Shown one piece after another: positions 1 to 64,000 of a DNA stretch of 64,000 nt. The stretch covers positions 455,050 to 519,049 of the forward strand of contig JBEKML010000001.1 in the NCBI GenBank assembly GCA_050008535.1, written 5' to 3'. How positions within the stretch are numbered: position 1 is the stretch's first letter; the number at the start of each line of letters is the position of its first letter. Made by a program: the position numbers and the translations under genes. This DNA comes from Minisyncoccia bacterium (GTDB lineage Bacteria; Patescibacteriota; Minisyncoccia; UBA6257; 2-01-FULL-56-20). Below the pieces are notes generated by a model. It worked only from the letters and a program-made list of their open reading frames with translations. It was not told where the DNA came from and ran no database searches.

Positions 1-7425: not shown

Positions 7426-8993
7426 TCGTAGCCCTTATCGTCGCCTACGCGCTCTTAGGGTTTCATATTTATCAATTGCAGCTGGTGAAGGGGGATTATT
7501 ATTTCGCGAAAGCGCAGACCCAGATTTTGGCGTCGCGCGGCGTGAACGGCGACCGCGGGTCCATTTATTTTACCGATAAGGACAAGAGCGCATTGCCGGC
7601 GGCGTTGGAAAAGCAATTTCCCATGATCTACGCGGTTCCCAAAGCGATCGACGATGCCGCGGAAGCCGCCAACACCATGGCGCCCATCCTCGGCATGCCG
7701 GTTTCTGCGCTGCAGAAGATTTTTTCCCGGCCAAACGACGCATACGAACTTCTCACGCGGAAAGCGGACCAGTCGGTTGCCGATCAGGTTACTCAAAAAA
7801 ACATGAAGGGGATCTATGCCGATTTTGAGCCCGCGCGTTTTTATCCTTTGGCGACCACCGCTTCGCAACTGCTTGGCTATGTGGGGCCGAACGCTTCGGA
7901 TACCGGCGAGAGCGGCCACTACGGCATTGAGGGATTTTACGATGATGAACTAGGAGCGGGGACGGACGTCAATCTGACGATCGATCCGAACGTGCAGATC
8001 GAGGCGGAAAAAATTTTGGACGACCTTATTGCGTCGCAGAATGCTACGGGCGGGAGCATCATCGTGGAAGATCCGATGACCGGAAAAATACTCGCGATGG
8101 GGAGCTCCCCCGATTTTGATCCCAATAATTATTCCGCATCTCCCATCGCTGACCTTCTGAATCCGGTGGTGCAAAAAGTCTATGAGCCAGGATCGGTCTT
8201 TAAGGTGCTCACGATGGCGGCCGGCATTGATGCGGGGAAATTGACGCCTACGACGACCTACTACGATTCCGGCACGGTGACGGTGAGCGGGAAAAAACTT
8301 TCCAACTACGACCTTGTGAAGCACGGGCCTTACGGCGTGGCGACGATGACGAACGTGATCGAGCACTCCATCAATACCGGCGCGGTTTTTGCGGAAGGGA
8401 AAACCGGCAACGCCATTTTCGCGGAGTATCTGAAGAAGTTCGGATTGAACGAGAAGACCGGCATTGATCTGCCCGGGGACCTTGCGGGGAATTTGAACCA
8501 ATTAAGCCCGAAGGCGCCGCAAGTGGCGTTCGCGACGGCTGCCTATGGCCAGGGAGTGGCGGTGACGCCGCTTGAACTCATAAATGCCCTCGCAGTGATC
8601 GCGAACGGCGGGAATCTTATGCGGCCGTACGTGAATGCGGCGCTTTCGCCCGGGGTGATCCGCCGGGTGATAAGCACAAGCACTGCGGAACAAGTGACGG
8701 CAATGATGATCTCCGCGGTTGACAAGGCGCAGGTGGCCAATATTGAGGGATATTCGCTTGCGGGGAAGACCGGGACCGCGTTCATTCCTGATCTTGTGCA
8801 TGGCGGTTATACTGACAAGGTGATTGACTCGTACATCGGCTTCGGACCGACCACCAATCCGCGCTTCATCGCGCTCATTAAGATCGATGCGCTGCCGAGC
8901 ACGGCGCTCGCGGCGCAAAGCGTGGTGCCGGCGTTCAAAGAGCTTTCGCAGTACCTGATCAATTATTATAATATTCCTCCGGACCGCCTATGA
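7401..8993 (+). CDS. ftsI: Penicillin-binding protein (class B transpeptidase, FtsI-like)
   Basis: 530 aa. N-terminal TM segment. SVFK (SxxK) active-site motif. KTGT motif (AGKTGTA). PBP dimerisation plus transpeptidase architecture. Confidence 0.85.
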   Translation: MAYRFALLIVALIVAYALLGFHIYQLQLVKGDYYFAKAQTQILASRGVNGDRGSIYFTDKDKSALPAALEKQFPMIYAVPKAIDDAAEAANTMAPILGMPVSALQKIFSRPNDAYELLTRKADQSVADQVTQKNMKGIYADFEPARFYPLATTASQLLGYVGPNASDTGESGHYGIEGFYDDELGAGTDVNLTIDPNVQIEAEKILDDLIASQNATGGSIIVEDPMTGKILAMGSSPDFDPNNYSASPIADLLNPVVQKVYEPGSVFKVLTMAAGIDAGKLTPTTTYYDSGTVTVSGKKLSNYDLVKHGPYGVATMTNVIEHSINTGAVFAEGKTGNAIFAEYLKKFGLNEKTGIDLPGDLAGNLNQLSPKAPQVAFATAAYGQGVAVTPLELINALAVIANGGNLMRPYVNAALSPGVIRRVISTSTAEQVTAMMISAVDKAQVANIEGYSLAGKTGTAFIPDLVHGGYTDKVIDSYIGFGPTTNPRFIALIKIDALPSTALAAQSVVPAFKELSQYLINYYNIPPDRL

Positions 8994-10306
8994 CTTTCAT
9001 AAAACAATTTTTTGTTCGCTTGCTCGGGTGGCATATGCGCCTCCTCGCGCGGCTTACGATCTGGCGCTACCGGCCGGGCATCGTGGGCGTGACGGGGAGC
9101 GTGGGGAAAACGTCCACGAAACTCGCGATCGCGGCGGTGTTGGGTGCTGTGCGCCGCGTAAGGGCCTCCTCGGGCAATATGAACAATGACCTTGGCCTGC
9201 CGCTCGCGATCTTGGGCGACTGGTCGCCGGAGGAATTGCGGCTCGTGAGCCGCGACACGCCGGCAGGCAAAAAACGCCTGCGAAAATTCTTTTTCTGGTG
9301 CAAGGTGATCACGGTCGCCAAATGGCGCATCATCGTAAAATCAAAAGAATATCCGGAGATCCTTGTTTTGGAATACGGCGCGGACCGGCCGGGCGACATT
9401 AAACGTTTATTAAGGATCGCGCGGCCGAACGTAAGCGTGATTACGGCGGTCGGGGAGTATCCGGTGCACGTGGAATTCTACGGGGGGCCGGAAGGCGTGG
9501 CGCGCGAAAAAGGACGGCTTATCGAATGCCTCACTGCGGCCGGCTCTGCCGTTCTGAACTATGACGACGAGACGGTGATGGATCTTGAGCCGCGCACGCG
9601 CGGAAGGGTTTTTACCTACGGTTTCGAGAACGGCGCAGGGGTGCGGATCGCGCGGTTCGAAAATCGCATTGAGGCCGACCGGCCTGCCGGCGTTTCTTTC
9701 AAACTTGAGTGCGCCGGAAATTCGGTCCCGGTGCGACTCGCGAATGTTTTCGGAAAAGCGCAGGCCTATGCTTCCGCCGCCGCGGCCTCGGTCGGTTTGA
9801 TTTTCGGGATGAATCTCGCTAAGATTGCGGAAGCGCTCGGGAATTATCGGTCCGCGGATTCGCGCATGCAGCTCCTGCCCGGGATAAAAGACACTCTTGT
9901 GATGGATGATTCCTATAACGCGAGCCCGCTTTCCATGCACGCGGCGCTTGATACCCTGCGCGATCTTCCCGCGAAACGGCGGGTTGCGGTCCTTGGCGAC
10001 ATGCTTGAGATCGGCAAATATGCGCCCGAAGCGCATGAGCGCGTGGGACGCCTTGCGGCGGGATCGGCGGATGTCTTGTTCACTGTCGGCCCGCGCGCGA
10101 AATTCATTGCGGAAGCCGCGGAAGAACAGGGAATGAAGCGGTCCAACGTTCATTCTTTTGATACGGCCGACGAAGCCGTGGAGCTGTTGCAGACGCTCCT
10201 CAAAAAAGGAGACCTTGTTTTGGTAAAGGGTTCTCATGCGATGGAATTGTATAAAATAGTGGAAGAAATAAAAGCAGTAATGCCGTCATCGTCTAGTCCG
10301 GTCTAG
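8990..10306 (+). CDS. murF: Mur ligase family, probably UDP-MurNAc-tripeptide--D-Ala-D-Ala ligase MurF
   Basis: GIVGVTGSVGKTSTK P-loop typical of Mur ligases. About 440 aa fits MurF. Its 3' end overlaps tRNA-Glu by about 25 nt. Confidence 0.65.
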   Translation: MTFIKQFFVRLLGWHMRLLARLTIWRYRPGIVGVTGSVGKTSTKLAIAAVLGAVRRVRASSGNMNNDLGLPLAILGDWSPEELRLVSRDTPAGKKRLRKFFFWCKVITVAKWRIIVKSKEYPEILVLEYGADRPGDIKRLLRIARPNVSVITAVGEYPVHVEFYGGPEGVAREKGRLIECLTAAGSAVLNYDDETVMDLEPRTRGRVFTYGFENGAGVRIARFENRIEADRPAGVSFKLECAGNSVPVRLANVFGKAQAYASAAAASVGLIFGMNLAKIAEALGNYRSADSRMQLLPGIKDTLVMDDSYNASPLSMHAALDTLRDLPAKRRVAVLGDMLEIGKYAPEAHERVGRLAAGSADVLFTVGPRAKFIAEAAEEQGMKRSNVHSFDTADEAVELLQTLLKKGDLVLVKGSHAMELYKIVEEIKAVMPSSSSPV

Positions 10307-10356
10307 GACGTCGCCCTCTCACGGCGAAAACTCGGGTTCGAATCCCGATGGCGGTA
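10282..10356 (+). tRNA. tRNA-Glu (anticodon CTC)
   Basis: Close resemblance to canonical tRNA-Glu (GTCTAG...GGAC D arm, anticodon loop CTCTCAC, T arm CGGG-TTCGAAT-CCCG). Confidence 0.8.
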
Positions 10357-10361
10357 CAAAA

Positions 10362-10501
10362 GAAGGTGCTGTGGTATTTTTGAAGCCCACTTCGCGCGCT
10401 CCTGCGGCGCGCTCGTTAGTCCTCGGCCGTTCGCGGCCGAGAGGAAAACGGCCGGCCAAGCCGAACGGCCTGCGGGTCTTCAAAAATACCACAGCACCTT
10501 C
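10362..10501. ncRNA. About 140-nt palindromic multi-stem element (24-bp perfect outer stem enclosing three GC-rich sub-hairpins); candidate structured RNA or complex terminator
   Basis: Outer arm gaaggtgctgtggtatttttgaag / cttcaaaaataccacagcaccttc. Inner hairpins GCGCGC-TCCTGCG-GCGCGC, CCTCGGCCG-TTCG-CGGCCGAGG and a GGCCGG...CCGAACGGCC region. Confidence 0.4.
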
Positions 10502-10538
10502 CTTCGTGCTTTTCTATCAAGAGGTTCGAACGGGGGAT

Positions 10539-10567
10539 TTGACAAATTGGCCTCAATGTAATATAAT
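10539..10567 (+). promoter_or_regulatory. Sigma70-type promoter TTGACA-17-TATAAT
   Basis: Exact consensus hexamers about 20 nt upstream of the TTG start at 10588. Confidence 0.55.
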
Positions 10568-10587
10568 TACTCCCAGCGAGGCTCAAG

Positions 10588-11232
10588 TTGAAAACTCCAA
10601 TTTATGCCATTTTGTTTGCTCTCATCGCGACGGCTGCGGTGAGCGCCCAATCGGGCGACCAAAAAGCCACGGGTAGCGTGTGGCTTGACGTGTTCGGCGG
10701 CACACGAGGCGTTGTGGTATACCCGCAGTACGCGTGGAGCGTTCCAACATCGGCGGGGAAGTTTGGCGGCTTCGGTTTCGTGGAAAGCGCTCCCGGCGAG
10801 CTCTTCTTCACCAACCATCTCGTCAATTTCACTCCCAAGGCGGCGTCGTGGTTCACCGCACACGGCGAGATCGGCGGGATCCCGGCCAAGGGCAAGGCGT
10901 TTGTCCAGCTCGGGCCACGGATAAACCTGCACAAGGCCATTCCGAAGCTTGAGAAGGCAATGCCAAGACTTTTCATCGCATACCTCCCTGAACTCCGCGG
11001 GATCAGAACGCGCAATCTGCTCATCTCGGGCGCGACCCGCGAGTTCCCGATCGTCGGCAAGCGTGTCACCGCTTCCGTCGAGGGATACGATCGCATCTTC
11101 AGCGGTCACTCGTACGGCGAGGCATGGCTTCTGTGCCACGTTCGGAATTGGAAGCGCATCACCCCCACCGCCTTCGTCATTCGCGATACCGGCCGATATG
11201 TTGTTTCGTTCGGCGTTCGGATCAAGCCGTGA
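10588..11232 (+). CDS. Hypothetical secreted protein (signal peptide, beta-rich)
   Basis: TTG start with GAGG upstream. N-terminus MKTPIYAILFALIATAAVSAQS is a classic signal peptide. Consensus promoter upstream. The overlapping minus-strand ORF was judged an artefact. Confidence 0.55.
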   Translation: MKTPIYAILFALIATAAVSAQSGDQKATGSVWLDVFGGTRGVVVYPQYAWSVPTSAGKFGGFGFVESAPGELFFTNHLVNFTPKAASWFTAHGEIGGIPAKGKAFVQLGPRINLHKAIPKLEKAMPRLFIAYLPELRGIRTRNLLISGATREFPIVGKRVTASVEGYDRIFSGHSYGEAWLLCHVRNWKRITPTAFVIRDTGRYVVSFGVRIKP

Positions 11233-11268
11233 ACGCAATCCCGGGACCGCGGGCAAACGGTCCACCAT

Positions 11269-11299
11269 GAGCCCACTACCTACAAGACGGAGTGGGCTC
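11269..11299 (+). terminator. Hairpin GAGCCCACT-N13-AGTGGGCTC, probable terminator
   Basis: Perfect 9-bp GC-rich stem after the stop at 11232, followed by an AT-rich stretch. Confidence 0.4.
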
Positions 11300-11328
11300 G
11301 AACATTTTTAACATGGTAAGATTTTAGT

Positions 11329-12105
11329 ATGAGGAAATTGGTGGTGGCGAACTGGAAGGAAAATCCGAAGAGCGAAAAGCAGGCGCTCGTTCTTTTTCGC
11401 GCGGTTGCAAAGATAAGACATCCGAAAAAGATTGAGGTGGCGGTCTGTCCGCCATTCATTTATCTGGAACGGATCGCGGAGATGCGGAAGCGTGGGAGGG
11501 GGCGCGTAATGCTCGGCGCGCAGGACGTGTTTTGGGAAGAGAAAGGCGCCTACACGAGCGAGGTGGGGCCCGCGATGCTCCGGTCGCTCGGCGTGCGGTA
11601 CGTGATCATCGGCCATTCGGAGCGGCGTCGGTGGCTCAAGGAGACCGACGCGATGATCAATAAAAAGATCAAACGTGCGCTTAGAGATGGTTTGCGTGCG
11701 ATCCTTTGCGTGGGTGAGTCGCTTTCGGTGCGAAGAAAGGGGGCCGCGGCCGCAAAAAAATTCGTTGAGGGACAGCTCGCAAAAGACCTGGCGGGGGTTT
11801 CGCGCGCAAAATTATCGCGTCTTGAGGTCGCTTATGAGCCGATCTGGGCCATCGGCACCGGCAGATACGATAGGCCGGAGGATGCCGTGGCGATGGCCGC
11901 CGTCATTAAAAATTTCTTAAAGAAAGCTTTTCGTTTCGCTCCCCGTGTGGTATATGGTGGTTCTGTGTCCAGCAAAAATATCCACAATTATGTACAATAT
12001 AAGGAAATAGATGGTGCCCTTGTCGGGGGCGCCAGCTTGCGCGCGGCGGAATTCAAAAAAATGGTCGTCGCCGTCGCGCGGACAGGAATAAAAAATAAAA
12101 AATAA
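11329..12105 (+). CDS. tpiA: Triosephosphate isomerase
   Basis: VVANWKEN start, IIGHSERR catalytic His region, AYEPIWAIGTG catalytic Glu loop. Confidence 0.92.
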   Translation: MRKLVVANWKENPKSEKQALVLFRAVAKIRHPKKIEVAVCPPFIYLERIAEMRKRGRGRVMLGAQDVFWEEKGAYTSEVGPAMLRSLGVRYVIIGHSERRRWLKETDAMINKKIKRALRDGLRAILCVGESLSVRRKGAAAAKKFVEGQLAKDLAGVSRAKLSRLEVAYEPIWAIGTGRYDRPEDAVAMAAVIKNFLKKAFRFAPRVVYGGSVSSKNIHNYVQYKEIDGALVGGASLRAAEFKKMVVAVARTGIKNKK

Positions 12106-12112
12106 AATTATT

Positions 12113-12868
12113 ATGGATGGTGCAAAAAAATGGTTTTGGATAGTGCTTGATGTGTTTGTTGTGGTTTTGATCGTCAATGTGGTGTTCTTTGTGATGCCGA
12201 TGCTTCAAAGGGTGGGGGATGGGTTCTATCCTTCGCGGACCATTACGGTCTCTGCCGAAGGAAAAACGACGGCGAGTCCCGATCTTGCGGAAATTTCCTT
12301 CTCGGTTGTCACGCAGGGGCAGAATCCCAGCACGCTGTCGGACAATAATAACCAGAAGATGAGCGCGGTCCTGCAATTCGTGAAATCGCAGGGCATCGCG
12401 GATGCAGACATAAAGACCACCGGTTACGATCTTTCGCCGAATTACCAGTGGGATAAAAACACCCAGCGCAACTACATCACCGGCTACACACTGACGCAAA
12501 CCGTGCAGGTGAAGGTGCGCGACTTGAGCAAGGTGGCGTCGGTGATCGGCGGCCTCGCGCCCCTGGGGGTGAATCAGATCGGGGGCGTCACCTTTACCTT
12601 TGCTGATGACGAGAAGGTGCTCATGGTTGCGCGGGCAGATGCGTTTGCGAAGGTGATTACGAAGGCAAAGGAGATGGCATTGGGAGCGGGGACCTCTCTG
12701 GGGAAAATAGTGAACGTGGCGGAGAACAATTATATCCCGGTACCGCGGGCGATGTATTCGGTAGCGAACGAGACGATGGGTATGGGTGGCCCGGCTACGG
12801 CTCCGACGATTCAGGCGGGAACGCAGGAGATTACGGATACCGTAAGCGTCACCTACGAACTTAACTAA
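12113..12868 (+). CDS. SIMPL-domain (DUF541) protein, membrane-anchored
   Basis: N-terminal TM helix followed by VSAEGKTTASPDLAEISFSVVTQ..., which matches the SIMPL/DUF541 pattern. Confidence 0.7.
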   Translation: MDGAKKWFWIVLDVFVVVLIVNVVFFVMPMLQRVGDGFYPSRTITVSAEGKTTASPDLAEISFSVVTQGQNPSTLSDNNNQKMSAVLQFVKSQGIADADIKTTGYDLSPNYQWDKNTQRNYITGYTLTQTVQVKVRDLSKVASVIGGLAPLGVNQIGGVTFTFADDEKVLMVARADAFAKVITKAKEMALGAGTSLGKIVNVAENNYIPVPRAMYSVANETMGMGGPATAPTIQAGTQEITDTVSVTYELN

Positions 12869-12876
12869 TCTCTTCA

Positions 12877-13500
12877 ATGAAACGAAGCGATTGGTGGGCG
12901 ATCGCCATTATTGGAGCGGCGGTGGGGCTTCTCTCTCAGCCGATTTTGGCGAACGTGGCGGGCTCGTTCCATGTTGATCTCACGCTTGCAGTGCGCGTGG
13001 CGATATTCGTCGGTTTTACGATCCTCGCGCCGCTTGCGCTCTTTGTGCTTTACCTCCTGGGAAAGTTGGTGCCAGTACTCTATCAATTCGGGAAATTCGC
13101 GGCGGTGGGGGTGCTCAATACGTTCGTTGACATCGGCGTCCTGAATCTTGAAATCTTGGCGTTGGGGACGCCTGCGGCGTGGCCCTACCGGATCATGAAA
13201 ACGATCTCGTTCCTTGCGGCGACCACGAACAGTTTCCTCTGGAATAAGTTCTGGACGTTCGGTTCGCGCGAGCCGGCCAGTTCTTCGGAGACCATAAAGT
13301 TCTATCTGGTGGCAGTAGGGGGATTCCTCCTGAATGTGGGGGTGGCATCCTACGTTTTCAGCGGCATCGCCGCGCCGGCCTCGATTTCCCCGAACCTTTG
13401 GGCGAACATCGGCGCGCTCGCCGGCGTGGCGGCGGCATTTCTCTGGGATTTCCTGGGTTACAAGTATATTGTGTTCAAAAAGCCCGCAGAGCGGGTATAG
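12877..13500 (+). CDS. GtrA-family membrane protein (polysaccharide-synthesis associated)
   Basis: Four TM helices. QFGKFAAVGVLNTFVDIGVLNL is the GtrA-like signature. Confidence 0.65.
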   Translation: MKRSDWWAIAIIGAAVGLLSQPILANVAGSFHVDLTLAVRVAIFVGFTILAPLALFVLYLLGKLVPVLYQFGKFAAVGVLNTFVDIGVLNLEILALGTPAAWPYRIMKTISFLAATTNSFLWNKFWTFGSREPASSSETIKFYLVAVGGFLLNVGVASYVFSGIAAPASISPNLWANIGALAGVAAAFLWDFLGYKYIVFKKPAERV

Positions 13501-13553
13501 GGCTGGGCTGGGCAAAGCTGGGCCGGGCTGGGCCGGGCCAGCCCGGGCCGAGA
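13501..13553. repeat. Low-complexity GGCTGGGC/GGCCGGGC microsatellite-like tract with an embedded palindrome
   Basis: ggctgggctgggcaaagctgggccgggctgggccgggccagcccgggccg, seen directly. Confidence 0.6.
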
Positions 13554-13554
13554 C

Positions 13555-13583
13555 TTGCACCTTTTTGGGATATCTGCTATAAT
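13555..13583 (+). promoter_or_regulatory. Sigma70-type promoter TTGCAC-17-TATAAT
   Basis: Near-consensus hexamers with 17-nt spacing. Confidence 0.5.
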
Positions 13584-13589
13584 GCCAGT

Positions 13590-13690
13590 GAATGGGTGCG
13601 AGTTTTCCTTAACGACGACGTCGACTGAGGAAAATCCCACACAGTTCTTTTTGGCCAAGAGCCCCTGCAAAGGGGCTTTTGGTTTAATTG
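13590..13690 (+). ncRNA. Candidate ~100-nt small RNA or murB leader: promoter-proximal transcript with an internal hairpin, ending in an intrinsic terminator (AGCCCCU-GCAA-AGGGGCU plus UUUUGGUUUAAUU)
   Basis: Bounded by the consensus promoter and a GNRA-looped GC stem plus U-tract at 13655..13690. Internal hairpin TTTTCCT..AGGAAAA. No convincing ORF, since the only ATG overlaps the -10 box. Confidence 0.35.
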
Positions 13691-13887
13691 AATTTTAATG
13701 CCGATATTCTATACTGATTGCGGAGCCGGCTGGAGAGCACTCATTCAACCACAAAAAGAATTGGAGGTCACCACAGCCGCTCCACTCAGTCCTTTCGTGA
13801 AGCCCCCGTGGGTGTTCCGGTTTGGTGCAGGGGAGAGGCCTGAGTGGAGCGGCGTTTCTTGTGTTCAGTTGCCGGCCCAGAATAACC

Positions 13888-14859
13888 ATGCCAACATTTC
13901 AGGGAAACGTACCGCTTGCGCGTTACAGCAACTACAAGATCGGCGGCCCGGCGCGGTTTTTTTTCGCGCCGAAAAACGAAAAAGAAGTGCGATGGGCCGT
14001 TCAAGAGGCGAAGAAAAAAAAGCTGCCCGTTTTTATTTTGGGCGGCGGGACCAATCTCTTGATCGACGACCGCGGTTTTGACGGGCTCGTCGTGCGGCCG
14101 AACCTTCTTACCCTTAAGGCGCAGGGGACAGAACTCACGGTGGGCGCGGGCGTTTTGATGCGGGACCTCCTCGCCTTTTGCGTGAAAAAATCCCTTTCGG
14201 GCCTGGAGTGGGCGGGTGGGCTCCCGGGAACCGTTGGCGGCGCCATCCGCGGGAACGCCGGCTGTTTCGGCGGCGAGATGAAAGACGCAATAGCGTCGGT
14301 GCGCAGTTTCGACACAAAGACGATGAAGATCATCGAGCGGCCGGCACGACGATGCGCCTTCGGCTATCGCATGAGCATTTTCAAGAAAAAACAGGGGCAG
14401 GAGATCATCCTTTCGGCCACGTTCCGCATGAAAAAAGGGGATAAAAAAAAGATCGCCGCCGCGATCCAGGAAAAGATAATGCATCGCAAAAAGAGCCACC
14501 CGTTGGATTACCCCAATATCGGGAGCATTTTCAAGAACATCCCGCTGCACGCGATCCATAAAAAGGGGAGCGCGCATTACAAAAAAGCCGTGCAGGAAGG
14601 GACGCTCACATTCCGCGGTTCAAAGTTTTCCGTGAAGACCGACCCGTTTCCTGTGATTTCGGCCGCAAAGTTGATCTCCGAAGCCGGCCTTCGTGGCGTA
14701 AGCGTCGGCGGCGCCATGATCTCTGTGAAGCACACGAATTTCATCGTGAACGTTTTGGGCGCGGGGTCCCCGGAGGTGAAGGAGCTTATCCAGCTCGCGA
14801 AGGCCGCCGTGAAACAGAAGTTCGGGTTATTATTAGAAGAGGAGATACAAATCGTTTAA
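13888..14859 (+). CDS. murB: UDP-N-acetylenolpyruvoylglucosamine reductase MurB
   Basis: FAD-binding N-terminus (YKIGGPARFF, ILGGGTNLLIDD) and MurB C-terminal domain. Start at ATG 13888. Confidence 0.85.
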   Translation: MPTFQGNVPLARYSNYKIGGPARFFFAPKNEKEVRWAVQEAKKKKLPVFILGGGTNLLIDDRGFDGLVVRPNLLTLKAQGTELTVGAGVLMRDLLAFCVKKSLSGLEWAGGLPGTVGGAIRGNAGCFGGEMKDAIASVRSFDTKTMKIIERPARRCAFGYRMSIFKKKQGQEIILSATFRMKKGDKKKIAAAIQEKIMHRKKSHPLDYPNIGSIFKNIPLHAIHKKGSAHYKKAVQEGTLTFRGSKFSVKTDPFPVISAAKLISEAGLRGVSVGGAMISVKHTNFIVNVLGAGSPEVKELIQLAKAAVKQKFGLLLEEEIQIV

Positions 14860-14869
14860 CGATGCATCT

Positions 14870-15208
14870 ATGAAAATCAATATTAAAGCGAATCTTGATC
14901 TGACGGCGTCCCTAGGCACTTATATAGACCAGAAGCTTGCCCCGCTTGCGAAGCTCGTGAAGAAATTCGACGAGACCGGCGAGGCGGAGCTTTGGCTTGA
15001 GCTCTCGCGCACGACGCGGCATCACAAAAAAGGAGGAGAGGTTTTTCTCGCGGTTGCGGATCTCCGCTTACCGCGCAAGATCCTCCGTGCGGAGGAATAT
15101 GCCGAGGATGTCCGCAAAGCCATTGACCGCACGAAAGACACCCTGCGGCTGGAAATTGAAAAGTATAAAACGAGGTTTATGGAGCCGAAGCGGGGTCGAA
15201 AAGGTTAA
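14870..15208 (+). CDS. hpf: Ribosome hibernation-promoting factor / RaiA family (short form)
   Basis: 112 aa. MKINIKANLDLTASLGTYIDQKL...EVFLAVADLRLP matches the S30AE/HPF fold pattern. Confidence 0.7.
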   Translation: MKINIKANLDLTASLGTYIDQKLAPLAKLVKKFDETGEAELWLELSRTTRHHKKGGEVFLAVADLRLPRKILRAEEYAEDVRKAIDRTKDTLRLEIEKYKTRFMEPKRGRKG

Positions 15209-15488
15209 ATTATAAAAAAAGGAGGGGGGTCGTGCCGTTGCGAGCGCGTCCCCCCAGGATCCTTGTCAGCTCCATAAAGCTTCTCCCGGGGTACCACAGG
15301 GCCAGGGGAAACTACAGCTGACGATGACGGACTAAGTTCAGTGTACCAGGGCCACCTCAAAAGTCAAGAAGTTGACGTGGTTCACTGAATTTGTTGTTGT
15401 AAGTGGTAAAAAGTGGCTGGCGGCCAAGAAGCGCAACCTCCCCAACCGCCAGCCCAACTACGTTACAAGGTTGGATTCACCGATCCCG

Positions 15489-16028
15489 CTAGTGGGACCA
15501 AGCGATCTGCCCCCGGTAACCAGTTGCAGCCCGCAGTTGGCCATCGATTCCTGCGTTGAACCGGAGATTGCCGATCCCCGCCATGGTGTTGTTTGTGCCC
15601 TTGAGCACATTCAACCCAATAGCGAGAAACCGCCAATGCCCCCCGCGTCGGTATAGATTCCGACTGAGCATACCCAAGCCGGCATTCAGAGCGACGTTCG
15701 CCGCAACAACGGCGCCCGCGTTCCTTTTGCCAACAATGGATCCTGCCCAACCGTTCTCTACGCCGGAGAAGCGCCCCAAGACGGTGTTACCCGCCCCAAG
15801 CGCCACCGTGGGATGATTCAACACCTTGAGGGTGCTGATCATATCCAATGCCGTCCCAAAACCGAGATACCACTCAGAAGTCCTAAAGAGGATATCCAGT
15901 TTCCTGGATCCCTCCCTTGGCTCCTGTAGGGTCCTCGTTTGGAATTGCTGGATTTGAGCACGAGCGGGTGATGTCGCCATCACCAGTAAAACTCCCAATC
16001 CAGCACAGGTCTTGATGTGTGGTACCAC
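15489..16028 (-). CDS. Hypothetical secreted Gly/Ala/Asn-rich protein (GTG start, strong RBS, signal peptide)
   Basis: AAGGAGGTG lies 7 nt upstream of the GTG. VVPHIKTCAGLGVLLVMATSPARA|Q is a signal peptide with an AxA site. Codon usage is more AT-rich than the neighbouring genes. Confidence 0.45.
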   Translation of the reverse strand: MVPHIKTCAGLGVLLVMATSPARAQIQQFQTRTLQEPREGSRKLDILFRTSEWYLGFGTALDMISTLKVLNHPTVALGAGNTVLGRFSGVENGWAGSIVGKRNAGAVVAANVALNAGLGMLSRNLYRRGGHWRFLAIGLNVLKGTNNTMAGIGNLRFNAGIDGQLRAATGYRGQIAWSH

Positions 16029-16171
16029 AGTACAACACCTCCTTATGGTGAGGTTTACAGCTGGAAGTAATTGTACCATAGAATAATTATTTTGTCCAAT
16101 TTTTGCGCAGGGCGTGCGGGACGCCACAGAACATGGAAATTTCTTCTCGAAACGCCTATAATCCTTAAGCT

Positions 16172-18823
16172 ATGTTGGATTCTCTAAAGAAATTTTTCCA
16201 TAGGCGGTCGTTCCAATCGCTTGAATTGAGGGTTCAGGAGATCAACGCGCTTGAACCGGAAGTTCAAAAACTTACCGATGAAGAATTAAGGGCGGAAAGT
16301 TTGAAGCTGAAGGAACGGGTGGCGGTAGCGGCGGCCGAACACGAAACCGAGCGCGAGTCGGATATCGCGGGCGGAGCGGTACTTGAGGAAATCCTTCCGC
16401 GTGCGTTCGCGCTCGCGCGCGAGGCGGCGAAACGGACGCTCAACCAGCGTCCGTTTGATGTGCAATTGCTCGGCGGGCTCGTGCTCCATAAGGGCGCGGT
16501 GGCGGAGATGATGACGGGGGAGGGGAAAACGCTTGCGGCCGTGGCGCCCGCTTACCTGAACGCGCTTGCGGGGAAGGGCGCGCACATCGTTACCGTGAAC
16601 GAATATCTCGCCCGCCGCGACGCGGTGTGGATGGGGCAGATATACCGGGCGCTCGGGCTTTCCGTTGCGTGCTTGGTTCCGAACGCAGCATTCCTTTACG
16701 ATCCCGAATGGAAAGTGCCTGCCGATACGGAAAAAATGATAGATAAAGAGCGCGATATGACTGGCAGCTTTTTGGTGCAGCAGGACTTTTTGCGTCCGAT
16801 AGCGCGGCACGAGGCGTATCTTGCGGATGTTACGTATGGCACGAACCATGAGTTCGGTTTTGATTTTTTGCGCGATAATCTGGTGTACCGCTTGGAAGAT
16901 CGTGTCCAGCGCGAACATTATTTTGCGATCATAGATGAAGTGGACAGCATTTTAATAGACGAAGCGCGGACGCCCTTGATCATTGCGGCGCCGGATTCGC
17001 AATCAAGCGACGCATACAAAACGTTTGCCCGAGTCGCCGCGCTTCTTGAGAAAGATAAGGACTACGAAGTGGACGAAAAGCGGAAGTCCGTTGCGATCCT
17101 GGATGCGGGCGTGGAAAAGGTGGAAAAAGTGCTCGGCATCCAGAATGTGTATGCGCCGGAAAACATCCGCCTTGTGCATTATTTGGAGGAAAGCTTGAAG
17201 GCGAAGGCGCTCTTTCATCGCGACCGCGACTATGTGGTGAAAAACGGCGAAGTGATCATTGTGGACGAGTTCACCGGGCGCATGTTGATCGGCCGGCGCT
17301 ACCAGGCGGGGCTGCATCAGGCGATAGAAGCAAAGGAGGGCGTGAACGTAAAAGAAGAATCGCGGACGTACGCGAAGATCTCCATCCAGAACTATTTCCG
17401 CATGTACGAAAAAATTTCCGGCATGACGGGAACCGCGCAGACCTCCGCCGAGGAGTTTTTCAAGGTGTACAAACTTGAAGTGATGAGCATCCCGCCGAAC
17501 CGGCCGCTCGTGCGGCGCGACATGAACGATCTCATCTACAAGAACTTCGGAGCGAAAATCGACGCGATAGTGCGCGAGGTAGGGGAACGGCAAAAGAAAG
17601 GCCAGCCGGTCCTTATCGGGACGACTTCCATCGCAAAAAACGAGATCCTCTCCTCTGCGCTTTCCAAAGCTGGTATCCCGCACGAAGTACTGAACGCGAA
17701 GAACAATGAGCGCGAAGGCGCGATCATCGCACAAGCGGGTCGGGTGGGGGCGGTGACGGTCGCGACGAACGTCGCCGGCCGCGGCGTAGACATCATCTTT
17801 GGCGGCAACCCGCCGAAGCCTACGGACGAGACAAAGGTGCGCGAGCTCGGCGGTCTGCACGTGGTGGGCACCGAGCGGCACGAGGCGCGGCGCATCGACA
17901 ATCAGCTCCGCGGACGCGCGGGGCGGCAGGGCGATCCGGGTTCCTCACAATTTTTCCTTTCCGCCGAGGACGACCTTCTGCGCATCTTCGGCGGCGAGCG
18001 GCTGGGCAATATGATGAAGCGGCTTGACCTTCCGGATGACCAGCCGATCGAATTCAAATTTGTGACGAAGGCCGTGGCGCAGGCGCAGGAAAAAGTGGAG
18101 GGCGCGAATTTTGATCTTCGGAAACATCTGCTGGAATATGACGACGTATTGAACAAACAGCGCGCGGCGGTCTATAGGCGCCGGTCGGAATTTTTGGGTT
18201 TGATGAACAAAGAGGAGGTTGCAAAAACGATCGCGGATGCCGCCCTCGCGCATTTCGAAATGGCGCTTGCGCCGGCATTCGAGGAACCAGGTTCAAAAGA
18301 GCGGCGCGAAGAGATGGCAAGAGTATTTAAAGAAGCGCAGCTTATCCCGAACGGCGCCGCCGGCGACATTGTGTTTGAAAATTTGAAGACCGCCGAAGAT
18401 GCCCGGACGTTTATAGAAGAACGATCCGCACGCGTGGCGGAGAACCAGCTTGCAAAGGGGCAGCTCTTGGGCATTTTGGACATGCTTTGGATGACGAATC
18501 TTGAGGATCTTGAGGCGCTTTCCGAATCCGTCGGCCTCCGCGCGTACGGCCAGCGCGACCCGCTCGTGGAATACCGCCACGAAGCAAGCCATCTTTTTAA
18601 AGATTTCTGGCGCAATTTCAATGGGATGGTTTTTGTGAATGTGTTCAAATTGATCAATACGGCGGGGCAACCGGCTGCGGGACGATCGGCGGCAAGCGGC
18701 GCCGCCAATCAAAACCGGGTGGTCTTGCAATCTTCCGGCGGCGCACACTCGGGAAAAATCGGCAGGAACGACCCATGTCCTTGCGGTAGCGGCAAGAAAT
18801 ATAAGCGCTGTCATGGCGCTTGA
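16172..18823 (+). CDS. secA: Preprotein translocase ATPase SecA
   Basis: 883 aa. Walker A (MMTGEGKTLAA) and DEAD-like motor. C-terminal zinc-binding CPCGSGKKYKRCHG. TATAAT 10 nt upstream of the ATG. Confidence 0.95.
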   Translation: MLDSLKKFFHRRSFQSLELRVQEINALEPEVQKLTDEELRAESLKLKERVAVAAAEHETERESDIAGGAVLEEILPRAFALAREAAKRTLNQRPFDVQLLGGLVLHKGAVAEMMTGEGKTLAAVAPAYLNALAGKGAHIVTVNEYLARRDAVWMGQIYRALGLSVACLVPNAAFLYDPEWKVPADTEKMIDKERDMTGSFLVQQDFLRPIARHEAYLADVTYGTNHEFGFDFLRDNLVYRLEDRVQREHYFAIIDEVDSILIDEARTPLIIAAPDSQSSDAYKTFARVAALLEKDKDYEVDEKRKSVAILDAGVEKVEKVLGIQNVYAPENIRLVHYLEESLKAKALFHRDRDYVVKNGEVIIVDEFTGRMLIGRRYQAGLHQAIEAKEGVNVKEESRTYAKISIQNYFRMYEKISGMTGTAQTSAEEFFKVYKLEVMSIPPNRPLVRRDMNDLIYKNFGAKIDAIVREVGERQKKGQPVLIGTTSIAKNEILSSALSKAGIPHEVLNAKNNEREGAIIAQAGRVGAVTVATNVAGRGVDIIFGGNPPKPTDETKVRELGGLHVVGTERHEARRIDNQLRGRAGRQGDPGSSQFFLSAEDDLLRIFGGERLGNMMKRLDLPDDQPIEFKFVTKAVAQAQEKVEGANFDLRKHLLEYDDVLNKQRAAVYRRRSEFLGLMNKEEVAKTIADAALAHFEMALAPAFEEPGSKERREEMARVFKEAQLIPNGAAGDIVFENLKTAEDARTFIEERSARVAENQLAKGQLLGILDMLWMTNLEDLEALSESVGLRAYGQRDPLVEYRHEASHLFKDFWRNFNGMVFVNVFKLINTAGQPAAGRSAASGAANQNRVVLQSSGGAHSGKIGRNDPCPCGSGKKYKRCHGA

Positions 18824-18923
18824 AATTCCGTCGCTCGCCCATCACGAAAATAAATTTTCGCGTGGGCTCGCTAGGAATTATAAAAAGTGCCACGGAGCGT
18901 AACATTGTTTTTGCGGCGAGGGC

Positions 18924-18953
18924 TTGACAAAAACCGAGGAACTGAGCTATTGT
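18924..18953 (+). promoter_or_regulatory. Promoter TTGACA-18-TATTGT
   Basis: Consensus -35 and a reasonable -10. RBS GGAGGGAGG before ATG 18974. Confidence 0.4.
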
Positions 18954-18973
18954 ATGGGGAGGGAGGCACTCAC

Positions 18974-19759
18974 ATGAGAGCCATTAACAAGTTAAGGGCC
19001 GCGGTGCTTGCCGCGGTCGGTGCAGTTCTTCTCGTAACGGTTGCTACCGCGCACGCGCAGACGCTCACGGACCCCAAGACGGGTCTCCCGTGGTGCCACC
19101 AACCGGGCTATCTGCCGGTGCCATGGGGTCCCACGGTCGGCATGATTACCAGCCTTTCGAACCCCAATAACGGGGACCAGGCGGTGATTGAGCCTGGCGC
19201 GTGGGTGTTTGTCCGCGGCTTGCAGTTCAATTTCTTGCCGTCGCAGGTAGCGACGGCGGACGCGGGCAGCGGTCCTCTGCCAACCGTCCTCGGGGGGACG
19301 ACGATCCTTATCGACGGCTGTCCGGCGCGGATAGCTTTTATGGGCTTGGACTTCGGGAAGATGCCCTTCCCGTCCACGGCCCTGATCCAGGTCGGCCAAA
19401 CGGCTGGTAGGGACACAGCGGAGGTCAAATTGCAGATGACCTTGCCGGATGGCACGGCGTGTGTCACACCTTCGCGTTTCCAGCCGGCGACGGCGGCGAC
19501 ATCAGCGCCAACGCCCACGGCCAGCAATGCTACGCCTACGGCGCCACGGATGCGGGTGCCTCGGCTCATCAACCGAGGGGGTGGATTTTACACCCTTTAC
19601 GGCGTGGGCAACGAGGCCTCCATCGTGGAGGCTGACGGCGCGGTCGTCCAAGTGACTTTCGCGGACGAGCGCGAGATCACCTTTCAGACCTCGGACGGCG
19701 ATGGCGTTTCACGCCTCTCCGTCAACGGGAAGATGGTGGCACCGGCGGCCCAGAAGTAA
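18974..19759 (+). CDS. Hypothetical secreted protein
   Basis: Start MRAINKLRAAVLAAVGAVLLVTVATAHA|Q (signal peptide). Pro/Thr-rich linker. Confidence 0.55.
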   Translation: MRAINKLRAAVLAAVGAVLLVTVATAHAQTLTDPKTGLPWCHQPGYLPVPWGPTVGMITSLSNPNNGDQAVIEPGAWVFVRGLQFNFLPSQVATADAGSGPLPTVLGGTTILIDGCPARIAFMGLDFGKMPFPSTALIQVGQTAGRDTAEVKLQMTLPDGTACVTPSRFQPATAATSAPTPTASNATPTAPRMRVPRLINRGGGFYTLYGVGNEASIVEADGAVVQVTFADEREITFQTSDGDGVSRLSVNGKMVAPAAQK

Positions 19760-19866
19760 GCGGACCGATGGCGCGGCGCCCATCGCTTTCTCCGTACGTA
19801 ATCGAGTTCATGGGGCGGGAACCTTTCCTGCCCCATTTGCATATCAAAAAACAGCGACAAATCTCA

Positions 19867-21591
19867 TCAATAACAGCCCTGCGTCGATTGGTACCAATAA
19901 TTGCATGAATAACATTCCGTGACTACCTGGCCCATTGTCGCAGTATTCCAGATACCCCCGCACTGGCCACAACTGGGCGCCCCCGTTTGGCAACCGGGAG
20001 GCGCATAGTCCGTGCGCCATCCTCCGACCCGCGTTTGGCAAGCTCCGGGACAAGTATTATTGCAGGCAGAATCAGCAGCGGGCCCGCAGGAGCCAGTACC
20101 AGTATACTGTTGGAATTGGATGCTATCGCAGTTGTAATCATAACTACCGTCTCCTCTGTCGGTTGTATACCATTGACTTGCTCCTCCTGGATGCGCACTT
20201 GAGTTGTAATCGTAGCAATCAGTGTTATTGCTGACATACCCCGAAGGGAGAGAATAGCCCGAGCAGACCTGCTGGGCCGAACCGGCACCATAACCGTCGC
20301 CGTCGTTATCAACGTAGCCACTCAGGTTCTGCCACTTACCCCCATCGCTGTCGTTGCAATCCCATCCCAGCGCCTGGCTTGCATCAAGGTAAGCGTAGCC
20401 ACTGCTCCCGTCGTCATAATAAGTTCTTCCATTAAGCGAACCCGATGCACCGAGGCACGCACTTCCATTCCAAGAGCCGACCGCCCCATAGCCGTCGTGG
20501 TCGGCATCCGTAACCACGGTTTCGCTCGTGTACACATAATAATTATTGTCATTGCAATCAACGTTGCTGCGATACCCGTCGCCGTCATTATCCGGGAAAT
20601 TAGGCGTCACGGCATTGCTTGCCGCGGAAGCAGCACCGTTGCCGTTGGCGTTCGTCGCATAGACCTTGAAGGTATACGAGGTGCCGTTCGTAAGGCCGGA
20701 GACGGTGCAGGGGCTTGAAGCGCAGGTCCCGGTGATGTTGCCCGGCGTGGAGCTCGCGGTGTAGCCCGTGATCGGGGAACCGCCGTTCGAAGCGGGAGCC
20801 GTGAAAGCAACGGATGCGTTGCCGTTGCCGGCCGACGCCGTGCCAATCGTCGGCGCTCCGGGAACGGTGGAAGGCGTCACGGCATTGCTTGCTGCGGACA
20901 AAGGACCATTGCCGATGGCGTTCGTCGCATAGACCTTGAAGGTATACGAGGTGCCGTTCGTAAGGCCGGAGACAGTGCAAGGGCTTGAAGCGCAGGTCCC
21001 GGTGATGTTGCCCGGCGTGGAGCTCGCGGTGTAGCCCGTGATCGGGGAACCGCCGTCTGAAGCGGGAGCCGTGAAAGCAACGGATGCGCTGCCGTTTCCC
21101 TTTGTTGCCGTGCCGATCGTGGGTGCGCCGGGAATGGTCGCGCATGTATTAGTAAGGGAATAGGCACCGTCGTTGCAGTCCACGACCGTACGGGACAGCA
21201 TCAAATTCAATCTCCTGTAGCCTGCCCCGGGAGAAGTTGAGGACGCCACCACTGTGGTAGTCGACGGCCAGCCATCCCCGTCGGCATCAAGTATCCACAA
21301 GTAGGACTTTACCAATTTGCCGGTACCCACGAGGACAAGAGAGCCCGTCCCGTTGAGAACGAACGATGAACCAATGTCGAAAACAATGGTTTGGCCGGAA
21401 TTGATGGTCAAGGTTTGCCCGGTGGCTATCGTAATACCCCCATCAACTCCATCAACCGTACCGGGAAACGTACAACTCGCCGAAACGTTGGCCGTGCCGG
21501 AAACGGCACTGGGACAATTGGTGGCATGGGTTTTCGGCGCAAAACCGATCAAGCAGACGGCCGCAATGAGAACAAGAAGGATTTTTTTCAT
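19867..21591 (-). CDS. Secreted surface protein with two tandem fibronectin-type-III-like domains and a C-terminal Cys- and Asp-rich (calcium-binding-like DxDGDG) region
   Basis: Signal peptide MKKILLVLIAAVCLIGFAPKTHA. A ~90-aa unit repeated twice (...SPCTVSGLTNGTSYTFKVYATNA...). DADGDGWP, DNDGDGY and DADHDGYG motifs. Many Cys at the C-terminus. Confidence 0.7.
   Translation of the reverse strand: MKKILLVLIAAVCLIGFAPKTHATNCPSAVSGTANVSASCTFPGTVDGVDGGITIATGQTLTINSGQTIVFDIGSSFVLNGTGSLVLVGTGKLVKSYLWILDADGDGWPSTTTVVASSTSPGAGYRRLNLMLSRTVVDCNDGAYSLTNTCATIPGAPTIGTATKGNGSASVAFTAPASDGGSPITGYTASSTPGNITGTCASSPCTVSGLTNGTSYTFKVYATNAIGNGPLSAASNAVTPSTVPGAPTIGTASAGNGNASVAFTAPASNGGSPITGYTASSTPGNITGTCASSPCTVSGLTNGTSYTFKVYATNANGNGAASAASNAVTPNFPDNDGDGYRSNVDCNDNNYYVYTSETVVTDADHDGYGAVGSWNGSACLGASGSLNGRTYYDDGSSGYAYLDASQALGWDCNDSDGGKWQNLSGYVDNDGDGYGAGSAQQVCSGYSLPSGYVSNNTDCYDYNSSAHPGGASQWYTTDRGDGSYDYNCDSIQFQQYTGTGSCGPAADSACNNTCPGACQTRVGGWRTDYAPPGCQTGAPSCGQCGGIWNTATMGQVVTECYSCNYWYQSTQGCY
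20590..21130. repeat. Two near-identical 270-bp tandem copies (intragenic, encoding the duplicated FN3-like domain)
   Basis: Lines 20641-20700 and 20911-20970 are almost identical. Antisense ORFs 20607..20846 and 20877..21167 translate to near-identical peptides. Confidence 0.8.
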
Positions 21592-22040
21592 TTGAGCGTT
21601 ATCTGTACCGAAGACGAATCCGCCCGATCCGCTGCATATATGATTATATCATATACGCTCTTATAAGTATCTGAGGCTGCCCAGGAACCCTTCCATAATC
21701 CCTGCGTAGCACTGCCTTCCGTCAGCGCGAGCGGATACGTGGTGCTTCCATTGTCCATGACCATCGTAACCAGCACAGAAGTAACGGGGACATTGTCCGA
21801 GACCTTGACGCTCATGGTCTGCGTGCCCCCCGATGCCGGATAAAAGGGGATCAAATATCCTTCCTGTAATTGCGGGCCAGTTAAGGTGTGGCTACTTATG
21901 GAAAATCTGTTATCGTCCCTCGGAAAAACCGTCGTGAGCGGCGGGAGTGGCTTATTGAATACGCCATGGAGCGCGAAAAATATCGAAAGCGTCACAACAA
22001 GGACCATCCCGACCGCCGCATAGAGATATTTTCTATTCAT
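21588..22040 (-). CDS. Hypothetical membrane-anchored or secreted protein
   Basis: N-terminal hydrophobic segment YLYAAVGMVLVVTLSIFFALHG. Overlaps the downstream gene by 4 nt (operon). Confidence 0.5.
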   Translation of the reverse strand: MNRKYLYAAVGMVLVVTLSIFFALHGVFNKPLPPLTTVFPRDDNRFSISSHTLTGPQLQEGYLIPFYPASGGTQTMSVKVSDNVPVTSVLVTMVMDNGSTTYPLALTEGSATQGLWKGSWAASDTYKSVYDIIIYAADRADSSSVQITLK

Positions 22041-22085
22041 GCCGATTATGAAACGGGCGACCTACGGTGTCGCCTAGAAAAAACA

Positions 22086-22649
22086 TTATTTCGTGATGAT
22101 CCGAACTTTCGGCAATTTGCTCTGGAGCGCCCTTAAAGTGCTTGACGGTATAGGGTTTCCGGTCAACCCCAAAACCTTCAAACTTTTAAGGTTCACGATG
22201 CTCGGCGGGAGAGCGGTCAGTTGATCGTTGAAGAGCGAAAGCATCCACAGATTCGGCAGATTCCCAATCTCATCCGGCAAGCTCGTGAGCGGGTTGTTGC
22301 CCAGGTAAAGAACCTGGAGATTCTTCAAATTGCCAATCTCCGGGGGTAGATCGGTCAAGCTATTGTTTGCCAAATTGAGTAGGGTCAAATTCGACATTTC
22401 TAAAACGCTCGTTGGTAGCGCGGTCAATTTTTGTCCGCTCAGGTTCAAACGGAATACGCTTATGGGATTCGCGGCCGCCTGCGCGGTGCTCGTCACCTCA
22501 ATGCCCCTGTCCATGAGCGGCGCGGGTTGCGTTGCTGCGGCATTATTGCCCGACGCAGGATTATTCGGATGTCGTGCCACGTAATATATCGATCCAGCCG
22601 CGATAAGAATAATGGCAACCGCAACTATCCAGAAAAAGACCTTATTCAT
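22086..22649 (-). CDS. Leucine-rich-repeat (LRR) protein with N-terminal TM anchor
   Basis: Repeated LxxLxLxxNxL units (LTLLNLANNSLTDLPPEIGNLKNLQVLYLGNNPLTSLPDEIGNLPNLWMLSL...). Confidence 0.75.
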   Translation of the reverse strand: MNKVFFWIVAVAIILIAAGSIYYVARHPNNPASGNNAAATQPAPLMDRGIEVTSTAQAAANPISVFRLNLSGQKLTALPTSVLEMSNLTLLNLANNSLTDLPPEIGNLKNLQVLYLGNNPLTSLPDEIGNLPNLWMLSLFNDQLTALPPSIVNLKSLKVLGLTGNPIPSSTLRALQSKLPKVRIITK

Positions 22650-23688
22650 TTACGATGATCCCTGCCGGAGCATCGCTTGAACCGATATTGCTCCATTGGT
22701 TCGCGTCAAAGCGAGGCGCGGTCAGACGGTAGCTTACTTCAAGGGACGCCGCGGATGCGGAAGGTTTGGCGAAAAGCGTAACGGTTCCTTTCGCTGCATT
22801 TTTCACGTACCACACGTCGCCGTCAAAACTCGGCGTGAGTATTACCACAAGCCCGTTCAGATTATTTTTCAGGATCTGCGTTGTTTCTTTAAAGAGCCAC
22901 AGATCGCTTCCCTTTTCCGCTCCCGCAAGATCAAGCGTGTAGGAGTATGTTTGGTCCGTAGAGAAACTCGTTCCCGGAAAATCGGCGACGCCCGTTGTTT
23001 CTCCCTTCACGCCGGTCATTTCCACGCCGTAGGTAGCGAATTTATCGCCGTTGATCGTATAGACTGGGTCAACGGTACCAACGGTGATTTTTCCCGCGCC
23101 GCCGCCGATGACAACGGTATCCGCTCCTGCTGTGCCGAAGCGCGCCGTCGTCCCACCGCCGCTCACTACATCAAGCTTATATCCTGGCCCCGTCACCCCG
23201 ATGCCGACATTGCCACTAGCACCTAGAATATTCAATGCATTTAAAACATTTCCACCCCCATCTGGCACTTGAAATCTCAGAGTTTTTGCTCCCCAGCTCC
23301 CCGCCTCTCCCCCTACCCCAATGCCACCAATCCAACCTTGGTATCCGCTAGAAGTGTCATAAGCATAGAAACCCACCAACTCCGCCAACGTCGCAGCTTG
23401 AGTGTTCCCGATACCAACAGCGGGATTACCAAGCCCACCAGAAGTAAAGGTCATCGACGCGCCAGCCACCGATAATTTTTGTCCCGGCGTTGTCATCCCG
23501 ATGCCGACATTGCCGTTGCTTAGGACACTGACGGCTCCCGAACAATTCGGGGGCGTGCAGCCGTTCGGGGGGCCGTTAAAAGCACTGACATGCGTGGTCG
23601 TGGTGGTGGTAAGCACGTAGGCCGCAAAAGATAACACAAGAACCAGGGCAACGAGAACTATGATGCGCTTGGTATCCTTGATATCCAT
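22642..23688 (-). CDS. Membrane-anchored surface protein with Gly-rich tail-fibre-like repeats (NGNVGIG.T.PG.KL.V)
   Basis: TM anchor IIVLVALVLVLSFAAYVL. Repeats SNGNVGIGMTTPGQKLSVAG and ASGNVGIGVTGPGYKLDVVSGG. Gly/Thr-rich beta-like C-terminus. Confidence 0.55.
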   Translation of the reverse strand: MDIKDTKRIIVLVALVLVLSFAAYVLTTTTTTHVSAFNGPPNGCTPPNCSGAVSVLSNGNVGIGMTTPGQKLSVAGASMTFTSGGLGNPAVGIGNTQAATLAELVGFYAYDTSSGYQGWIGGIGVGGEAGSWGAKTLRFQVPDGGGNVLNALNILGASGNVGIGVTGPGYKLDVVSGGGTTARFGTAGADTVVIGGGAGKITVGTVDPVYTINGDKFATYGVEMTGVKGETTGVADFPGTSFSTDQTYSYTLDLAGAEKGSDLWLFKETTQILKNNLNGLVVILTPSFDGDVWYVKNAAKGTVTLFAKPSASAASLEVSYRLTAPRFDANQWSNIGSSDAPAGIIVNE

Positions 23689-23758
23689 TAGCTTAAGTCT
23701 ATCAAATTATGGGGCAGGGGGGGCTGTGGATAGCTCGGTTGTTATATACTAAAGGCAA

Positions 23759-25141
23759 ATGCCCAAGGGACAAACACTTGTGGAGGTTCTCATTGCTGTC
23801 GCGTTGGGAGTCGTTTTGTTTACTGGGGCTGCAAACCTGATCATCCCAGCCATAAAAACAAACACTACGACAAATAGTGTCGTAACTGCGACAGCGCTAC
23901 AAAAGGAGCTTTTGGACAATGTCTCGGCATGGGCGGGAGGAAACTGGAATGGTATTCTTGCGCTCGCAACAACCTCCGCACATACCTATTACCTTGTAAC
24001 CACGCAATCGCCCTTTGTGGCCACAAGCGGCGCGGAATCCGTCACGGTGAATACAACCACGTTCGCCCGATATTTTTATGTGGACGATGTCATCCGCAAT
24101 TCAAGCGGTTACATCGCGACGAGCAGCGGCACCTACGATCCATCCACGAAAAAAGTTACGGTCGTCTGCAGTCGACCGCAAGGTACTCCCTTGACCGTTT
24201 CCGCCTACCTGACGCGGAACTACGAAAATGCTTATGATCAGACTGATTGGTCGGGGGGCGGAGGGTTGAACGGGCCGATCACTACGGTGGGGAACCAGTT
24301 TTCCACCTCTTCGAATATTAGCTTCACGAGCATTCCAGGGTCGCTTCTTCTGATTACGACAGGAGGAAGCGGCGCAATAAACTCGAGCAGTTATACTCAT
24401 TGGGCATGGAACGATCTCATTGGGTGGATTGACTTTTGGAACAACGGGAGCGGCACAACTGTCACCGGGCAGGGCCTCACGGGTTACGCGAGTTCCTCGG
24501 TGGGGCAGATCTCTCTCGATTGCCACACAACCAGCATCGGCAACATATGCTCCACAAGCACTTATCAGGTGGCGAACGACGGCTCCGGCCATCTTTCCGG
24601 CTGGGCCTGGAACGACAGCCTTGGCTGGATCGGCTTTAATAGTAGTTCCCCCGCCTACCAAGTTACCATTGATGCGAGCGGAGATTTTCAGGGCTATGCA
24701 TGGAACGATTTCGCAGGGTGGATCAGTTTCAACTGCGATAATACCACAAGCAGCGGCTGCGCAAGCTCCACCTATAAGACGCAAACGTTCTGGACTCCTT
24801 CGTCCACCATAACTGGCTACTTGGATTCCGCCACCTTTGACACCAACTCGGTGTCGGCGCAGCTCATTTCGGTCCTCTGGCAGGGCACCCAACCAACAAG
24901 CACAACGGTGAAGTTCCAATTCGCGGTGAGCAGTGTTTCAAGCGGCCCATGGACCACCTTTCTTGGCACGGATGGGACTTCGAACACCTATTATATTCCG
25001 CTCGGTCCCGGTGTCCCGCTTGCGCTTTCTTCCGCCTACACCAGCAACTTCCGCTATTTCCGCTACCGCATTTTCATCGTTGGCCCGAATAATGCCTCAA
25101 GCGCGCAGGTGGACAATATCGCTATAAGCTGGAACCCTTAG
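23759..25141 (+). CDS. Type IV pilin-like protein (class III signal peptide, G|QTLVE) with a large C-terminal domain carrying three W-rich repeats (GWAWND.LGWI.F)
   Basis: MPKGQTLVEVLIAVALGVVLF prepilin motif with Glu at +5. Repeats HWAWNDLIGWIDFW, GWAWNDSLGWIGFN and GYAWNDFAGWISFN. Confidence 0.65.
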   Translation: MPKGQTLVEVLIAVALGVVLFTGAANLIIPAIKTNTTTNSVVTATALQKELLDNVSAWAGGNWNGILALATTSAHTYYLVTTQSPFVATSGAESVTVNTTTFARYFYVDDVIRNSSGYIATSSGTYDPSTKKVTVVCSRPQGTPLTVSAYLTRNYENAYDQTDWSGGGGLNGPITTVGNQFSTSSNISFTSIPGSLLLITTGGSGAINSSSYTHWAWNDLIGWIDFWNNGSGTTVTGQGLTGYASSSVGQISLDCHTTSIGNICSTSTYQVANDGSGHLSGWAWNDSLGWIGFNSSSPAYQVTIDASGDFQGYAWNDFAGWISFNCDNTTSSGCASSTYKTQTFWTPSSTITGYLDSATFDTNSVSAQLISVLWQGTQPTSTTVKFQFAVSSVSSGPWTTFLGTDGTSNTYYIPLGPGVPLALSSAYTSNFRYFRYRIFIVGPNNASSAQVDNIAISWNP

Positions 25142-25266
25142 GGCAGGACGGATTCGCAAAAGATTTTATCAACATAAAATTTTTTCTCCGCCTTGTGCAC
25201 AGAAATCTGTTGCAGTGAAAAAATAATTCTGTTATATTTTTAATACACGATCGGTAGTGAAGTATT

Positions 25267-26625
25267 ATGAACAACAGGGTTGCCGTCACGAACGACATTG
25301 CGAACCGAAAAGAAGAAAATATGCCTGAGGGCGCCAAGGCGCCCCTCAGATTCCTTTTTGTTTCGAACGAGAGTTTGAGCGGGGATGTGGCTTGGACACT
25401 CAAGAAGGAAGGGTGCGAGGTCAAGGTGTTTATCAAGGCAAAAAGCGATGCCGACGTCTACGACGGTTTTCTGGAGAAAGTTCCCGATTGGGAAAGCTGG
25501 GTCGACTGGGCCGACGTTATTGTTTTTGATCACGTCGGATACGGGGACACCGCCGACCGTCTGCGCCGGAAAGGGAAGAAGGTGGTCGGCTGCTCGGCGT
25601 ACACCGATCGGCTGGAGGTTGACCGGGAATTTGGGCAGACGGAAATGAAAAAATATGGCATCAATGTGCTACCGAGCTGGAATTTCTCAAATTACGACGA
25701 AGCAATAGAGTTCATAAAAAATAACCCGTCGCGTTACGTTTTCAAGCCGAACGGCAACACTCCTTCGTCGGGGAAGGGTCTTTTGTTTCTGGGAGAGGAA
25801 GAAGACGGGAAAGATCTTCTTGAGATGCTTGGCCAAAACAAGGCGGTGTGGCAAAAAAAAGCGCCGGCGTTCCATCTTCAGCGGCTCGTCGTGGGAGTGG
25901 AAGTCGCCGTGGGGGCTTTCTTTAATGGCAAAGATTTTATTTTGCCCATCAACACCAATTTCGAGCACAAGCGCATTTTCCCCGGAGAAGTGGGGCCGTT
26001 CACGGGCGACATGGGCGCTCTTCTGTTTTGGAGCGAGCCGAACACTCTTTTCAAAGAGACGCTTGAGAAGATACTTCCGGCGCTCCAGCAATCAGGATAT
26101 GCAGGATATATTGATATTAATTGTATTGTAAACGGCCGGGGCATCTATCCGCTTGAATTTACCGCGCGCTTTGGATATCCCACCATTTCCGTCCAGCTGG
26201 AGGGCATTTCCACGCCGGCTGCGGAATGGTTGTTAAAATTAGCCAACGGCGAAACATTCGAACTAAAGACAAAACGAGGCTTTCAGATCGGCGTGGAGAT
26301 ATTCGTGCCTACTTATTTCAGCAGAAGGGACAAGGAAACGGTGGAAATATACCGCGATTTGCCGATCTTTTTCAAAAAGCCGAACAATATTGACGGGATC
26401 CATATTCAGGACGTCAAAATGGAGGAGGGGATCTGGCGCATTGCCGGCGAGTCGGGATCGCTCCTTGTTGTTACGGGTTCCGGAAACACCGTGGAGGAAG
26501 CACAGCATCAGACCTATTCGCGGATCCAAAACATCATGATCCAAAACATGTTCTACAGAAGCGACATCGGATCGCGATGGGCCATCGAACGGGATAGATT
26601 GCAAACGTGGGGCTACCTTTCATGA
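25267..26625 (+). CDS. ATP-grasp superfamily enzyme, PurD-like (lacks the canonical GGREHA motif)
   Basis: 452 aa. The C-terminal half resembles PurD: YAGYIDINCIVNGRGIYPLEFTARFGYP is close to LEFNVRFGDPE. The N-terminus differs from bona fide PurD. Confidence 0.55.
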   Translation: MNNRVAVTNDIANRKEENMPEGAKAPLRFLFVSNESLSGDVAWTLKKEGCEVKVFIKAKSDADVYDGFLEKVPDWESWVDWADVIVFDHVGYGDTADRLRRKGKKVVGCSAYTDRLEVDREFGQTEMKKYGINVLPSWNFSNYDEAIEFIKNNPSRYVFKPNGNTPSSGKGLLFLGEEEDGKDLLEMLGQNKAVWQKKAPAFHLQRLVVGVEVAVGAFFNGKDFILPINTNFEHKRIFPGEVGPFTGDMGALLFWSEPNTLFKETLEKILPALQQSGYAGYIDINCIVNGRGIYPLEFTARFGYPTISVQLEGISTPAAEWLLKLANGETFELKTKRGFQIGVEIFVPTYFSRRDKETVEIYRDLPIFFKKPNNIDGIHIQDVKMEEGIWRIAGESGSLLVVTGSGNTVEEAQHQTYSRIQNIMIQNMFYRSDIGSRWAIERDRLQTWGYLS

Positions 26626-26629
26626 CGCA

Positions 26630-27787
26630 ATGAAATATGATTTCGCCGTGCTCGGGGCCGACGGCATACAGGGCCGCATCGTGGTGCGGGACCTGCTTGA
26701 ACAGGGTTACCATGTTTTCGCCGCCGATCTTTACAAAACGAAACTCGCTGCTTTACTTGAACGATATGACCGCAGGCGGTATACGTTCGCGCGCGTAGAC
26801 CTTCGGAACATAGACGCCGCCAAGAAGGTCATTCGAAGGTCCGGCGCGGATGTGGTGATCAATTGCGCCGACATGTACTGGAATTTGAATGTTTACAAAG
26901 CGTGCCTTGCTACCCGGAGGCATTGTGTTGATCTCGGTTCATGGATCGAATTGACCAGGCAACAGCTCGGTTTGGACCGGCGTTTCAAAGAGATCGGGAG
27001 AACCGCGATCACGGGATGCGGTTCGGTGCCGGGGATCGGCAACGTGATGTTGCGGTATGCCGCTAAAAAATTCGATACGGTGGAAAGCGTCGATGTCGGC
27101 TTTGCGTGGGATTCCAATCAGAAAAAATTCGTGGAACCGTTTTCCATGAAAAGTATTCTTGAGGAACTTACCTATAATCCGAAGTTCATTAAGAATGGCC
27201 GGTGGACCGAACGAAGGCCGCTTGAGGTGGTGCGCGAGCGCAACTATCGGCTTGTGGGGCGGCAAAAAGCGTTTTTGATACAACATCCGGAAATCTATAC
27301 TTTTTATCGTAACTACAAGGCAAAGGGGCTCAAAAACGTAAGATTTTTCGGGGGCTTTCCGGAACATTCTTTAGAGAAGATCCGCGCCTTGATCGACCTC
27401 AATTTTCACCGCGACAAACCGGTGAAGCTTGAAGGGATCAGGGTTGCTCCTTTTGACATGCTGGCGCCGGTCCTGAAAACGTTGCCGTTTCCGGATGGCT
27501 ATACCGAAAAAGAAAATTTATTTGTGGAGATCACGGGCCGGAAAAACGGTAAAAGAAAAAAAATATTAATGGAATGCCTCGTGCCCGTGGTCAAGGGATG
27601 GGAAAACGCCGGTTGCAACATAGACACCGGTTTCCCGGCGGTCATCATGGCAAAAATGATCAAGGAAGGTGTTATAAAAGAACCTGGAAGCTTCTCGCCC
27701 GAAGCCGTCGTGCCCGAAGAGCCGTTCTTCCGGGCGCTTGCGAAGAAAAAATTGGAGGTATACGAGAACGGGAAGAGGATAAACTGA
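26630..27787 (+). CDS. Saccharopine dehydrogenase-like NAD(P)-binding oxidoreductase
   Basis: FAVLGADGIQGR Rossmann start. About 385 aa with the domain order of the saccharopine / carboxynorspermidine dehydrogenase family. Confidence 0.6.
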   Translation: MKYDFAVLGADGIQGRIVVRDLLEQGYHVFAADLYKTKLAALLERYDRRRYTFARVDLRNIDAAKKVIRRSGADVVINCADMYWNLNVYKACLATRRHCVDLGSWIELTRQQLGLDRRFKEIGRTAITGCGSVPGIGNVMLRYAAKKFDTVESVDVGFAWDSNQKKFVEPFSMKSILEELTYNPKFIKNGRWTERRPLEVVRERNYRLVGRQKAFLIQHPEIYTFYRNYKAKGLKNVRFFGGFPEHSLEKIRALIDLNFHRDKPVKLEGIRVAPFDMLAPVLKTLPFPDGYTEKENLFVEITGRKNGKRKKILMECLVPVVKGWENAGCNIDTGFPAVIMAKMIKEGVIKEPGSFSPEAVVPEEPFFRALAKKKLEVYENGKRIN

Positions 27788-27798
27788 AAAACTCCACC

Positions 27799-28218
27799 TC
27801 AGAGAACGGGGCCGTCGTTATAGGTTGCGTAGTCCGAAGTAAGTTCTTCTCCGGCTTTTATTTCACGAAGAGAGGTGAAGCGCCCCCCAACAGAATCAAC
27901 TTTTATATTGGGAGTTGTGGAATAGTTTATGAAAGAACTGATAGTGATATTGTTGAGACCGTCTTTCGGGACAAGATAACAATTTTCCCGGTAGACACAT
28001 ATGTCGTCTACATATTTTTTCACGGATTCGGGGATGGCTGGATCGTTCATGATCTCGGCCTCCGGGATTTCGGTGAATTCGATGTTGTCTCCCGGAAACG
28101 GGTCAATGCCGGGGGGGATGTCGCGGATGGCGAAGAGGCCCACGCCGCCGAGCGGCGAAGGTTGCGGGCGCACATAGACACCGTTCTTTAAGTTGGCGAT
28201 CAACAGCGATTTATCCAT
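27799..28218 (-). CDS. Minimal SET-domain protein (putative protein-lysine methyltransferase), paralog A
   Basis: GGVGLFA (GxG), INYSTTPN (NHSxxPN-like) and GEELTSDY (ELxxDY) SET signatures. 139 aa. Confidence 0.7.
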   Translation of the reverse strand: MDKSLLIANLKNGVYVRPQPSPLGGVGLFAIRDIPPGIDPFPGDNIEFTEIPEAEIMNDPAIPESVKKYVDDICVYRENCYLVPKDGLNNITISSFINYSTTPNIKVDSVGGRFTSLREIKAGEELTSDYATYNDGPVL

Positions 28219-28284
28219 GCAATAATATTACTATTATAAGTTGTCTAAACCAAGACGAGATGGTATTATCGAAAAAACAATAAT

Positions 28285-29322
28285 ATGAGAAAGAATCCGT
28301 TTGAAGATGAACAGAGGCAGCGGTGCGACCGATCGTATGCGGAGGTGCAGAAATTATTAGAGGTTCTTAATCGTTATAAAGCGACCGAGCTCGCGCCGGG
28401 AATTGTTGTGGAGCGCGTTGAATGTCATGATGATGAAGCGGCAAAGAGAGCCGGGCGGGAGATTCATGAATTTTACGGTAAATTCTTTACGCCAGAGGAA
28501 CAAACAGATTCGATGGCATATGAAATAGGGATAAAATATGGATTGACTGACAACTATGCGGCTAGGAATGCCGAGGGGAAACTGATAACCCTTTTGCAGA
28601 CCGCAAGCATCGAGATTCCTGGTGGGGAACCCGGTACTTCAGAGATTGCGTTGGTTGTCTGGTATGTTGCGACGGATCCGGAGTATAAGGGTCAGTCGCT
28701 AATGCCGGATCTTATTGAAATGGCCCTCAGGGGGTCGCTTGAGAAAGCAAAAACAGGTGGCAAGGAGATGGGTTCCTTTATCGGAGAAGCGGAACCGGAG
28801 GTGGAAAAACTTTTTAATCGCTTCGGCCTCAAGCGATTCTATTACGAAAAGAGCGACGGCGCCCTACAGGAGGTTCCCTACGAGTTTCCTCCCGAAGATG
28901 ATTCGGAAGTGGGGGCTCCCGCACATCTTATGATGCGTTTTTTCGATGGAACCGAAAAATTGCCGCTTGATAGGTTAGGGGGGATGGTGGATGCGCTTCA
29001 CGCTGAATATACCCACAGCCAGTATTTTACGCCGGACTACCTGAAATTTGTTCAAGAATGGTACAACCAACGCGTGGCGCCAGACGAGCAGGATCACACG
29101 GTTATCAATAAGCTGACTGCGGGTCTTTATCATCGTCAATACAATAAAATCGTGGAGAATATGAGAAAGCTCTTCAATGACCGCATGAGAGGCGTGCGGG
29201 AAGTGTTTAGTCTTTCGGGGCAGGAACGCTCCACGTTGCTTAAGCAGGGGAAGACGATTCTTGATTGGGGGAACGTAATGAATCCGAAGCGGAGAGAGGA
29301 GGCGGAGGGGACAAACGAGTAG
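28285..29322 (+). CDS. Hypothetical protein, possibly GNAT-like acyltransferase fold
   Basis: IALVVWYVATDPEYKGQSLMPDLIEMAL resembles GNAT motif A (V.p.YrG.G....L). Otherwise no match I recognise. Confidence 0.4.
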   Translation: MRKNPFEDEQRQRCDRSYAEVQKLLEVLNRYKATELAPGIVVERVECHDDEAAKRAGREIHEFYGKFFTPEEQTDSMAYEIGIKYGLTDNYAARNAEGKLITLLQTASIEIPGGEPGTSEIALVVWYVATDPEYKGQSLMPDLIEMALRGSLEKAKTGGKEMGSFIGEAEPEVEKLFNRFGLKRFYYEKSDGALQEVPYEFPPEDDSEVGAPAHLMMRFFDGTEKLPLDRLGGMVDALHAEYTHSQYFTPDYLKFVQEWYNQRVAPDEQDHTVINKLTAGLYHRQYNKIVENMRKLFNDRMRGVREVFSLSGQERSTLLKQGKTILDWGNVMNPKRREEAEGTNE

Positions 29323-29348
29323 CGGCCGCGTCAGAGAGAGGCGGCCGC
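29322..29348. terminator. GCGGCCGC-N11-GCGGCCGC hairpin between convergent genes
   Basis: Perfect 8-bp GC stem between the stop at 29320-29322 (+) and the stop at 29353-29355 (-). Confidence 0.5.
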
Positions 29349-29352
29349 ACGG

Positions 29353-29799
29353 TTAACGTAGATTGAAGAGTATCACCCCGGCCAGCACAAGGCCGACGGC
29401 TACCCATTGTTTGGGTGTGGCGGGGATCGCTTCGGGAATCCATCCCGGTTTCACTCGCATGATGATTTCGCTATATGCGAGCGTGGCGATCCAGTAAAGA
29501 GCGATGACGAGCGTGATCGTAGTCATCTTTCCCGGTTCCTTCCGGAGAGCGACGAGCATCAGGTAAAATCCGCTCGCTTCGGCAACGCCCATGAGCGTTG
29601 CGTACGTTGCAGAGGCGAGCGTCACCTTCTGGAAATCGCTTCGGGCAGCGATGAGAATGGTGGCGATTGGGATGATCCATACCGCCGATTCGAACAGCAT
29701 CGTCACGTTCTCTCCGTGGGCCACATTCGCCTTGGTGGCGAAGATGTTGTAGGTTCCGAAAAGGAGAGAAGCGAGAATGGCATAAGCAAGCCAACCCAT
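29353..29799 (-). CDS. Small EamA/DMT-superfamily-like membrane protein (4 TM)
   Basis: 148 aa with four hydrophobic helices. Three nt downstream of SET paralog B (operon). Confidence 0.5.
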   Translation of the reverse strand: MGWLAYAILASLLFGTYNIFATKANVAHGENVTMLFESAVWIIPIATILIAARSDFQKVTLASATYATLMGVAEASGFYLMLVALRKEPGKMTTITLVIALYWIATLAYSEIIMRVKPGWIPEAIPATPKQWVAVGLVLAGVILFNLR

Positions 29800-29802
29800 C
29801 TC

Positions 29803-30276
29803 TTAGCCCTCCTCCAGGCCGGTTTCGTCGTTGTAGGTTTCGTAGTCGACGGTGAGCTCTTCGCCAGCTTCGATTGGACGAAGCGTGTAGAAGTAGTCCT
29901 CCGGGTCGGCTCCGACGTTCGGGGTCTTGGAGTGGTTGATGTAGAAGACCGGTGGCAGGACGTTCATCCCGCGCCGGGGGACGAACAGGTATCCTCCCCG
30001 GCTGATACACATGTCTTCTACGTATTTCTTCACCGTGTCGGGGATCTCCGGGTCGTCCAGGATCTTCGCTGCCGACACTTTGGCGAACGACATGTTGTTC
30101 GCGCGTTCATTGAACGGGTCAATGCCGGCGGGAATGTCACGGATGGCGAAGACGCCGATGCCGTGAGTTGGAGAGCATTGCAGGCGGACGAAGACGCCTT
30201 GCCTGAGGTGCTCAAGGATCTCTTTGGTATTTTTTAATCTCAATTGCAGCCTCCCTGCTGTTAGAAAATATAGCAT
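29803..30276 (-). CDS. Minimal SET-domain protein (putative protein-lysine methyltransferase), paralog B
   Basis: GIGVFA, INHSKTPN (NHSxxPN) and GEELTVDY. Clearly homologous to paralog A (27799..28218). Confidence 0.72.
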   Translation of the reverse strand: MLYFLTAGRLQLRLKNTKEILEHLRQGVFVRLQCSPTHGIGVFAIRDIPAGIDPFNERANNMSFAKVSAAKILDDPEIPDTVKKYVEDMCISRGGYLFVPRRGMNVLPPVFYINHSKTPNVGADPEDYFYTLRPIEAGEELTVDYETYNDETGLEEG

Positions 30277-30354
30277 AATTTACGTTGCTTGTCAAATTTT
30301 TGGGCATACTGTCAAGCGGTTCAAAAATAATTGTAAGTCTGGTACAATGCTTCG

Positions 30355-30672
30355 GTGACCATTGATGAATTTGCGCAGGTTGATCTGCGCGTGGGGAAGA
30401 TCGTTTCCGCCGAGCGGGTGGAGGGTTCCGAAAAGCTGTTGAAGTTGCAGGTTGATCTTGGCGAACAGCGCCAGATCGTTGCCGGCATCGGGAAACGGTA
30501 TGCGCCGGAAGACCTGATAGAAAAAGAGATAATCCTTGTTGCGAACCTTGAGCCGCGTAAGCTTATGGGGTTCGAAAGCCAAGGAATGCTCCTTGCGGCG
30601 CATGGCGAAGACGGCGAGCCGTTTCTTCTTGTGCCGGACGGGGTCGTTCCGCCCGGCTCAAAAATATCGTAA
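30355..30672 (+). CDS. tRNA-binding domain protein (CsaA/Trbp111-like)
   Basis: GTG start. LRVGKIVSAERVEGSEKLLKLQVDLGE is the OB-fold tRNA-binding signature. Confidence 0.75.
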   Translation: MTIDEFAQVDLRVGKIVSAERVEGSEKLLKLQVDLGEQRQIVAGIGKRYAPEDLIEKEIILVANLEPRKLMGFESQGMLLAAHGEDGEPFLLVPDGVVPPGSKIS

Positions 30673-30682
30673 AATAAAAAAT

Positions 30683-31180
30683 ATGAAAAAAGTTATTTCT
30701 ATCATTGCATTTGTGGTGCTTGCGGCCGGGGTCATTGCGGCGGCGACATGGTACAATAAAAAATCGGACGAGGCGATGCAGAAAGCACAAGTGGAAGCAG
30801 GAAATGCGGCACAACAAGCGCAATCACAAATTATGGAAAATCTGAAGATAAAAGATGTCGTGGTGGGCACCGGCGCCGAAGCGAAAAACGGCGATTCGGT
30901 AACGGTCAATTACGTGGGTACGCTTGATGACGGCACGAAGTTCGACAGTTCATATGATCGCAAGCAACCGTTCACTTTCACGCTTGGCGCCGGACAAGTG
31001 ATTCAGGGATGGGACCTTGGTGTGGCCGGGATGAAGGTGGGCGGGAAGCGGGACCTTACGATCCCGCCGGAACTTGGTTACGGCGCAAACGGCTATCCGC
31101 CGATCATTCCTGCGAATGCCACGCTTCATTTTACGGTTGAACTTTTGTCGATTGCGGCAAGTTCGGGGACGGTGCGGTAA
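30683..31180 (+). CDS. FKBP-type peptidyl-prolyl cis-trans isomerase, membrane-anchored
   Basis: N-terminal TM helix. FKBP domain VTVNYVGTLDDGTKFDSSYDRKQPFTFTLGAGQVIQGWDLGVAGMKVGGKR. Confidence 0.8.
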   Translation: MKKVISIIAFVVLAAGVIAAATWYNKKSDEAMQKAQVEAGNAAQQAQSQIMENLKIKDVVVGTGAEAKNGDSVTVNYVGTLDDGTKFDSSYDRKQPFTFTLGAGQVIQGWDLGVAGMKVGGKRDLTIPPELGYGANGYPPIIPANATLHFTVELLSIAASSGTVR

Positions 31181-31257
31181 TAATTGTCAAGCTTTTTGGG
31201 CTGGTTTCATTTTAGAATTTTTTAATGATTGATTTGTCATAATTATGGAAAACAACC

Positions 31258-31929
31258 ATGCGCGTATTGCTTTTGGAAGACGAAAAAGACGTCGCAAGCT
31301 ACATCGTGAACAGCTTAAAAGCCGAGCGGTTTGCGGTTGATTGCGCGGAAACCGGCGAAAAAGGTCTTATGTGGGCCAAAGTGAATCCGTATGACGTGGG
31401 CATTTTTGATATCAAGCTTGCCGGCGAGCAGAACGGGCTTCAGGTATGCAAGACCTTGCGTGAGTGCGGAAAGACGTTCCCGATCATTATCCTTTCCGTA
31501 ATGGGCGACGTTCCCACAAAAATCGAGGCGCTTAACCTTGGCGCGGACGATTACCTGGCAAAACCGTTCTCGTTCGCGGAACTTTTGGCAAGGATCAATG
31601 CGCTCCTGCGGCGCGAGAAAAAGATCACGGGGCCGATCCTTGCGGTAGGCGATCTTCAGATAGATACGCACACGCGTACCGTGACGCGCGCAGGGAAACG
31701 CGTTGAACTCAATCGCAAGGAATTCGCGCTCCTTGAATACTTGATGAGAAATCCCGGGACAACTTTGACGCGCGCGATGATTCTGGAGCACGTGTGGGAT
31801 ATGAATGCCGATCCCTTTACGAATACCGTTGACGTGCACATCCGGTTCCTCCGCGAAAAGATAGACGAAGGCCGCAAGAAAAAGCTATTGAAAACCGTGC
31901 ACGGGTTTGGGTATCGCATAGAGGAATAA
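31258..31929 (+). CDS. OmpR/PhoB-family response regulator (receiver plus winged-helix)
   Basis: Receiver domain with D51 (FDIKL). C-terminal trans_reg_C ([30 protein letters not shown]...GFGYRI). Confidence 0.85.
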   Translation: [223 protein letters not shown]

Positions 31930-31985
31930 CCGCGCGGCGCGTGGCGTGGTGCTTCGCATGGCCGGCCGCGTTATAATGAGAATCA

Positions 31986-32624
31986 ATGATTGCAAGAAAG
32001 GATTTGCCGCGCCTGCGGCGTCGCGCCGCACGGATTTTCAAAGTTTTGGAAAAGATTTTCCCGAACGCGGCGATCGCGCTCAAATATCATAATAATTGGG
32101 AGTTGCTTGTCGCCGTGCAGCTTTCCGCGCAGTGTACGGATAAAAAAGTGAATGAGGTGACGCCGGCGCTTTTTAAGAAATATCGGAGGCTTGAGGATTA
32201 CCTCCGTGCAAAGCCGCGCGAGTTCGAAAAAGACATTCATGCCTGCGGTTTTTATCGCGCAAAGACGCGGAATATTTTGGCGGCGGCGAAGGCGGTCAAA
32301 CAAAAATTTCACGGCAGGCTCCCGCGGACAATGGCGGAAATGGTCACAATCCCGGGCGTGGGCAGGAAATCCGCGAACGTCATTTTAGGGAATGCCTATG
32401 GCGTGGTCGTGGGGATCGCCGTGGATACGCACGTAAAACGCCTCGCGCGCGTGCTCGGGCTTTCCCGCGAGAAAACGCCGGAGAAGATAGAACGCGATTT
32501 GATGGCCATTATTCCCAAGTCGCGCTGGTTCGAGGCGACGTATCTCTTAATAGAGTACGGCCGCAAATACTGCCCCGCGCGGCCGCACGACCACGCAAAG
32601 TGCCCGCTCACGAAGGTGCTATAA
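31986..32624 (+). CDS. nth: Endonuclease III (HhH-GPD base-excision glycosylase), with only 2 of the 4 Cys of the FeS cluster loop
   Basis: LVAVQLSAQCTDKKVN and the HhH-GPD motif (IPGVGRKSANVILGNAYG..GIAVDTHV) are present. The C-terminus YCPARPHDHAKCPL ends before the usual CX6CX2CX5C is complete. Confidence 0.75.
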   Translation: MIARKDLPRLRRRAARIFKVLEKIFPNAAIALKYHNNWELLVAVQLSAQCTDKKVNEVTPALFKKYRRLEDYLRAKPREFEKDIHACGFYRAKTRNILAAAKAVKQKFHGRLPRTMAEMVTIPGVGRKSANVILGNAYGVVVGIAVDTHVKRLARVLGLSREKTPEKIERDLMAIIPKSRWFEATYLLIEYGRKYCPARPHDHAKCPLTKVL

Positions 32625-32631
32625 TATTCGC

Positions 32632-33051
32632 ATGGAAAAAACAAACAGAGAAGAATCCTTGAAAGAACTCGAAAACAAGGTGCGGATGTATCTTGAAGAG
32701 CGCGGGTGGGATAATCTTCGGCCGGTGGATGTGGCGAAATCCATCATGATAGAGGGCGGGGAACTCCTCGAACTTTTCCAATGGGAAAATCTTTCCTTGG
32801 AGGAAGTGAGGAATAATCCGGAAAAAGTTGCGGAAATAGCAAAGGAGTTGGCCGACGTTTTGATCTACGCGATAGAAATGGCGGTGCTTTTGCGCCTTGA
32901 CGCCCAAACAATCATCAATCAAAAGCTTGAACATATCATCAAAAAATATCCGGCGGAACTGATGCGGAAGAATGCCGTGAAGCCCGACTCCGCGGGGATT
33001 TCGGAGTATTGGCGCATCAAAAAGGAGCACAGGCAAAGGAAAGATTCGTAA
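32632..33051 (+). CDS. MazG-like nucleotide pyrophosphohydrolase domain protein
   Basis: EELGELLEL-type helix (IEGGELLELFQWEN) and ELADVLIYA motif of the MazG/NTP-PPase fold. Confidence 0.6.
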   Translation: MEKTNREESLKELENKVRMYLEERGWDNLRPVDVAKSIMIEGGELLELFQWENLSLEEVRNNPEKVAEIAKELADVLIYAIEMAVLLRLDAQTIINQKLEHIIKKYPAELMRKNAVKPDSAGISEYWRIKKEHRQRKDS

Positions 33052-33223
33052 CGGCAGAATACTTATCCACAGTGGCTTTCCGGCGGGATTTGCTACAATC
33101 ATTCATGTAGTTAACGTTAAGTTAACGGAACAAAAGCCGTTTCTCGTGTGAGGCGAGAAGCGGTTTTTGCTTTTTTTATGCTTTTGTGATATTATTTCCT
33201 CGGTATTGAATCTATCCTAGGGG

Positions 33224-33544
33224 GTGGTCTGTATGATCATCGTGGCAAGGTGGTGCGTACAGTACGCGGCGTATTCCTTGCTGACGCTTATCTGGGGAGC
33301 CTGGGGGCTCTTTCAGTTGAGCAAGATAGCCGCGATGTTGGCGGCGATAGGGGTGCCGGTTGACCCCGCCGCCGTCTTCCGTGATGGATTCGTCGCTTAC
33401 GTTGCCCTTCCGGCTACGCCGATCATCGTCGGGGTTCTGGCTTTCAGGCGGTGGTTGAAGAGGCGGCGCGAACGGCGGCAGCAATGGCCCGATGGGCAGC
33501 AAAAGAACAGAACGCCCGGACTGTTTCGGGTGTTTGAAAGGTAG
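33224..33544 (+). CDS. Small hypothetical membrane protein
   Basis: Two hydrophobic helices. Followed by a hairpin plus T-run at 33561..33602. Confidence 0.4.
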   Translation: MVCMIIVARWCVQYAAYSLLTLIWGAWGLFQLSKIAAMLAAIGVPVDPAAVFRDGFVAYVALPATPIIVGVLAFRRWLKRRRERRQQWPDGQQKNRTPGLFRVFER

Positions 33545-33560
33545 GTTGGGCTGTACAATA

Positions 33561-33602
33561 TGCCGTCGGGGAGCGTGCTTCCCGACGGCATCATCATTTT
33601 TT
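33561..33602 (+). terminator. Intrinsic terminator (TGCCGTCGGG-N10-CCCGACGGCA plus T-tract)
   Basis: Perfect 10-bp stem followed by TCATCATTTTTT. Confidence 0.6.
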
Positions 33603-33629
33603 GACTTTTGTGGCCGTGAAATTTAGACT
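33601..33629 (+). promoter_or_regulatory. Promoter TTGACT-17-TAGACT, giving a near-leaderless uvrB
   Basis: Hexamers seen directly. Only 7 nt lie between the -10 and the uvrB ATG. Confidence 0.4.
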
Positions 33630-33636
33630 TTTGACA

Positions 33637-35655
33637 ATGCCCGATGGGAAGTTTGCATTGATTTCAAAAAACAAGCCCGCAGGGGACCAACCGAAAGCGA
33701 TCGAGTCGCTTGTTTCTGGTTTGCGCCGCGGATTGCGCGACCAGACACTTTTGGGCGTCACGGGTTCGGGAAAGACCTTCACCATAGCCAACGTGATCGC
33801 GGAAATCGGGAAGCCCGCGCTTGTGATCGCGCACAACAAAACCTTGGCCGCGCAACTCTGCAATGAATTTCGCGAGCTGTTCCCGAAAAACTCCGTCAAT
33901 TATTTTGTTTCCTACTACGATTACTACCAGCCGGAGGCGTACATTCCTTCAAGCGATACTTATATAGACAAGGAAGCGCTCATCAATGATGAAATAGACA
34001 AGCTGCGCCACGCGGCGACGACCGCGCTCCTCACGCGGCGCGACGTGATCATTGTGGCGTCGGTCTCGTGCATTTACGGCTTGGGCGCGCCGGAAGTGTA
34101 CGCGCAGAACATTTTTCATTTTAGGGTTGGCAATCGCATTGAGCGGAAGGAATTCGCACGGAAGCTCGTGGAACTGCAGTTCAGCCGCACGAATGCGGAT
34201 TTAAAGCGCGCCACGTACCGCCTGCGCGGCGAAAACTGGGAGATCATGCCGGCGGATCGCGAGGTGATCTATAACTTTGAGGTGCGGGATGGCGTGATCC
34301 GCACGATCTATGAGGTTGATCCGGTAGTGGGATTCCAGGTGGGAAAAACGCCGCAGGTGGCGGATGTGATCTTTGCGCCGGCAAAACATTTCATCACCGA
34401 GGCGCCGGAGCGGGAGCGGGCGATCAAGGAGATCCAAGTGGAGCTGAAAGAGCGGTTAAAATATTTTGAGCGCGAGAAAAAATTCCTGGAAGCGGAGCGC
34501 TTGGAGCGCCGCACGAAGTTCGATCTTGCGATGATGCGCGAGGTGGGCTACTGCCACGGCATAGAGAACTATTCGCGCCATCTTTCCGGCCGCGCGGCGG
34601 GTGAACCGCCAGCCACGCTTTTGGATTATTTCCCGCACACGGCCGACGGCAAGCCCGATTTTCTTACGGTGATAGACGAATCGCACATGACCGTGCCGCA
34701 GCTCCAGGGCATGTTTGAAGGCGATGCCTCGCGCAAGAAGACGCTCGTAGAGTATGGCTTCCGCCTGCCATCGGCAAAAGACAACCGGCCGTTGCGATTC
34801 CCGGAATTCGTGAACCGCATCGGGCAGACGATCTATACTTCCGCGACACCCGGGCCGTATGAACGCCGCGAAAGTGATCCCAAGACCGGCGCGGGGCAAA
34901 TCGTGGAACAGATTATCCGCCCGACCGGCCTTGTGGACCCCAAGATCACGATTCGCCCCGCGCGCGGGCAGGTGGACGACCTCATCCCGCGCATTGAAGG
35001 GCGCGTGGCAAAGAAAGAACGTGTTTTAGTGACCACATTGACGAAGCGTATGGCCGAGGACCTTTCCGCGTACCTTGAAGAAAAGAAAATGAAAGTGAAT
35101 TATTTGCACAGCGATGTGAAAACGCTTGATCGCATCAAAATTTTGACAGATTTACGTAAAGGAAAAATTGAAGTGCTTGTGGGCGTGAACCTTCTCCGCG
35201 AAGGATTGGACCTGCCAGAAGTATCGCTTGTGGCGATTATGGACGCGGATAAAGAAGGCTTTCTGCGGAGCGAAGTATCTTTAATCCAAACTATCGGCCG
35301 CGCGGCGCGCAACGTGGAAGGGGAGGTGTTGATCTACGCCGACCAGATCACCGGCTCCATAGAGCGCGCGGTGGGGGAGACCGAGCGCCGCCGCAAGATC
35401 CAGATCGCCTACAACAAAGAGCACGGCATCACTCCGCGCACGATCGTCCGGGCCATATCCAGCATCCTGCCCGACGTGGACGAGATATTGAAGCTGGAGA
35501 CCAAGCCCATACCGAAATCCAAAACAGGCATGCAAAAACTGATCGCCGAGAAAGAGAGGGAGATGCGCGAGGCCGCCAAACGCCTGGACTTTGAACTCGC
35601 CGCCATTTTACGCGACGAGATAAAAGAGCTGTACAAGAAGGTGGGGAAGGGATAG
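33637..35655 (+). CDS. uvrB: Excinuclease ABC subunit B
   Basis: GVTGSGKTFT Walker A, helicase motifs, the beta-hairpin region and the C-terminal UvrC-interaction helix (LRDEIKELYKK). Confidence 0.92.
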   Translation: MPDGKFALISKNKPAGDQPKAIESLVSGLRRGLRDQTLLGVTGSGKTFTIANVIAEIGKPALVIAHNKTLAAQLCNEFRELFPKNSVNYFVSYYDYYQPEAYIPSSDTYIDKEALINDEIDKLRHAATTALLTRRDVIIVASVSCIYGLGAPEVYAQNIFHFRVGNRIERKEFARKLVELQFSRTNADLKRATYRLRGENWEIMPADREVIYNFEVRDGVIRTIYEVDPVVGFQVGKTPQVADVIFAPAKHFITEAPERERAIKEIQVELKERLKYFEREKKFLEAERLERRTKFDLAMMREVGYCHGIENYSRHLSGRAAGEPPATLLDYFPHTADGKPDFLTVIDESHMTVPQLQGMFEGDASRKKTLVEYGFRLPSAKDNRPLRFPEFVNRIGQTIYTSATPGPYERRESDPKTGAGQIVEQIIRPTGLVDPKITIRPARGQVDDLIPRIEGRVAKKERVLVTTLTKRMAEDLSAYLEEKKMKVNYLHSDVKTLDRIKILTDLRKGKIEVLVGVNLLREGLDLPEVSLVAIMDADKEGFLRSEVSLIQTIGRAARNVEGEVLIYADQITGSIERAVGETERRRKIQIAYNKEHGITPRTIVRAISSILPDVDEILKLETKPIPKSKTGMQKLIAEKEREMREAAKRLDFELAAILRDEIKELYKKVGKG

Positions 35656-35691
35656 AGAAAGTCTAGCCGGATGACCGCCTTTTGTTTTTGG

Positions 35692-36549
35692 CTACTGCGC
35701 GGCGTCGGTGAACACCACCAATCTTTGGCTGTAGCTTAATCGAGCTGGATTCCAGATGCCTTCACAGGTGATAAGGTTAAGATGAATGCCGCCGTCGCGG
35801 GACGTAAAAACATCGGCGGCATCCGCTGCCGGATCATAACTGCGGCTCTCGCGGACCACGAAAGCGATGGATTCTCCTTTGTCGTTCAGGACATACAGTT
35901 TGTCCCCCGCGCTCAGTTCATTCAAATTGCCGAACACGCCGGGTTTCGTCAGTATCCCTCCGCGTATCTGAGCGATATGCCCGGTAACGACGGCAACGCC
36001 CTTTTCTCCAGGGCGCGCACTGCCCGTAAACCAGCCTACGTCAACGATATTGCTCGGTATTTCTATTACCCCATCGGGTGTGAGGCCGTTATATTGAAAA
36101 CCCGCGTCAATGTTGAGCTTCGGGATCTTGAGACGCACCGGGGATCCATCTGCGTTCTTCGCAATCGCTACGCTCGTCGTTCCGGCCACTGCAGTTGTTG
36201 TTGCGACCGTACTCTGCGCCCCGGTCGCATCAATTGCTGCTTGCTGGACGGTCGCGTTAATTTTCCCCCTTGAAACAGGGCCGAAAAAACCGGCGGAAGG
36301 ATAGACACCCGCCGATGCCTGCCATGCGCGAAGAGCGGTTCTGGTAAGCGGACCAAAGTAACCGGTGGGGGCGGGAATTCCCAGAAAACCGCCGGCAATT
36401 AAAAATTGCTGCAGGGCGGATACTTCGTCCCCGCGGGTTCCGAGCGTAAGATCATGGGTGAAGGTAAAACCTTCTCCGTTCGCGCTATTCCCGGCCATAG
36501 CAACACAGAGCAATAGCGCAACGAACCATATTTTATTTAATACCTTCAT
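35692..36549 (-). CDS. Sortase-family transpeptidase with N-terminal peptidoglycan-binding (PG_binding_1) domain
   Basis: Start MKVLNKIW plus signal/TM segment. PG-binding repeat GDEVSALQQFL...GYFGPLTRTALRAWQ. Catalytic TLITCEG-like (NLITCEG) Cys motif and a His upstream (VVTGH). The long ORF 35692..37317 is partly antisense to the next gene. Confidence 0.7.
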   Translation of the reverse strand: MKVLNKIWFVALLLCVAMAGNSANGEGFTFTHDLTLGTRGDEVSALQQFLIAGGFLGIPAPTGYFGPLTRTALRAWQASAGVYPSAGFFGPVSRGKINATVQQAAIDATGAQSTVATTTAVAGTTSVAIAKNADGSPVRLKIPKLNIDAGFQYNGLTPDGVIEIPSNIVDVGWFTGSARPGEKGVAVVTGHIAQIRGGILTKPGVFGNLNELSAGDKLYVLNDKGESIAFVVRESRSYDPAADAADVFTSRDGGIHLNLITCEGIWNPARLSYSQRLVVFTDAAQ

Positions 36550-36561
36550 CGCACTATCATT

Positions 36562-37221
36562 ATGCCATACATCCCCATGAAACCCGTCCTCCTCTCTCTC
36601 GCGCTTGCCTGCGAAATAATTATTATTTTTATCCTCGCCACGAACCTCACCGTTCGGGGTATCGCGGCGCCATATATTTATGAGAACGCCAAAGACGCTT
36701 CGGAAACGCAGGCAGCGGTCATCCCCGGAGCGGCGCTCTTGCCGGACGGCACGCTGTCCCCGATATTCAAAGACCGCGTGGATGCGGCCATCGCATTGTA
36801 CGAGGATAAGAAAGTTTCTAAAATTCTTGTGTCGGGCGACAACAGCACGGTGAGCCATAACGAAGTGAATCCGGTCCGCAATTACCTTTTGCTCAAAGGC
36901 ATTCCCGACCAGGATATTTTTCTCGATCACGCGGGTTTCAATACTTACAGCACGATGTACCGCGCCCGGGATATTTTCGGCGTTACTTCCATGCTGATCA
37001 CCACTCAATCGTTCCATTTGCCCCGCGCGGTGTTCATTGCCCGCGAGCTCGGGATAAACGCTTACGGGGTGAACGCGGACAACGGCCCCTCCCTTTTCCG
37101 GAACTATTTCCGCGAAGCGTTCGCTGACGAGAAAGCAGTGTTCGATCTGGTGTTCCATGCAAAACCGAAGTATCTGGGGGACCGGATCCCCATAACGGGC
37201 GATGGGAGGTATAATCCTTAA
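36562..37221 (+). CDS. SanA/YdcF-family (DUF218) membrane-anchored protein
   Basis: N-terminal TM segment. VSGDNSTVSHNEVNPVRNYL and ITTQSFHLPRAVFIAR resemble the DUF218/SanA pattern. Confidence 0.6.
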   Translation: MPYIPMKPVLLSLALACEIIIIFILATNLTVRGIAAPYIYENAKDASETQAAVIPGAALLPDGTLSPIFKDRVDAAIALYEDKKVSKILVSGDNSTVSHNEVNPVRNYLLLKGIPDQDIFLDHAGFNTYSTMYRARDIFGVTSMLITTQSFHLPRAVFIARELGINAYGVNADNGPSLFRNYFREAFADEKAVFDLVFHAKPKYLGDRIPITGDGRYNP

Positions 37222-37223
37222 AT

Positions 37224-38612
37224 ATGAATCATCTTGAGCGTTATGCGGTAGTGATCTTGTTGTTCGCGCTTGCAGTCTTGCCCGCCGCGGCGGGGGCGCA
37301 AACGACCAGTACGACATTCAGGACGGCGTCCTCTTCGCACAACCGGTTCTATTGGGATGGTTCAAGCGTGCCGACCAGCACCCTTCAGCAACAAATACGA
37401 GGATATCGGCAGCAATCGGGCGATCTGCAGCAAAAAATTTCCGCATTGGGCAGTACGGCCGCTGCCTCGGTTTCGATGCCCGTTCTTTTTGGCGTCGGGA
37501 TCAAAGACATCTCGCCGAACTTTGGCGACCCGCGCTCCGGCGGCCGAACGCACGAGGGCGAGGATATTATGGCGGTTAAGGGGACCCCGATCGTTTCTCC
37601 GACCCCTGCAGTCGTCTTGCATATCGAAACGGGCGTGGACGAAGGGAACGCGGTCTATACCGCGAATCCGGGCGGCGAAACATTCGTCTATATGCATCTT
37701 GACCGTTTCGGCGAGGGCGTAGCGTCGGGGGTCGTCTTGGGACAGGGCTCGCTTATCGGCTATGTGGGGAATACCGGCAACGCCTCAAGCGGACCCGCGC
37801 ACCTTCACTTTGAGATACACAATAGTTCCGGCGTTCCGGTGGATCCGTTTCCGCGCCTGACGGGAGAGTTCACCATCCAGGAAAAGATAACGGACCTCGC
37901 GACGATCCTTATGCAGACTTCCGACAGCACCGCTCTCGCGCGGTTTCTTGTGACGAACTTCCGTGGGACGTTCATTGCCGCTCTCGCCGCCAATATCACC
38001 CTGCCCGCGCCCGTGATCGACGCTCTTGCGTCCATTCCGGCAGTTCCTGCGCCGGTAAGCGCGGGCGGCGGCCCCCTCCCTGCCGGCGATCTTGATATCG
38101 GTTCGTCCGGCGCGGCGGTTGTTGCGCTTCAGGAATATCTGATACAAGCGGCTTCGGGCGCCGCGGCGACGCGCCTTGCGGGCGCCGGCGCAACCGGTAA
38201 TTTCGGGATGATCACGAAAGCGGCTCTTGTGGAATACCAGGTGGCGGTGGGCATTTCTCCGCCCGGCGGATACTATGGGCCCGTAACACGGGCATTCGTT
38301 ACTGCTCATCCCCTTGGGACGGCGCAGCCGCCCGCGGTTTCAAGCAGTTCCACTGTTGGCGGTAGTGGCGTGGCACTTTCGCGCGACCTCTACCGTGGCG
38401 TGAGCGGCGAGGACGTGCGCACGCTCCAAAGACTTTTGAATGCTAATGGATTTACGGTCGCGGAAACGGGCTCTGGCTCTCCGGGAAACGAGACAACCTA
38501 TTTCGGTCCGGCGACGGAGGCCGCGGTCATTAGATTCCAGATCGCGCGCGGCATCACGCCCTCCGTGGGCTACGTCGGACCGCTTACCCGCGCAGCGCTC
38601 GCGGCTCTCTAA
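37224..38612 (+). CDS. M23-family metallopeptidase with two C-terminal peptidoglycan-binding domains
   Basis: HEGEDI, GNTGNASSGPAHLHFEI (HxH) M23 motifs. Two PG_binding_1 repeats (AVVALQEYL...GYYGPVTRAF and VRTLQRLLNANGF...GYVGPLTRAAL). Confidence 0.8.
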   Translation: MNHLERYAVVILLFALAVLPAAAGAQTTSTTFRTASSSHNRFYWDGSSVPTSTLQQQIRGYRQQSGDLQQKISALGSTAAASVSMPVLFGVGIKDISPNFGDPRSGGRTHEGEDIMAVKGTPIVSPTPAVVLHIETGVDEGNAVYTANPGGETFVYMHLDRFGEGVASGVVLGQGSLIGYVGNTGNASSGPAHLHFEIHNSSGVPVDPFPRLTGEFTIQEKITDLATILMQTSDSTALARFLVTNFRGTFIAALAANITLPAPVIDALASIPAVPAPVSAGGGPLPAGDLDIGSSGAAVVALQEYLIQAASGAAATRLAGAGATGNFGMITKAALVEYQVAVGISPPGGYYGPVTRAFVTAHPLGTAQPPAVSSSSTVGGSGVALSRDLYRGVSGEDVRTLQRLLNANGFTVAETGSGSPGNETTYFGPATEAAVIRFQIARGITPSVGYVGPLTRAALAAL

Positions 38613-38624
38613 GGAAAGACTGTT

Positions 38625-39824
38625 ATGGCTAATTCGAAGGACCCGCCGAAAAACAGGAATGTATTTTTTGTCGGCCTCTTAAGCTTCTTCGGCGGCATCA
38701 GCCAGGACGTTTTCACGCCCATCCTGCCGATCTATTACACGACCGTCCTTGGGTTCGATAAAGCGTTCGTCGGCGTCGCCGAGGGACTTGTGACGGCGAG
38801 CAGTTATCTCTTCACGGTCGTTTCGGGGTTCTTTTCCGACAAGTTCAAAAAACAGAAGCCGATCATCTTCCTGGGATATTTTCTCTCCATGATCAGCCGC
38901 CCCCTTCTTGCGTTCCTGACCTCGGGCGCGGCGGTGCTGGGCCTTCGTTTTATTGACGGAACGGGCAAGGGCATCAAGGATCCGCCAAAGGACGTTTTGA
39001 TCGCGGGTTCCGCGGAGAAAACGACGAGAGGCAGAAGTTTCGGCGTTGCACGGATGCTTGATACGCTGGGCTCCGTCGCCGGGCCGCTTATCCTTTTCGG
39101 GCTTTTGTACCTCCTGAGTGGGAGTGCATTGCTGTACCATTACATACTTCTCTTCGCCGCCGTTCCGCTCCTTATCACGCTTTTGATCCTCGTTGCGAAA
39201 ATAAAAGAGGTCGGGCCCCGGGATCCCGCGCAGCCCCAAAAATCCGCGTCAAGCGCTCCACTGCCCGGGTCGTTCTACCTCTTCCTTGCCATCGTGATCC
39301 TTTTTACGCTCGGCAATTCATCCGATGCGTTTCTCATCCTGCGGGCAAAGAATCTCGGTTTAACATTGCTTGAGGTCCCGCTCGTCATCGCCCTTTTCAA
39401 TCTTATCTACGCGATGTTCGCGGTTCCCTTTGGGTCGCTTTCCGACAAGATCGGCCGCGTTCCCACGATGCTCATTGGCTGGTTTACCTACGCCCTTGTC
39501 TACCTTGGGTTCGCTCTCGCCTCGCAGGCTTTCTTTGTCTGGTTTCTCTATGGGTTTTACGGCATCTACTATGCGACGAGCCAGGGGGTCGCAAAGGCCT
39601 TCCTTGCCGACATGGTGGGGTTTGAGCATCGCGGCAGGGCGTTCGGCATCTATGGGACGGCCATAGGACTGGCTACGCTTCCGGCAAGTTTTTTCGCAGG
39701 ATTTTTGTGGGATAAGTTCGGCCCTCAATACCCTTTTTACTTCGGGGCAACCATCGCGGCTGTGGCGGCCATCCTTCTTTTCTCTTTCTCGAAGCGCTTA
39801 CGAGGAGATCGTTCCCTTATTTGA
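38625..39824 (+). CDS. MFS transporter (12 TM)
   Basis: 399 aa, 12 hydrophobic segments, MFS loop motif GRVPTMLIG / DKIGR. Confidence 0.8.
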   Translation: MANSKDPPKNRNVFFVGLLSFFGGISQDVFTPILPIYYTTVLGFDKAFVGVAEGLVTASSYLFTVVSGFFSDKFKKQKPIIFLGYFLSMISRPLLAFLTSGAAVLGLRFIDGTGKGIKDPPKDVLIAGSAEKTTRGRSFGVARMLDTLGSVAGPLILFGLLYLLSGSALLYHYILLFAAVPLLITLLILVAKIKEVGPRDPAQPQKSASSAPLPGSFYLFLAIVILFTLGNSSDAFLILRAKNLGLTLLEVPLVIALFNLIYAMFAVPFGSLSDKIGRVPTMLIGWFTYALVYLGFALASQAFFVWFLYGFYGIYYATSQGVAKAFLADMVGFEHRGRAFGIYGTAIGLATLPASFFAGFLWDKFGPQYPFYFGATIAAVAAILLFSFSKRLRGDRSLI

Positions 39825-39851
39825 CGCCTTAATTTTGTTAGAATAAGGGTA

Positions 39852-41579
39852 ATGCAGCCGGAAACGCGCACCTGCCAGAATTGCAAAACCCAGTTCACGA
39901 TCGAGCCGGACGATTTTGCGTTCTATGAGAAGATAAAAGTTCCGCCGCCGACGTTCTGCCCCGATTGCCGTCAGCAGCGGCGGATGACGTGGCGGAACGA
40001 TTATAATTTTTTTCCGCGGGAATGTGCTCTGTGCAAGAACAGGATTCTCTCTATCTACTCGCCGGACAAGCCCTTTCCGGTATATTGCCCAAAATGCTGG
40101 TGGGGCGATCAATGGGATGCCAAGAAATTCGGGAAGGATATTAATGCTGAAAAACCGTTTTTTCCGCAGTTTAAAGAATTATTGGATGCGGTCCCGGCGC
40201 TTGCCATTTTGAACGATGATGGGATTGCGAGCGTGAATTGCCAATATACCAATTATTTCGCCCTCGGAAAAAATTGTTATATGGTCATCAATTCTTGGAA
40301 AGTGGAAGAGTGCATGTACTCAGTCTGCCTTGTTGGGGCGAAAAATGCGGTGGATTGCGCGGTGCTTTTAGAGGGTGGAGAGCAGCTCTATCACGCCATA
40401 AATGTGGACGCTTCTTCCCGTTGCCGCTACGCGTTCAATTCGGCGGGGCTTCTTGATTGCGCCTATTGCTACGATTGCCGTAACTGCTCAAACTGTTTCT
40501 TGTCAATTGGGCTCCGCGGTAAGAAGTACTGCTTCAAAAACCAGCAGCATACAAAAGAAGAATACGAAGCAATCATCAAAGAATATGCGCTTCAGACATG
40601 GACGGGTGCGGAGCGGGCGCGGAAGGAATTTGAGATGTTCATCCTTCAGCATCCACGAAAATATGCCAACATTATAAACAGCGTAAATTGCAGCGGCGAT
40701 TATTTGGTAAATTCAAAAAACGCAAAACATTGTTATATCACTGTCCGGGTGGAAAATTCAAAATATTTTGAGCGGGGCGATACTATTCGCGACAGCTACG
40801 ATTGTTTGAGCGGGGGAGAACAAGAGCTGTGTTACGATTCAATCAATCCCGATAATTCGTACCACGCCTTGTTCACTGGTTATTGTCATAAAGATAATGA
40901 CGTTATATACAGCGACAGCTGCCAATCGTCGGAACACCTTTTCGGATGCGTGGGGTTAAAGAGTGCGCAGTATTGTATTTTGAACAAACAATATGCAAAA
41001 GAAGAATATGAGAAGCTTGTTCCAATGCTGGTAAAGAAAATGGAATCGCGCGGCGAGTACGGAGAATTTTTCCCTGCCGCGCTTTCTCCGTTTTGTTATA
41101 ACGAATCAGTTGCTCAGGACGAATATCCATTAGATAGGGATGCGGTGATTTCGACGGGCTTGCGATGGCAGGAAAACTTTACAAAAACGGAAGGGAAAGA
41201 AACTCTTCGGGAAGTCCCGGATGACATTAACGAGGTGCCCGATAATATCGTCCAAAGTATCTTGGCGTGTTCTCTTTGTAAACGGAACTATCGCGTGATT
41301 GAAGACGAGCTACGGTTTTATCGGCAAAACCAGATTCCTGTTCCTCGCGCCTGCTTCTTTTGCAGATTCACCCAATTATATGAAGAGCGTGGGCCTGTTC
41401 ATTTGTGGACGCGCGCATGCCAATGCGGCGGAGGAGCATCGTCCAATGGCGCATATCACAATATCCAAGCTCATTTTCATGCTACGAGTTCTTGTCCAAA
41501 TAAATTCGAAACATCCTATTCTTCCGATCGCCCTGAGATTGTCTATTGCGAGCAGTGCTATAACGCTGAAGTAGCGTAA
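39852..41579 (+). CDS. Cysteine-rich hypothetical protein (about 50 Cys) with homologous zinc-ribbon modules at the N- and C-termini
   Basis: N-terminus CQNCKTQFTIEPDDFAFYEKIKVPPPTFCPDCRQ and C-terminus CSLCKRNYRVIEDELRFYRQNQIPVPRACFFCR share CxxC-x-F-I-D-FY-x-IP-P-CxxCR. Internal Cys-rich repeats (DCAYCYDCRNCSNC). Confidence 0.55.
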   Translation: MQPETRTCQNCKTQFTIEPDDFAFYEKIKVPPPTFCPDCRQQRRMTWRNDYNFFPRECALCKNRILSIYSPDKPFPVYCPKCWWGDQWDAKKFGKDINAEKPFFPQFKELLDAVPALAILNDDGIASVNCQYTNYFALGKNCYMVINSWKVEECMYSVCLVGAKNAVDCAVLLEGGEQLYHAINVDASSRCRYAFNSAGLLDCAYCYDCRNCSNCFLSIGLRGKKYCFKNQQHTKEEYEAIIKEYALQTWTGAERARKEFEMFILQHPRKYANIINSVNCSGDYLVNSKNAKHCYITVRVENSKYFERGDTIRDSYDCLSGGEQELCYDSINPDNSYHALFTGYCHKDNDVIYSDSCQSSEHLFGCVGLKSAQYCILNKQYAKEEYEKLVPMLVKKMESRGEYGEFFPAALSPFCYNESVAQDEYPLDRDAVISTGLRWQENFTKTEGKETLREVPDDINEVPDNIVQSILACSLCKRNYRVIEDELRFYRQNQIPVPRACFFCRFTQLYEERGPVHLWTRACQCGGGASSNGAYHNIQAHFHATSSCPNKFETSYSSDRPEIVYCEQCYNAEVA

Positions 41580-41585
41580 TATTAT

Positions 41586-41614
41586 TTGACCTCGCGGCAT
41601 TTCGCCGCTATACT
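41586..41614 (+). promoter_or_regulatory. Promoter TTGACC-17-TATACT upstream of uvrA
   Basis: Hexamers seen directly, 57 nt before the uvrA ATG. Confidence 0.45.
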
Positions 41615-41671
41615 TCTCCTGATATACCCCTACAGGGCTCGACCCGGGGGCAATTTACGTATTGCAAACAC

Positions 41672-44200
41672 ATGCCACACGACAAGATCATCATTAAGGG
41701 TGCGCGCGAGCATAATCTGAAGAACATCAATCTTGAGATCCCGCGGGACAAGATGGTTGTTTTTACGGGCTTGTCCGGCTCGGGGAAGTCCAGTTTGGCG
41801 TTTGATACCATCTTCGCCGAGGGCCAGCGCCGCTATATTGAATCTCTATCCGCCTACGCGCGGCAGTTTTTGGGGCGGTTGGATAAGCCGGACGTGGACG
41901 ACATTGAAGGGCTTTCGCCTGCGATCTCAATAGATCAAAAGAGCCATTCGGCGAACCCGCGTTCTACCGTCGCGACGATCACGGAGATTTATGATTATCT
42001 CCGCGTGCTTTTTGCGCGTGCGGGAAAGCCGTATTGTCCGACCTGCGGCCGCGAGATCCAGAAACTTACGAACGAAGGGATCGTGGATGTGGCGATAGAT
42101 ATTGGGAATGAAAATAGCGGCGCGAAGGGAGCGAAGAAGAATATGGTGATCTTGGCGCCGGTGGTGCGCGGGAGAAAAGGGGAATATTACCAGATGCTTT
42201 ACGATTTTTTGAACGCGGGATTTTCCGAGGTGCGCATTGACGGCGCCTATCATTCGCTCCGCGAGCGCGTGGAGCTCGGCCGCTACAAAGTGCACACGAT
42301 CGAGCTTGTTGTGGACCGCATGCCCGCCGGCATCAATTTCAAAGAAAAGGACAATCGCCTGCGGCTTGCGGAAGCGATCGAGTCGGCGCTCAAATACGGG
42401 AACGATGTTGTGACGATCATTGCCGACAGGGAGGTTTCTTTGTCCGCAAAATTCACCTGTCCGCACGACGGATTTTCGTTTCCGGAGATCGAGCCGCGGT
42501 TGTTCTCGTTCAATAGCCCCTACGGCGCGTGCCCCGAATGCCACGGCCTGGGCACGAAGGAGATTTGGTCGGAAGAGGTTTGCCCCGTCTGTGCGGGGAA
42601 GCGGTTGCGCGAGGAAAGTTTGAACGTGCTCATAGACGGGAAGAACATAAACAACGCGACGGCGTTTTCCATTGAGGCGGCGTACAAATTTTTTGACAAG
42701 ATGAAGTTCAAAAATGCGTCGCTTGCGGAAGTGGCCGAGGCGCCGCTCCGCGAGATCAAAAGCCGCCTGAAGTTCATGATGGACGTCGGTTTGGAATATT
42801 TGACGCTTGACCGCAAAGCGGGGACGCTCTCCGGCGGCGAGGCGCAGCGGATACGGCTTGCGTCGCAGATCGGCTCGCGGCTCGTGGGGACGCTCTATAT
42901 CCTTGACGAGCCGACGATCGGGCTTCACCAGCGGGACAATGCGAAGCTTATACAAACACTTCATGACCTGCGCGATTTGGGGAATACGATCATTGTGGTG
43001 GAACATGACGAAGAAACGATCCGCAAGTCGGATTATCTGGTGGACATCGGGCCTGCGGCGGGCGTGCATGGCGGGAAAATTATGGCAGCCGGCCCGATCC
43101 CGGAAATTATCAAAGATACCAAAAAGGATTCGCTTACGCTGCAATATCTGCGCGGCAAAAAGTTCATTGAAGTGCCGGAGAAGCGGCGCACGGTGGGAAC
43201 GAAGCAGGAATATTTGAAGATCCTCGGCGCGCACGCGAACAATCTGAAGGACATTAACGTTGAAATTCCCTTGCGGCGCCTGGTTGCCGTGACGGGCGTT
43301 TCGGGCTCCGGTAAATCCAGCTTGGTCTACGACGTGCTTTATAAAGCGGCCGCGGACAAATTGAACCGCGCGAATTACAAAGCGGGCGGCTATAAGCAGA
43401 TGCTCGGCTTGGAATATGTGAACCGCATCATCAATATTGACCAGTCGGCGATCGGACGCACGCCGCGCTCCAATCCGGCGACGTACGTGGGCGCCTGGAC
43501 GCATATCCGCGATCTTTTTGCTTCTACGGAGGATGCGCGCGTGCGCGGCTACAAACCCGGAAGGTTCAGCTTCAACGTGCCGGGCGGTCGCTGTGAGAAC
43601 TGCGAAGGGCACGGCACGATCGCGATTGAGATGCACTTTTTGCCGACGGTCTATGTGAGCTGCGATGTCTGCAAGGGCAAGCGTTTTGACCGCGAAACAT
43701 TGGAAGTGGAATACCGCGGCAAAAACATCTACGATATTTTGCGGATGACGGTTGAAGAGGCGGTCAAATTCTACGAGGACATCCCGTGGCTGCATGAAAA
43801 ACTTACGATTTTGGAAGAGGTCGGTTTGGGATATTTGGAACTTGGCCAGTCGGCGACCACGCTCTCCGGCGGCGAGGCACAGCGCATCAAGCTTTCCGCC
43901 GAACTCGGCAAACGCGACACGCGGCGTACTTTATATTTGCTTGATGAGCCCACGACCGGCTTGCACTTCGCGGACATTGATCAATTGCTGAAAGTGTTGC
44001 AGCGGCTGGTAGACAGGGGGAACACCGTGGTGGTGATCGAACATAACCTGGATGTCATCAAAACCGCCGATTGGGTGATCGATCTCGGTCCCGAGGGCGG
44101 CGAGCGCGGCGGGCGGATCGTAGCGCAGGGCACGCCGGAGGAGATCATGCGCCGCGCCGGAAGCGCGACTGGCGAATACTTACGGAAGGTCCTGAAATAA
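41672..44200 (+). CDS. uvrA: Excinuclease ABC subunit A
   Basis: Two ABC ATPase modules ([23 protein letters not shown]), zinc-finger Cys clusters, LSGGEAQRI signature x2. Confidence 0.92.
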
Positions 44201-44217
44201 TTTGCTATAATGAATCC

Positions 44218-44508
44218 ATGATAAAGATCGACGGCAATACTCTCTGGCGCGGCGGAGAAAAGATCGGCTCAATCGACGGCCATCGTATTTGGGCGCATGA
44301 TGGCAAGAAGCTCGGCTACTTTGACGACCGGTATATCTACAGCGAAGGAGGGCACAAGCTCGCCTATGTGGAGGGCGACTATCTTATCTCCTACGGCGCC
44401 GGTGGGGACGAATCAAGGATACGCCTGGAAACAGTGAGCGAAGAAGTGGAGGGCGGCATCGCGCCCGGCATTGAAAAATGCGCGGTGTATGTGCTTTTAG
44501 GTAGTTAA
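44218..44508 (+). CDS. Small hypothetical protein with internal ~17-aa repeats
   Basis: Repeat units GEKIGSIDGHRIWAHDG / KKLGYFDDRYIYSEGG / HKLAYVEGDYLISYG. Lies between uvrA and uvrC. Confidence 0.4.
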   Translation: MIKIDGNTLWRGGEKIGSIDGHRIWAHDGKKLGYFDDRYIYSEGGHKLAYVEGDYLISYGAGGDESRIRLETVSEEVEGGIAPGIEKCAVYVLLGS

Positions 44509-44511
44509 AAA

Positions 44512-45801
44512 GTGATCAATTATAAGAAACTGCCGGAAACACCCGGCGTGTATTTGATGAAGGACGCCGCCGGCCGCGTGCTCTATGTCGGCAAAGCGGG
44601 TAATTTGCGCCGGCGGGTTTCAAGCTACTTTGAGCGGCCGCATGATGTGCGCATAGAGGCGCTCGTAGTGAAAATAAAAAAAGTTGATTACGAAAAGACC
44701 GATACGGCATTGGAGGCGCTCATCCGCGAGGCGGAATTGATCAAAACGCTCATGCCGCCGTTCAATGTGCGTGAAAAGGACGACAAAAGTTTTTTGTACA
44801 TTGAGATTACGAAAGAAAAGTTCCCGCGCGTGCTTTTGGTGCGCGGGAAGGACGGCGCCGGGCAAGGCAAGCGCTACGGCCCTTTTGTGTCCGCCTCAAG
44901 CGTCCGTGAGGCGCTCAAAATTTTGCGGAAGATCTTTCCATGGAGCATGCACGATCCAGAACGCGTCGGGAAATTCGCGCGACCCTGCTTTGATTGCGAG
45001 ATCGGTCTTTGTCCGGGCACCTGCGTGGGTGCGATCTCACGCGAAGAATATCTAAAAAACATCGGGCGGTTACAGTTCTTTTTGGAAGGGGAAAAGAAAC
45101 GATTGCTTCAATCGCTCACGAAGGAAATGAGTGCTGCTGGCAAAAAACTTGAATTTGAAAAAGCGGAACGCCTGCGCCGGCAGATCTTCGCGCTCCAACA
45201 TATCCGCGACACGGCGCTGATCGCCGATTCCGAAGTGCTTGTGCCCGCAGGGCGGGGTACAAGGAGCTATCGTATTGAGGGCTATGATATTTCAAATACC
45301 TCGGGCACGTCGGCGGTCGGTTCCATGGTGGTGTTTGAAAATGGCGAGCCGGACAAAAATGAATACCGTAAATTTAAGATCCGCAGTGTTTTCAAACCGA
45401 ACGACGTAGGCATGCTCACGGAGATTTTGGAGCGGCGATTCAAGCATTTCTCCGGCGGCCGCGTTCGTGTTGGTCAGATGGGTAATGCGCACAAGGGAAG
45501 CGGGGATGTCGGCGTGCAGAATGGCTGGCGTCTGCCTGACCTCGTTTTGATTGACGGCGGCATCGCGCAGGCGAACGCCGCGCGGCGGGTGCTTTTGCGC
45601 ACGGGTTTGCGGATCCCTATAGTCGGTATCGTGAAAGGTCCCGAGCGCAAGCGGAATGATATTCTCGGCGCCATTCCGAAAGGAGTGCAAAAAGCGACGC
45701 TTGTCCGCGTGCGCGACGAGGCGCACCGGTTCGCCATCGGCTATCATAAGGCCCTTCGCCGCGGCGCTTTTTTGCCGGGCCGGGAATCGCGAAAGGGATA
45801 A
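44512..45801 (+). CDS. uvrC: Excinuclease ABC subunit C, short form (GIY-YIG plus UvrBC-interaction plus endonuclease region; appears to lack the C-terminal (HhH)2 domain)
   Basis: GIY-YIG (GVYLMKDAAGRVLYVGKAGNLRRR), Cys cluster, UVR helix (EKAERLRRQIFALQHI). 429 aa against about 600 for canonical UvrC. Confidence 0.72.
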   Translation: MINYKKLPETPGVYLMKDAAGRVLYVGKAGNLRRRVSSYFERPHDVRIEALVVKIKKVDYEKTDTALEALIREAELIKTLMPPFNVREKDDKSFLYIEITKEKFPRVLLVRGKDGAGQGKRYGPFVSASSVREALKILRKIFPWSMHDPERVGKFARPCFDCEIGLCPGTCVGAISREEYLKNIGRLQFFLEGEKKRLLQSLTKEMSAAGKKLEFEKAERLRRQIFALQHIRDTALIADSEVLVPAGRGTRSYRIEGYDISNTSGTSAVGSMVVFENGEPDKNEYRKFKIRSVFKPNDVGMLTEILERRFKHFSGGRVRVGQMGNAHKGSGDVGVQNGWRLPDLVLIDGGIAQANAARRVLLRTGLRIPIVGIVKGPERKRNDILGAIPKGVQKATLVRVRDEAHRFAIGYHKALRRGAFLPGRESRKG

Positions 45802-45809
45802 TAAGAACC

Positions 45810-46439
45810 ATGAAAGCGCCGAAATATAAAAATCTTTCACAGGTGGCAGGATGGCTCGCGTCCGGCAAGGTTGGCGTGATTCCCACCGACACGCTCTATG
45901 GCATCGTCGGTTCCGCGCTGCGGCGAAAAACCGTAGAGCGCATTTATCGTTTGCGCCGCCGCAATCCCCAAAAGCCAATGATCATTTTGATCGGAGATGC
46001 GCGCGCCATTGCTCGCTTTGGCGTTCAGCTTGACCGCCCAACTGCGGAGGTTTTGAAGAAGATGTGGCCGGGGAAAATAAGTGTTGTCTTGCCGATCGTG
46101 TCCCGTTCCGCCGCGCTCAAAAAATTCAAATATCTCCATTGCGGCGGCCGCTCGCTCGCGTTCCGCCTACCGCGTCCGGCATGGCTCCGCGCATTGCTCC
46201 GAAAAACCGGACCGCTCGTCGCACCAACTGCCAATCTTGAAGGCAAACCGCCCGCAAAAACGATCCGCGCGGCGAAGGAATATTTCGGCGATCGCGTGGA
46301 TTTTTACGTAGACGTCGGCCAGCTTCGGGCGAAGCCCTCCACGCTTTTGGAAATAAAAAACGGGAGGACGACAGTGGTGCGGCAGGGCGCAGTGAAAATC
46401 AAAGTTTCTGCGAGTATAATGAATACACCGTTCCGATGA
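45810..46439 (+). CDS. tsaC: L-threonylcarbamoyladenylate synthase (TsaC/YrdC family)
   Basis: GKVGVIPTDTLYGIV and the YrdC fold length (209 aa). Confidence 0.8.
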   Translation: MKAPKYKNLSQVAGWLASGKVGVIPTDTLYGIVGSALRRKTVERIYRLRRRNPQKPMIILIGDARAIARFGVQLDRPTAEVLKKMWPGKISVVLPIVSRSAALKKFKYLHCGGRSLAFRLPRPAWLRALLRKTGPLVAPTANLEGKPPAKTIRAAKEYFGDRVDFYVDVGQLRAKPSTLLEIKNGRTTVVRQGAVKIKVSASIMNTPFR

Positions 46440-47113
46440 CCAAGCTCTCACGTTCAAAACTGGAACTTTTTATTGATTGCCCGAAATGCTTTTGGCTTGA
46501 TCTGAAGCAGGGGATCAAGCGGCCGCCAAGCATGCCCTTCACGCTCAACAACGCGGTGGACTTTTTGCTGAAGGAAGAATTTGATGTGCATCGCGCGAAG
46601 GGAACGCCGCATCCGGTGATGAAGAAGAACAAAATCGACGCCGTTCCATATCAGCACGAAGATCTCAATAAATGGCGCCACAACTTTACTGGAGTGCAAT
46701 TCGAACACAAGCCGACGGATTTTCTTGTGACCGGCGCGGTGGACGACGTTTGGGTGAACCCGGCGGGCGAGCTCATGGTGGTGGACTACAAGGCGACGGG
46801 TGCGCGCGAGCATAAAATCTACGATTCCTATCGGCGACAGATGGAAGTTTATCAATGGCTCTTGCGGCAGAACAAATTCAATGTTTCCAACGTCGGCTAT
46901 TTCGTGTTCGCGCGCGTGGACAAAGGAAAGGGTTTTGGCGAGGGTGAGGCGGCGCTCGCATTCGATCTTTTCATAGAGCCGCTCGTCGGGGATGATTCGT
47001 GGGTGGAGCAGGCGCTCATGAGCGCGCGGAAAACGCTTGATAAGCCGGAAGCCCCGGATCCCGTCCCTGCCTGCGATTATTGCAACTACCGCCGCGCCGC
47101 GGAACGGTTCTAG
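46436..47113 (+). CDS. Cas4-like PD-(D/E)xK nuclease (DUF83 type) with a four-Cys cluster; stand-alone
   Basis: N-terminal CPKCFW. MVVDYKAT (D-x-K) active-site motif. C-terminal CDYCNY. No cas genes or CRISPR nearby. Confidence 0.65.
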   Translation: MTKLSRSKLELFIDCPKCFWLDLKQGIKRPPSMPFTLNNAVDFLLKEEFDVHRAKGTPHPVMKKNKIDAVPYQHEDLNKWRHNFTGVQFEHKPTDFLVTGAVDDVWVNPAGELMVVDYKATGAREHKIYDSYRRQMEVYQWLLRQNKFNVSNVGYFVFARVDKGKGFGEGEAALAFDLFIEPLVGDDSWVEQALMSARKTLDKPEAPDPVPACDYCNYRRAAERF

Positions 47114-47176
47114 GACGTTTTATCTTGCGGGATTTCCCGTAATTTTGTATAACAAGCGGCAGGGAGAGGTGCCCAT

Positions 47177-47437
47177 ATGTCTATGCGTCGGTTCGAGGTG
47201 GCATTGGCCGCTGCGTTGATTTCCTTGCTGGCTGGAGGGGTCCTCAGTTTCGTTTTGGGGGCACTGAGAACGGCCTTCATTCTCTTTCGCTTCGGCCTGT
47301 TTCCAACCCAGGACGAACTGGCAGCGCCCTTCGCCATCCAGTGGTTCTTGACCGGCATGGCAACGCTCTGGGCTTACTACTCCGCCCGGACAAGCATCTA
47401 CAAAAGGCGGATGCGACGAGCATGGCAGCGGCAATGA
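47177..47437 (+). CDS. Small hypothetical membrane protein
   Basis: Two hydrophobic helices. Basic C-terminus. Confidence 0.35.
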   Translation: MSMRRFEVALAAALISLLAGGVLSFVLGALRTAFILFRFGLFPTQDELAAPFAIQWFLTGMATLWAYYSARTSIYKRRMRRAWQRQ

Positions 47438-47499
47438 CCGGTATCGCGCGGGGGTTGGGTCCGTCCAGCCCTCGCGCATCACTTTATAAATTTTAAATC

Positions 47500-47892
47500 T
47501 TGGCAGTATATAATCTTCTTATGGCTGTGATGCCAAAACCAATCATTCTTTCGTGGACGCATCATGCGCAGGCGAAGATGTATTTTTATAAACTGTCGCC
47601 GGCGCGGGTGCGGCGCGTGTTGAACAGCCCGAAGCGCGTGGAGGAAGGCGTGGCGCCGAAGACGGTCGCGATGATGCAGCCCGCGGCGATCAAGGCGTTT
47701 GCCGGCCGCGCGGGCGCGAAAAAGGAAGAACGCTGGACGCAGGAGATTTGGGTGATGATCCAGGATGCGAAACGGGAACGGAAAGTGATCAGTGCGTGGC
47801 GCTATCCGGGCGTGACGAAACCCCGGAGCGCGGCCGCCGTGGACGCGATGCGCAGGGAATACGACGAATTTTTGTCAAAAGGAGGCAGGTAG
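47500..47892 (+). CDS. Hypothetical protein
   Basis: An ORF of reasonable composition downstream of a TATATAAT element. No recognisable motif. Confidence 0.3.
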   Translation: MAVYNLLMAVMPKPIILSWTHHAQAKMYFYKLSPARVRRVLNSPKRVEEGVAPKTVAMMQPAAIKAFAGRAGAKKEERWTQEIWVMIQDAKRERKVISAWRYPGVTKPRSAAAVDAMRREYDEFLSKGGR

Positions 47893-47909
47893 GGTTGTAT
47901 AATATAGTA

Positions 47910-48362
47910 ATGCTTCTTATAAGTCCTTCGTTTGAAGACAACGGGACGATCCCAAAAAAGTTCACCTGCGAAGGTGGGAACATCAATCCTGAGTTGCGGA
48001 TAGAGAACGTGCCCGCCGGCGCGGAAAGTTTGGCGCTCATCATGCACGATCCCGACGCCCCGATGCCGGGCGGCTTCACGCATTGGGTGGTTTGGAACAT
48101 TGCGCCCGCAACCACGCTTATCAAAGAAGAAAGCATGCCGCCCGGAGCAGCGGAGGGGCGGAACACGCGGAGCGCCGGGTACACCGGCCCCTACCCGCCG
48201 CCGGGCCACGGCGTCCATCATTATGAATTCCATCTTTATGCGCTTGATATGATGCTTGATCTTCCAACTACTTCCGGCAAGGCAAAACTCGAAGCGGCCA
48301 TGCAAGGCCACATTATTGAAGAAACAAAACTTGTGGGCCTGTACGAACGCAGAAAAGCTTAA
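47910..48362 (+). CDS. YbhB/YbcL-family phosphatidylethanolamine-binding protein (PEBP)
   Basis: GTIPKKFTCEGGNINPEL, DPDAPMPGGFTHWVVWNI, YTGPYPPPGHGVHHYEFHLYALD. The start ATG sits directly after a TATAAT (leaderless?). Confidence 0.78.
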   Translation: MLLISPSFEDNGTIPKKFTCEGGNINPELRIENVPAGAESLALIMHDPDAPMPGGFTHWVVWNIAPATTLIKEESMPPGAAEGRNTRSAGYTGPYPPPGHGVHHYEFHLYALDMMLDLPTTSGKAKLEAAMQGHIIEETKLVGLYERRKA

Positions 48363-48399
48363 GTTGCAAAACGATCGTTTTTGTGTTCTCCTGTAATAT

Positions 48400-48984
48400 A
48401 TGGAATCAACTGACAATGATCTTGTGCGATCCGTTCTCAAAGGAGAGAAGGATGCATTTGCGGAGCTTGTGGAGCGCCACACAAGTGTGGTCTACAAATT
48501 CACGTACCGCTACTTGCGGAACGGCGAGGATGCGGAGGATGTGACGCAGGAAGCGTTCGTGCGCGCGTGGAAAAATCTCAAAAAATTCGATCCGTCAAAG
48601 AATTTCAAAACGTGGCTTTTTGCCATTGCAAAGAATGCCGCGCTCGATCTTATTAAAAAGAAAAAACCATTGCTCTTTTCGCAAATTGCCGAAGAAGAGG
48701 ACCAGCTGGACGTTTTCTTCGCGCCTTATCTTGCTGCGCCGGAGCTTCCTGATGCTATTTTTGCGCGCAAGACGACGAAACTTGATATTGAACGTGTACT
48801 TACTACGCTTCCGCCCGGCTATCGGACGGTGCTTGCAATGCGGTATAACGATCAGCTGAAGTTCCGCGAGATCGCGGAGACCCTGGGCGAACCCATTGAT
48901 ACCGTAAAAAGCAAGCACCGCAGAGGGCTTGCGCTGCTTCGGAGGGTCATCGTGGGCGAGCCCCCCGATTCAAGTTTTGTGTAG
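48400..48984 (+). CDS. ECF-subfamily sigma-70 factor
   Basis: Region 2 (EDAEDVTQEAFVRAWKNLKKFD) and region 4 (LPPGYRTVLAMRYNDQLKFREIAETLG). Confidence 0.85.
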   Translation: MESTDNDLVRSVLKGEKDAFAELVERHTSVVYKFTYRYLRNGEDAEDVTQEAFVRAWKNLKKFDPSKNFKTWLFAIAKNAALDLIKKKKPLLFSQIAEEEDQLDVFFAPYLAAPELPDAIFARKTTKLDIERVLTTLPPGYRTVLAMRYNDQLKFREIAETLGEPIDTVKSKHRRGLALLRRVIVGEPPDSSFV

Positions 48985-49025
48985 AATTCATTGCCTGTGG
49001 GAGGTATTTGTGGTAAGATAAAGTC

Positions 49026-51797
49026 ATGAAAAAACTAACCATGGCGATGGTGGCTTGCCTCATCGCGGTTTCTGTTTTGCCGGTCGTGTCGAATGCAGCG
49101 ACGAACGCCGATCTGCAAGCGCAGATCCAGGCGCTTCTCGCGCAAATCCAACAGCTGCAGGCGCAACTGACGGCGCAGGGAGGGACAGGTACGTCGTGGT
49201 GCCATACATTTAACACCAATCTGGGCGTGGGCAGCTCGGGGGACGAGGTGACCGCGCTTCAGACGGCTTTAACGAAAGAAGGAGTCGGTGCCGAGAAAAA
49301 TTGGACGAGCGGCACCTTTGACGAAGTTACCGCTTCGGCAGTAACAGGATTCCAGGAAAAATATCGGAGTGATATTCTCACTCCCGCCGGCCTCGTGAAC
49401 GGCACAGGTTACGTCGGCGCGCGCACCCGCGCGAAACTGAACGCGCTGTACGGGTGCGGCGTAGTCACTCCGCCTCCGGTTGTCTGCCCTACGGTCGCAA
49501 AACTTTGCCCTGACGGCACCTATGTCAGCCCTGTTCCGCCAACCTGCCAATTTCCGGCTTGCCCGGTTTCAACTACAACTTCAACCCCGCCTTACCCCTC
49601 TCAACAGCTTACGATGATTTCGCCTGCCGGAGGAGAGCGTTGGCAAATAGGATCGCAACAGACCATAAGTTGGACGGATTCGGGTCTGAGAGACGGAGAC
49701 ACATACACCTTGTTTCTTACAAATGCGAATGGGGGTGCGTATGGAATTATAGGAAATGCGATTGTTCACCCGATTTACGGCAATCCTAATAGTGGATGGG
49801 TCGTGGGACGTCTTACAAACAACGCAACAGTGCCTCCGGGAGATTACTATATTCAGGTGGTAAAACAATATCAGAGTGCGGGAGGCGTCTATATTCAAAG
49901 CAAGGCGTTCACGATTGTGGCGGCAACCGCCACCCAGCATGGGTCCCTGAATGTTTCGGCGGATCCGATCCAACCTTCGAGCGGCCAGGTGGTGATGGGC
50001 TCAACCGGCGTCGCGCTTGCGGCATTCCGTCTTACTGAAACATCCAATGTTGAATCGCTTAAAGTGACCGATCTTACCGTGACGGATTATACGGCGTCGA
50101 ACAACACCGCTGCCTTTAGTAATCTTACGCTCTCGAGCGGGGGAACGGTGCTGGGCACGGCGGGCGCGCCGACGCGCCTTGCGAACGGCAGCTACGCCTA
50201 TCAGTTCCATTTTCCGACGCCTGTCGTTATCCCACAAAGCAACTCGGTTTCATTTGTGCTAAGAGGAGATGTGGTGCCATGGATTGCTCTTAATCCAAAC
50301 GACAACGGCGTGCATCAATTCGAGATCATCAATTCCTCGGACGTGACAGCGCTCGGAACCGCTTCGAACATTGCGGCCAACGTGAACATCTCAAATGCGA
50401 ACGGCAATGGCGTCGCCGTCTTGCGTAGCACATTGAGTCTGGTCGTCTCTCCTTCCGGAGCAACGTCGAATCGCACGCCTGTGAGCGCCGACGCGCTTGG
50501 CACGATTATGTTAACCGCCAACCCGGCCGGTCCTGTTGCGCTTGGCCGCTTGACCATTACCTTCCAGGGTTCGGGATTATCATCGAACGCCAATGGGTTT
50601 TTGCAGAGCGTCCAGCTGATTGACCAGAACGGAGGAAATATTGGGGTTCCTGTTGGATTCTCGGTCAATGGGACGGCGGCCACGTGGGACCTCAGTAATT
50701 ATCAAATCCCTGCCGGTGTACAATATTATTTCCAGTTGCGGGCAAACAGTACCTTGCTTCAGGGTTCTGCGCCGATCACCTTGTCCGCCGCGATCAAGAG
50801 CCCCGTTGACCTGACCTATGCTGATGCTTTGGATCCGTATGCGACGCGAGGCCTGACGATCCCAGCCGGTTTCCCATTCGTCATCAACTCGGTGAGCTAT
50901 TTGGGCGGGACCCCGCAGGCTATGGGAGTGAGTCCCGCATCGTTGAGTTTTACCGCCTCGTCCAATGCCATCAACAATCCTTCTCCTGCGAGTTCTCAAT
51001 TAATGCTTACCAATTATCCCAACACCGGCGTTACCGTTACAAAGACCTACACCAGCCCCTTGCCGTCCGGAGCCGATTGGCTTTCGATTGGTGCTTTGAC
51101 CGGTTCGGGCACGACCAAGACGATCACCGTTACACCGCAGCCATGGAACGCGCCAGCCGGTCTTAGCCCTGGCACCTACACGGCGTCTATCGCGATCAGC
51201 GCGAATGGCCAGACCATCACGGTGCCGGTGACGCTGACGGTGACGTCGTCGCCGGTTCAGCCGGTTCTCTCGGTCAGTCCGGCGTCGTTAAGCTTTACCG
51301 TCCAGCAGGGCGCGACTTCCGTGCCGTCGCAGTCATTGTCGGTTTCCCTTTCCTCTGGTGCGAGCGATATAAAAACCAGTGTCAGTTACGGATCGGGGAA
51401 TGGCTGGCTAACTGCGAGTGCGACAACGGGAGTTTCCGCCGGTGTCCCGGGGAACGTTGTAGTCACGGTAAATCCAACCGGCTTATCGGCAGGAAATTAT
51501 GCTGCGACAATTTCCGTGAGCGCGTTTGGTGTCGCAATTTCAGTCCCCGTAACGCTTACCGTATCGGCGCAACCAAAGCCAAGCGTAACCCTGAATGGCG
51601 TCCAGGGTTACAACCCGACGACAGGGGCATACACGAATAACACCGCCCTTGCGAGCACCTACCTCGTCCTCTATGGCACTTTTGGTTCCTCGCTGCTCAA
51701 CGCGGTTCCTACCAGAGCGCCACCCAAATCAACGTGTCCCTCGCGGGCATTGCGACAGGCTCCCACACGGTCGCGGTCTCGACCCCCTATGGTATGA
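49026..51797 (+). CDS. Large secreted surface protein (signal peptide, coiled-coil, PG_binding_1 domain, Ig/Big-like beta domains). The reading frame breaks inside a C-terminal tandem repeat.
   Basis: Signal peptide MKKLTMAMVACLIAVSVLPVVSNA. PG-binding GDEVTALQTAL...TASAVTGFQEKY. Repeats at the C-terminus. The last ~30 aa look frame-shifted compared with the second repeat copy. Confidence 0.65.
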   Translation: MKKLTMAMVACLIAVSVLPVVSNAATNADLQAQIQALLAQIQQLQAQLTAQGGTGTSWCHTFNTNLGVGSSGDEVTALQTALTKEGVGAEKNWTSGTFDEVTASAVTGFQEKYRSDILTPAGLVNGTGYVGARTRAKLNALYGCGVVTPPPVVCPTVAKLCPDGTYVSPVPPTCQFPACPVSTTTSTPPYPSQQLTMISPAGGERWQIGSQQTISWTDSGLRDGDTYTLFLTNANGGAYGIIGNAIVHPIYGNPNSGWVVGRLTNNATVPPGDYYIQVVKQYQSAGGVYIQSKAFTIVAATATQHGSLNVSADPIQPSSGQVVMGSTGVALAAFRLTETSNVESLKVTDLTVTDYTASNNTAAFSNLTLSSGGTVLGTAGAPTRLANGSYAYQFHFPTPVVIPQSNSVSFVLRGDVVPWIALNPNDNGVHQFEIINSSDVTALGTASNIAANVNISNANGNGVAVLRSTLSLVVSPSGATSNRTPVSADALGTIMLTANPAGPVALGRLTITFQGSGLSSNANGFLQSVQLIDQNGGNIGVPVGFSVNGTAATWDLSNYQIPAGVQYYFQLRANSTLLQGSAPITLSAAIKSPVDLTYADALDPYATRGLTIPAGFPFVINSVSYLGGTPQAMGVSPASLSFTASSNAINNPSPASSQLMLTNYPNTGVTVTKTYTSPLPSGADWLSIGALTGSGTTKTITVTPQPWNAPAGLSPGTYTASIAISANGQTITVPVTLTVTSSPVQPVLSVSPASLSFTVQQGATSVPSQSLSVSLSSGASDIKTSVSYGSGNGWLTASATTGVSAGVPGNVVVTVNPTGLSAGNYAATISVSAFGVAISVPVTLTVSAQPKPSVTLNGVQGYNPTTGAYTNNTALASTYLVLYGTFGSSLLNAVPTRAPPKSTCPSRALRQAPTRSRSRPPMV

Positions 51798-52231
51798 CCA
51801 ACTCATTACCCTTCACGGTGACGAACGCAGTGACCGCGCCGTCCCCGGTTCTGAACGGCGTCCAGGGCTACAACCCGACAACGGGGGCGTACACGAACAA
51901 CACCGCCCTTGCGAGCACCTACCTCGTTCTTTATGGCACTTTTGGTTCCTCGGGCAACGGGGTTCTGATCGACGGCAGCGCCGTGTCCGCCTCGGCTGTG
52001 ACTTACCAGAGCGCCACCCAGATCAACGTGTCCCTCGCGGGCATTGCGACAGGCTCCCACACGGTCGCGGTCTTAACCACGACCGGCACGACCGGCTCCT
52101 TACCCTTTACGGTGACGGCCTCCGGCGGTGGCGAACCAGATGGCGGACGTTCTCCAATCCATGAAAGGAATTTTGCAGTCCTTAAGCCAGATGCTGCAAT
52201 AAATCCGTTGCTCTTACGGAGCACGAAGTAA
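51734..52231 (+). pseudogene. Out-of-frame continuation of the 49026 surface-protein gene (second repeat copy plus true C-terminus). It indicates a frameshift, pseudogenisation, or an assembly error in the repeat.
   Basis: Frame +2 relative to the main ORF. It encodes ...SLAGIATGSHTVAV... and a second NGVQGYNPTTGAYTNNTALASTYLVLYGTFGSS unit. The first copy has a 17-nt segment where the second has 51 nt, a 34-nt difference. Confidence 0.5.
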
Positions 52232-52302
52232 GCGCTGCCTCAATTTGAGGTGAGTTCCGGCGGCGCGCACCTAAGAAAGCCGCTTGTTCGTATTCATTAC
52301 TA

Positions 52303-52728
52303 ATGGAAGACGGGATATTCAAAGAGATTATTTTGGGAGCAGATGCGGACATGCCTGCGCCGCCTACGGGACTTGCAAAGAAAATTTTGCTCCGCATTGA
52401 GCGGGAAGAGCGCCGGCGATTTTTGACGAGAACCGTGGCGCTCGGCGCGGCCCTTGCGGGTTCCATGGCGCTCGTCGTCTATGGCGGGGTTGCCGTGGCC
52501 GCCGATGCTTCGCGTTCCGGCTTCATTTCCTTTGCGTCGCTTTTCTTTTCGGATTTTTCGGCGACGATCGCGAGCTTTTCGGACTTCATCTTTTCCGTCG
52601 TCGAATCTTTTCCGGTGTTCTCCGCCGCCCTGCTTCTCTCGGGAGTTTTCTTTGCGATATGGTCCGCAGCCGCGTTTGTTGACGAGATGGCCTTGCTGCG
52701 CCGGCATACTTTTCATCTTTCCTCTTGA
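52303..52728 (+). CDS. Hypothetical membrane protein (3 TM)
   Basis: Hydrophobic segments and a Ser/Phe-rich low-complexity region. Confidence 0.4.
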   Translation: MEDGIFKEIILGADADMPAPPTGLAKKILLRIEREERRRFLTRTVALGAALAGSMALVVYGGVAVAADASRSGFISFASLFFSDFSATIASFSDFIFSVVESFPVFSAALLLSGVFFAIWSAAAFVDEMALLRRHTFHLSS

Positions 52729-52738
52729 TTAAAAAATC

Positions 52739-53206
52739 ATGAAAGAACTCTTGCATTCTTCGAAGATCAGGGCGATCCTTTGGATACTGGGAGGCATAAT
52801 CGTATTATTTATTGTGTTCGGCGTTGGTGCCATGGTGGGACATCGACAAGCGGCCTTCCTGGGCCGCTTCGGGGATAATTATTACCGAAATTTTTATGGC
52901 GGCCCTATTGGCCATCCATCCTTCAATATGCACGGGGTGGCAGGCGAAGTGATCGATATTTCCAGTTCGTCGCTGTCGGTAAAAGATTTTGACGGTGACG
53001 AGCATTCGGTTGCCATATTTCCGGATACGGCGATCCGTGAAGACAACCGAATGATCACGATGGGTGACGTGCGGGCCGGCGACATGATTACGGTGATCGG
53101 ATCGCCGAACGGGGCGGGGCAGATCGAGGCAAGGTTCGTTCGTGTATTTGAAGCATCGTCGTCCATGCCGCTTCCGCCGCCCTTTCCCGGCACAAGCTTC
53201 AATTAA
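52739..53206 (+). CDS. Hypothetical membrane-anchored periplasmic protein (paralog-like to 57047..57478)
   Basis: N-terminal TM segment. Beta-rich domain SLSVKDFDGDEHSVAIFPDTAI...DMITVIG...GQIEARFV, organised like the protein at 57047. Confidence 0.45.
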   Translation: MKELLHSSKIRAILWILGGIIVLFIVFGVGAMVGHRQAAFLGRFGDNYYRNFYGGPIGHPSFNMHGVAGEVIDISSSSLSVKDFDGDEHSVAIFPDTAIREDNRMITMGDVRAGDMITVIGSPNGAGQIEARFVRVFEASSSMPLPPPFPGTSFN

Positions 53207-53220
53207 TAAAACAAACTATC

Positions 53221-55032
53221 ATGTTCTCAAAATTACGTCGGACGGTTCGCGCGCATAAGATCGTTTCGCTCGTAGTGCTTCTCCTTGTGGCGGGCGGCGG
53301 ATATTATTGGTACACCTCGGCGCAGAGCACGGTCACCGTGACCAAATATGTTGTGGAGGATGCGACGACGGGGACCGTCATTTCCTCGGTCACGGGAAGC
53401 GGACAGGTGCAGGCGGTCACCTCTATCGACATCAAACCCCAGGTAACGGAGACCGTGAACCGGGTGTATGTGAAGGTGGGCGACCGTGTGGCGGCGGGTC
53501 AGTTGCTCGTGCAACTGGACACCGTGAACGAGGGGAAGTCGGTGCAGCAGGCGCAGCTTTCCTTGCAATCGGCGCAGCTTTCCCTCGCGAAGCTGCAACA
53601 GGTTGCGACGACAACGCTCCTTTCGGACCAGAATGCGGTAACGATGGGCGAAGAGAGCCTCTCGAGCGCATCAACGACGCTTGCAAAAGATTATCAGGGC
53701 GGCTTTGACGCGCTTTCTTCCGCGTTCGTTGATTTTCAAACCACCATGGCGGGACTCCAGGGTTTTGTTACGGGGAACGATATCAACAAGTCGCAGAACG
53801 ACCCGGACGCGTACGTGAGTCTTATGCCGAGCTACCTGCAGGTAGGTACGGTGCCGTATCGGGATGCCATCGTGTCAAATTACAGTGCTGCGGCTGCGGC
53901 GTATACGGGGAACCTTGCCGATTACCATGCGGCGAACCGCAATGCGGACCCGGCGGCGCTTGATGCGCTTTTTTCCGAGACGTACCATACGGCGCAGGCG
54001 ATCAGTGATGCCGTGAAGGCCGTAAAGGGACTTTTGGATTATGTGACGAACAATTATCCCAAGAATGCCGGACTTGCCCAGCTGCCTGCCATCACGACCA
54101 CGTTCCAAACTAATTTCGGAAATTATGCGAGCACCGCAAGCGGCGACGTATCGAATATTGCGGGGGTGATGAATACCGTTGCGAACGATAAGAATTCATT
54201 GAACAACGCACAGCTTTCTTTGAATGAGGCGAGCACCACGCTTGCGGCGCTCGTCGCCGGGCCGAATCCGCTTGATGTCCAATCGCAGCAGATAAGCATC
54301 CAAAATGCGCAGATCGCACTGCAGAACGCGGAGCAGAATCTTTCTTATTGTTCCCTGAAGGCGCCCATCGGGGGCATTGTCTCCGCCGTTCCCGCGATCG
54401 TAGGGGTGACGGTTCCCTCGCCTGCGGTGAGCATGGTGACGCAGGGGAAGCTGGCCCAAGTGACATTGAACGAAGTAGATGCGGCGAAGGTGGCGCTTGG
54501 CGACAAAGCGACGCTTACTTTTGATGCCCTCCCCGATCTTTTGCTTGCGGGCCAAGTATCTGAAATAGATGCCGTGGGGACGGTGAGCCAGGGAGTGGTG
54601 AATTATAACGTGCAGGTGGCCTTTGAGGAGGCATCGGGGACGACGAGCCAAGTAAGACCGGGCATGAGCGTAACGGCGAACATCGTTACGGCGGCGCACC
54701 AGGACGTGATTGCGGTCCCGAATGCGGCGGTCACGACGCAGGGCGGTGCGAGTTATGTTCTTGAACCTGCGTCGCCCGTCGCGAGTTCCGTGATCGCGAC
54801 GAGCGCTACGGGCGGCGTACAACTTGCCGCAACCAAGCGCGTGCCGGTAACCATCGGATTGACCAATGATACGCTCACAGAGATAACATCCGGCGTGAAC
54901 GTGGGGGACCAGATCATCGTGCAGACCATAAAGACGTCGGCGAGTACGGCATCAACCGCATCCACCGGCGGCACGAGTGCGTTGCGTCTCGGCGGTGGAC
55001 TTCTTGGCGGCGGCGGACCATCTGGACGATGA
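53221..55032 (+). CDS. Membrane-fusion (periplasmic adaptor) protein of a MacAB-like ABC efflux system, long coiled-coil form
   Basis: N-terminal TM segment. Biotinyl/lipoyl-like hairpin (VKVGDRVAAGQLLVQLD). Very long coiled coil. Beta-barrel (LKAPIGGIVSAV). Confidence 0.72.
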   Translation: MFSKLRRTVRAHKIVSLVVLLLVAGGGYYWYTSAQSTVTVTKYVVEDATTGTVISSVTGSGQVQAVTSIDIKPQVTETVNRVYVKVGDRVAAGQLLVQLDTVNEGKSVQQAQLSLQSAQLSLAKLQQVATTTLLSDQNAVTMGEESLSSASTTLAKDYQGGFDALSSAFVDFQTTMAGLQGFVTGNDINKSQNDPDAYVSLMPSYLQVGTVPYRDAIVSNYSAAAAAYTGNLADYHAANRNADPAALDALFSETYHTAQAISDAVKAVKGLLDYVTNNYPKNAGLAQLPAITTTFQTNFGNYASTASGDVSNIAGVMNTVANDKNSLNNAQLSLNEASTTLAALVAGPNPLDVQSQQISIQNAQIALQNAEQNLSYCSLKAPIGGIVSAVPAIVGVTVPSPAVSMVTQGKLAQVTLNEVDAAKVALGDKATLTFDALPDLLLAGQVSEIDAVGTVSQGVVNYNVQVAFEEASGTTSQVRPGMSVTANIVTAAHQDVIAVPNAAVTTQGGASYVLEPASPVASSVIATSATGGVQLAATKRVPVTIGLTNDTLTEITSGVNVGDQIIVQTIKTSASTASTASTGGTSALRLGGGLLGGGGPSGR

Positions 55033-55757
55033 AGAAGATCATTGAGTGCGAAGACATCAGGAAGACCTATCATACCGGCGGCATAGACACCGAAGTTCTA
55101 AGGGGCATCACCTTTTCGATCGACGAGGGGGAATTCGTGGCCATTATGGGGCCGTCGGGATCGGGGAAATCGACGCTCATGCACATTTTGGGCGCACTTG
55201 ATACGCCGACCGGCGGGCAATATTTTCTTGGCGGCCGGGATATCGCAAAGCTTTCGGATGACGAGCTCGCCGACATCCGCCGGGAAAAAATAGGGTTCGT
55301 GTTCCAGGCGTTCAATCTTTTGCCGCGCACGACGGTATTGCGCAATGTTTCTTTGCCGCTTATCTACGAAGGGGTTGCCAAGGAAAAACGGGAAACGATC
55401 GCCGCGCAAGCGCTCCGCGATTCGGCGTTTCCCGAAGAATTTTGGCAGTATCATTCAAACCAGCTTTCCGGCGGCATGATGCAGCGCGTGGCGGTTGCGC
55501 GGTCGCTCGTGAACAATCCGGCGCTGATCCTTGCCGACGAGCCGACGGGCAACCTGGATTCCAAAACCGGCGAGGTAGTATTGCATACGTTCCAGGGGCT
55601 CAATAAGCAACACGGCAAGACCATCATTTTGATCACGCATGAGGAATATGTTGCCGAACATACCGACCGCATTATCCATATCCGCGACGGAGCTATTTTG
55701 AGCGACGAGAAGAATCACCGTAAGCGCGTCGCGCGGCACGAAAAAGAACTGCAATAA
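55029..55757 (+). CDS. ABC transporter ATP-binding protein (MacB/LolD-like)
   Basis: Walker A GPSGSGKST, signature LSGGMMQRVAVARSL, Walker B ILADEPTGNLD. Confidence 0.9.
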   Translation: MKKIIECEDIRKTYHTGGIDTEVLRGITFSIDEGEFVAIMGPSGSGKSTLMHILGALDTPTGGQYFLGGRDIAKLSDDELADIRREKIGFVFQAFNLLPRTTVLRNVSLPLIYEGVAKEKRETIAAQALRDSAFPEEFWQYHSNQLSGGMMQRVAVARSLVNNPALILADEPTGNLDSKTGEVVLHTFQGLNKQHGKTIILITHEEYVAEHTDRIIHIRDGAILSDEKNHRKRVARHEKELQ

Positions 55758-55766
55758 TACTCATCT

Positions 55767-57008
55767 ATGACTACGCAAGATTTATTCGAAGAAACGTACG
55801 GCGCCGTGACCGTGAACAAAGTGCGGTCGGGGCTTACGATGCTCGGCATCGTGATCGGCATCGCGTCCGTGATCGCGCTCCAGGCGATCGGCCAGGGCGC
55901 ACAGAGTTCCATCCAGGCGAGCATCCAATCGATCGGGTCCAATCTGCTGCTGGTGATGCCTGGTACGCAACGCTCCATTGGATCGACCGTGAGCGCGGGG
56001 CGGGGGAGCGCGCAAACGCTCACGCCGGACGATGCGACCGCGATCGGGCAGCTTTCGGGCGTCGCGGCGATCTCGCCCGAAGTGAGCGGGCGGTACCAGG
56101 TGCTCTACCGCGGCACGAACACCAATACGAGCGTACTCGGCGCCGTTCCCGCGTACACGCAGGTGAGAAATATTCAAGTAGCGCAGGGCGTGTTCGTTAC
56201 CGACGCGGATGTCGCCGCTTCAAGCCGCGTGGCGGTGATCGGCCCCACGGTCATGCAGGATCTTTTCGGCACCACGAACGCGACGGCGACGCCGGATATG
56301 GCGATCGGGACTACGATCCGCATTAAAAACATTGATTTCAAGGTGGTAGGGGTCATGGTGTCCAAAGGCGGCAGCGGTTTCAATAACCAGGACAATATGA
56401 TCTACGTGCCGCTCACGGCCGCGCAGCATTTTCTTGTGGGCAACGTTTCCTACGTGACCGAGATTGATGTTCAGGCGCAGGACCAGCAATCCATGACGCA
56501 AGTGCAGAGCGACATTACGAATTTGTTGCTCGCACGGCACAATATCTCCGATCCCACGTTGGCCGATTTCAACGTGCTGAATCAGGCGGACATCGTGGCG
56601 GCGGCGTCGTCCGTCACGGGCACCTTCACGACGCTCCTCGCCGCGATCGCCGGCATCTCGCTTCTCGTCGGCGGCATCGGCATCATGAACATGATGCTCA
56701 CCACGGTCACCGAGCGCACGCGCGAGATCGGCCTCCGCAAGGCGATCGGCGCGAAAAAGAAGGATATCACGACGCAATTTCTTGCCGAGTCCGTCATGCT
56801 TACATTCAGCGGCGGTTTGGCAGGGATCATCCTTGGGTGGATTATTGCATCCCTGGTTACGTATTTTACGTCCATCGCGACAAGCATTTCGTTGAGTTCC
56901 ATCGTTCTCGCTTTCTGCGTTTCGGCGGCGATCGGCATTATTTTCGGCTACTATCCCGCGCGGCGTGCGGCAGGGTTGAGTCCCATCGAAGCATTGCGCT
57001 ATGAATAA
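55767..57008 (+). CDS. ABC transporter permease, FtsX/MacB-like
   Basis: N-terminal TM segment, large periplasmic domain, three C-terminal TM helices (FtsX fold: TERTREIGLRKAIGA motif). Confidence 0.85.
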   Translation: MTTQDLFEETYGAVTVNKVRSGLTMLGIVIGIASVIALQAIGQGAQSSIQASIQSIGSNLLLVMPGTQRSIGSTVSAGRGSAQTLTPDDATAIGQLSGVAAISPEVSGRYQVLYRGTNTNTSVLGAVPAYTQVRNIQVAQGVFVTDADVAASSRVAVIGPTVMQDLFGTTNATATPDMAIGTTIRIKNIDFKVVGVMVSKGGSGFNNQDNMIYVPLTAAQHFLVGNVSYVTEIDVQAQDQQSMTQVQSDITNLLLARHNISDPTLADFNVLNQADIVAAASSVTGTFTTLLAAIAGISLLVGGIGIMNMMLTTVTERTREIGLRKAIGAKKKDITTQFLAESVMLTFSGGLAGIILGWIIASLVTYFTSIATSISLSSIVLAFCVSAAIGIIFGYYPARRAAGLSPIEALRYE

Positions 57009-57046
57009 TATTCAAAAGGTCGTAGATGTAATCCAATAAAAAATTA

Positions 57047-57478
57047 ATGAAGAAAAAATATCTGGTGCACGTTATTTGGCTCGCAGTCGCTATCATTGCC
57101 TTTGCGGGTGGCATGTACTATGGGAAATCAACGGCGTCATCTTCGCTCGCGGGACGCACGGGCAGCTTCGCAAGTTCCACGCGCAGCGGGTTCGGCGGTC
57201 GGGGGAATGCGGGTGGTGGCGGGTTCGTGACAGGACAAATCGTTTCCAAGGACGCGCAGAGCCTGACGGTGCGGCTCCCGAACGGCAATTCGGAGATCGT
57301 GTTCTATTCCAGTTCTACTTCGGTCATCAAGCCGTCACCGGCATCGGTAAGCGATCTTACGACAGGCACAAATGTTGTGATCGGCGGAACGCAAAATACC
57401 GATGGCAGCGTGACGGCGCAGACCATCCAGGTACGGCAACCCGGCGTGCCCGGCGGCGGCGGTCCAAATGGGCAGTGA
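57047..57478 (+). CDS. Hypothetical membrane-anchored Gly-rich periplasmic protein
   Basis: N-terminal TM segment. Gly-rich linker. Beta domain SLTVRLPNGNSEIVFYSSSTSVIKP...VTAQTIQV. Confidence 0.45.
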   Translation: MKKKYLVHVIWLAVAIIAFAGGMYYGKSTASSSLAGRTGSFASSTRSGFGGRGNAGGGGFVTGQIVSKDAQSLTVRLPNGNSEIVFYSSSTSVIKPSPASVSDLTTGTNVVIGGTQNTDGSVTAQTIQVRQPGVPGGGGPNGQ

Positions 57479-57510
57479 ACCAGTTGATTTTTTTCTGCCA
57501 CCGCGCCATA

Positions 57511-57531
57511 ATAGTTAAGTAATCTAACTAT
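57511..57531 (+). promoter_or_regulatory. Perfect palindrome ATAGTTA-AGTAATC-TAACTAT overlapping the marR promoter and start; putative MarR operator
   Basis: 7-bp inverted arms with a 7-bp spacer. It sits after a CATAAT -10-like element and before the marR ATG at 57537. Confidence 0.4.
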
Positions 57532-57941
57532 TGTATATGCCTTCGGAAAACGTAAAAATCATTTCTTTGCTTTTTAACATCGGCCGCCGGATGCGGGACG
57601 AGAAAAGCAAATGTTCCATGCTGCATTTCCAGACGCTGCGCTATGTGCAGGGAAAAGGGCGGCCGTTCATGCACGACGTGGCGCGGTATCTTTGCGTGAC
57701 GCCGCCGGCGGCGACCCTGCTCATTGACTGCCTTGCAAAGGAAAAGCTTTTGGTCCGTTCGTTCAACAAAAAAGACCGGCGGACGGTGCGGGTGGCGCTT
57801 ACCAGGCAGGGGAAGACGTTCCTTGCGCGGGGCGTCCGGGAAAAAATGAACAAGCTCAAAAACCTGTTCGCCGTCCTTACTTCCAAAGAACAGGCGGAAC
57901 TTATCATGCTTTTGGAAAAAGTTTTGAAGGAAAATCACTGA
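57531..57941 (+). CDS. MarR-family transcriptional regulator
   Basis: Winged-helix region LHFQTLRYVQGKG..MHDVARYLCVTPPAATLLIDCLAKEKLLVRSFNKKDRRTVRVALTRQGK. The likely start is the ATG at 57537. Confidence 0.8.
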   Translation: MYMPSENVKIISLLFNIGRRMRDEKSKCSMLHFQTLRYVQGKGRPFMHDVARYLCVTPPAATLLIDCLAKEKLLVRSFNKKDRRTVRVALTRQGKTFLARGVREKMNKLKNLFAVLTSKEQAELIMLLEKVLKENH

Positions 57942-57943
57942 AC

Positions 57944-59113
57944 ATGCCGATCGCCCTTGTTCTTAGCGTCCTTGTGCTGCAGATTCTTTTGATCTTTACC
58001 CATCTTGCGGTATATGCGGTCGCTGCGGCGGCATTCGGCATCGGCGGGCTGCTCTTTAAAACGATCTTTGTCGTTCTTGCGTTTACCTTTCTTTCCGCAT
58101 CGCTCCTGGCCCACGCTTACAAGGGGAAGTTCTTTGATTGGTATTATGCCGCCGCTGCTTACTGGTTCGGCCTCGTGAGCTTCCTTTTTGGGGGCGCCGT
58201 CGCGTTCTTTTTTATCGCAAAGGTGCTTTATTCTTTCAACTATTATGTTTCGCCGGCTCTTCTTGCGGGCGTTCTTTTTGGCTTTTCCTTTTTTCTTCAC
58301 CTTTATGGAACGTGGAAAAGCGGTCGGGCGGAGATCACGCGCATTGACATAGCCATGCCGGGTCTTCCCGAAGCATGGCGAACAAAGAAGATCGTTTTCG
58401 TAAGCGACTTTCACCTTGGGAAGGTGTGGCGAAGGGAATTCACGGAGAAAGTGGCGGGAAAGATCCGGGCGCTCGCACCCCACGCGGTTTTTATCGGCGG
58501 CGATCTCTACGACGGCGTTGCGTGCGATCTTAAAGACGTGATCGAGCCCCTGCGATCGCTCCGCCCTCCGCACGGCGTATATTTCATCACCGGCAACCAC
58601 GAATATTTCTTGTCGGATATCGCCCCGGCGCTTGCGGCCATCCGCAATGTCGGCATACGGATATTAGAAGACGAAAGGGTGGACATTGACGGCATTTCGG
58701 TGATCGGTGTGAGCGATAAGAGCGACAAAGATACCGCTCACCGCGAGGATCATTTCAGAAAAATACTCAATTTAAAGCGTTTGAAAACACGGAACCATGA
58801 AGAAAAACACTTTGAGAAAAGACTCAATGGAACGGGAGCGCAGGGGGACCAGCCGACTATTCTTTTGAAACACGAACCGGATTATCTTGAAATTGCGAAC
58901 GAGGCAGGCATCGCATTGGGACTTTTCGGTCACACGCATCACGGCCAAATATTTCCCCTCAACTATCTTACGTGGCGGATCTATCATGGTTTTGATTACG
59001 GATTGCATCGCGTGGGCAACATGCAGACCTATACCTCAAGCGGGGTGGGCACGTGGGGTCCGCCCTTGCGGCTCAACACAAAATCGGAGATCGTGTTGAT
59101 CACACTGCGGTAG
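57944..59113 (+). CDS. Membrane-anchored metallophosphoesterase (calcineurin-like, YkuE-type)
   Basis: Four N-terminal TM helices. Motifs VFVSDFHLG, GGDLYDG, ITGNHE, GHTHHGQ. Confidence 0.8.
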   Translation: MPIALVLSVLVLQILLIFTHLAVYAVAAAAFGIGGLLFKTIFVVLAFTFLSASLLAHAYKGKFFDWYYAAAAYWFGLVSFLFGGAVAFFFIAKVLYSFNYYVSPALLAGVLFGFSFFLHLYGTWKSGRAEITRIDIAMPGLPEAWRTKKIVFVSDFHLGKVWRREFTEKVAGKIRALAPHAVFIGGDLYDGVACDLKDVIEPLRSLRPPHGVYFITGNHEYFLSDIAPALAAIRNVGIRILEDERVDIDGISVIGVSDKSDKDTAHREDHFRKILNLKRLKTRNHEEKHFEKRLNGTGAQGDQPTILLKHEPDYLEIANEAGIALGLFGHTHHGQIFPLNYLTWRIYHGFDYGLHRVGNMQTYTSSGVGTWGPPLRLNTKSEIVLITLR

Positions 59114-59186
59114 CCACACACAAAACAAGTATTTGAAACGAGTACTCGGAAGGGCTCGTTTCAAATACTTGTTTTGTGTGTGGCTA
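59111..59186. terminator. Long perfect hairpin (32-bp stem, loop TACTCGGAAGGG) whose outer base pairs are the two convergent stop codons; copy 3 of the conserved-loop hairpin family
   Basis: tagccacacacaaaacaagtatttgaaacgag / ctcgtttcaaatacttgttttgtgtgtggcta. TAG 59111-59113 is the + gene stop and CTA 59184-59186 is the - gene stop. Confidence 0.7.
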
Positions 59187-59750
59187 CAGTTCGTTTATGT
59201 TTTTCTTCTTCGGATTCGGCGCGGACATGAGAAGTAGGAGTAGTACAAAGACGGTCAGGGACATCGTGGGGATTGTAACGTAGCCGTATTCTATGAAATA
59301 AATGATCGTGCAGCTCACGCCGGTTATGGAGCAGGGGACGATGGACGTCCCGCCGAACTGGATGAAGGTGTGATAGAGGGCGATGAGCGCGCCCACGCCC
59401 GAGAGGACGCTGCAATGCAAGCGCATATTTTCGTCTTTCTTGAGGAACGCGGTAAAGAGGAGGACGGTCTGCGGGTAGAGAAAGATCCGCTGCCACCAAC
59501 AGAGATCGCATGGCGCGAATCCGGCGATTGCCGAGTAGAACAAGCTGCCACCGGTCGCGGCGAGCGCGGCAAGGAACGAAAGAAAGATCGCCCGTTCGCC
59601 GAAAAAGTCGGCTATTTGTCTTCCCCGCCCGTGCCGCTTGAGCGGCGTCACGAGCAACAGGAGCAGTGCGACGGCAAAAATGTCGGCGAGAAGCGTAAAG
59701 AAAGAAAGAATATTGGTGATACTTTGAACAAAAGGGGTCATGTGCGCCAA
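59184..59750 (-). CDS. Disulfide bond formation protein B (DsbB/BdbC family)
   Basis: Four TM helices. CDLCWWQR first Cys pair. Second pair in the periplasmic loop (CSITGVSC). Confidence 0.68.
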   Translation of the reverse strand: MAHMTPFVQSITNILSFFTLLADIFAVALLLLLVTPLKRHGRGRQIADFFGERAIFLSFLAALAATGGSLFYSAIAGFAPCDLCWWQRIFLYPQTVLLFTAFLKKDENMRLHCSVLSGVGALIALYHTFIQFGGTSIVPCSITGVSCTIIYFIEYGYVTIPTMSLTVFVLLLLLMSAPNPKKKNINEL

Positions 59751-59753
59751 AAA

Positions 59754-60149
59754 TTAAGTGCTCGTAGGCAAGGGGCAGCCGGTTTTGTCGGAAAGCGTCT
59801 GAAGCGATTGTTCGCCGGTAGAGCTTGAGCCGTCGGGGAAGTACCAGGTCGGGTATTCCGTGATATTTTTATTGATGCAAGCCTGTGTTTGTCCCGATGC
59901 GTCGGATGCGGAGCATTCTACGTACGGAAGATATTGTGCGGCGTCCCCGAATTCACGCTTTTGGCTCTGGCAATGCGGGCACCAGAAAGCGCCGTAAAAA
60001 GTGGTCGAGGTATTCGCGATGCACTTGGCGAACCCTTGGTATTTCCCGGCCGCCGGCGGAATATTCCTTACGTAAAGGAAAGCAGAGATGGCCATTGCGA
60101 CCGCGATGAGGACCCAAAATGTGACGCGCTGTTTCTTTTCTTTGTTCAT
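59754..60149 (-). CDS. Thioredoxin-fold thiol-disulfide oxidoreductase (DsbA/BdbD-like), membrane-anchored
   Basis: WCPHCQ CxxC motif. N-terminal TM helix. Adjacent to dsbB. Likely start MNKEKK.. (the ORF extends to 60170). Confidence 0.68.
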   Translation of the reverse strand: MNKEKKQRVTFWVLIAVAMAISAFLYVRNIPPAAGKYQGFAKCIANTSTTFYGAFWCPHCQSQKREFGDAAQYLPYVECSASDASGQTQACINKNITEYPTWYFPDGSSSTGEQSLQTLSDKTGCPLPTST

Positions 60150-60209
60150 GTGTATGAGAAAGCATAGCACATACGCCAGAATATTTCTAACTTACTTACG
60201 GTATACTTA

Positions 60210-63200
60210 ATGATGTCGGTATTTTTTAGGATCATGCCCCAGACATTACGTAATAAGTTGATCTTCCCAGCGCTGCTGCTCCTGGGGTTTTTAGGAATTG
60301 CCTTGCCGTTTGTCTCCCATGCCGCGATCTACAACGCGACCAATCTTTTGGGGCAAGTGGATGTGAACAGCAACCCCATTTGGACCAAAAAGACAGCGAA
60401 CAACAGCCCCACCGCCCCCAACGCGCTCGGATTTAACTCCCCGCACAACGTGGCCGTGGATACCACGAATAGCCGCCTCTTTGTGTCCGACGACGGGAAC
60501 AACCGCATACTCGTGTTTCCTCTTGACGCGAACGGCAATCTCGTCTCAAGCACGCCCTCGTACGTTCTCGGTCAGGCAGACTTCGTCTCGAAGGCACTAG
60601 ACGCTACGCCGAGCGGGCTCTTTTCCCCTGAAAGCATCGCCTATGATTCAGCCAATGACCGCCTTTTTGTGGTCGACCGATTCCACAGCCGGGTGATGGT
60701 CTTTAATGTCGCGACATCGACCATTACAAACGGCGAGAACGCCCTCTTTGAACTTGGCCAGACAAACTTCACCTCAAGCACCGGGGCCACCGCCCAGAAC
60801 GGACTCAAGAATCCTGTCGGCGTGGCCTACGATTCAGTAAATTCCCGCCTTTTCATCAGCGACGCAGGCAACAACCGCGTGATGGCCTTCTCTGTCCCTG
60901 CGAACGCCACGAGCGGCGTGAACGGCGAGAATGCCCTCTTCGAACTCGGGCAGACGAACTTCGCTTCAAGCACCGCGACTACCACCGCGAGCGGCCTTAA
61001 TAGTCCTAACGGCACCGCCTATGACCCGACGAACAACCGCCTTTTTGTAGCCGACAAAACAAACAACCGCGTGATGTCCTTCACCGTCCCTGCCAATGCC
61101 ACGAGCGGCATCAATGGCGAGAACGCCGACTTTGTGCTTGGCCAGACGAACTTCACCTCAAGCACCGGGACCAGCACCCAGAGCGGACTCCACGGACCCG
61201 CAGGCATCTTCTATGACTCGGCGAACAACCGCCTTTTTGTTCCTGATTCTGTTACCAATGCCCGGGTTGTGTCCTTCACCGTCCCTGCCAATGCCACGAG
61301 CGGCATCAATGGCGAGAACGCCGACTTTGTGCTCGGCCAGATGAACTTCACCTCAAGCACAGCCTCTACCACCCAGAACAGACTTAATGGTCCCTCTGGC
61401 ACCGCCTATGACTCAACGAACAACCGCCTTTTTGTAGCCGACGCAGGCAACAACCGCGTGATGGCCTTCGCCGTCCCTGCGAACGCCACGAGTGGTGTGA
61501 ACGGCGAGAACGCCTCATTCGCCATCGGCCACTATGACCTATCCGGCGCGCTCGCGACGGCCTCCTTTGTGAATGGTATCGTGGACGACGGGTTTCTCGT
61601 CAATGCCCAAGGGTTCGACAGTTTGAGTAATACCGTTCTTGATACGATCAACCATCGTCTCTTTGTTTCAGATTCGTATTTAGATAATTTCCGTATTCTT
61701 GTTTTCCCCCTGGACAGCGCCAACAATATCACGACTACCACCGCCCAGTATGTCCTCGGCGCCTGCAATTTCACAACCGCCGGGAGCGGCGCCGTCACAT
61801 CGAGTACTTTTCAACAGTCCAATCTCGCTTACGACAGCGTAAATTCCCGCCTCTTTGTTTCGGATGGACACGATAACCGCGTCCTCGCCTTCAACGTAGC
61901 GACCTCTACCATCGCGAACTGCGAAGGAGCGACGTTCGTGCTCGGGCAGGCGGATTTCGTTTCAAATGGCTCTGCTGTCGCCCAGAACAAATTTCACGGG
62001 TCCGACGACGTTGATTACGATTCCGTAAATTCCCGCCTTTTCGTGGCCGACGAAACAAACAACCGCGTGATGGCTTTCAGCATCCCCGCGAATGCCACGA
62101 GCGGCATCAATGGCGAGAACGCCCTTTTTGAACTCGGTCAGACAAACTTCGTCACAAGCACCGCGGCCACCACCCAAAGCGGGCTCCATGCTCCTACCGG
62201 CGTGGCCTACGATTCGGTGAACGCCCGCCTTTTCGTTGATGACTCTGGCAACAGTCGCGTGATGATCTTTGCTGTCCCTTCGAATGCCACGAGTGGCGTG
62301 AACGGCGAGAACGCCCTCTTTGAGCTCGGCCAGACGAATTTCACCTCAAGCACCGCGGCCACCACACAGAGCGGGCTCAACAATACCGACGATGACACCT
62401 ATGATACAACGGGCAATCGGCTCTTTGTCGCTGACCACGACAACAATCGCGTGACGATCTTCACTGTCCCTGCGAACGCTACGAGCGGTTTCAATGGGGC
62501 GAACGCACAGAACAACATAGGCCAGGCTGCCTGGACCACCAATGCTTCCGGCACCAGCCAGAACGCGTTTATCGCGCCCGAGTCCTCCCACGCCTACGAC
62601 CCGGTCAACAACCGACTGTATATCTATGAGGCTAGTGGCTACCGTGTCCTCCAATTCAACTTCATCCACATCACGACCGCCTCGTTCCCCTCAAGCACGG
62701 TGGGCTTCGCATATTCCCAAACTATCGCTGTCACCTCCACCCAGGGAACCTCCCAGACCTACAGCATCGCCTCCGGCACATTACCCGCAGGATTGTCGTT
62801 GAACTCCGCAACAGGCCTCATCTCGGGCATACCCACGGTTGCTACGACGACCACCGTTACCATAGAAGCCGACGACAATTTTGATACCGGCCCCTTCTTT
62901 GACCTAGCGACGTATACCATGGGGAGCGTAAACGGGACGTCCTCTGCGCCCCAATCCCTCACGGCCTCATCAAGCGACACCCAGGTCTTCCTCGCCTGGA
63001 GCATTCCCGCCACGAACGGTGGCTCTGCCATCACCGATTACCTTCTTGAATACAAAGAAACGGCGAATCCTCTCTGGCGCAGTTTTGTCCATGCTGCCAC
63101 CACCTCCCTCTCTATTATCGTTACGGGCCTCACGAACAACACACCGTACGATTTCCGCGTTTCCGCCGTGAACAGCATTGGCACCTCTTCTCCTTCTTCC

Positions 63201-63734
63201 CTGGTCTCCGCCACGCCAGTTTTCCCCGCTCCCAATGCGACCGTCGGCGTCGGCGCGAGCTACGCGGCGCCGCCCGGCGGCGGTGGTTTGCCCACGCTCC
63301 TCGCAACCGCCCCCCTTGCGACCACCACCGTTTCCACCTCTTCTCTCCTTGCCCAGCTCCTCTCCCTCTATCAAACCCTGCGTGCACTGCAGCAACAGCT
63401 TGGCCTTCCCCTCACGCCCATCCCTGCCTATCTCATGAATCTGTCCACCAGCACCACCACTGCCCAAGCCATTTCCTCGTCCACCACCCCCTATCTCTTC
63501 TCCCGCAATCTCTCCCTCTGGAGCCGTGGCTCCGACGTCCAGGCCCTCCAGGAGTTCCTGATCCAACAAAACGCCGGCCCTGCCGCCGCACAGCTCAAAA
63601 CCCACGGCGCGACGACCGTCTTTGGCCCCCTCACCTACAACGCTCTCAGAGAATTCCAGAAGCACGCAGGCATCACCCCTGCGGCAGGGTACTTTGGCCC
63701 CAAGACCAGGGCGTATGTGAAGACGCGGTTGTAA
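60210..63734 (+). CDS. Giant secreted NHL-repeat (six-bladed beta-propeller type) protein with about 7 tandem 64-aa repeats, an FN3 domain and a C-terminal peptidoglycan-binding domain
   Basis: Signal peptide. Repeated NNRLFV(A/S)D and NNRVMAF NHL motifs. FN3 (LLEYKETANP...TPYDFRVSAVNSIG). C-terminal PG_binding_1 (DVQALQEFL...GYFGPKTRAYV). Confidence 0.75.
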   Translation: MMSVFFRIMPQTLRNKLIFPALLLLGFLGIALPFVSHAAIYNATNLLGQVDVNSNPIWTKKTANNSPTAPNALGFNSPHNVAVDTTNSRLFVSDDGNNRILVFPLDANGNLVSSTPSYVLGQADFVSKALDATPSGLFSPESIAYDSANDRLFVVDRFHSRVMVFNVATSTITNGENALFELGQTNFTSSTGATAQNGLKNPVGVAYDSVNSRLFISDAGNNRVMAFSVPANATSGVNGENALFELGQTNFASSTATTTASGLNSPNGTAYDPTNNRLFVADKTNNRVMSFTVPANATSGINGENADFVLGQTNFTSSTGTSTQSGLHGPAGIFYDSANNRLFVPDSVTNARVVSFTVPANATSGINGENADFVLGQMNFTSSTASTTQNRLNGPSGTAYDSTNNRLFVADAGNNRVMAFAVPANATSGVNGENASFAIGHYDLSGALATASFVNGIVDDGFLVNAQGFDSLSNTVLDTINHRLFVSDSYLDNFRILVFPLDSANNITTTTAQYVLGACNFTTAGSGAVTSSTFQQSNLAYDSVNSRLFVSDGHDNRVLAFNVATSTIANCEGATFVLGQADFVSNGSAVAQNKFHGSDDVDYDSVNSRLFVADETNNRVMAFSIPANATSGINGENALFELGQTNFVTSTAATTQSGLHAPTGVAYDSVNARLFVDDSGNSRVMIFAVPSNATSGVNGENALFELGQTNFTSSTAATTQSGLNNTDDDTYDTTGNRLFVADHDNNRVTIFTVPANATSGFNGANAQNNIGQAAWTTNASGTSQNAFIAPESSHAYDPVNNRLYIYEASGYRVLQFNFIHITTASFPSSTVGFAYSQTIAVTSTQGTSQTYSIASGTLPAGLSLNSATGLISGIPTVATTTTVTIEADDNFDTGPFFDLATYTMGSVNGTSSAPQSLTASSSDTQVFLAWSIPATNGGSAITDYLLEYKETANPLWRSFVHAATTSLSIIVTGLTNNTPYDFRVSAVNSIGTSSPSSLVSATPVFPAPNATVGVGASYAAPPGGGGLPTLLATAPLATTTVSTSSLLAQLLSLYQTLRALQQQLGLPLTPIPAYLMNLSTSTTTAQAISSSTTPYLFSRNLSLWSRGSDVQALQEFLIQQNAGPAAAQLKTHGATTVFGPLTYNALREFQKHAGITPAAGYFGPKTRAYVKTRL
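60640..62480. repeat. Intragenic tandem repeats, period about 192 bp, 7 or more copies with high identity
   Basis: Antisense ORFs at 60827, 61019, 61211 and 62207 translate to near-identical peptides spaced 192 nt apart. Repeated strings tcaccgtccctgccaatgccacgagcggcatcaatggcgagaacgcc. Confidence 0.8.
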
Positions 63735-63754
63735 TCCGTTTTATATAATGAAAC

Positions 63755-64000
63755 TATGACCTTTATATTCCGATCACCGGACCGGGAATATCTGTTGATC
63801 ATCGTCGTTGCGTTCGCGCTCATCATAAATCTTTTCTTCCCTGCTTTTTCTGCGGCAGGAATTGTTTTGTGGATCGCCGCACTTTTTGGGGCGCTTCCTA
63901 CCGTAGGGGCGGCAGCTAGTGCACTCTATCGGCGCAAGGTCACCATAGATACCTTTAATGTTTTTGCGCTGGCGATCTCTTTCGCGACGCGCGAGATCCG
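63755..64000 (+). CDS. Partial CDS (N-terminal fragment running off the window end); hypothetical polytopic membrane protein
   Basis: ATG at 63755, then an open frame to the window end encoding hydrophobic helices (LLIIVVAFALIINLFF, GIVLWIAALFGALPTVGAAA). Confidence 0.4.

Follow-up and report, generated by a model that had tools for sequence, protein, structure and literature searches.

The 387-base gap between gtrA and murB in this Minisyncoccia genome raises the question of whether murB is preceded by one long structured leader or by a small RNA (sRNA) gene followed by a leader of its own. The gap lies in the window, by which we mean the whole 64-kb stretch of DNA that was analysed. An earlier note had described a structured 330-nt 5' region of murB, the first part of which it read as either a short independent sRNA or a terminated murB leader. 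By sequence inspection the gap contains an sRNA gene (unit or module A) and then a murB leader (unit or module B), and it is predicted to hold two transcription units rather than one leader. Judging from the comparisons below, a regulatory RNA for murB is likely, and the system consists of two RNAs rather than a metabolite riboswitch recognisable from the 64-kb window alone. The features and their coordinates are collected in Table 1.

Table 1. Predicted features of the gtrA–murB gap and murB, numbered by position in the window
Feature	Position	Strand	Description
sRNA promoter	13555..13583	+	-35 TTGCAC 13555-13560, 17-nt spacer, -10 TATAAT 13578-13583
Module A, putative ~95-nt sRNA	13590..~13686	+	Predicted start at the G of GAAUGGGUGC, to the terminator U-tract
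A1, 5'-terminal seed GAAUGGGUGC	13590..13599	+	Complementary to B1
Hairpin 1 of sRNA	13602..13635	+	Apical palindrome GACGUC 13617-13622
C-rich motif CCCAC	13636..13640	+	Precedes A2 seed
A2 seed CAGUUCUUUUUG	13642..13653	+	Inverted repeat with 13752-13763
Seed segments as proposed for mutation			A1 segment GGGUGC (swap: CCCACG); A2 segment UUCUUUUU (swap: AAGAAAAA)
T1, sRNA intrinsic terminator	13655..13685	+	12-bp stem (13655-13666/13671-13682), GCAA loop, UUUUGGUUU; U-tract to 13685
Promoter P2 of murB leader	13688..13715	+	TTGAAT, 16-nt spacer, TATACT 13710-13715
Module B, leader hairpin	13722..13783	+	Helix P1 = 13722-13732/13774-13783, conserved ~40-nt loop
B1 GCACUCAUUC	13737..13746	+	Loop of P1
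Helix P2, inside P1 loop	13740-13746/13758-13766	+	Covers part of invariant GGAGG
B2 CAAAAAGAAUUG	13752..13763	+	Loop of P1
Invariant loop segment GGAGGUCACC	13763..13772	+	Loop of P1, contains GGAGG
T2, long hairpin and U-rich tail GUUUCUUGUGUUC	13776..13866	+	Arms 13776-13796/13833-13853
murB, UDP-N-acetylmuramate dehydrogenase	13888..14859	+	323 aa; Pfam FAD_binding_4, MurB_C

Conservation and folding of the gap

The gap upstream of murB is 70-89% identical over ~220-250 nt in more than 20 genomes, in which the MurB proteins themselves share just 57-81% identity. The region is thus strongly conserved upstream of murB in relatives, and a lack of such conservation, one of the grounds on which the earlier note would have abandoned its reading, was not what we found. 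A 306-nt region folds with z = -5.85 on the + strand, compared with -3.4 on the - strand, and the + strand was taken as the RNA strand because on the opposite one its many G-U pairs would turn into A-C mismatches. Structure was assessed in an alignment of 50 genomes that covered both sRNA and leader and included all subfamilies. Overall, 89.6% of cells were paired in these genomes, versus 80.8% in shuffled data (0/500 on all five measures), and controls with slid registers gave 37-46%. Six helices across the sRNA, the leader, A2:B2 and T2 show covariation in the alignments, and compensated pairs, which had been proposed as a check in relatives, occur in hairpin 1, T1, P1, A2:B2 and T2.

These results bear on the plainest account of the gap, in which it would hold only ordinary, unrelated elements such as a small ORF, palindromes arisen by chance or the terminator of the preceding gene. 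The number of sites from the promoter/terminator scan was close to that for shuffled sequence, and small ORFs of 47 and 127 aa overlap the gap, both of which such an account would accommodate. However, neither ORF has a Pfam match, frame-breaking indels separate relatives, and a coding role for the sRNA is argued against because one-nucleotide indels occur between them. With the 70-89% identity in distant relatives and the covariation in six helices also standing against it, we regard this account as scarcely credible.

A candidate sRNA gene upstream of the leader

The promoter reported earlier at 13555-13583 is present, and its geometry is kept in 79 distinct homologous upstream regions. It carries an extended -10 (TG at 13575-13576); across the 79 regions, TGn is found in 69 and a -35 starting TTG in 70, and in 63 the -10 ends 6 nt ahead of the conserved G in GAAUG. 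The consensus scanner omitted this promoter because its -35 matches only three of six positions. The GNRA-looped GC stem with a U-tract, previously placed at 13655-13690, was located at 13655-13685 (T1). Its G+C-rich stem is directly followed by a U-run, as in intrinsic terminators, 94.5% of its cells are paired, and compensatory changes are seen at 8 of its 12 pairs (50 genomes); the scan probably passed over it because further pairing can carry the stem into the T-run.

We infer the transcript ends from this promoter and terminator geometry, which delimits a putative sRNA of ~95 nt whose stretch folds at -44.2 kcal/mol (z = -6.2; none of 200 shuffles was as stable). In hairpin 1, 12 of 14 pairs have changes on both sides in the 50 genomes, and a 6-nt palindrome occupies the apex in 77 of 85 distinct homologues, versus ~13 in shuffles. 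The apex palindromes are lineage-specific, and the internal loop of the hairpin is conserved.

An nhmmer search with the sRNA unit gave 103 matches, in ~100 of the fetched loci. The leader element was found in more than 119 metagenome stretches, with murB directly downstream in 75 among the matches listed; elsewhere it also precedes hpf and secA, and in some contigs it lies directly upstream of hpf. Well over 100 loci that can be assigned to Paceibacteria (CPR) carry the sRNA–leader pair. The distance from sRNA to leader ranges from -2 to ~1,400 nt, mostly 0-150 nt upstream on the same strand. The sRNA gene stands 0.6-1.4 kb from the leader in eight loci (L086, L093, L098, L123, L145, L181, L190, L199) and on the opposite strand in four (L110, L128, L150, L168), and cognate complementarity is retained in the loci with a distant or opposite-strand gene.

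This arrangement can be set against the idea that A and B form one cis-acting, pseudoknotted, riboswitch-like leader running from 13590 to murB, with T1 as an attenuator or a stable hairpin. Module A does lie mostly 0-150 nt upstream of B in the same orientation, a transcript reading through T1 could form the same helices, and the 306-nt region folds unusually well. Yet complementarity is kept where A is on the opposite strand or 0.6-1.4 kb off, the stem and U-tract of T1 are canonical, the stretch from T1 to promoter P2 is unconserved and of variable length, and a conserved -10 box stands at a fixed distance before P1. A single cis leader is, in our assessment, improbable. Of the two readings first offered for unit A, the terminated murB leader is not supported because a second conserved promoter, downstream of T1, is predicted to start the murB leader, and the independent short sRNA holds, with its own conserved promoter and terminator and its distant or opposite-strand position elsewhere. 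An independent gene with its own promoter and terminator, as expected of a trans-acting sRNA, is thus what the sequence predicts. The 330-nt 5' region similarly survives as a conserved structure, and not as a single leader, owing to the second conserved promoter.

The murB leader and its subfamilies

Promoter P2, which is missing from the earlier note, was the sole site in the consensus promoter scan. In the 50 genomes the T, A and T of its -10 are at least 90% conserved, with the hexamer ending 6 nt ahead of the first G in P1. In the hairpin that follows, nine of ten P1 pairs have changed on both sides across subfamilies in the 50-genome alignment; within the window's own subfamily the alignment register is shifted by a one-nucleotide bulge, and the support for P1 is that of the all-subfamily alignment. 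The P1 loop sequences are invariant or nearly so in the same genomes. Helix P2, inside this loop, is paired in 97.7% of cells, with one pair that covaries (AU 23, GC 16, GU 7, AC 0).

Two P1 subfamilies were distinguished among 107 distinct loci, 35 of which resemble the window. The other 72 have a very long P1 of 17-25 bp and no recognisable terminator, with the start codon 26-60 nt past the element and at times 2 nt past the stem. Some leaders contain two or three nested copies of the loop predicted to bind the sRNA.

Predicted pairing between the sRNA and the leader loop

The comparisons suggest that the leader loop base-pairs with the sRNA at two sites, A1:B1 and A2:B2. This complementarity is not in the earlier note. 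A1 is the exact reverse complement of B1 when G-U is allowed, and 93.6% of the cells of A1:B1 are paired in the 50 genomes, with one-sided G-U/A-U/G-C changes only in a column-based count. With near-complete complementarity and one-sided changes only, A1:B1 is the weaker of the two predicted helices. A2:B2 shows compensatory, double-sided changes at five pairs in the 50 genomes, including one pair found as GC 30, UA 12 and AU 2 and another found as GC 23, GU 11 and AU 10. The central position of this helix occurs in three Watson-Crick states, all of them present in both P1 subfamilies, and complementarity there is kept in 49 of the 50 genomes. For A2:B2, seed complementarity is thus kept by compensatory change, as expected for a trans-acting sRNA. 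At one further position of A2:B2, 15 of the 50 parsed genomes have A opposite C, a position better explained by the predicted intra-loop helix P2.

In addition, for each of the two helices the cognate duplexes exceed the non-cognate ones in stability (0/2000 permutations), with mean A2:B2 duplex energies of -12.1 and -9.3 kcal/mol, respectively. RNAduplex extends the A2 pairing from the C-rich motif into GGAGG, and in one locus (L127) the motif is a perfect CCUCC. Complementarity between sRNA and leader amounts in total to 10 + 12 (+3-5) nt, or ~22-27 bp. In L168, where the sRNA gene is divergent, three differences from the commonest seed (UUCUGUUUG/CAAACAGAA) are compensated (AACUAUUUG/CAAAUAGUU). 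A point against the model, in which A1:B1 and A2:B2 would form simultaneously, is that the helix order is "parallel", 5' site with 5' site and 3' with 3', with a loop linker of just 3-6 nt. The pairing is considered to act in trans because some genomes have the sRNA gene at a distance of 1.4 kb or in opposite orientation to the leader. A DNA palindrome or operator was tried as the source of the complementarity and rejected, as G-U is tolerated and the complementarity is kept with the sRNA gene on the opposite strand.

The next-best sRNA site within the 64-kb window is antisense, inside uvrC. This site would fit a leader loop that acts as a sponge or decoy, with the main targets of the sRNA elsewhere, or an sRNA that works in a ribonucleoprotein, its leader complementarity being secondary, and so would the nested binding loops of some leaders and the conserved apex palindromes and internal loop of hairpin 1, which suggest a partner other than the leader. 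The window, however, contains one copy of module B only, and the tight A–B linkage and covariation point to B as the primary partner, leaving such roles very improbable. Cooperative or dimeric binding is hinted at by the leaders with several nested copies and by the self-complementarity of the sRNA loop.

Overlap of P1 with a terminator-like hairpin

The second long-range hairpin described earlier between T1 and murB exists (T2), although its position had been given ~6-9 nt off; the two 16-mers named for it are actually at 13777-13792 and 13837-13852, 44 nt apart. The full arms are 21 nt each, 90% complementary and 36 nt apart, with a fold of -46.9 kcal/mol. The basal 14 pairs are 96.7% paired with six compensated (0/500 shuffles on four of five measures). 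Positions 13776-13783 belong both to the 3' strand of P1 and to the 5' arm of T2, and in folding calculations the full leader adopted T2 and a leader cut at 13786 adopted P1. T2 is, on this predicted overlap, half of an antiterminator/terminator pair, a point absent from the earlier note. P1 is assigned as antiterminator and T2 as terminator because the P1 3' strand is the 5' arm of the more stable, U-tract-tailed T2.

UUUUUGU follows the T2 stem in most of the 35 loci of the window subfamily. T2 has the stem of an intrinsic terminator, with a U-run that is canonical in most subfamily relatives and imperfect in the window (GUUUCUUGUGUU), where the tract is weak (GUUUCUUG). The tract is weak or absent near the window, being absent in L001, L041 and L175, among the closest relatives. 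Attenuation is not a universal output of the element, because 72 of the 107 loci have a very long P1 and no recognisable terminator.

Translation signals of murB

The start of murB at ATG 13888, also assumed in the earlier note, fits the 323-aa length common to most homologues, and an upstream start at TTG 13822 was rejected on the same comparison. No Shine-Dalgarno (SD)-like sequence precedes this ATG; one was found for 8 of 75 murB genes behind the element and for 10 of 54 ORFs in the window. The GGAGG at 13763 was tried as the murB SD and rejected, as it is 120 nt from the ATG and a hairpin-bridged "split RBS" would still leave ~41 nt. GGAGG may be a ribosome or protein contact.

These signals matter for an alternative in which the sRNA binds the leader loop and the output is translation or mRNA stability, with T2 merely structural. 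Opening of helix P2 would then expose or cover GGAGGU, a rare strong anti-SD-binding site in an SD-poor genome, or else the sRNA–leader duplex would be cleaved by an RNase. The 72 long-P1 loci, with no terminator and a start codon 26-60 nt on, are in keeping with this alternative, as are the scarcity of SD-like sequences, the weak T2 U-tract in the window, and the invariance of GGAGGUCACC, which is partly masked by helix P2 and reachable by the C-rich motif of the sRNA. However, the distance from GGAGG to the murB ATG, 120 nt here and 31 nt or more elsewhere, is too great for a normal SD, and the conserved P1/T2 overlap together with canonical U-tracts in the window subfamily is hard to explain without termination. 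We consider an output of this kind rather unlikely.

Proposed mechanism

The best explanation, which we hold to be probable with considerable room for doubt, is a cognate sRNA–murB leader pair in which the sRNA controls attenuation. As far as the sequences indicate, murB expression is probably under the control of the RNA pair. The components of the proposed mechanism, namely both predicted RNAs, their promoters and terminators, and helices P1, P2, T2 and A2:B2, are demonstrated by sequence comparison. Transcription of the sRNA would begin at a strong promoter of its own and stop at T1. The free P1 loop would fold on itself through helix P2, masking part of GGAGG. The 5'-terminal 10 nt of the sRNA would pair with B1 and its 12-nt pre-terminator segment with B2, the adjacent C-rich motif could reach GGAGG, and these contacts with hairpin 1 would build a four-helix junction atop P1. 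Binding of the sRNA to the nascent loop would, we infer, alter termination by deciding between P1 survival and T2 formation, and with it how much transcription reaches murB; hpf, behind murB, would probably be under the same transcription control. Such control would follow T-box logic, except that a dedicated sRNA takes over the role of the tRNA.

The direction of control is uncertain. Stabilisation of P1 by the sRNA, and hence read-through, is slightly favoured because the loop and linkers are kept in relatives whose 17-25-bp P1 cannot plausibly open. More tentatively, and with doubt outweighing confidence, the pair may be a class-wide device of Paceibacteria, in which an adjacent sRNA docks at two loop sites, forms the four-helix junction, sets the antiterminator/terminator choice and controls murB, hpf and secA.

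Comparison with known RNA families

Searching the whole window with Rfam 15 at gathering score returned six tRNAs only, and at E<=10 the interval 13400-14000 gave just sub-threshold chance matches (eukaryotic miRNA/UTR models and unrelated sRNAs), in agreement with the earlier remark that no known riboswitch class is recognisable. Searches of 16 diverse homologous loci at E<=5 gave no consistent match to either module. At 13300-14100 no tRNA was detected by ARAGORN or by the Rfam tRNA model, ARAGORN gave no tmRNA, permuted tmRNA included, and neither ribozyme core motifs nor Rfam ribozyme matches were found in the gap. Analogies to the hairpin ribozyme, RNase P external-guide and RNase Z guide were rejected, as the helix order is unlike a tRNA-like substrate. 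In the literature, no described sRNA or leader regulon for CPR/Patescibacteria was found. The RNA pair is undescribed, in that it matches no Rfam family and no literature description of it was found.

T-box leaders (RF00230) resemble the predicted system in that a 5' leader makes contact with another structured RNA at two sites far apart, in the same binding order (5' with the 5'-ward site, 3' with the 3'-ward site), and in that an antiterminator helix is set against an overlapping intrinsic terminator, as P1 and T2 appear to be in the window subfamily. This mutually exclusive pair is absent in the long-P1 subfamily. The T-box effector is a tRNA, whereas here it would be a dedicated ~95-nt sRNA encoded beside its target. 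Stem I, the specifier loop and the T-box sequence are all lacking here, with no T-box CM match at E<=10, and the leader loop sequences GAGCACUCAUUC and GGAGGUCACC differ from the T-box sequence (UGGN bulge). Unlike in T-box leaders, both contacts would fall within one hairpin loop, and the genes behind the element are murB, hpf and secA rather than aminoacyl-tRNA synthetase or amino-acid genes.

Countertranscript attenuation controls plasmid rep genes, as with pT181 RNAI, pIP501 RNAIII and pAMbeta1. RNAs of the pT181/pIP501 type are antisense transcripts of the DNA that encodes the leader, to which they are fully complementary. There, as proposed here, a small RNA that ends in a terminator attaches to the nascent leader and selects between two structures, one of them an intrinsic terminator. 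In contrast, the sRNA described here has its own gene, upstream on the same strand in the window, and two short covarying seeds.

With classical trans-acting sRNAs, the predicted sRNA shares its own promoter, a Rho-independent terminator, a 5'-terminal and a second seed, and a structured 5' UTR as target. It differs from them in that gene and target are adjacent and co-inherited across a whole bacterial class, and in that the target would be a highly conserved hairpin loop, not an RBS. Action of sRNAs on riboswitch leaders is known from E. coli OmrA/btuB (PMC11162775) and from an S. aureus sRNA–riboswitch interaction (bioRxiv 10.1101/2024.09.30.615890). The raiA motif RNA (ModT; RF03072) is a single ~200-nt RNA of Bacillota and Actinomycetota (PMC5737381, PMC10861870, PMC12968392), with helices P1 and P3-P6 (P1-P6 also given), two pseudoknots and ~51 conserved positions (PMC10861870). 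It too is an independently transcribed conserved RNA just upstream of the hpf/raiA neighbourhood, the order here being murB-hpf. Homology to it was rejected, as no RF03072 match was found at E<=10 or E<=5 and the present system comprises two RNAs with different helices; the neighbourhood alone is similar.

Significance

CPR/Patescibacteria have tiny genomes and few recognisable regulators. Here, an sRNA and its predicted target can be read from sequence alone, with covariation in ~100 genomes and with the predicted promoters, terminators, seeds, target loop and expression platform each delimited to the nucleotide. Both RNAs are missing from Rfam and would supply two new models for CPR genomes. 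If the sRNA sets termination in the murB leader, the pair would be a bridge between trans-acting sRNAs and T-box-type effector-sensing leaders. If true, it would also be the first sRNA–target pair defined for any CPR bacterium, as far as the literature was searched, with control over genes central to growth, in peptidoglycan precursor synthesis (murB), ribosome hibernation (hpf) and secretion (secA).

Conservation and genomic setting

The window belongs to the genome of a CPR bacterium in the Paceibacteria/Parcubacteria group, and close homologues of its MurB protein are labelled Candidatus Paceibacterota by their sources. The features considered here are collected in the table, and the gtrA-like gene, murB, hpf and secA around the RNA pair all lie on the same strand. 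Comparison with relatives, which the earlier note had named as a check on its reading, was run on a set of 80 murB loci taken from contigs at one genome per species. About 220-250 nt of the gap upstream of murB (window ~13542/13573-13795) proved to be 70-89% identical in more than 20 genomes, the MurB proteins of which are only 57-81% identical. This conserved DNA comprises two modules with a spacer of variable length between them (~370 nt in L011); in L019 and L036, the second module alone was found by BLAST.

Searching a metagenome collection with the module B pattern (GAGCACTCNTT...GGAGGTCACC) matched at least 119 stretches, with murB immediately downstream in 75 of the 119 among the matches listed, and with hpf or secA (Pfam-confirmed), both of which follow murB in the window, directly downstream in others. 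Because it is also found before hpf or secA, module B tracks the murB-hpf-secA block and not murB alone. On metagenomic contigs, it stands directly upstream of hpf (S30AE family) in L093, L127, L159 and L170 and of secA in L129, L144 and L178; once, in L083, it precedes a DNA_processg_A (DprA-like) protein, at 247 nt. Within the window, the murB-hpf-secA series is interrupted solely by a 212-aa ORF without a Pfam match. L001 and L002, the closest relatives, lack the G+C-rich GGGCY pentamer run (GGGCTGGGCTGGGCAAAGCTGGGCCGGGCTGGGCCGGGCCAGCCCGGGCC) that lies directly 3' of the gtrA-like stop codon.

Features of the window discussed in the text
Feature	Position	Strand	Remark
Five clustered tRNA genes	2270-4521		
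Mur-ligase-like ORF	8990-10306		last 25 nt overlap tRNA gene predicted at 10282-10356
GtrA-like membrane protein gene	12877-13500	+	
Gap between gtrA-like gene and murB	387 nt	+	
GGGCY pentamer run	13500-13554		possible hairpin, arms 13520-13534/13535-13549, without U-tract
Module A promoter	13555-13583		
Small RNA (sRNA, module A)	13590-~13686		~95 nt
Seed A1	13590-13599		first ten sRNA bases
Hairpin 1	13602-13635		apex 13617-13622
Seed A2	13642-13653		between hairpin 1 and T1
Terminator T1	13655-13682		
Module B promoter-like site	13688-13715		
Hairpin P1 (module B)	13722-13732 with 13774-13783		
Loop segment B1	13737-13746		
Loop segment B2	13752-13763		
Long hairpin T2	13776-13796 with 13833-13853		
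murB	13888-14859	+	
hpf/raiA-type S30AE gene	14870-15208	+	
212-aa ORF	15489-16127	-	between hpf and secA
secA	16172-18823	+	farther downstream of hpf
uvrC	44512-45801	+	
B1-like and B2-like sites in uvrC	45073-45140	-	

Module A is a predicted small-RNA gene

The TTGCAC-17-TATAAT promoter described in the earlier note is present, with TG two bases 5' of the -10, and nhmmer returned 103 matches to module A at about 100 loci. In the 79 distinct upstream regions compared, the -10 reads TATAAT or nearly so; it ends 6 nt upstream of the G in GAAUG in 63, TGn is found in 69, and the -35 starts with TTG in 70. As this geometry is conserved, the sRNA most likely begins with GAAUGGGUGC at 13590. The terminator of that note was likewise recovered (T1), its 12-bp stem closing a GCAA loop and leading into UUUUGGUUU, and the short transcript that it had proposed is folded far more stably than its shuffles (z = -6.2). 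The 306-nt region around the pair folds better on the plus than on the minus strand, and the frequent G-U pairs of module A fix the RNA strand. Both-sided changes occur at 12 of the 14 pairs of hairpin 1 and at 8 of the 12 pairs of T1. A coding function was ruled out by one-nucleotide indels between relatives.

Most often, the sRNA gene is found 0-150 nt upstream of module B and in the same orientation. Eight loci (L086, L093, L098, L123, L145, L181, L190 and L199) have it at a distance of 0.6-1.4 kb, and in L110, L128, L150 and L168 it is encoded on the other strand. Because distance and strand vary, module A is best described as an independent unit and not as a 5' segment of the murB leader. 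The earlier note had allowed either an independent sRNA or a terminated murB leader; the first, with its own promoter, terminator and variable placement, is retained as the prediction and the second set aside, which makes that note's interpretation partly right. At sequence level, module A has the features of a trans-acting base-pairing sRNA.

At its apex, hairpin 1 carries a 6-nt self-complementary sequence in 77/85 distinct sRNA homologues (~13 in shuffles). The palindrome is lineage-specific (GAUAUC 42, GACGUC 28, UAAUUA 6), and it is retained in the CGACGAUAUCG variant even though the top stem pair has become C-A. It may point to sRNA dimerisation through loop-loop contacts, or to a partner that is symmetric.

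Module B is a predicted murB leader

The single promoter-like site given by the promoter scan is that of module B, TTGAAT-16-TATACT, whose conserved -10 ends 6 nt upstream of the first G in P1. Across subfamilies, 9 of 10 P1 pairs show both-sided changes. The P1 loop of ~40 nt is almost invariant, reading A-GA-GCACUC(A/G)UUC, a 3-6-nt linker, CAAA(N)AGAA(Y)(Y)G and then GAGGUCACC. In the free loop, a helix termed P2 joins CUC(R)UUC with GAA(Y)..GAG (97.7% paired), and one of its pairs covaries as AU 23, GC 16 and GU 7, A-C never being found.

In some murB leaders, module B is present in nested form, as two or three copies, with a complete inner hairpin between the outer B1 and B2. In addition, a ~100-190-nt domain closed by UCCCGC/GCGGGA, with motifs common between loci and no Rfam match, is inserted exactly between AAUUG and GAGGUCACC. 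Nested copies and/or the inserted domain occur at L019:2500-2960, L011:2600-2960, L098:4930-5210, L143:6370-6760, L193 (minus strand) 8380-8610 and L087:1390-1560.

The sRNA seeds are complementary to the leader loop

The earlier note overlooked a link between its two hairpin systems: A1 is complementary to B1, and A2 to B2. Over an alignment of 50 genomes, pairing in the complete structure reaches 89.6%, compared with 80.8% for shuffles and 37-46% when partners are slid, and the test gave 0/500 on all five measures. A2:B2 shows double-sided changes at five pairs (e.g. GC 30, UA 12, AU 2), and its central position is complementary in 49/50 genomes in an anchor-based tally. As all three Watson-Crick states of that position occur in both P1 subfamilies, these changes arose more than once. 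A1:B1 is 93.6% paired with one-sided variation only (G-U with A-U or G-C); GAACG variants of A1 pair with CGUUC, a two-step compensation masked by an alignment shift. In a comparison over 84 genomes, stability is higher for cognate than for non-cognate duplexes, both for A2:B2 (-12.1 vs -9.3 kcal/mol) and A1:B1 (-15.2 vs -14.8 kcal/mol), with 0/2000 permutations for each helix.

In L168, where the sRNA gene is divergently transcribed, three differences from the commonest seed are compensated (AACUAUUUG/CAAAUAGUU), which excludes a DNA-level palindrome as the source of the complementarity and argues for pairing in trans. A conserved C-rich motif 5' of A2 (CCCAC; CCUCC in L127) is able to extend the duplex into the invariant GGAGG. 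The helices pair 5' with 5' and 3' with 3' and, if formed together, would join P1 and hairpin 1 in a four-helix junction. The evidence for both RNAs, and for their pairing, is comparative.

Self sites aside, the sRNA seeds find their best site in the 64-kb window on the minus strand within uvrC, where GCACTCATTTC, 45 nt and CCAAAAAGAACTG present B1-like and B2-like sites in leader order (-37.8 kcal/mol summed, ~4.7 sd from the mean). Read on the coding strand, this means that seeds resembling those of the sRNA fall within codons of the UVR motif in the uvrC mRNA. This site may reflect chance or coding constraint.

A proposed switch between P1 and T2

The second long-range hairpin reported in the earlier note was located as T2, and with it that note's observation is confirmed at the level of sequence analysis. 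The subfamily to which the window belongs numbers 35 distinct loci; in these, the 3' strand of P1 (AGCCGCUCC) doubles as the beginning of the T2 5' arm. The basal 14 pairs of T2 are 96.7% paired, with six compensated (e.g. G-C to U-A in L004, L007 and L043), and on four of five measures 0/500 shuffles reached the observed value. Most members have UUUUUGU after the stem, a canonical intrinsic terminator; this tail is weaker in the window and its nearest relatives (GUUUCUUGUGUU) and absent in L001, L041 and L175. The full leader folds into T2, and a leader truncated at 13786 folds into P1. Given the shared strand, the U-tracts and the alternative folds, P1 is a candidate antiterminator and T2 its terminator, and sRNA binding to the loop closed by P1 would set the choice between them.

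The other 72 of 107 distinct loci have a very long P1, frequently extended by outer helices; no terminator is evident after it, and murB starts 26-60 nt after the element, or in some loci 2 nt past the stem. The main alternative draws on these loci: translation or stability may be what the sRNA affects in long-P1 lineages, with GGAGGU as a contact for the 30S or a protein. The invariant GGAGGU is conspicuous because Shine-Dalgarno-like sequences are hardly used, being found at 8/75 murB genes behind module B and, by a loose definition, at 10/54 long ORFs of the window. In many window genes, TATAAT ends 7-12 nt before the ATG (e.g. 16142-16171 before secA, 31956-31985 and 27799-28248), and mostly leaderless or very short-leader mRNAs are suggested for this genome. 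For the attenuation reading, the favoured direction is that the sRNA would stabilise P1, since the other subfamily, with a P1 of 17-25 bp that cannot open, retains this loop and its linkers; for the same reason, the RNA complex must tolerate a closed P1.

Comparison with known systems

That no known class was recognisable, as the earlier note stated, agrees with Rfam scans around the pair, which gave nothing credible at gathering scores or E<=10. The logic is similar to that of T-box leaders, but Stem I/specifier, T-box sequence and tRNA effector are all absent. Plasmid countertranscript-driven attenuation is also similar, although the regulator here is not antisense-encoded. The raiA motif RNA has only the neighbourhood upstream of hpf in common; its architecture differs (PMC10861870, PMC12968392), and its Rfam model has no match here. 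No description of the pair, or of any CPR sRNA regulon, was found in literature searches, and the pair is apparently undescribed.

In total, comparison delimits the predicted sRNA-leader pair well and finds it conserved across more than 100 related loci recovered here. Its regulatory outcome is one that we infer: attenuation is the probable mechanism in this genome, and the usual adjacency of the sRNA and leader genes would favour a fast co-transcriptional encounter.

Follow-up and report, generated by a model that had tools for sequence, protein, structure and literature searches.

Five genes, designated A to E, occupy the region analysed here, which is part of a window of 64,000 nucleotides (the whole stretch of DNA under analysis) from an ultrasmall bacterium of the Patescibacteria. 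Genes A to D are on the minus strand and gene E diverges from them. The genes and the features located within them are as follows, with the basis of each assignment in brackets.

19867-21591, minus strand: gene A (574-aa ORF)
20602-21138, minus strand: tandem duplication that accounts for the two FN3 domains of A, 270 nt x 2 (TRF: 91% matches, score 906)
21588-22040, minus strand: gene B (150-aa ORF)
22041-22085, minus strand: 45-nt spacer between the D/C and B/A pairs, with the hairpin GGCGAC-N7-GTCGCC (sequence)
22086-22649, minus strand: gene C (187-aa ORF)
22642-23688, minus strand: gene D (348-aa ORF)
22645-23091, minus strand: C-terminal "tip" domain of D, aa 200-348, a conserved beta-sandwich (model, homologues)
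23197-23511, minus strand: fibre region of D with two capping-loop motifs (motif positions, alignment to Bd2133 loops)
23689-23758, strand not applicable: divergent D/E intergenic region, 70 nt (sequence)
23759-25141, plus strand: gene E, whole gene (460-aa ORF)
23759-24358, plus strand: pilin module of E, aa 1-200 (sequence, hydropathy, homologue consensus, model)
24377-24799, plus strand: Trp-hairpin domain of E, aa 207-347 (motifs, self-alignment)
24800-25138, plus strand: C-terminal beta-sandwich of E, aa 348-460, jelly-roll/galactose-binding-domain-like (model, Foldseek)

The original prediction was that all four minus-strand genes overlap by 4-8 nt. That description is accurate for D/C (8 nt) and B/A (4 nt, ATGA), the only overlapping junctions, but not for C and B, which are separated by a 45-nt gap carrying the small hairpin. 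Gene callers place the start of B 33 nt further in on identical contigs. In the D/E intergenic region the start codon of E is preceded, at a distance of 5 nt, by AAAGG, and no sigma-70-like site was found in these 70 nt. The contigs that match the window all represent one and the same strain, and they break inside the 270-nt FN3 duplication. Hydropathy analysis gave a single, N-terminal hydrophobic segment for each of the five proteins, in agreement with the expectation of signal-peptide or membrane-anchored products; none of the five looks cytoplasmic, and the domain calls were confirmed.

Gene E is a modular type IV minor pilin. The leader, MPKG, is followed by a cleavage-type motif, G|QTLVE, with glutamate at +5, and then by a hydrophobic tract. 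The score against Pfam N_methyl is 21.8 bits (cut-off 21.2), and that against NCBIfam TIGR02532 falls just under the cut-off (15.3 vs 16.3). The AlphaFold2 model (mean pLDDT 88.9), suggested earlier as a check, shows a pilin fold, then the duplicated Trp-hairpin domain, then a C-terminal jelly-roll; in the pilin module the alpha1 helix spans aa 7-61 (55 residues) and the beta-sheet aa 77-161. The prepilin motif is not spurious: the signal (K/R)G|Q(S/T)L(I/V)E is kept across approximately 38 full-length homologues, the modelled helix and sheet are those of a pilin, and relatives have pilC and pilM-like neighbours.

The Trp-hairpin domain had been described as three tryptophan repeats. The motif [HG][WY]AWND..GWI.F does occur at aa 214, 281 and 312, but the hairpin motifs total four, one of them (aa 242) degenerate, and they belong to an internal duplication with a unit of about 65 aa (self-alignment score 108, shuffle mean 35, z = 10.8). 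Each unit has two G[WY]A..G.I.[FL] hairpins and one Cys pair; residues W217, W223, C255, C264, W290, W315 and W321 are invariant in the homologues. The domain has no Pfam match and no PDB sequence match. The C-terminal beta-sandwich, modelled mostly at pLDDT >90, likewise has no Pfam match; Foldseek returned partial matches to carbohydrate-binding modules, the factor VIII C2 domain, the Eph ligand-binding domain, PirA and the Fbs1 sugar-binding domain (probability 0.5-0.96; the single-domain matches aligned over about 112-126 columns). Searches of Pfam and PDB gave no sequence-level match between the predicted ligand-binding domains and any characterised lectin.

The 609 homologues of E come from Patescibacteria without exception. 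In 58 of 80 species-representative genomes the relative of E is located between pilC and a pilM-like gene. The neighbours at these 80 loci include PilC (58), a PilM-like protein (57-59), PilB (54), a small minor pilin (54) and the major pilin (51), and the order is pilA-pilB-pilC-minor pilin-E-small pilin-like gene-pilM-like gene. The pilin module is a separate gene of about 200 aa in 50 of the 80 genomes: at 50 loci it stands beside a second gene with a signal peptide, and at 13 loci the two parts are fused. At the locus studied here, E is the sole prepilin-type gene in the 64-kb window, and pilB, pilC, pilM and pilD are all absent from the window, indicating that this copy is unlinked from the pilus machinery.

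Gene D encodes a predicted secreted fibre protein related to MAT fibres and phage tail fibres. Its N-terminal signal has a VSA|F site of a type conserved among homologues. A profile of D (A2) matched PDB entries 8OND (Bd2133, E = 3.3e-9), 8OJN (1.5e-6), 8OML and 8OL4; the matches to Bdellovibrio MAT fibres span E = 3e-9 to 5e-4, and Foldseek ranks the same fibres at the top. These profile and fold matches bear out the proposal that the NVGIG repeats (aa 60 and 160) are of tail-fibre type. The repeats lie in two capping loops, GNVGIGMTTPGQKLSV at aa 58-73 and GNVGIGVTGPGYKLDV at aa 158-173, which align to GNVGIGATAPTAKLEV-type loops of Bd2133; the consensus of the MAT capping loop has been described (PMC10769870). 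Modelled as a monomer, the fibre region has low confidence (pLDDT about 50-60), and the tip exceeds pLDDT 90 for aa ~230-330. The tip is common to most of the 120 relatives listed, a metagenome scan found 436 relatives, and Pfam pAdhesive_6 matches it weakly (E = 0.004). The pilin module, the NVGIG loops and the D tip occur together as fusions in at least five relatives (P0135, P0138, P0141, P0173, P0178).

Gene C encodes a signal-anchored leucine-rich-repeat protein, translationally coupled to D through the 8-nt overlap. The LRR and paired FN3 domains predicted for this operon were both recovered by Pfam, as LRR_8 (1.8e-14) and LRR_4 (2.3e-13) in C and as fn3 x2 (6e-23) in A. The hydrophobic segment of C is aa 1-27. 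Only 3 of the 80 D-family loci contain the gene, which is a lineage-specific addition.

Gene B encodes a signal-anchored Ig-like-domain protein coupled to A by the ATGA overlap. B itself has no Pfam match; its profile finds 911 representatives at E < 1e-3, and longer members of the family carry Big_7, Kre9_KNH or Big_3_2 Ig-like domains. In protein A a signal peptide (THA|T) is followed by a beta-rich N-terminal domain, the two FN3 domains, which match titin and fibronectin FN3 domains in PDB, and a Cys-rich C-terminus; the protein contains 25 Cys. The DxDGDG-type repeats noticed earlier are present as D.D[GH]DG[YW] at aa 102, 334, 362 and 428, with DC[NY]D after every copy; no Pfam family covers these stretches, and calcium binding is putative. 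Homologues of A range from 537 to 2204 aa. Of 45 loci, 26 have the B-type and A-type domains fused and 10 have them apart. In most relatives B and A are thus a single membrane-anchored protein, and it is likely that B here keeps A attached to the cell surface.

Metagenome loci in at least four groups (L005/7/8, L006, L009/10, L011/12), with the window's own strain excluded, share the syntenic order D-C-B-A, and this recurrence indicates that the arrangement is not due to chance. Amino acid identity at the syntenic loci is 77-82% for the D tip, 55-64% for C and 45-53% for A. More broadly, an A/B-type gene follows D in 41 of 80 D-family loci, only 34 of those loci being at least 8 kb long. On the complete chromosome OY970358.1 (L021), D-like and B/A-like genes lie within the pilus operon, and the same is true of the related metagenome contigs L162/L163; the order in all of these is pilA-pilB-pilC-minor pilin-E-pilin266-cupredoxin-like-p150-D-like-B/A fusion-p138-pilM-like. 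The pilin266, cupredoxin-like and p155 genes, the usual predecessors of D, are absent at the window locus. The idea of a dedicated surface module, put forward in the original prediction, is thus supported by the D-C-B-A synteny, by the B+A and pilin+D fusions, and by the D-like and B/A-like genes inside type IV pilus (T4P) operons.

We propose, with a probability of roughly 0.6, that the region is a detached piece of an adhesion-associated T4P accessory gene set of Parcubacteria/Paceibacteria (Patescibacteria). E, with its class III signal peptide and its pilin module, would be part of the pilus, most likely at the tip, where its Trp-hairpin domain and jelly-roll beta-sandwich may bind a ligand, probably a glycan. 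D would be a secreted, presumably trimeric, tail-fibre/MAT-like fibre with the conserved tip domain at its end, and it probably acts on or beside the pilus, because some relatives have the fibre and tip joined to a pilin. C, an LRR protein with a predicted membrane anchor, makes up one translationally coupled gene pair with D; B, for a membrane-anchored Ig-like protein, and A, for a secreted FN3/Cys-rich protein, make up the second. The same genes are found inside or fused to pilus genes in related genomes, which suggests that they are attachment equipment. What the analysis establishes directly are the gene structures, the domains, the homologies, the synteny and the fusions; surface display, trimerisation and anchor-cargo pairing are inferred, as is any part played in attaching to a surface or host cell. 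Type IV pili are widespread in CPR bacteria (PMC6744442). In Saccharibacteria they mediate host binding, and large minor pilins there carry jelly-roll or propeller modules (PMC11623550); MAT fibres are located on the predator surface, and one of them binds prey surface glycans (PMC10769870).

A different function for the pilus is the best placed of the alternatives, although we consider it unlikely. E, and possibly the whole set, could serve DNA uptake by a competence-type pilus or the priming of assembly, with the extra domains binding DNA or pilus partners instead of host surfaces. In CPR bacteria T4P genes are found together with competence genes, and a role in DNA uptake has been proposed for them (PMC6744442); CofB and GspK, which are large tip minor pilins, prime assembly (PMC8179133), and the location of E, with small minor pilins around it, is in keeping with a priming complex. 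However, the C-terminal domain of E resembles carbohydrate-binding or discoidin jelly-rolls, LamG lectin domains have been added in some E relatives, D is related to fibres that bind surface glycans, and no domain in Pfam and PDB searches resembles a known DNA-binding pilin module.

It is improbable, too, that the five genes are unrelated envelope proteins that are neighbours by chance, forming no functional unit and having no link to pili. Secreted proteins are abundant in small CPR genomes, and the window encodes many further envelope proteins (PG_binding proteins of 923 and 1174 aa, an M23 peptidase and a sortase). The divergent E/D adjacency is rare, being found elsewhere only at locus L004, and the context of the cassette differs, adjoining secA in the window and lying in the dnaE-recG interval in relatives. 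Against this, the D-C-B-A order and its translational coupling are kept at 45-82% identity, B+A fusions are common, pilin+D fusions exist, and the pilus operons of L021 and L162/L163 contain the D-like and B/A-like genes.

Envelope scaffolds often contain FN3, Ig-like and Cys-rich modules, and the large domain family of B comprises mostly small anchored proteins. That A to E are structural parts of the envelope (an S-layer or a cell-wall-associated scaffold), binding no other cells, is nevertheless very unlikely: SLH, PG_binding and sortase signals are missing from all five, and both the relationship to receptor-binding fibres and the existence of pilin fusions speak for binding functions that face outward. 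The least probable reading takes the minus-strand operon for the remnant of a prophage or tailocin receptor-binding cassette rather than a cellular adhesion system; it draws on the tail-fibre-type capping loops of D, the Peptidase_S74 chaperone at the C-terminal end of some D relatives, PHROGs matches (the FN3 region of A to "minor tail protein", 7.7e-14; D weakly to "tail fiber", 0.003; the LRR of C to phrog_6688) and an IS200-type transposase beside the cassette in relatives, but the flanks hold no capsid, terminase, portal, baseplate or integrase genes, A to D all have the Sec signals or membrane anchors that virion proteins lack, the PHROG matches concern generic FN3 and LRR domains, and the cassette is vertically conserved beside pilin genes and within T4P operons.

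Among known systems, C resembles internalin-type surface LRR proteins in having four or more LRRs behind a membrane anchor, and A (two FN3 domains) and B (one Ig-like domain) resemble FN3/Ig-like adhesin stalks. Scores against InlA, Xop effectors and LIC_11051 are far under the cut-offs, and A to E differ from such adhesins in having no LPXTG or GW anchoring modules. The split form of the E family recalls the PilY1/minor-pilin tip complexes of type IVa pili (Pseudomonas, Myxococcus), in that a secreted non-pilin binding protein is encoded beside minor pilins and presumably rides on them, as PilY1 rides on the PilVWX minor pilins in work cited in PMC11623550. E resembles the PilY1 beta-propeller in neither sequence nor fold, however, and in its family the partner is covalently fused in 13 of the 63 loci with both parts adjacent.

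E itself is like the modular minor pilins Streptococcus sanguinis PilB/PilC, ETEC CofB and Saccharibacteria PilX1 in its class III signal peptide and its small pilin module followed by grafted binding modules. PilC bears a lectin module and PilX1 a jelly-roll, and all of these pilins are thought to be tip-exposed and to act as adhesins (PMC8179133; PMC11623550); InterPro lists many modular pilins from CPR phyla, pilin-S74 architectures included. None of PilB/PilC, CofB and PilX1 is among the top fold matches of E, which differs from them in its two extra domains without Pfam family or PDB sequence match, in having Gln rather than Phe at +1, and in being unlinked from the pilus operon; in its family the two-gene form (pilin plus secreted module) is far commoner than the fusion.

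D is most like the non-S74 group of Bdellovibrio bacteriovorus MAT fibres (Bd2133, Bd1334, Bd2439) and related phage tail fibres. It shares with MAT the motif of the capping loops, the sequence of the beta-helix repeats (profile E = 3e-9) and a variable or independent C-terminal beta-sandwich tip, and both come from bacteria that live on other bacteria. At 348 aa D is about a third of the length of a MAT fibre (about 1000 aa), with two loops only, and its tip is unlike every solved MAT tip. D also belongs to a conserved operon whose other products are LRR, Ig-like and FN3 proteins, and it has pilin-fused relatives, features unreported for MATs, whose authors nonetheless raise a possible interplay with type IV pili (PMC10769870).

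Five genes for probable surface proteins lie at window positions 19867-25141. All five open reading frames of the original prediction, and every motif it had quoted, were found at their exact positions, and Pfam agrees with two FN3 domains in A, leucine-rich repeats (LRRs) in C and an N-terminal methylation motif in E.

Genes of the probable surface-protein island (window positions)
A: 19867-21591, minus strand, 574 aa, FN3 protein with an Asp-rich pattern
B: 21588-22040, minus strand, 150 aa, Ig-like domain protein
C: 22086-22649, minus strand, 187 aa, LRR protein
D: 22642-23688, minus strand, 348 aa, fibre-like protein
E: 23759-25141, plus strand, 460 aa, prepilin-type protein, divergent from D with 70 nt between

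Four consecutive genes had been described as overlapping, which is true of D/C (8 nt) and B/A (4 nt, ATGA), but C and B are 45 nt apart. The operon comprises two translationally coupled pairs, with a cleavable signal in D and A and a signal anchor in C and B; we infer that D/C and A/B may be cargo-anchor pairs. Each of the five products has a single hydrophobic segment, which is N-terminal. Within the 45-nt C-B spacer (22041-22085) is a 6-bp hairpin, GGCGAC-ACCGTAG-GTCGCC, that lacks a T-tract; lying between the coupled pairs, it could act in RNA processing or stability. A scan for promoters and terminators gave counts near shuffle expectation and no site in the D/E intergenic region.

E is probably a minor pilin of the modular kind, belonging to the type IV pilus (T4P) of Parcubacteria. 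Its N-terminus, MPKG↓QTLVE, is a short leader ending in Gly with Glu at +5, as in class III signal peptides, and its hydrophobic windows span residues 3-33; in type IV pilins about 21 hydrophobic residues open an alpha1 helix of some 50 residues, with a beta-sheet after it. The signal (K/R)G↓Q(S/T)L(I/V)E is conserved in an alignment of 55 homologues, and G-Q-x-L-x-E is found across full-length members. With Pfam PF07963 / IPR012902 as the type IV pilin reference families, E scored marginally above the cut-off for Pfam N_methyl (21.8 bits vs 21.2) and marginally below it for NCBIfam TIGR02532 (15.3 vs 16.3). In the AlphaFold2 model (mean pLDDT 88.9), a helix at residues 7-61 and a beta-sheet at residues 77-161 make a complete pilin fold (pLDDT about 90), and beyond it lie a beta domain made of Trp hairpins (about 207-347) and a C-terminal beta-sandwich (348-460). 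The motifs of the three Trp repeats originally proposed are present, but they are really parts of a duplicated unit of about 65 aa (z = 10.8), and the four hairpin motifs of this region include a degenerate one. A modular pilin sensu Raynaud et al. 2021 is a pilin module linked to at least one folded module that is not T4P-specific; E joins a pilin module to two further folded modules on its C-terminal side, which are also found by themselves as a secreted protein.

Foldseek linked the C-terminal domain alone, weakly, to carbohydrate-binding/discoidin-type jelly-rolls, and a LamG lectin domain is added in some relatives. No Pfam family, those of aromatic cell-wall/choline-binding repeats (CW_binding_1, GW modules) included, was found at residues 200-347 with an expect value up to 10, and the E profile matched nothing among PDB sequences at expect values up to 1. 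A literature search for the motif strings GWISF, GWIDF, NIGWI and NVGIG returned nothing relevant. Foldseek searches with the whole model (PDB, BFVD) gave best expect values of 1e-7 to 1e-4, with prob up to 1.0, to P22 gp10-like podovirus tail hub proteins; homology was not accepted at TM < 0.2 and rmsd > 30 Å, and either beta-rich domains share local 3Di features here or the proteins are distantly related.

With one genome scanned per GTDB species, at least 441 relatives of E were found, and the neighbours of the best 80 loci were examined by tblastn. Among these best 80 of at least 441, E relatives adjoin PilC in 58 loci, a PilM-like gene in 57-59 and PilB in 54, with a minor pilin of about 160 aa in 54 and the major pilin in 51. 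Gene order does not vary (pilA-pilB-pilC-minor pilin-E-small pilin-like gene-pilM-like gene), indicating that the E family is a standard member of the pilus operon and that the copy in the window is detached, as are its closest relatives (L001/L016 and L004). E is the sole prepilin-type gene of the 64-kb window, within which pilB, pilC, pilM and pilD are all absent. The fused form seen here occurs in 13 of the best 80 loci. In 50 of the 80 the family is split into a pilin-module gene of about 200 aa and an adjacent protein of about 290 aa that has its own signal peptide, the Trp domain and the jelly-roll; from this pattern of fusion and splitting, that minor pilin is predicted to carry the binding module. 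That E would serve DNA uptake or assembly priming, not adhesion, is an improbable alternative.

The metagenomes and MAGs in which D and E have homologues carry Patescibacteria labels (Harrison-, Wolfe-, Lipton- and Colwellbacteria, Paceibacterota). Many MAGs with E relatives (L017, L019, L023 and others; GTDB representatives, binchicken assemblies) are titled 'uncultured Candidatus Saccharibacteria', while the other lineage-named ones are Parcubacteria/Paceibacteria lineages; the title is probably a generic label, unfit for taxonomy.

D resembles the fibres of a bacterial predator. A profile of D homologues (hmmsearch) matches solved C-terminal fibre structures of Bdellovibrio, namely Bd2133 (8OND, 3.3e-9), Bd3182 (8OJN, 1.5e-6), Bd1334 (8OML) and Bd2439 (8OL4), in an alignment that passes through the GNVGIG...P...L loops, and the top Foldseek matches of the D model are 8OND and 8ONC. 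Caulton et al. described trimeric 'mosaic adhesive trimer' (MAT) fibres on the predator surface that have capping loops and tips that can be interchanged, and one member of which binds glycans (PMC10769870). Two copies of the capping-loop motif (VG-x-G/N-x-x-x-P-x-x-x-L type) are present in D. MAT fibres are intertwined homotrimers with an invariant N-terminal domain for surface docking; in D only about 25 residues of mature sequence precede the first loop. In the monomer model the fibre region has a pLDDT of about 50-60 and the last 150 or so residues form a confidently modelled beta-sandwich; since the chaperone Peptidase_S74 was not found in D, this C-terminal fold places it in the NS74 type, without the chaperone. 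Two D relatives, P0211 and P0239, carry S74. The tip domain is 77-82% identical in syntenic loci and common to most of the 120 Patescibacteria relatives listed, and a metagenome scan found 436 relatives. When those stretches of A, B, D and E that had no domain assigned were searched with Pfam at expect values up to 10, the sole result was a weak pAdhesive_6 match at the D tip. The N-terminus of D looks like a signal of the cleavable Sec type (VSA↓F). A non-canonical prepilin signal was ruled out, as D and its close relatives have AxA-type signal-peptidase I sites (VSA↓F, VFA↓S, VHA↓Y) and no Gly-1/Glu+5.

C, which has tandem repeats of the LxxLxLxxN type, matches LRR_8 at 53.7 bits (1.8e-14) and LRR_4 at 50.3 bits, both against a cut-off of 27. 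B, whose close homologues are metagenome proteins, has an Ig-like domain that is widespread; a first search (7 clusters) had suggested a tiny family, a view overturned by an exhaustive profile search with 911 representatives. A matches Pfam fn3 in two stretches (81.3 bits vs a cut-off of 25, 6e-23), and against the PDB it matches titin and fibronectin FN3 domains and nothing else. The two domains are a 270-nt tandem duplication with 91% identity. This repeat breaks short-read assemblies, so that FN3 copy number in public assemblies may be unreliable; the same-strain contigs L014 and L015 (100% identical) end inside it, at window position 21027. Three contigs match the window at 99.98-100% identity and so carry no information on strain variability. 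The DxDGDG repeats had been called calcium-binding. The pattern is present, with four copies of D.DGDG...DC.D in A, but calcium binding is backed by no family match: no Pfam family, curated Ca/metal-binding repeat models included, was found for residues 1-150 or 330-574 at expect values up to 10. The Asp-rich pattern may resemble thrombospondin type 3 / MopE-type metal-binding motifs.

The D-C-B-A order recurs in relatives' loci (L005/L007/L008, L006, L009/L010, L011/L012) with identities of 45-82%. In relatives D is usually preceded by a pilin-like protein of about 266 aa (pilin266), a membrane-anchored cupredoxin-like protein and a membrane protein of about 155 aa (p155), a trio absent from the window. 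Across 80 metagenome loci of the D family, only 34 of which are at least 8 kb long, an A/B-type gene follows D in 41, with the cupredoxin-like gene in 19, the pilin-like gene in 18, p155 in 17 and an LRR gene in only 3. The trio accompanies the E and D families in many loci (L001/L016, L004, L006-L009, L021, L055, L062, L103, L121, L124, L128, L157, L162/L163) and can sit inside the T4P operon; its cupredoxin-like protein has about 185 aa and p155 carries the motif YFGKLSWFP. On the complete chromosome OY970358.1 (L021), and also in L162/L163, the whole set lies within a pilus operon, in the order pilA-pilB-pilC-minor pilin-E (split)-pilin266-cupredoxin-like-p149-D-like fibre-462-aa protein-p138-pilM-like. 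The D-like fibre there has 1168 aa and the same tip as D, and in the 462-aa protein the B domain occurs together with a membrane anchor, A's N-terminal domain, DADHDGY...DCND and a Cys-rich end.

Fusions tie the same proteins together. Of 45 loci, 26 encode B and A in a single ORF and 10 in two neighbouring genes. At least five relatives (P0135, P0138, P0141, P0173 and P0178) have a class III signal peptide, a pilin266-family module (27-53% identity), NVGIG loops and the D tip domain (45-52% identity), and P0202 likewise opens with a class III signal peptide. Pilin-S74 architectures are already among the modular pilins of InterPro (PMC8179133). Read in the 'Rosetta stone' manner, the gene fusions give three predictions of partners: the pilin module with the Trp/jelly-roll module, B with A, and pilin with D. 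It is quite unlikely that A-E are chance neighbours, as both the synteny and the fusions speak against it. An IS200/IS605-type Y1 transposase lies directly downstream of the A homologue, before recG, in three relatives (L006 11227-11913, L009 12080-12772, L011 5400-6083); a transposase beside the relatives' cassette, together with the different context in the window, next to secA, suggests relocation.

The island is flanked by SecA, a GARS-like ATP-grasp protein and a saccharopine dehydrogenase-like protein, and the rest of the window holds housekeeping genes (SecA, UvrABC, Mur ligases, PBP, tRNAs) and several other envelope proteins. A 290-aa ORF on the plus strand (18887-19759), convergent with A, gives a weak NCBIfam Soli_cterm match (E = 7e-4); its hydrophobic segment at residues 32-58 suggests a true start at M29 (MRAINKL...) with an AHA↓Q cleavage site, and the ORF probably adds a sixth secreted protein next to the island. 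Further envelope genes lie at 35692-38612, 49026-51797 and 60210-63734 and include a sortase with PG_binding_1, an M23 peptidase with PG_binding_1, a 923-aa Kre9_KNH/PG_binding protein and a 1174-aa NHL/He_PIG/FN3/PG_binding protein. That A-E themselves form an envelope scaffold is very unlikely, as wall-binding modules were not found in them. A prophage tail cassette is likewise very unlikely and was rejected: PHROG matches are domain-level only, the flanks are without phage genes, and all four proteins A-D have secretion signals.

The A-E set is likely to be used for attachment to a host cell or substrate. E would be inserted into a T4P, probably at the tip, by assembly machinery encoded elsewhere in the genome, and would present two binding domains. 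D would trimerize into a fibre that binds a surface ligand with its tip, and C or a minor pilin would hold it on the cell surface or the pilus. B may anchor A as an FN3-spaced, disulfide-rich module. Attachment fits the T4P-dependent host binding and lectin-like minor pilins of Saccharibacteria (PMC11623550) and the enrichment of T4P in CPR bacteria (PMC6744442). The surface/attachment reading of the original prediction is upheld and sharpened, with a function deduced from uncultivated organisms. A bolder proposal, to which we give about one chance in seven, is that Parcubacteria mount MAT-type trimeric receptor-binding fibres on T4P, which with E would form a retractable, exchangeable host-recognition apparatus. 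The fibre and its tip would be carried as a covalent pilin fusion in proteins such as P0141 and P0178, and here the secreted D would dock on a minor pilin or an anchored partner. If this proposal is true, the set would be the cell's counterpart of the receptor-binding proteins of a phage, deciding which host the epibiont attaches to.

Little is known of how Patescibacteria recognize and hold their hosts beyond a few cultivated Saccharibacteria, and proteins of the A-E type are concrete candidate host-specificity determinants. E represents a large, unnamed protein family that is now defined as a regular component of the pilus operon in Parcubacteria. Three features appear to be undescribed in the literature searched: the Trp-hairpin/jelly-roll pilin family with its fixed place in that operon, the MAT-like fibres of Patescibacteria with their genetic coupling to pilins and, in some cases, fusion to them, and the conserved pairing of D with B/A. 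Modular pilins and MAT/tail-fibre adhesins are both already known kinds; fibres related to those by which a bacterial predator recognizes its prey occur in Patescibacteria epibionts too, where they are genetically tied to pilins.

Follow-up and report, generated by a model that had tools for sequence, protein, structure and literature searches.

The locus lies in the genome of an ultra-small Minisyncoccia bacterium (Patescibacteria) from peat and was analysed as part of a DNA stretch of 64,000 nucleotides, referred to below as the window. An earlier note, made from the sequence alone, had described four open reading frames here and all four were found where it had placed them: the genes of two small SET-domain proteins (SET-A and SET-D), of a protein with GNAT fold and of an EamA-like membrane protein (Table 1). 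Upstream are the genes of a PurD-like ATP-grasp ligase and of a protein of the saccharopine/carboxyspermidine dehydrogenase family (SDH-like), the second starting 4 nt past the end of the first. Both SET proteins are already annotated by NCBI as 'SET domain-containing' (SET-A is MGC9968595.1); the gene neighbourhood around the pair is undescribed.

Table 1: Genes and other features of the SET locus (positions in the window)
Feature	Position	Strand	Basis or remark
PurD-like ATP-grasp ligase, 452 aa	25267..26625	+	Pfam GARS_A and GARS_C matches
SDH-like protein (saccharopine/carboxyspermidine dehydrogenase family), 385 aa	26630..27787	+	Pfam Sacchrp_dh_NADP and Sacchrp_dh_C
SET-A, minimal SET-domain methyltransferase, 139 aa	27799..28218	-	Pfam SET
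Divergent intergenic region between SET-A and the GNAT-fold gene, 66 nt, AT-rich	28219..28284		promoter-like hexamers on both strands
GNAT-fold protein, 345 aa, with C-terminal helical extension	28285..29322	+	AF2 model, Foldseek
GC-rich hairpin with two GCGGCCGC sites	29322..29348		in the 30 nt that separate the convergent GNAT and EamA genes
Single-repeat EamA/DMT-like membrane protein, 148 aa	29353..29799	-	Pfam EamA, hydropathy
SET-D, probably 146 aa from TTG 30243	29803..30243	-	ORF reaches ATG 30276
Sigma-70-type promoter match of the SET-D/EamA unit	30267..30295	-	consensus match only

The promoter-like hexamers between SET-A and the GNAT-fold gene are at 28249-28222 on the minus strand and at 28241-28269 on the plus strand, as matches to the consensus only. 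The hairpin between the two convergent genes is stable (dG -24.4 kcal/mol, z -4.3 in comparison to shuffled sequences) and possibly serves as a bidirectional terminator, a role that stays a candidate one because a U-tract is absent.

For SET-D, the most likely start is TTG 30243: GGGAGG is found 6 nt upstream and six of the seven sequences in the protein's own 90% cluster have 145-146 amino acids, with other relatives being of similar length. The alternative ATG further upstream overlaps with the promoter match (TTGACA-17-TATATT, 11/12 positions, with a TG preceding the -10 box). Of the sizes given in the earlier note, the 139 amino acids of SET-A are thus confirmed, but the 157 amino acids of SET-D are probably 146. 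The EamA-like gene begins 3 nt past the SET-D stop codon and this spacing indicates translational coupling of the two genes, in agreement with the co-transcription that the note had assumed; its four transmembrane segments, however, are five hydrophobic segments by hydropathy, corresponding to one EamA repeat. The match to Pfam EamA covers residues 3-146 (E 3.2e-5, 24.7 bits, gathering score 28.2). Typical EamA/DMT transporters have two repeats with 10 transmembrane segments and the protein, with its single repeat, would therefore have to dimerise. Its 90% cluster has one member, and no similarity to it was detectable in the 148-aa EamA protein that is encoded beside a homologue of the GNAT-fold gene at another locus (L012).

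The two minimal SET-domain proteins

Both proteins match the Pfam SET domain (PF00856, gathering score 22.4) above threshold, SET-A with 34.5 bits (E 2.9e-8) and SET-D with 40.2 bits (E 4.9e-10), and with 49% identity over 132 amino acids (E 3e-44) they are paralogues, as previously noted. The AF2 model of SET-D (pLDDT 89.5) has its best Foldseek match in vSET (3kma; E 2.2e-7, TM 0.71 normalised to the target) and also matches MLL1/3/4, S. pombe Set7, SETD8, ASH1L and SET7/9, all with a probability of 1.0, including vSET. Given its identity to the modelled paralogue, SET-A probably shares the SET beta-fold. The assignment of both proteins to this fold in the earlier note is therefore correct, and the same is true for the catalytic tyrosine.

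The note had further ascribed the full SET signature to both proteins. G-x-G (GGVGLFA in SET-A and HGIGVFA in SET-D) and E-L-x-x-D-Y including the tyrosine (ELTSDY and ELTVDY) are indeed present in both; however, SET-D has INHSKTPN while SET-A has INYSTTPN, and because of this exchange of His to Tyr the claim fails for SET-A. The SET-A orthologue of the closest relative found (locus L007) has NHS at this position. In an alignment of 53 family members G41, N114, P119, N120, E140, L141 and Y145, the tyrosine of ELxxDY, are invariant, and N, S, P and N of NHSxxPN are (nearly) invariant too; the His varies and NSS, NCS and NNS all occur. Both genes are selectively maintained: in comparison to their L007 orthologues, which are 77-81% identical, dN/dS is 0.08 for SET-A and 0.17 for SET-D, showing purifying selection.

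SET-A and SET-D lack the Cys-rich post-SET region (CxCxxxxC), as they end 7-13 residues past ELxxDY without any cysteine; a post-SET Cys cluster is present in third SET proteins of relatives, with 170 amino acids in L007 and ~250 amino acids in L013, L058 and L090. The same minimal architecture, a SET core without pre-SET or post-SET zinc modules, is found in vSET (PBCV-1 A612L), a chlorovirus H3K27 methyltransferase of 119 amino acids that acts as a dimer. vSET is not only the top structural match but also the top single-sequence PDB match, and its NHSxxPN and ExxxxY motifs align with those of the window SETs. Differences are nonetheless obvious: sequence identity to the window family is only ~23%, the family has a conserved insert of 30 residues (…DPxIPxxVKKYVxDxC…) and a conserved N-terminal helix that vSET does not have, and the substrate of vSET is a histone, while the organism of the window has no histones. 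The best whole-domain match between the family profile and a sequence is to the Trithorax-type enzymes MLL3/MLL4 (KMT2C/D), with an end-to-end alignment to the SET domain (E 1.4e-9, positions 6-135 of 137) and all catalytic motifs in common; in contrast to MLL3/MLL4, the window SETs are prokaryotic stand-alone proteins with neither post-SET Cys cluster nor partner-complex domains.

SET-domain enzymes are the textbook writers of eukaryotic chromatin, and to our knowledge little is known of their roles in prokaryotes beyond a few pathogen effectors, one archaeal case and BurB. The statement of the earlier note that bacterial SET proteins are uncommon is nevertheless exaggerated: a single peptide pattern yielded at least 530 relatives from GTDB species genomes, to which viral contigs added another 149. 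The family occurs in many phyla, among them Patescibacteria and freshwater Burkholderiales, where it is found on the chromosomes of free-living species; further members come from phage-like and giant-virus contigs, and some proteins carry the NCBI label Nanoarchaeia (DPANN archaea).

The GNAT-fold, ATP-grasp and dehydrogenase-like genes

The earlier note had compared the core of the 345-aa protein to GNAT motif A. The GNAT fold is confirmed by the AF2 model (pLDDT 81), for which the best 50 Foldseek PDB matches listed are all GNAT-fold acetyltransferases (E 1e-6 to 1e-5), including NatD, Naa60, Naa50, PaiA and SpeG; the model also matches EctA. Motif A itself, however, is degenerate, with KGQSLM instead of [RQ]xxGx[AG]. 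The fold is shared with SpeG, PaiA and NatD/Naa60 at a Foldseek probability of 1.0 (E ~1e-6), but identity is only 8-17%, and next to the aberrant motif A the protein differs from these enzymes by an extra N-terminal helix and a C-terminal helical extension of ~110 residues. Its own Pfam match is below threshold (Acetyltransf_9, E 0.035, 14.5 bits versus 25), while 36 of the 64 family members match Acetyltransf_1 (best E 9.5e-16). The glycine position of motif A is S or P in the closest relatives and G in 42 of the 64 members; distant relatives have the canonical form RGKGLA and pass Acetyltransf_1. Motif A is the acyl-CoA pyrophosphate loop and its degeneration makes the use of acyl-CoA by the window protein uncertain. 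The family has 119 representatives among 1.84 billion. Members of the subfamily adjoin an SDH-like gene, with no SET gene, in L093 (with an overlap of 29 nt) and in L012, and more distant members adjoin CN_hydrolase genes.

The ATP-grasp ligase is named phosphoribosylamine--glycine ligase by NCBI and its PDB profile matches are to PurD only (E 2e-24). An identification as PurD (GAR synthetase) is not supported: the score of 119 bits against TIGR00877 (purD) is below the equivalog cut-off of 288, Pfam detects no GARS_N domain, and there are no purine genes among the recurrent neighbours of the ATP-grasp gene in 80 loci. Identity to the window protein is 81% in L007 and 55-57% in five further loci (L013, L014, L048, L058 and L059), among them an Uhrbacteria and a Patescibacteria-group MAG.

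The SDH-like protein has its best PDB match in carboxyspermidine dehydrogenase (CASDH, 8deb, E 1.7e-35) but is not its orthologue: it reaches 80.8 bits against NF043000, with a cut-off of 800, and only 68.7 bits in comparison with the CASDH encoded in a polyamine operon (L109), and its expected partner CASDC is absent from the window and from all compared loci except L109. It is a paralogue of true CASDH. Its subfamily adjoins the ATP-grasp gene in L007 and L050 and homologues of the GNAT-fold gene in L012 and L093.

Neighbours of minimal SET genes in related genomes

In L007, SET-D and SET-A are adjacent with neither a GNAT nor an EamA gene between them, and a third SET gene is part of an operon with the ATP-grasp and SDH genes (in the order ATP-grasp, SDH, SET), with a gap of 9 nt. 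The family of the GNAT-fold protein and the EamA-like protein of the window were found in none of the ~170 loci centred on SET or ATP-grasp genes outside the genome's own contigs (L001-L006). The association of the SET pair with these two genes is thus confined to this genome, and the earlier note's suggestion of a dedicated protein-lysine modification module, made of a SET pair and an acetyltransferase, is not upheld by conservation.

What recurs next to minimal SET genes in Patescibacteria is instead the gene of the PurD-like ATP-grasp ligase, which lies upstream of the region to which the note had confined its module, often together with a FemX/MprF-like transferase. Seen from the SET side, an ATP-grasp gene is within 8 kb in seven of ~14 Patescibacteria-type loci (L013, L014, L048, L050, L058, L059 and L090). 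Seen from the ligase side, in 80 metagenome loci, the commonest real neighbours are SET genes (12) and an LPG_synthase_C-like gene (9), with every other family present in at most 7 of the 80; this latter partner of ~300 amino acids was identified as LPG_synthase_C/Acetyltransf_6 (FemX/MprF-like). SET genes are ~10 times denser at less than 2 kb from the ATP-grasp gene than at 2-8 kb: 13 are within 2 kb and two are further away, with a binomial p of 1.5e-4 that is optimistic because the loci are not phylogenetically independent. Order and strand of the two genes differ among loci and gaps are often 0-40 nt. The adjacency recurs where ATP-grasp genes share only 51-64% identity with that of the window, and in several minimal-SET clades. 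In one locus (L109) the SET/ATP-grasp pair adjoins a PvlArgDC-CASDH-CASDC polyamine operon, and canonical post-SET-type SETs occur in other Patescibacteria clusters.

In about 75% of the ATP-grasp loci neither a SET nor an LPG_synthase_C-like gene is close by, and a SET gene is present in none of the 11 loci where the ATP-grasp gene is most similar (L097-L107), five of which are on contigs of less than 4.1 kb. Between the ATP-grasp gene and a block of tRNA-binding, FKBP and response-regulator genes, gene content differs in the window, L007, L059 and L137: the stretch between the ATP-grasp and the tRNA-binding-domain genes varies within this lineage, and the SET/ATP-grasp pattern could therefore partly reflect permissiveness for insertions.

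Possible substrates and partners of the SET proteins

We propose, with a probability of roughly 0.45, that SET-A and SET-D are cytoplasmic lysine (amine) N-methyltransferases with an endogenous protein or peptide target that they share with the ATP-grasp ligase. The two proteins would be recent duplicates within a widespread family of minimal SETs of ~130-150 amino acids that resemble chlorovirus vSET. AdoMet would most likely be bound via the GxG and N(H/Y)SxxPN segments of each protein and the methyl group moved to a primary amine, by default the epsilon-amine of lysine, in a channel most likely closed by the ELxxDY tyrosine; like vSET, both proteins probably work as dimers. Their functional partner would be the upstream carboxylate-amine ligase of the ATP-grasp family, joined in other Patescibacteria by the FemX/MprF-like aminoacyl-transferase and a post-SET-type SET; with such partners, ligation and lysine methylation are likely to converge on one target, a protein tail or a peptide. 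The GNAT-fold protein and the EamA-like exporter, whose genes in this genome sit between the two SET genes, would belong with the SDH-like gene, as a pair for amine acylation and export. Besides the many ATP-grasp loci without SET and the variability of the stretch next to the ATP-grasp gene, two observations argue against this explanation: the Tyr of SET-A at the position of the motif His, and the translational coupling of SET-D to a membrane exporter, which fits better to a small-molecule product.

A serious rival, although one that we regard as doubtful, is accordingly a small-molecule pathway, in which the whole block of ATP-grasp ligase, CASDH-like dehydrogenase, two SETs, GNAT and EamA exporter makes an amine similar to lysine or a polyamine, adds N-methyl and N-acyl groups to it and exports the product, for instance a methylated compatible solute or a polyamine derivative, with the SETs acting on a free aminoalkyl chain. 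There are precedents with amine or carboxylate small molecules for every neighbour, among them carboxyspermidine dehydrogenase for the SDH-like protein and SpeG, PaiA and EctA for the GNAT model; pairwise adjacencies chain SET to ATP-grasp, SDH, GNAT and EamA; and both the CN_hydrolase neighbours of distant GNAT relatives and the polyamine operon of L109 fit. BurB of Burkholderia thailandensis, a SET enzyme of 180 amino acids that S-methylates free methionine, sets an example for a small bacterial SET with a free amino acid as substrate (PMC12542666) and is, like the window SETs, a stand-alone protein encoded among metabolic genes. However, BurB matches the family profile only in its C-terminal 43 positions (E 1.9e-4) and its nucleophile is S, in contrast to the presumed N of the window SETs, while the full-length profile is closest to protein-lysine methyltransferases (MLL3/4). 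The lack of EamA and GNAT genes at other SET loci, the distance of the SDH-like protein from CASDH, the restriction of CASDC to L109 and the canonical post-SET-type SETs of other Patescibacteria clusters also stand against this pathway. A further reading, which we put forward tentatively and think unlikely as a whole, is a three-enzyme system of Patescibacteria: the PurD-like ligase, the FemX/MprF-like transferase, dependent on aminoacyl-tRNA, and one to four SETs would together build up a peptide, a component of the cell envelope or a small metabolite that bears lysine or an amine, and N-methylate it, with the GNAT protein and the half-size EamA exporter added in this genome.

The adjacencies could also be purely historical, with accessory genes gathered in a variable spot beside a conserved ATP-grasp gene and the SETs acting on an unrelated endogenous protein. 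The differing gene content past the ATP-grasp gene in every relative, the high mobility of the SET family, which extends to viral contigs, and the many ATP-grasp loci without SET all agree with this, but recurrence across divergent ligases and several SET clades in varied order and strand, the enrichment close to the ligase and the SET gene within the L007 operon make it rather improbable. Still less probable is that the SET pair and the GNAT protein methylate and acetylate lysines of a nucleoid or ribosomal protein: SET-A and the GNAT-fold gene do diverge from a common intergenic region with promoter-like sites both ways and protein N-terminal acetyltransferases (NatD, Naa60, Naa50) are among the top Foldseek matches, but the arrangement is absent from L007 and all other SET loci, the conserved neighbour of this GNAT subfamily is the SDH-like gene and its motif A is degenerate.

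Action on host proteins, which the earlier note had also considered, is very unlikely. Patescibacteria are commonly regarded as episymbionts, DPANN archaea and viruses have members of the family too, and its closest fold is that of a histone methyltransferase; the known hosts of cultured members of the phylum, however, are prokaryotes, namely bacteria, which have no histones. Neither SET sequence has a signal-like hydrophobic segment at its N-terminus, which is hydrophilic in both, secretion-system genes are absent from the locus, the match to the Legionella effector model NF043024 is 10.5 bits with a cut-off of 550, and the same family is present in free-living Burkholderiales. Chlamydia NUE and Legionella RomA/LegAS4 are bacterial proteins with a SET catalytic domain as well (PMC3980110, PMC2904774). 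They exceed the window SETs in size, leave the cell through T3SS or T4SS and have eukaryotic histones as targets; the window SETs have neither a secretion signal nor ankyrin or other targeting domains.

The locus shows that a family of vSET-like minimal SETs is widespread and that its genes in Patescibacteria recurrently neighbour those of a PurD-like ligase, itself strongly conserved, and of a FemX/MprF-like transferase. If the three enzymes share a substrate, this would offer a testable entry to the role of SET proteins in cells without histones and to the question of what a conserved orphan ligase does in reduced genomes; if the three-enzyme system is real, the SETs would be non-histone, possibly even non-protein, amine methyltransferases of organisms with minimal metabolism. 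With no common substrate, the locus would come down to two annotated SET paralogues among accessory genes. A SET-type module is also paired with an ATP-grasp module of amino-acid-ligase type in eukaryotic TTLL12, where a SET-like domain is fused to a TTL-type ATP-grasp domain (PMC3520985); this is a resemblance only, at superfamily level, between a fusion with a TTL-type ATP-grasp domain and neighbouring genes with a PurD-type ligase.

The SET genes and their surroundings

The window is a section of a 496-kb peat metagenome contig (JGI 3300038451), and other assemblies, a second JGI sample (3300018015) among them, hold identical copies of the locus. The same proteins are found at NCBI, where they derive from a MAG named 'Minisyncoccia bacterium'; the class Minisyncoccia is included in the phylum Minisyncoccota, which corresponds to the Patescibacteria/CPR. 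The four ORFs of the earlier note are all found at the positions it gave, and two genes for an ATP-grasp protein and a saccharopine-dehydrogenase-family (SDH-like) protein lie upstream, the second starting 4 nt past the end of the first. SET-A and SET-D are members of the SET superfamily and already annotated as such ('SET domain-containing protein'), the 345-aa and 148-aa proteins are hypothetical at NCBI, and the ATP-grasp protein is named 'phosphoribosylamine--glycine ligase'.

Genes of the SET locus and its upstream neighbours (window coordinates)
Feature	Position	Strand	Remarks
ATP-grasp gene	25267-26625	+	452 aa; directly upstream, outside the locus of the earlier note
Saccharopine-dehydrogenase-family gene (SDH-like)	26630-27787	+	385 aa; outside the locus of the earlier note
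SET-A	27799-28218	-	139 aa
345-aa protein (GNAT-fold)	28285-29322	+	ORF
148-aa membrane protein (EamA-like)	29353-29799	-	ORF
SET-D	29803-30276	-	ORF as first delimited

Both small SET proteins score above the Pfam SET gathering threshold of 22.4 bits (SET-A 34.5 bits, SET-D 40.2 bits) and, as had been proposed, they are paralogues, with 49% identity over 132 residues (E 3e-44). The best Foldseek match in the PDB to an AlphaFold2 model of SET-D (mean pLDDT 89.5; input alignment of 53 sequences) is chlorovirus vSET (E 2.2e-7, TM 0.71 normalised to vSET), followed by MLL1/3/4, S. pombe Set7, SETD8, ASH1L and SET7/9, and the family profile aligns end to end with the SET domain of MLL3/MLL4 (E 1.4e-9). 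vSET is the nearest in architecture, and MLL-type SET domains are the nearest in sequence. Pfam, Foldseek and a profile search of the PDB speak against a cupin or another fold in place of SET, and the catalytic Tyr is present in both proteins. The positions that are invariant or almost invariant in the family alignment are the glycines of GxG, every named residue of NHSxxPN except the His, and E, L and Y in ELxxDY. The full signature that had been read in both proteins holds for GxG and the ELxxDY tyrosine, but SET-A has INYSTTPN instead of NHS; its orthologue in L007, the closest related locus found, has INHSEDPN, and the His is a variable position within the family. Both SET sequences lack a cysteine cluster of the post-SET type and a hydrophobic segment at the N-terminus.

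Translation of SET-D probably starts at TTG 30243, giving 146 aa, because GGGAGG sits 6 nt upstream of this codon, a sigma-70-type promoter match (30295-30267, 11/12) overlaps the ATG at 30276 and six of the seven sequences in the 90% cluster are 145-146 aa long. The L007 orthologues are 81% and 77% identical to SET-A and SET-D, respectively, and dN/dS against them is about 0.08 for SET-A and about 0.17 for SET-D (approximate values, with dS near saturation), which places both genes under purifying selection by this estimate. The duplication is common to L007 and looks recent in a neighbour-joining tree of SET domains without support values. Two maintained, paralogous, vSET-like minimal SET enzymes are thereby established; the catalytic apparatus is complete in SET-D and almost so in SET-A.

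Antisense to the EamA-like and SET-D genes runs a 276-aa ORF (29407-30237, plus strand), which we take to be spurious because homology supports both sense genes. Further upstream in the window, the N-terminus of a 460-aa protein (23759-25141, plus strand) is of the prepilin type (GQTLVEVLIAVALG), and a Trp-rich motif recurs in the protein (HWAWNDLIGWIDFW, GWAWNDSLGWIGF, GYAWNDFAGWISF); its gene and four adjoining unannotated ones on the minus strand (19867-23688), one with an fn3 domain, look like a pilus or adhesin cluster.

The GNAT-fold and EamA-like genes

On its own, the 345-aa protein matches Pfam Acetyltransf_9 below threshold (E 0.035), and a sequence comparison with the PDB gave no informative match. 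It is rare: it falls into 4 clusters of a 5.8-billion-protein index, a profile search of that collection returned 4 proteins only, and an exhaustive HMMER scan of 1.84 billion yielded 119 family representatives at E <= 1e-3. Pfam Acetyltransf_1 is matched by 36 of 64 aligned family members (best E 9.5e-16), and GNAT-fold acetyltransferases appear throughout the top 50 PDB matches listed for an AF2 model of the protein (pLDDT 81, from an alignment of only 4 sequences), among them NatD, Naa60, PaiA, SpeG, EctA and aminoglycoside acetyltransferases. The family matches and the model together support a GNAT fold, extended by a helix at the N-terminus and by a helical stretch of about 110 residues at the C-terminus. 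The GNAT-like core of the earlier note is therefore upheld, but the motif A it described is degenerate: the window protein reads KGQSLM, S or P takes the place of Gly in its closest relatives, and distant members have the canonical, RGKGLA-like form. The established points are the GNAT fold and the degenerate CoA loop; judging from this loop, use of acyl-CoA by the protein is uncertain.

The EamA match of the 148-aa protein spans its full length (E 3.2e-5; 24.7 bits, below the Pfam cut-off of 28.2). The protein has five hydrophobic segments, not the four transmembrane segments reported before, and we regard it for this reason as a single EamA repeat. Only 3 nt separate the SET-D stop codon from its start codon, and a purine-rich stretch lies ahead of this start inside the 3' end of SET-D; this half-size EamA protein is very probably co-translated with SET-D, in support of the proposed co-transcription. 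The 30-nt gap between the convergent GNAT and EamA-like genes is filled by a strong GC hairpin (29322-29348; dG -24.4 kcal/mol, z -4.3) that is made of two NotI sites (GCGGCCGC ... GCGGCCGC) and has no U-tract. A 66-nt AT-rich region separates the divergent SET-A and GNAT genes and carries promoter-like sites for either direction.

In L007, SET-D and SET-A are immediate neighbours on the same strand and run convergently to an operon of ATP-grasp gene, SDH-like gene and a third SET gene (170 aa, with post-SET Cys motif) with gaps of 4 and 9 nt. Neither the GNAT nor the EamA gene is present in L007, so that they were either inserted in the window lineage or lost in L007, and the SET pair does not require either of them as a partner. 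Across 80 SET-centred genome loci, 80 ATP-grasp-centred metagenome loci and 6 contigs with GNAT homologues, the SET and GNAT genes were found as a pair only in contigs of this same genome, and the EamA gene of the window likewise only in this genome. The dedicated module of a SET pair and an acetyltransferase, which the earlier note suggested, is accordingly not supported, while the folds hold; of the underlying observations, the genes and folds stand and four details do not, namely the NHS motif of SET-A, the SET-D start, the number of EamA segments and GNAT motif A.

The GNAT family has other neighbours. In L093 a GNAT homologue shares 29 nt with the end of an SDH-like gene, and the operon L012:3068-6058 encodes two GNAT paralogues (360 and 350 aa) downstream of an SDH-like gene (the window's subfamily) and then a 148-aa EamA protein, together with an amidohydrolase and a flavodoxin-like protein. 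This EamA protein has no BLASTP similarity to that of the window, and the two GNAT-EamA pairs are at best analogous, not orthologous. L011, also with a GNAT homologue, has neither an SDH-like nor an EamA gene, and the contigs of these three closest GNAT homologues (L093, L012 and L011) contain no SET gene. More distant family members adjoin CN_hydrolase genes.

The ATP-grasp gene as neighbour of minimal SET genes

The only resemblance of the ATP-grasp protein in the PDB is to PurD (E 2e-24). We treat it as a PurD-like carboxylate-amine ligase and not as PurD proper, because it scores 119 bits against a purD equivalog cut-off of 288 and Pfam detects no GARS_N domain; no purine-pathway genes recur around the gene in 80 metagenome loci. 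Possibly this is a conserved ligase for which the name purD is uncertain. The closest solved relative of the SDH-like protein is carboxyspermidine dehydrogenase (CASDH; E 1.7e-35). A true polyamine CASDH was rejected, as the protein is distant from the CASDH of the L109 polyamine operon (68.7 bits) and the window has no carboxyspermidine decarboxylase (CASDC). In L109 (9304-13228) a SET/ATP-grasp pair directly adjoins this operon, PvlArgDC (pyruvoyl arginine decarboxylase)-CASDH-CASDC, which looks canonical, its identities judged from sequences alone.

Six-frame ORFs of the 80 best genome loci were screened with HMMs built here. A PurD-like ATP-grasp gene lies within 8 kb of a SET gene in 7 of about 14 Patescibacteria-type loci (L013, L014, L048, L050, L058, L059 and L090); in L013, L014, L048, L058 and L059, one titled Uhrbacteria and one Patescibacteria group (MAG), its product is 55-57% identical to the window protein. 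Five of the seven loci also encode a protein of about 300 aa that passes the Pfam threshold for LPG_synthase_C, the aminoacyl-tRNA-dependent catalytic domain of MprF; its Acetyltransf_6 score clears the threshold of 22 bits in L059 (24.1) and narrowly misses it in L013 (21.2). A SET protein of about 250 aa with a post-SET motif is found in most of these clusters and in the metagenome locus L137, and two to four SET genes per cluster are common. The window has neither an LPG_synthase_C-like gene nor a post-SET-type SET. In L090 (9395-10903) the ATP-grasp gene of an otherwise complete SET/LPG_synthase_C-like cluster is split across frames, by either a frameshift or an assembly error.

In the reverse test, 80 metagenome loci were fetched with an ATP-grasp alignment (51-73% identical to the window protein). 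SET genes (12 loci) and LPG_synthase_C-like genes (9 loci) are the two commonest genuine neighbours, every other family occurring in at most 7 loci. Of the SET genes in these loci, 13 are no more than 2 kb from the ATP-grasp gene and 2 are at 2-8 kb, although this outer zone comprises 1.6 times more sequence (binomial p 1.5e-4, not adjusted for relatedness); for LPG_synthase_C-like genes the numbers are 10 and 0. Gene order and strand vary between loci and the adjacent SETs fall into several clades of a rough neighbour-joining tree, which disfavours simple inherited synteny. Three quarters of the ATP-grasp loci have neither a SET nor an LPG_synthase_C-like gene, and the eleven with the most similar ATP-grasp genes have no SET gene, five of these being contigs under 4.1 kb. 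The stretch beside the ATP-grasp gene differs visibly between members of this lineage (window, L007, L059, L137); a tRNA-binding-domain gene was dismissed as functional partner, as it belongs to a syntenic tRNA_bind-FKBP-response-regulator block in the same four loci. Taken together, recurring pairwise adjacencies establish a chain SET - ATP-grasp - SDH-like - GNAT, in which the link between SET and ATP-grasp has by far the strongest support.

Possible substrates and spread of the SET family

The SET proteins would methylate the lysine epsilon-amine or a similar primary amine, given that this is the default for the fold and that the family profile is closest to protein-lysine methyltransferases. 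We consider an endogenous protein or peptide to be the likeliest target, one on which the ATP-grasp ligase and, in other loci, the FemX/MprF-like transferase would also act. RimK, TTL, ATE1 and L/F-transferase are protein-modifying precedents for ATP-grasp, GNAT-fold aminoacyl-transferase and methyltransferase enzymes. An evolutionary tie of such enzymes to bacterial peptide-metabolite systems has been argued (PMC2938197), and the eukaryotic TTLL12 fuses a SET-like with a TTL-type ATP-grasp domain (PMC3520985), which is a resemblance only. The main rival, a small-molecule amine pathway, seems less likely to us but is a serious one: amine-metabolite precedents exist for all neighbours, SET-D is coupled to an exporter and the small bacterial SET protein BurB can methylate a free amino acid (PMC12542666); sequence tools cannot separate it from the protein or peptide reading.

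The earlier note also considered host proteins as targets. Effectors and horizontal transfer are the subject of a review of bacterial SET proteins (PMC3980110). A role as host-histone effectors is unlikely here: the proteins have no signal sequence and no match to an effector model, there are no secretion genes within the locus and the SET family is found in chromosomes of free-living Burkholderiales too. Our literature search found no relevant paper on SET proteins in Patescibacteria/CPR, and we came across no description of the recurrent neighbourhood that combines SET, PurD-like ATP-grasp and LPG_synthase_C-like genes. This neighbourhood, possibly a new enzyme partnership, is what merits further study here.

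Scanning a single genome of each GTDB species with a sequence pattern turned up at least 530 relatives of the minimal SET; Patescibacteria and many freshwater Burkholderiales have them, as do Verrucomicrobiota, Bdellovibrionota and other groups, and the protein matches include some labelled Nanoarchaeia by NCBI. A scan of IMG/VR added 149 relatives (loci L177-L256), several in giant-virus MAGs (GVMAG), the best 49% identical. A 58-kb contig with a minimal SET homologue (L009) was tentatively judged phage-like because most of its genes have no Pfam hits.

In about 50 freshwater Burkholderiales loci within L021-L088 (for example L080:7992-9736 and L035:5922-8294) the SET gene is convergent with a gene for a conserved protein of about 290 aa with sub-threshold matches to ATE_C (arginyl-tRNA-protein transferase) and Acetyltransf_6, which may be a second pairing of a SET with an aminoacyl-transferase-like protein. 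A common origin of the LPG_synthase_C-like, ATE_C-like and GNAT families found no support, with hhalign probabilities between them of 0.2-0.3%. A 2OG-Fe(II) oxygenase is often close to the Burkholderiales pair, and in Polynucleobacter there is also a Cys-rich protein, taken as CxxCxxCC (YkgJ-like) purely from its sequence.

Follow-up and report, generated by a model that had tools for sequence, protein, structure and literature searches.

The paired USS and DUS sequences of Pasteurellaceae and Neisseria form perfect inverted repeats downstream of genes that double as terminators. In enterobacteria and pseudomonads, REP and BIME elements occur in hundreds of copies, often clustered, and owe their mobility to RAYT transposases; each REP is an imperfect palindrome of 20-40 nt whose stem is conserved throughout, with GTAG or GTGG as its 5' head and a loop that varies. 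REP hairpins have been proposed or shown to act as terminators and mRNA stabilisers, also between convergent genes (bioRxiv 10.64898/2026.03.23.713779), and bidirectional intrinsic terminators, like the hairpins described below, carry compensatory changes in their stems (PMC5381666). Template switching both makes and repairs perfect hairpins (PMC8794818).

The locus analysed here lies in a 64,000-nucleotide stretch of a Minisyncoccia genome (the window), in which two convergent genes end inside a single long hairpin. To our knowledge, transcription ending and tRNA maturation in the ultra-small, uncultivated CPR/Patescibacteria are almost wholly undescribed, and the literature on these bacteria yielded no description of such hairpins.

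A hairpin between two convergent genes

The metallophosphoesterase (MPE) gene on the + strand (57944..59113; 389 aa, Pfam Metallophos; ending ...ITLR*, with TAG at 59111-59113) and the DsbB-family gene on the - strand (59184..59750; 188 aa, Pfam DsbB; ending ...NEL*, with TAG read from CTA at 59184-59186) converge on a 70-nt gap, which is also given by independent gene calls on identical metagenome contigs. Between them stands the hairpin that we call copy 3, with a 5' arm at 59110..59142 (GTAGCCACACACAAAACAAGTATTTGAAACGAG) that includes the MPE stop codon, a 12-nt loop at 59143..59154 (TACTCGGAAGGG) and a U-rich 3' arm at 59155..59187 (CTCGTTTCAAATACTTGTTTTGTGTGTGGCTAC) that includes the CTA of the DsbB stop, all read on the + strand. 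By sequence reading and by a repeat finder alike, the two 33-nt arms are 100% complementary across the 12 nt between them. The initial annotation had located both stop codons correctly, as both open reading frames agree, and its picture of an intergenic region that is structured throughout, with zero spacer, is confirmed by the presence of both stops inside the stem. The stem it described is perfect as claimed, but 33 rather than 32 bp long, owing to an extra pair, G59110-C59187.

The predicted RNA fold has a free energy of -59.2 kcal/mol on the + strand and -56.6 kcal/mol on the - strand (z = -11.8 and -12.1, respectively), a stability matched by 0 of 200 shuffles; the arm sequence itself recurred in 0 of 100 shuffled windows, ruling out a chance origin. 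In the fold the loop can also shrink to 10 nt, closed by a U.G pair, and may contain a short inner helix of 2 bp. An assembly artefact is ruled out as well, because the identical hairpin lies inside contigs of three independent assemblies (L001-L003). Two Logan contigs end within the hairpin; palindromes of this sort break short-read assemblies.

That the two stop codons base-pair with each other, the point that the initial annotation put first, is true. Identical stops on opposite strands are always mutually complementary, so this pairing is almost automatic (P about 0.35 given the stop usage of this genome, in which TAG makes up only about 28% of stops). Most convergent gene pairs in the window, those with gaps of 6, 11 and 36 nt, have no hairpin.

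Copies, loop and placement of the hairpin family

The earlier suggestion that copy 3 belongs to a family was borne out, since the hairpins at 315-388 and 2531-2604 share its loop and apical stem. Copy 1 (315..388, + strand) has a 31-bp perfect stem and the loop TACTCAGAAGGG, and also lies between convergent genes: the TAG at 313-315 on the + strand provides its first paired G, and the HtrA-like gene on the - strand stops at 391-393. Copy 2 (2531..2604, + strand) again has a 31-bp perfect stem, with the loop TACTAAGAAGGG, and begins at the discriminator base of tRNA-Arg(CCT) (2460-2531); the tRNA cluster around it has been rearranged by inversions between the window and the related locus L015. 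A diverged relative at 4375..4445 on the - strand has 29-nt arms that are 93% complementary, CTAAGAAGG in its loop on that strand and an arm A/T polarity opposite to that of the family; it scores 36.5 bits (- strand) with our covariance model R1, which recovers exactly three full copies and this one diverged copy from the 64 kb.

Across related genomes the family comprises at least 29 distinct copies, all in MAGs of Patescibacteria (Minisyncoccia-type) and in peat metagenomes, with at least 11 within the fetched loci of a single MAG (MFD01476.bin.2.169). It is a multi-copy extragenic palindrome, found at a density of about one per 16-70 kb, and orthologous sites were seen both with and without the element. 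Copies are single, yet two stand back to back in L084. The loop, TACTNNGAAGGG, is invariant at 10 of 12 positions in the 29 aligned copies and is strand-specific, and an apical stem of approximately TTTGGAAGGAG is common to the copies, with a species-specific consensus (GAAACGAG in the species of the window, GGAAGGAG in MFD01476). The outer 8-15 bp are unrelated between copies, even in one genome. Stems are 25-33 bp long and nearly mismatch-free. Among the hairpins listed from about 200 kb of these genomes, 23 are perfect over 16 bp or more, and all but one of these (22) have the family loop. The family is specific to a Patescibacteria lineage (Minisyncoccia/Paceibacteria-type, from peat and soil) and consists of terminator-shaped palindromes of about 75 nt.

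Several candidate identities could be dismissed on these data. At gathering score, Rfam returned only tRNAs over the window and left the hairpins unmatched; at E<=1, the hairpins of five related loci matched only microRNA-precursor models below threshold, as generic long hairpins do. A scan of viral contigs gave four matches, all stemless, and BLAST against phage records gave none, leading us to reject a viral origin. A likeness to the GGAA tetraloop of SRP RNA fails with AGAA in two thirds of the copies and no Rfam SRP match, and mimicry of the SD/anti-SD pair by the apical stem (GGAAGGAG/CUCCUUCC) fails for the window variant GAAACGAG. TIGR or CRISPR-like arrays are excluded by copies that are single and not tandem, and a DNA uptake signal by a density that is far too low.

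Eleven copies lie in sense orientation 0-8 nt after a tRNA and one lies antisense; at 11 loci the hairpin starts at or beside the discriminator base, and these tRNA genes have no encoded CCA. Six copies begin no more than 3 nt after a stop codon. Convergent genes flank copies 1 and 3 and those at L065, L079, L115, L117 and L119, and in 6 of these 7 pairs the sense-side stop lies within about 6 nt of the edge of the extended stem, somewhere between 6 nt within the stem and 3 nt short of it. One copy stands between divergent genes (L114), and two or three are antisense within tandem gene pairs. Taken together, the sequences show copies that directly abut tRNA and gene 3' ends, with one orientation preferred. 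Duplicated tRNA 3' ends adjoin some copies (L015, L083).

The arms are polarised: whichever strand is read, the 5' arm is rich in A and the 3' arm in U. Purines make up 69% of the 5' arms, and 25 of the 29 copies have more A than T there. In roughly half of the family a T-run begins 15-16 nt past the loop, a position at which copy 1 has none. Promoter-like sites occur 3' of the hairpin in two tandem contexts, and at four loci the hairpin is succeeded, ahead of the next promoter, by a structured region that is itself conserved. The structured element beside some copies is tRNA-linked and tRNA-mimicking; tmRNA, RNase P RNA, a group I intron and a Y-RNA-like RNA were each considered for this region and found no ARAGORN or Rfam support. 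In practical terms, model R1, with its loop UACUNNGAAGGG, offers a searchable mark of the 3' ends of tRNAs and convergent genes, and the family signal can be checked directly in existing peat metatranscriptomes.

Paired changes in the stem and fixed gene ends

Pairing has been maintained while the stem sequence changed. In the family alignment 96.8% of the cells are paired, as compared with 31-59% in slid controls, and double changes occur at 21 of 24 pairs; none of 500 shuffles reached the observed values. G.U pairs are not enriched (6 cells, against 22 mismatches). Orthologous hairpins give the same picture, with 6 double changes and 1 single change between copy 3 and L119, and 5 double and no single changes between L083 and L110, or 11 double changes against 1 single overall, transversion pairs included. 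These comparisons indicate a stem that evolves through paired changes in both arms, on a strictly Watson-Crick basis. We rejected the idea that the outer arms arose as inverted duplicates of the sequence beside them: in copies 1 and 3 they resemble their flanks, and the orthologous loci that have no hairpin, no more than shuffled sequences do. A long hairpin that stays Watson-Crick over substantial divergence bears on the relative roles of selection and template switching in compensatory evolution.

The hairpin after the MPE gene is present in the window, L108 (98%), L127 (80%) and L119 (76%), and absent from L120 (70%), L128 (64%), L129 (61%), L121 (59%) and L122 (57%); the genomes of L121 and L122 have family copies elsewhere (L021 and L083). 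In the five relatives without it, the MPE and DsbB stops are 5-20 nt apart or overlap. Across 8 orthologous loci, 3 with the hairpin and 5 without, both C-termini (...ITLR* and ...EL*) are constant, and both proteins flanking copy 1 likewise have the same ends whether or not the hairpin is there. Since the protein ends are the same in either case, the element was gained between fixed ends and did not define them. This refutes the proposal that it defines the gene ends, and the comparison of ortholog C-termini suggested with that proposal revealed no stop position shifted to accommodate the hairpin. The distribution further shows a single insertion of the copy 3 element, in the ancestor from which the window, L127 and L119 descend, followed by retention; the element entered a gap of 0-20 nt between MPE and DsbB ends that were fixed beforehand.

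The MPE stop codon itself reads TAG in two loci with the hairpin (the window and L119) and TAA in three without it (L120-L122), with the third base alone changed; in L127 the hairpin lies about 11 nt from a TGA stop. The added pairing in the stop region came from two selectively neutral MPE-side changes (CGA/CGC to CGG and TAA to TAG), opposite which the DsbB side has the ancestral CTAC. For annotation, the locus is a caution: finding stop codons inside a stem is no sign that the element created the ends of the genes.

The terminator reading, its alternatives and the closest known systems

We read copy 3 as a REP-like repeated palindrome that is a candidate bidirectional terminator and 3'-end hairpin, and hold this with moderate confidence. 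Polymerase coming from either gene would transcribe the same stem, because a perfect palindrome has identical arms on either strand. With an A-rich 5' arm and a U-rich 3' arm (...CUUGUUUUGUGUGUGG), a nascent hairpin followed by a U-rich stretch could stop or slow transcription, and the hairpin left at the 3' terminus would shield each mRNA, or tRNA precursor, from 3' exonucleases; thus one element could serve both convergent genes. Two influences may keep the pairing perfect: Watson-Crick pairs are the only ones that serve on both strands, and template switching may correct one arm from the other. Template switching could also have lengthened the stem into the stop codons via the two neutral substitutions. 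New copies would arise by some copy-and-insert process, as in REP-like elements, and the strand-specific, conserved 12-nt loop probably binds a trans-acting factor.

The initial annotation had likewise proposed a bidirectional terminator. That proposal fits the anatomy, the 3'-end contexts, the arm polarity and the Watson-Crick-only pairing: a stable stem-loop (about -57 to -59 kcal/mol) lies immediately downstream of the gene or RNA gene, and complementary A- and U-rich flanks lie between convergent genes. It fits less well in lacking a U-tract outside the full stem, which is followed by AGUUCGUUUAUG on the + strand and CGCAGUGUGAUC on the - strand; a search past the stem for about 5 or more U in 8 nt found none in AGUUCGUU (+) or CGCAGUGU (-). 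The U-rich run UUUUGUGUGUGG lies in the 3' arm, after the inner 17-bp stem, so termination would need the inner ~17 bp alone as the terminator hairpin. The 12-nt loop and the GC content of 38% (central 60 nt) depart from the short loop (3-8 nt) and GC-rich stem expected of a terminator, and a consensus terminator scanner did not flag the family hairpins. The structured region ahead of the next promoter at four loci argues against complete termination there. Five orthologous MPE/DsbB junctions and most convergent gene pairs of the window manage with no hairpin, copy 1 has no T-run where one is expected, one copy stands between divergent genes and two or three are antisense in tandem pairs, and RNase III should cleave a perfect RNA duplex of this length (over 30 bp); all of these points count against a terminator. 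Nor does a terminator role explain the invariant, strand-specific loop.

The loop (UACUNNGAAGGG) on its hypervariable perfect stem could, we suggest tentatively, be the signal for a trans-acting factor, either a 3'-end or tRNA-processing protein or an enzyme that copies and inserts the element. If so, the family would represent a new kind of mobile terminator module, oriented and directed at 3' ends, which may be linked to the tRNA-mimicking structured element beside some copies.

It seems unlikely that the family is instead a selfish mobile palindrome of REP/MITE-like type that does nothing for its host and whose terminator look is incidental or merely tolerated. An enzyme, for example a transposase, would recognise single-stranded DNA by its loop and apical stem and insert copies, and survivors would be found only in short non-coding gaps at gene and tRNA ends. 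Presence that varies at orthologous sites between constant gene ends is what such an element would give, and a conserved loop is the sort of feature that enzymes read; the species-specific apical stem suggests spread or homogenisation within genomes, and the copies between divergent genes and back to back (L084) also fit. However, the outer stems are unrelated within a genome and the young copy 3 is like no other, unlike copy-and-paste repeats, while the 11:1 orientation bias and the A-to-U polarity imply constraint beyond tolerance, as does the survival of the element, its changes compensated, while the proteins diverged by 20% or more. The viral contigs and phage records searched yielded no copies. 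Copy 3 and L079 resemble G-TA-[GC...GC]-TA-C, which is compatible with TA target duplication, but a mariner/MITE-type duplication into overlapping stops (CTAA) fits these two only. TA...TA is missing from copy 1, copy 2, L117 and all tRNA-adjacent copies, and the family does not show the terminal inverted repeats with direct target-site duplication of a MITE.

A processing site for RNase III, cutting more than 30 bp of dsRNA after transcription, is a rather improbable primary role as judged from the sequences. Cleavage would free tRNA 3' ends for trimming and set the 3' ends and decay rate of flanking mRNAs, with the conserved loop placing the enzyme or a cofactor, much as AGNN loops position yeast Rnt1p. 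Copy 3, at 33 perfect bp, exceeds the ~20 bp or more of uninterrupted dsRNA that makes a substrate, and almost mismatch-free stems of 25-33 bp exceed what a terminator needs. Also in favour are the strand-specific invariant loop, the 11 loci with a hairpin at or beside the discriminator base of tRNA genes with no encoded CCA, and the four loci where it lies between a tRNA and a promoterless, structured RNA-like region, which fits co-transcription and cleavage. Yet bacterial RNase III is not known to need a particular loop, this role leaves the A-rich/U-rich arm polarity unaccounted for, and missing G.U pairs are not required if RNA is processed on one strand only.

A site acting at the DNA level, with a protein such as a site-specific recombinase, nucleoid protein or replication-related factor on a cruciform or duplex palindrome, is very improbable. 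Strictly Watson-Crick pairing with no G.U excess is what DNA palindromes would show, tRNA 3' ends are classic integration targets (with duplicates at L015 and L083), and the tRNA cluster of copy 2 is rearranged by inversions between the window and L015. Against this, a duplex site would not be expected to show an 11:1 bias relative to the transcribed strand of the tRNA or a purine/pyrimidine polarity, a palindromic duplex needs no asymmetric loop, and no recombinase lies beside any copy examined. Finally, that the hairpin supplied or shifted both stop codons, for which one could cite the stops inside the stems, the TAG/TAA difference at the MPE gene and the TAG of all flush sense-side genes at copies 1 and 3, L079 and L117 (against a background of about 28%), is next to untenable given the same end residues in 8 of 8 orthologous loci and both copy 1 genes, an MPE stop that differs at its third base only and the offset hairpin of L127.

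Returning to the candidate terminator, how the family compares with the systems described at the outset can be stated for each in turn. Hairpins shaped by template switching, known from quasipalindrome correction (PMC8794818), share its perfect stems and multi-base, transversion-including 'compensatory' changes, and also a palindrome that spreads into flanking neutral sites and a loop that is occasionally inverted (here, the antisense copies); template switching is, however, a mutational mechanism and not a functional class, and explains the pairing but not the loop or the 3'-end placement. Like USS and DUS, the family presents a conserved repeat as a perfect inverted repeat downstream of genes, but those sequences are conserved in the stem, number about 1000 or more per genome, mostly stand singly rather than in pairs and serve DNA uptake, whereas the family conserves an asymmetric loop and its copies are far too rare for uptake signals. 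With REP and BIME elements it shares repeated palindromes in 3' untranslated and convergent intergenic regions, whose presence differs among related genomes with the genes unchanged. Unlike them, it conserves the loop and apical stem, its outer stem is copy-specific and perfect, and its copies are single, at about one per 16-70 kb; the GTAG head occurs in three copies only (copy 3, L079 and L119), in which the stop codon upstream accounts for it, and does not place the family among REPs. Intrinsic terminators differ in their stems (typically 5-15 bp, against an AT-rich 31-33 bp) and in their loops (3-5 nt and free to vary, against an invariant 12 nt), and the family has no U-tract beyond its full stem and a shared apical module in place of independent origins. 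With bidirectional intrinsic terminators it nevertheless shares a hairpin in the gap of convergent genes, often abutting or overlapping the stops in compact genomes, and complementary A-rich 5' and U-rich 3' sides that form the same structure on either strand.

A perfect hairpin between two convergent genes

The gap between the + strand metallophosphoesterase (MPE) gene (57944..59113; 389 aa, Pfam Metallophos, TAG at 59111-59113) and the convergent - strand gene for a DsbB-family protein (59184..59750; 188 aa, Pfam DsbB, TAG read from CTA at 59184-59186) is occupied by a single hairpin, referred to here as copy 3. Reading of the sequence at 58900-59400, together with an inverted-repeat search, gave arms of 33 nt each (59110-59142 and 59155-59187) that are 100% complementary and enclose a 12-nt loop, TACTCGGAAGGG. 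This bears out the initial annotation, which placed both stop codons within the stem with no spacer, except that one extra pair, G59110-C59187, lies beyond those it took to be outermost. Gene calling on identical public contigs agrees on both genes and on the 70-nt gap. The RNA is predicted to fold with -59.2 kcal/mol on the + strand and -56.6 kcal/mol on the - strand (z about -12; equally stable shuffles, 0/200).

Since the same sequence is internal to contigs of three independent assemblies (L001-L003), copy 3 is real. Two short-read Logan contigs of this locus (L004 and L005) both stop 26 nt past the MPE stop, inside the 5' arm, as is expected of a long palindrome. Long perfect palindromes of this kind break de Bruijn-graph assemblies, and they may be under-represented in short-read MAGs. 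Further along the window, 60210-63734 encodes a secreted-looking protein of 1174 aa in which many NHL/SGL-type beta-propeller repeats are combined with fibronectin type III domains and, at the C-terminus, a peptidoglycan-binding domain; the internal DNA repeats of this gene give rise to repeated antisense ORFs and repeated terminator-like scanner matches (61115, 61310).

Hairpin gain and gene ends at orthologous junctions

To place copy 3 in an evolutionary context, the MPE/DsbB junction was gathered from eight further loci. The hairpin is identical in L108 (98% MPE identity), lies ~11 nt past a TGA stop as a family hairpin in L127 (80%), and is clearly orthologous and flush with TAG in L119 (76%). 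The remaining five junctions have no hairpin: the stops overlap (CTAA) in L120 (70%), and the genes are separated by 5 nt in L128 (64%), 20 nt in L129 (61%) and 8 nt in both L121 (59%) and L122 (57%). The simplest history is that copy 3 was gained once, in the ancestor of the window/L127/L119 lineage, and retained. The source genomes of the hairpin-less L121 and L122 have family copies elsewhere (loci L021 and L083), so the family is older than the MPE/DsbB insertion. In L119, a TIG-domain gene (11302-11760) has additionally been inserted between dsbB and the orthologous hairpin.

Comparison of ortholog C-termini, a check that the initial annotation had proposed, refutes the idea that gene ends are defined by the element: the stop positions have not moved to fit the hairpin. 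The translated MPE terminates in ...EIV[LC]ITLR* in the window and in L119-L122, with or without a hairpin; L127, a long-read assembly in which genes are split, reads ...ITLH* with TGA. The DsbB C-terminus is ...[NL]EL* at each of the five loci checked. At the site of a second hairpin in the window (copy 1, below), the related locus L015 (HtrA 86% identical) has its two genes 20 nt apart with no hairpin, and the terminal residues of both (...Y[ST]Y*, ...LAERK*) are those seen in the window.

The stop codons of copy 3 do pair with each other, but this is a near-automatic by-product. A stop codon is always complementary to the same stop on the opposite strand, so that a palindrome lying exactly between two stops will pair them whenever both genes use the same one. 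From stop usage in a rough ORF set of the window (TAA 25, TGA 17, TAG 16), the probability of a shared stop is ~0.35, and that of an additional G-C pair ~0.25. The CTAC on the DsbB side is also present in L121 and is thus ancestral. On the MPE side, the hairpin-less L120-L122 read CGA/CGC TAA, versus CGG TAG in the hairpin-bearing window and L119; these two changes are selectively neutral and lengthen the stem by two pairs, as expected of templated palindrome extension or of selection for a longer stem, where coding permits. In the four independent flush copies (copies 1 and 3, and those in L079 and L117) the sense-side stop is TAG and the stem starts at or before its G, an excess that is suggestive in this small sample (TAG makes up ~28% of stops; ~0.006 for four).

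A lineage-restricted family with an invariant loop

The claim that copy 3 belongs to a hairpin family is upheld, as two further hairpins in the window share its 12-nt loop and loop-proximal stem in the same orientation. Copy 1 (315-388; loop TACTCAGAAGGG) lies between a + strand gene (TAG 313-315) and an HtrA-like - strand gene ending at 391-393, and copy 2 (2531-2604; loop TACTAAGAAGGG) starts on the discriminator base of tRNA-Arg(CCT). A scan for GAGTACTNNGAAGGGCTC in one genome per species returned at least ~110 matches, mostly isolated chance ones. In the loci examined, and excluding the three window copies, at least 18 matches cap a stem of 15-34 bp; among the matches listed, these occur in four small-genome MAGs only, namely "uncultured bacterium" MFD01476.bin.2.169, Minisyncoccia SPRUCE 501, MFD03726.bin.c.4 (899-kb chromosome) and a MAG that its submitter labelled Saccharibacteria. 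A stricter pattern found just 12 metagenome loci, nearly all from one JGI peat metagenome series (Ga0187...) that is also the source of the window's own contigs, and one of the 12 is matched by a SPRUCE-named MAG. The best named relatives of the proteins flanking family copies are Minisyncoccia/Paceibacterota (Minisyncoccia being a class within the phylum Minisyncoccota).

Removal of duplicates left 29 distinct copies, to which L127 later added two. The loop reads TACT-[CG/CA/AA]-GAAGGG, with 10 of its 12 positions invariant. The apical stem approximates TTTG-GAAGGAG/CTCCTTC-CAAA, the adjoining positions are frequently AAAGGGG/CCCCTTT, and the outer 8-15 bp vary between copies. Among perfect hairpins of at least 16 bp listed in ~200 kb of related loci, 22 of 23 have the family loop in either orientation. 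A covariance model made from the 29 aligned copies, run on the window, recovered exactly three full copies (77-81 bits). No Rfam family matches the hairpins of the window and related loci, and a full-text literature search did not find such hairpins described in Patescibacteria. The family is an undescribed repeat of terminator-like shape, restricted to one lineage and with a conserved loop as yet unexplained.

Several related structures were also observed. The covariance model has a weaker match at 4380-4440 (36.5 bits, better on the - strand), within a hairpin at 4375-4445 that sits between a gene stop (4353-4355) and tRNA-Val (4450). It has 29-nt arms that are 93% complementary (dG -54.6), with A/T polarity opposite to that of the family (5' arm CCCTTTTG), and its loop, read on the - strand, contains CTAAGAAGG, 9 nt in common with the copy 2 loop; it is probably a diverged or loop-inverted family relative. 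A 31-bp perfect hairpin in L119 (9472-9544) has a family-like apical stem (TTTTGAAAGCAG) and an unrelated 11-nt loop (CAAATCTCTAA). In locus L084, two copies with imperfect apical stems (3551-3596 and 3638-3703) stand back to back in opposite orientations, ~40 nt apart.

Pairing within the family is conserved and of the Watson-Crick kind. In the ungapped alignment of 29 copies, standard pairs fill 96.8% of 696 cells, as compared with 31-59% in controls with the partner shifted by 1-3 columns, and changes on both sides are present at 21 of 24 stem pairs, values reached by 0/500 shuffles. The ratio of G.U cells to unpaired cells (6 versus 22) is near the ~2:10 expected for random departures from Watson-Crick pairing, indicating that wobble is not favoured, unlike in RNAs selected on one strand. 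Between copy 3 and its L119 ortholog, 6 stem positions changed on both arms and 1 on one arm (G.T); between the tRNA-Glu hairpins of L083 and L110 these counts are 5 and 0. Several of the orthologous double changes are transversion pairs (C-G to A-T, T-A to G-C), for which no wobble intermediate is possible. Such strict pairing fits use on both strands, template-switch correction, or both, as the two are non-exclusive. A hairpin used on both strands tolerates Watson-Crick pairs only, since wherever one strand forms a G.U the other is left with a C.A mismatch; template switching, the arm-to-arm templated correction of palindromes, creates, repairs and extends perfect hairpins (PMC8794818).

Placement at 3' ends and possible roles

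Copies were scored as sense when the loop orientation matches the transcribed strand of the adjoining gene or tRNA. Of the 29, 11 follow a tRNA in the sense orientation at a distance of 0-8 nt (two Arg, three Glu, and one each of Ile, Val, Ala, Gln, Lys and Pro), and a further copy comes after a tRNA-Arg 3' end that is duplicated and displaced; a single tRNA-linked copy (L069) is antisense. CCA is not encoded in the adjoining tRNA genes. Convergent protein genes flank seven copies, 6 of which have the sense-side stop no more than ~6 nt from the edge of the extended stem (6 nt inside to 3 nt before), with the other gene ending up to 75 nt past the opposite edge. Tandem gene pairs account for two sense copies, a third in L127, and two or three antisense copies, and one copy (L114) is between divergent genes, for a sigma factor and a SemiSWEET-like protein. 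A scan for sigma-70-like promoters flagged good candidates past the hairpin in two tandem contexts, L011 (11/12, TG extension) and L015 (9/12), and none past copy 2 or in L021.

Other structures also occur beside tRNA genes. Nine nucleotides past copy 2, GAGGAATTG (2612-2620) matches the T-arm of the preceding tRNA-Arg (2514-2522) in reverse complement, and the intervening stretch can pair, mostly by G.U, with the tRNA acceptor 3' strand. This arrangement also follows tRNA-adjacent copies in L011, L021, L078, L083, L109 and L110. In four of the related loci, L083 (3661-3826), L110 (5491-5652), L021 (1086-1245) and L078 (3260-3425), the tRNA, the family hairpin and the short inverted T-arm copy are followed by a conserved stretch of ~130 nt. 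This region is GC-rich, its four hairpins form a multi-helix junction, and it has a closing helix that mimics the acceptor and T stems of the neighbouring tRNA; it terminates in a 16-20-nt direct repeat of the tRNA 3' end. It has compensatory changes at 16 of 51 predicted pairs, has no Rfam or ARAGORN matches, is absent from the window, and could represent either a non-coding RNA resembling tRNA or a miniature element that integrates at the 3' ends of tRNAs. Flush with the 3' end of tRNA-Glu(CTC), a 152-nt structure (10356-10507) has 33-nt arms (91% complementary) that contain a family-like TTTTTGAAG motif and enclose 86 nt in which three GC-rich hairpins form (dG -94.9, z -8.9); its appearance is that of a family-type stem with an insert in place of the tip. 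In L015 (3696-3920), an insert of ~84 nt with a canonical-looking terminator (GAAAAAAGAGAGGC-GCA-GCCTCTCTTTTTTC) parts the copy 2 ortholog from tRNA-Arg(CCT) and is followed by an 18-nt duplicate of the tRNA 3' end that directly abuts the family hairpin; this looks like the scar of integration at a tRNA 3' end. Five tRNA genes (Ser-CGA, Arg-CCT, Ala-GGC, Ser-TGA and Val-CAC) are common to the window (2269-4523) and L015 (2430-6180), and their differing order and orientation around tRNA-Arg and its hairpin implies local inversions in this palindrome-rich region.

Judging from sequence, the family is most likely a repeated REP-like palindrome that would act as a putative transcription stop and stabilising 3'-end hairpin for a gene or tRNA from either side; at copy 3, one structure would serve both convergent genes. 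Purines make up 69% of the 5' arms (A 298, G 280, T 132, C 128), with A exceeding T in 25 of 29 copies, and a run of 3-5 T begins 15-16 nt past the loop in about half of the copies. The resulting layout (A-tract, ~15-bp stem, then U-rich 3' side) is that of a bidirectional intrinsic terminator, and as the stem is a palindrome, the polarity is the same in transcripts of either strand. The initial reading of copy 3 as an economical bidirectional terminator is plausible and better grounded than before, if short of proof. Against it, the stem is AT-rich, the loop long and no U-tract lies beyond the full stem; most convergent junctions, as well as the five orthologous ones, do without the element; one copy is between divergent genes; and termination leaves the invariant, strand-specific loop unaccounted for. 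This loop, the most unusual feature of the family, points to a trans-acting factor, either a processing or termination protein or an enzyme that spreads the element, potentially by copying and insertion.

Processing by RNase III, above all at tRNA 3' trailers, is a serious rival or additional role, as perfect dsRNA of more than 30 bp should be a substrate of this enzyme. Less likely readings are an element that is purely selfish and a site acting at the DNA level. A MITE was rejected, there being no general target duplication, as were a known Rfam family (no match), a DNA uptake signal and an array repeat.

Of the known systems, bidirectional intrinsic terminators would work alike, but they usually have a short loop and a GC-rich stem, unlike this hairpin, and a U-tract after the full stem, where copy 3 has its U-rich run inside the 3' arm. 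REP elements differ in their defining GTAG head and whole-stem conservation, both absent here, and no RAYT is linked to this family; on the other hand, they resemble it in being repeated extragenic palindromes at 3' ends whose presence is variable.
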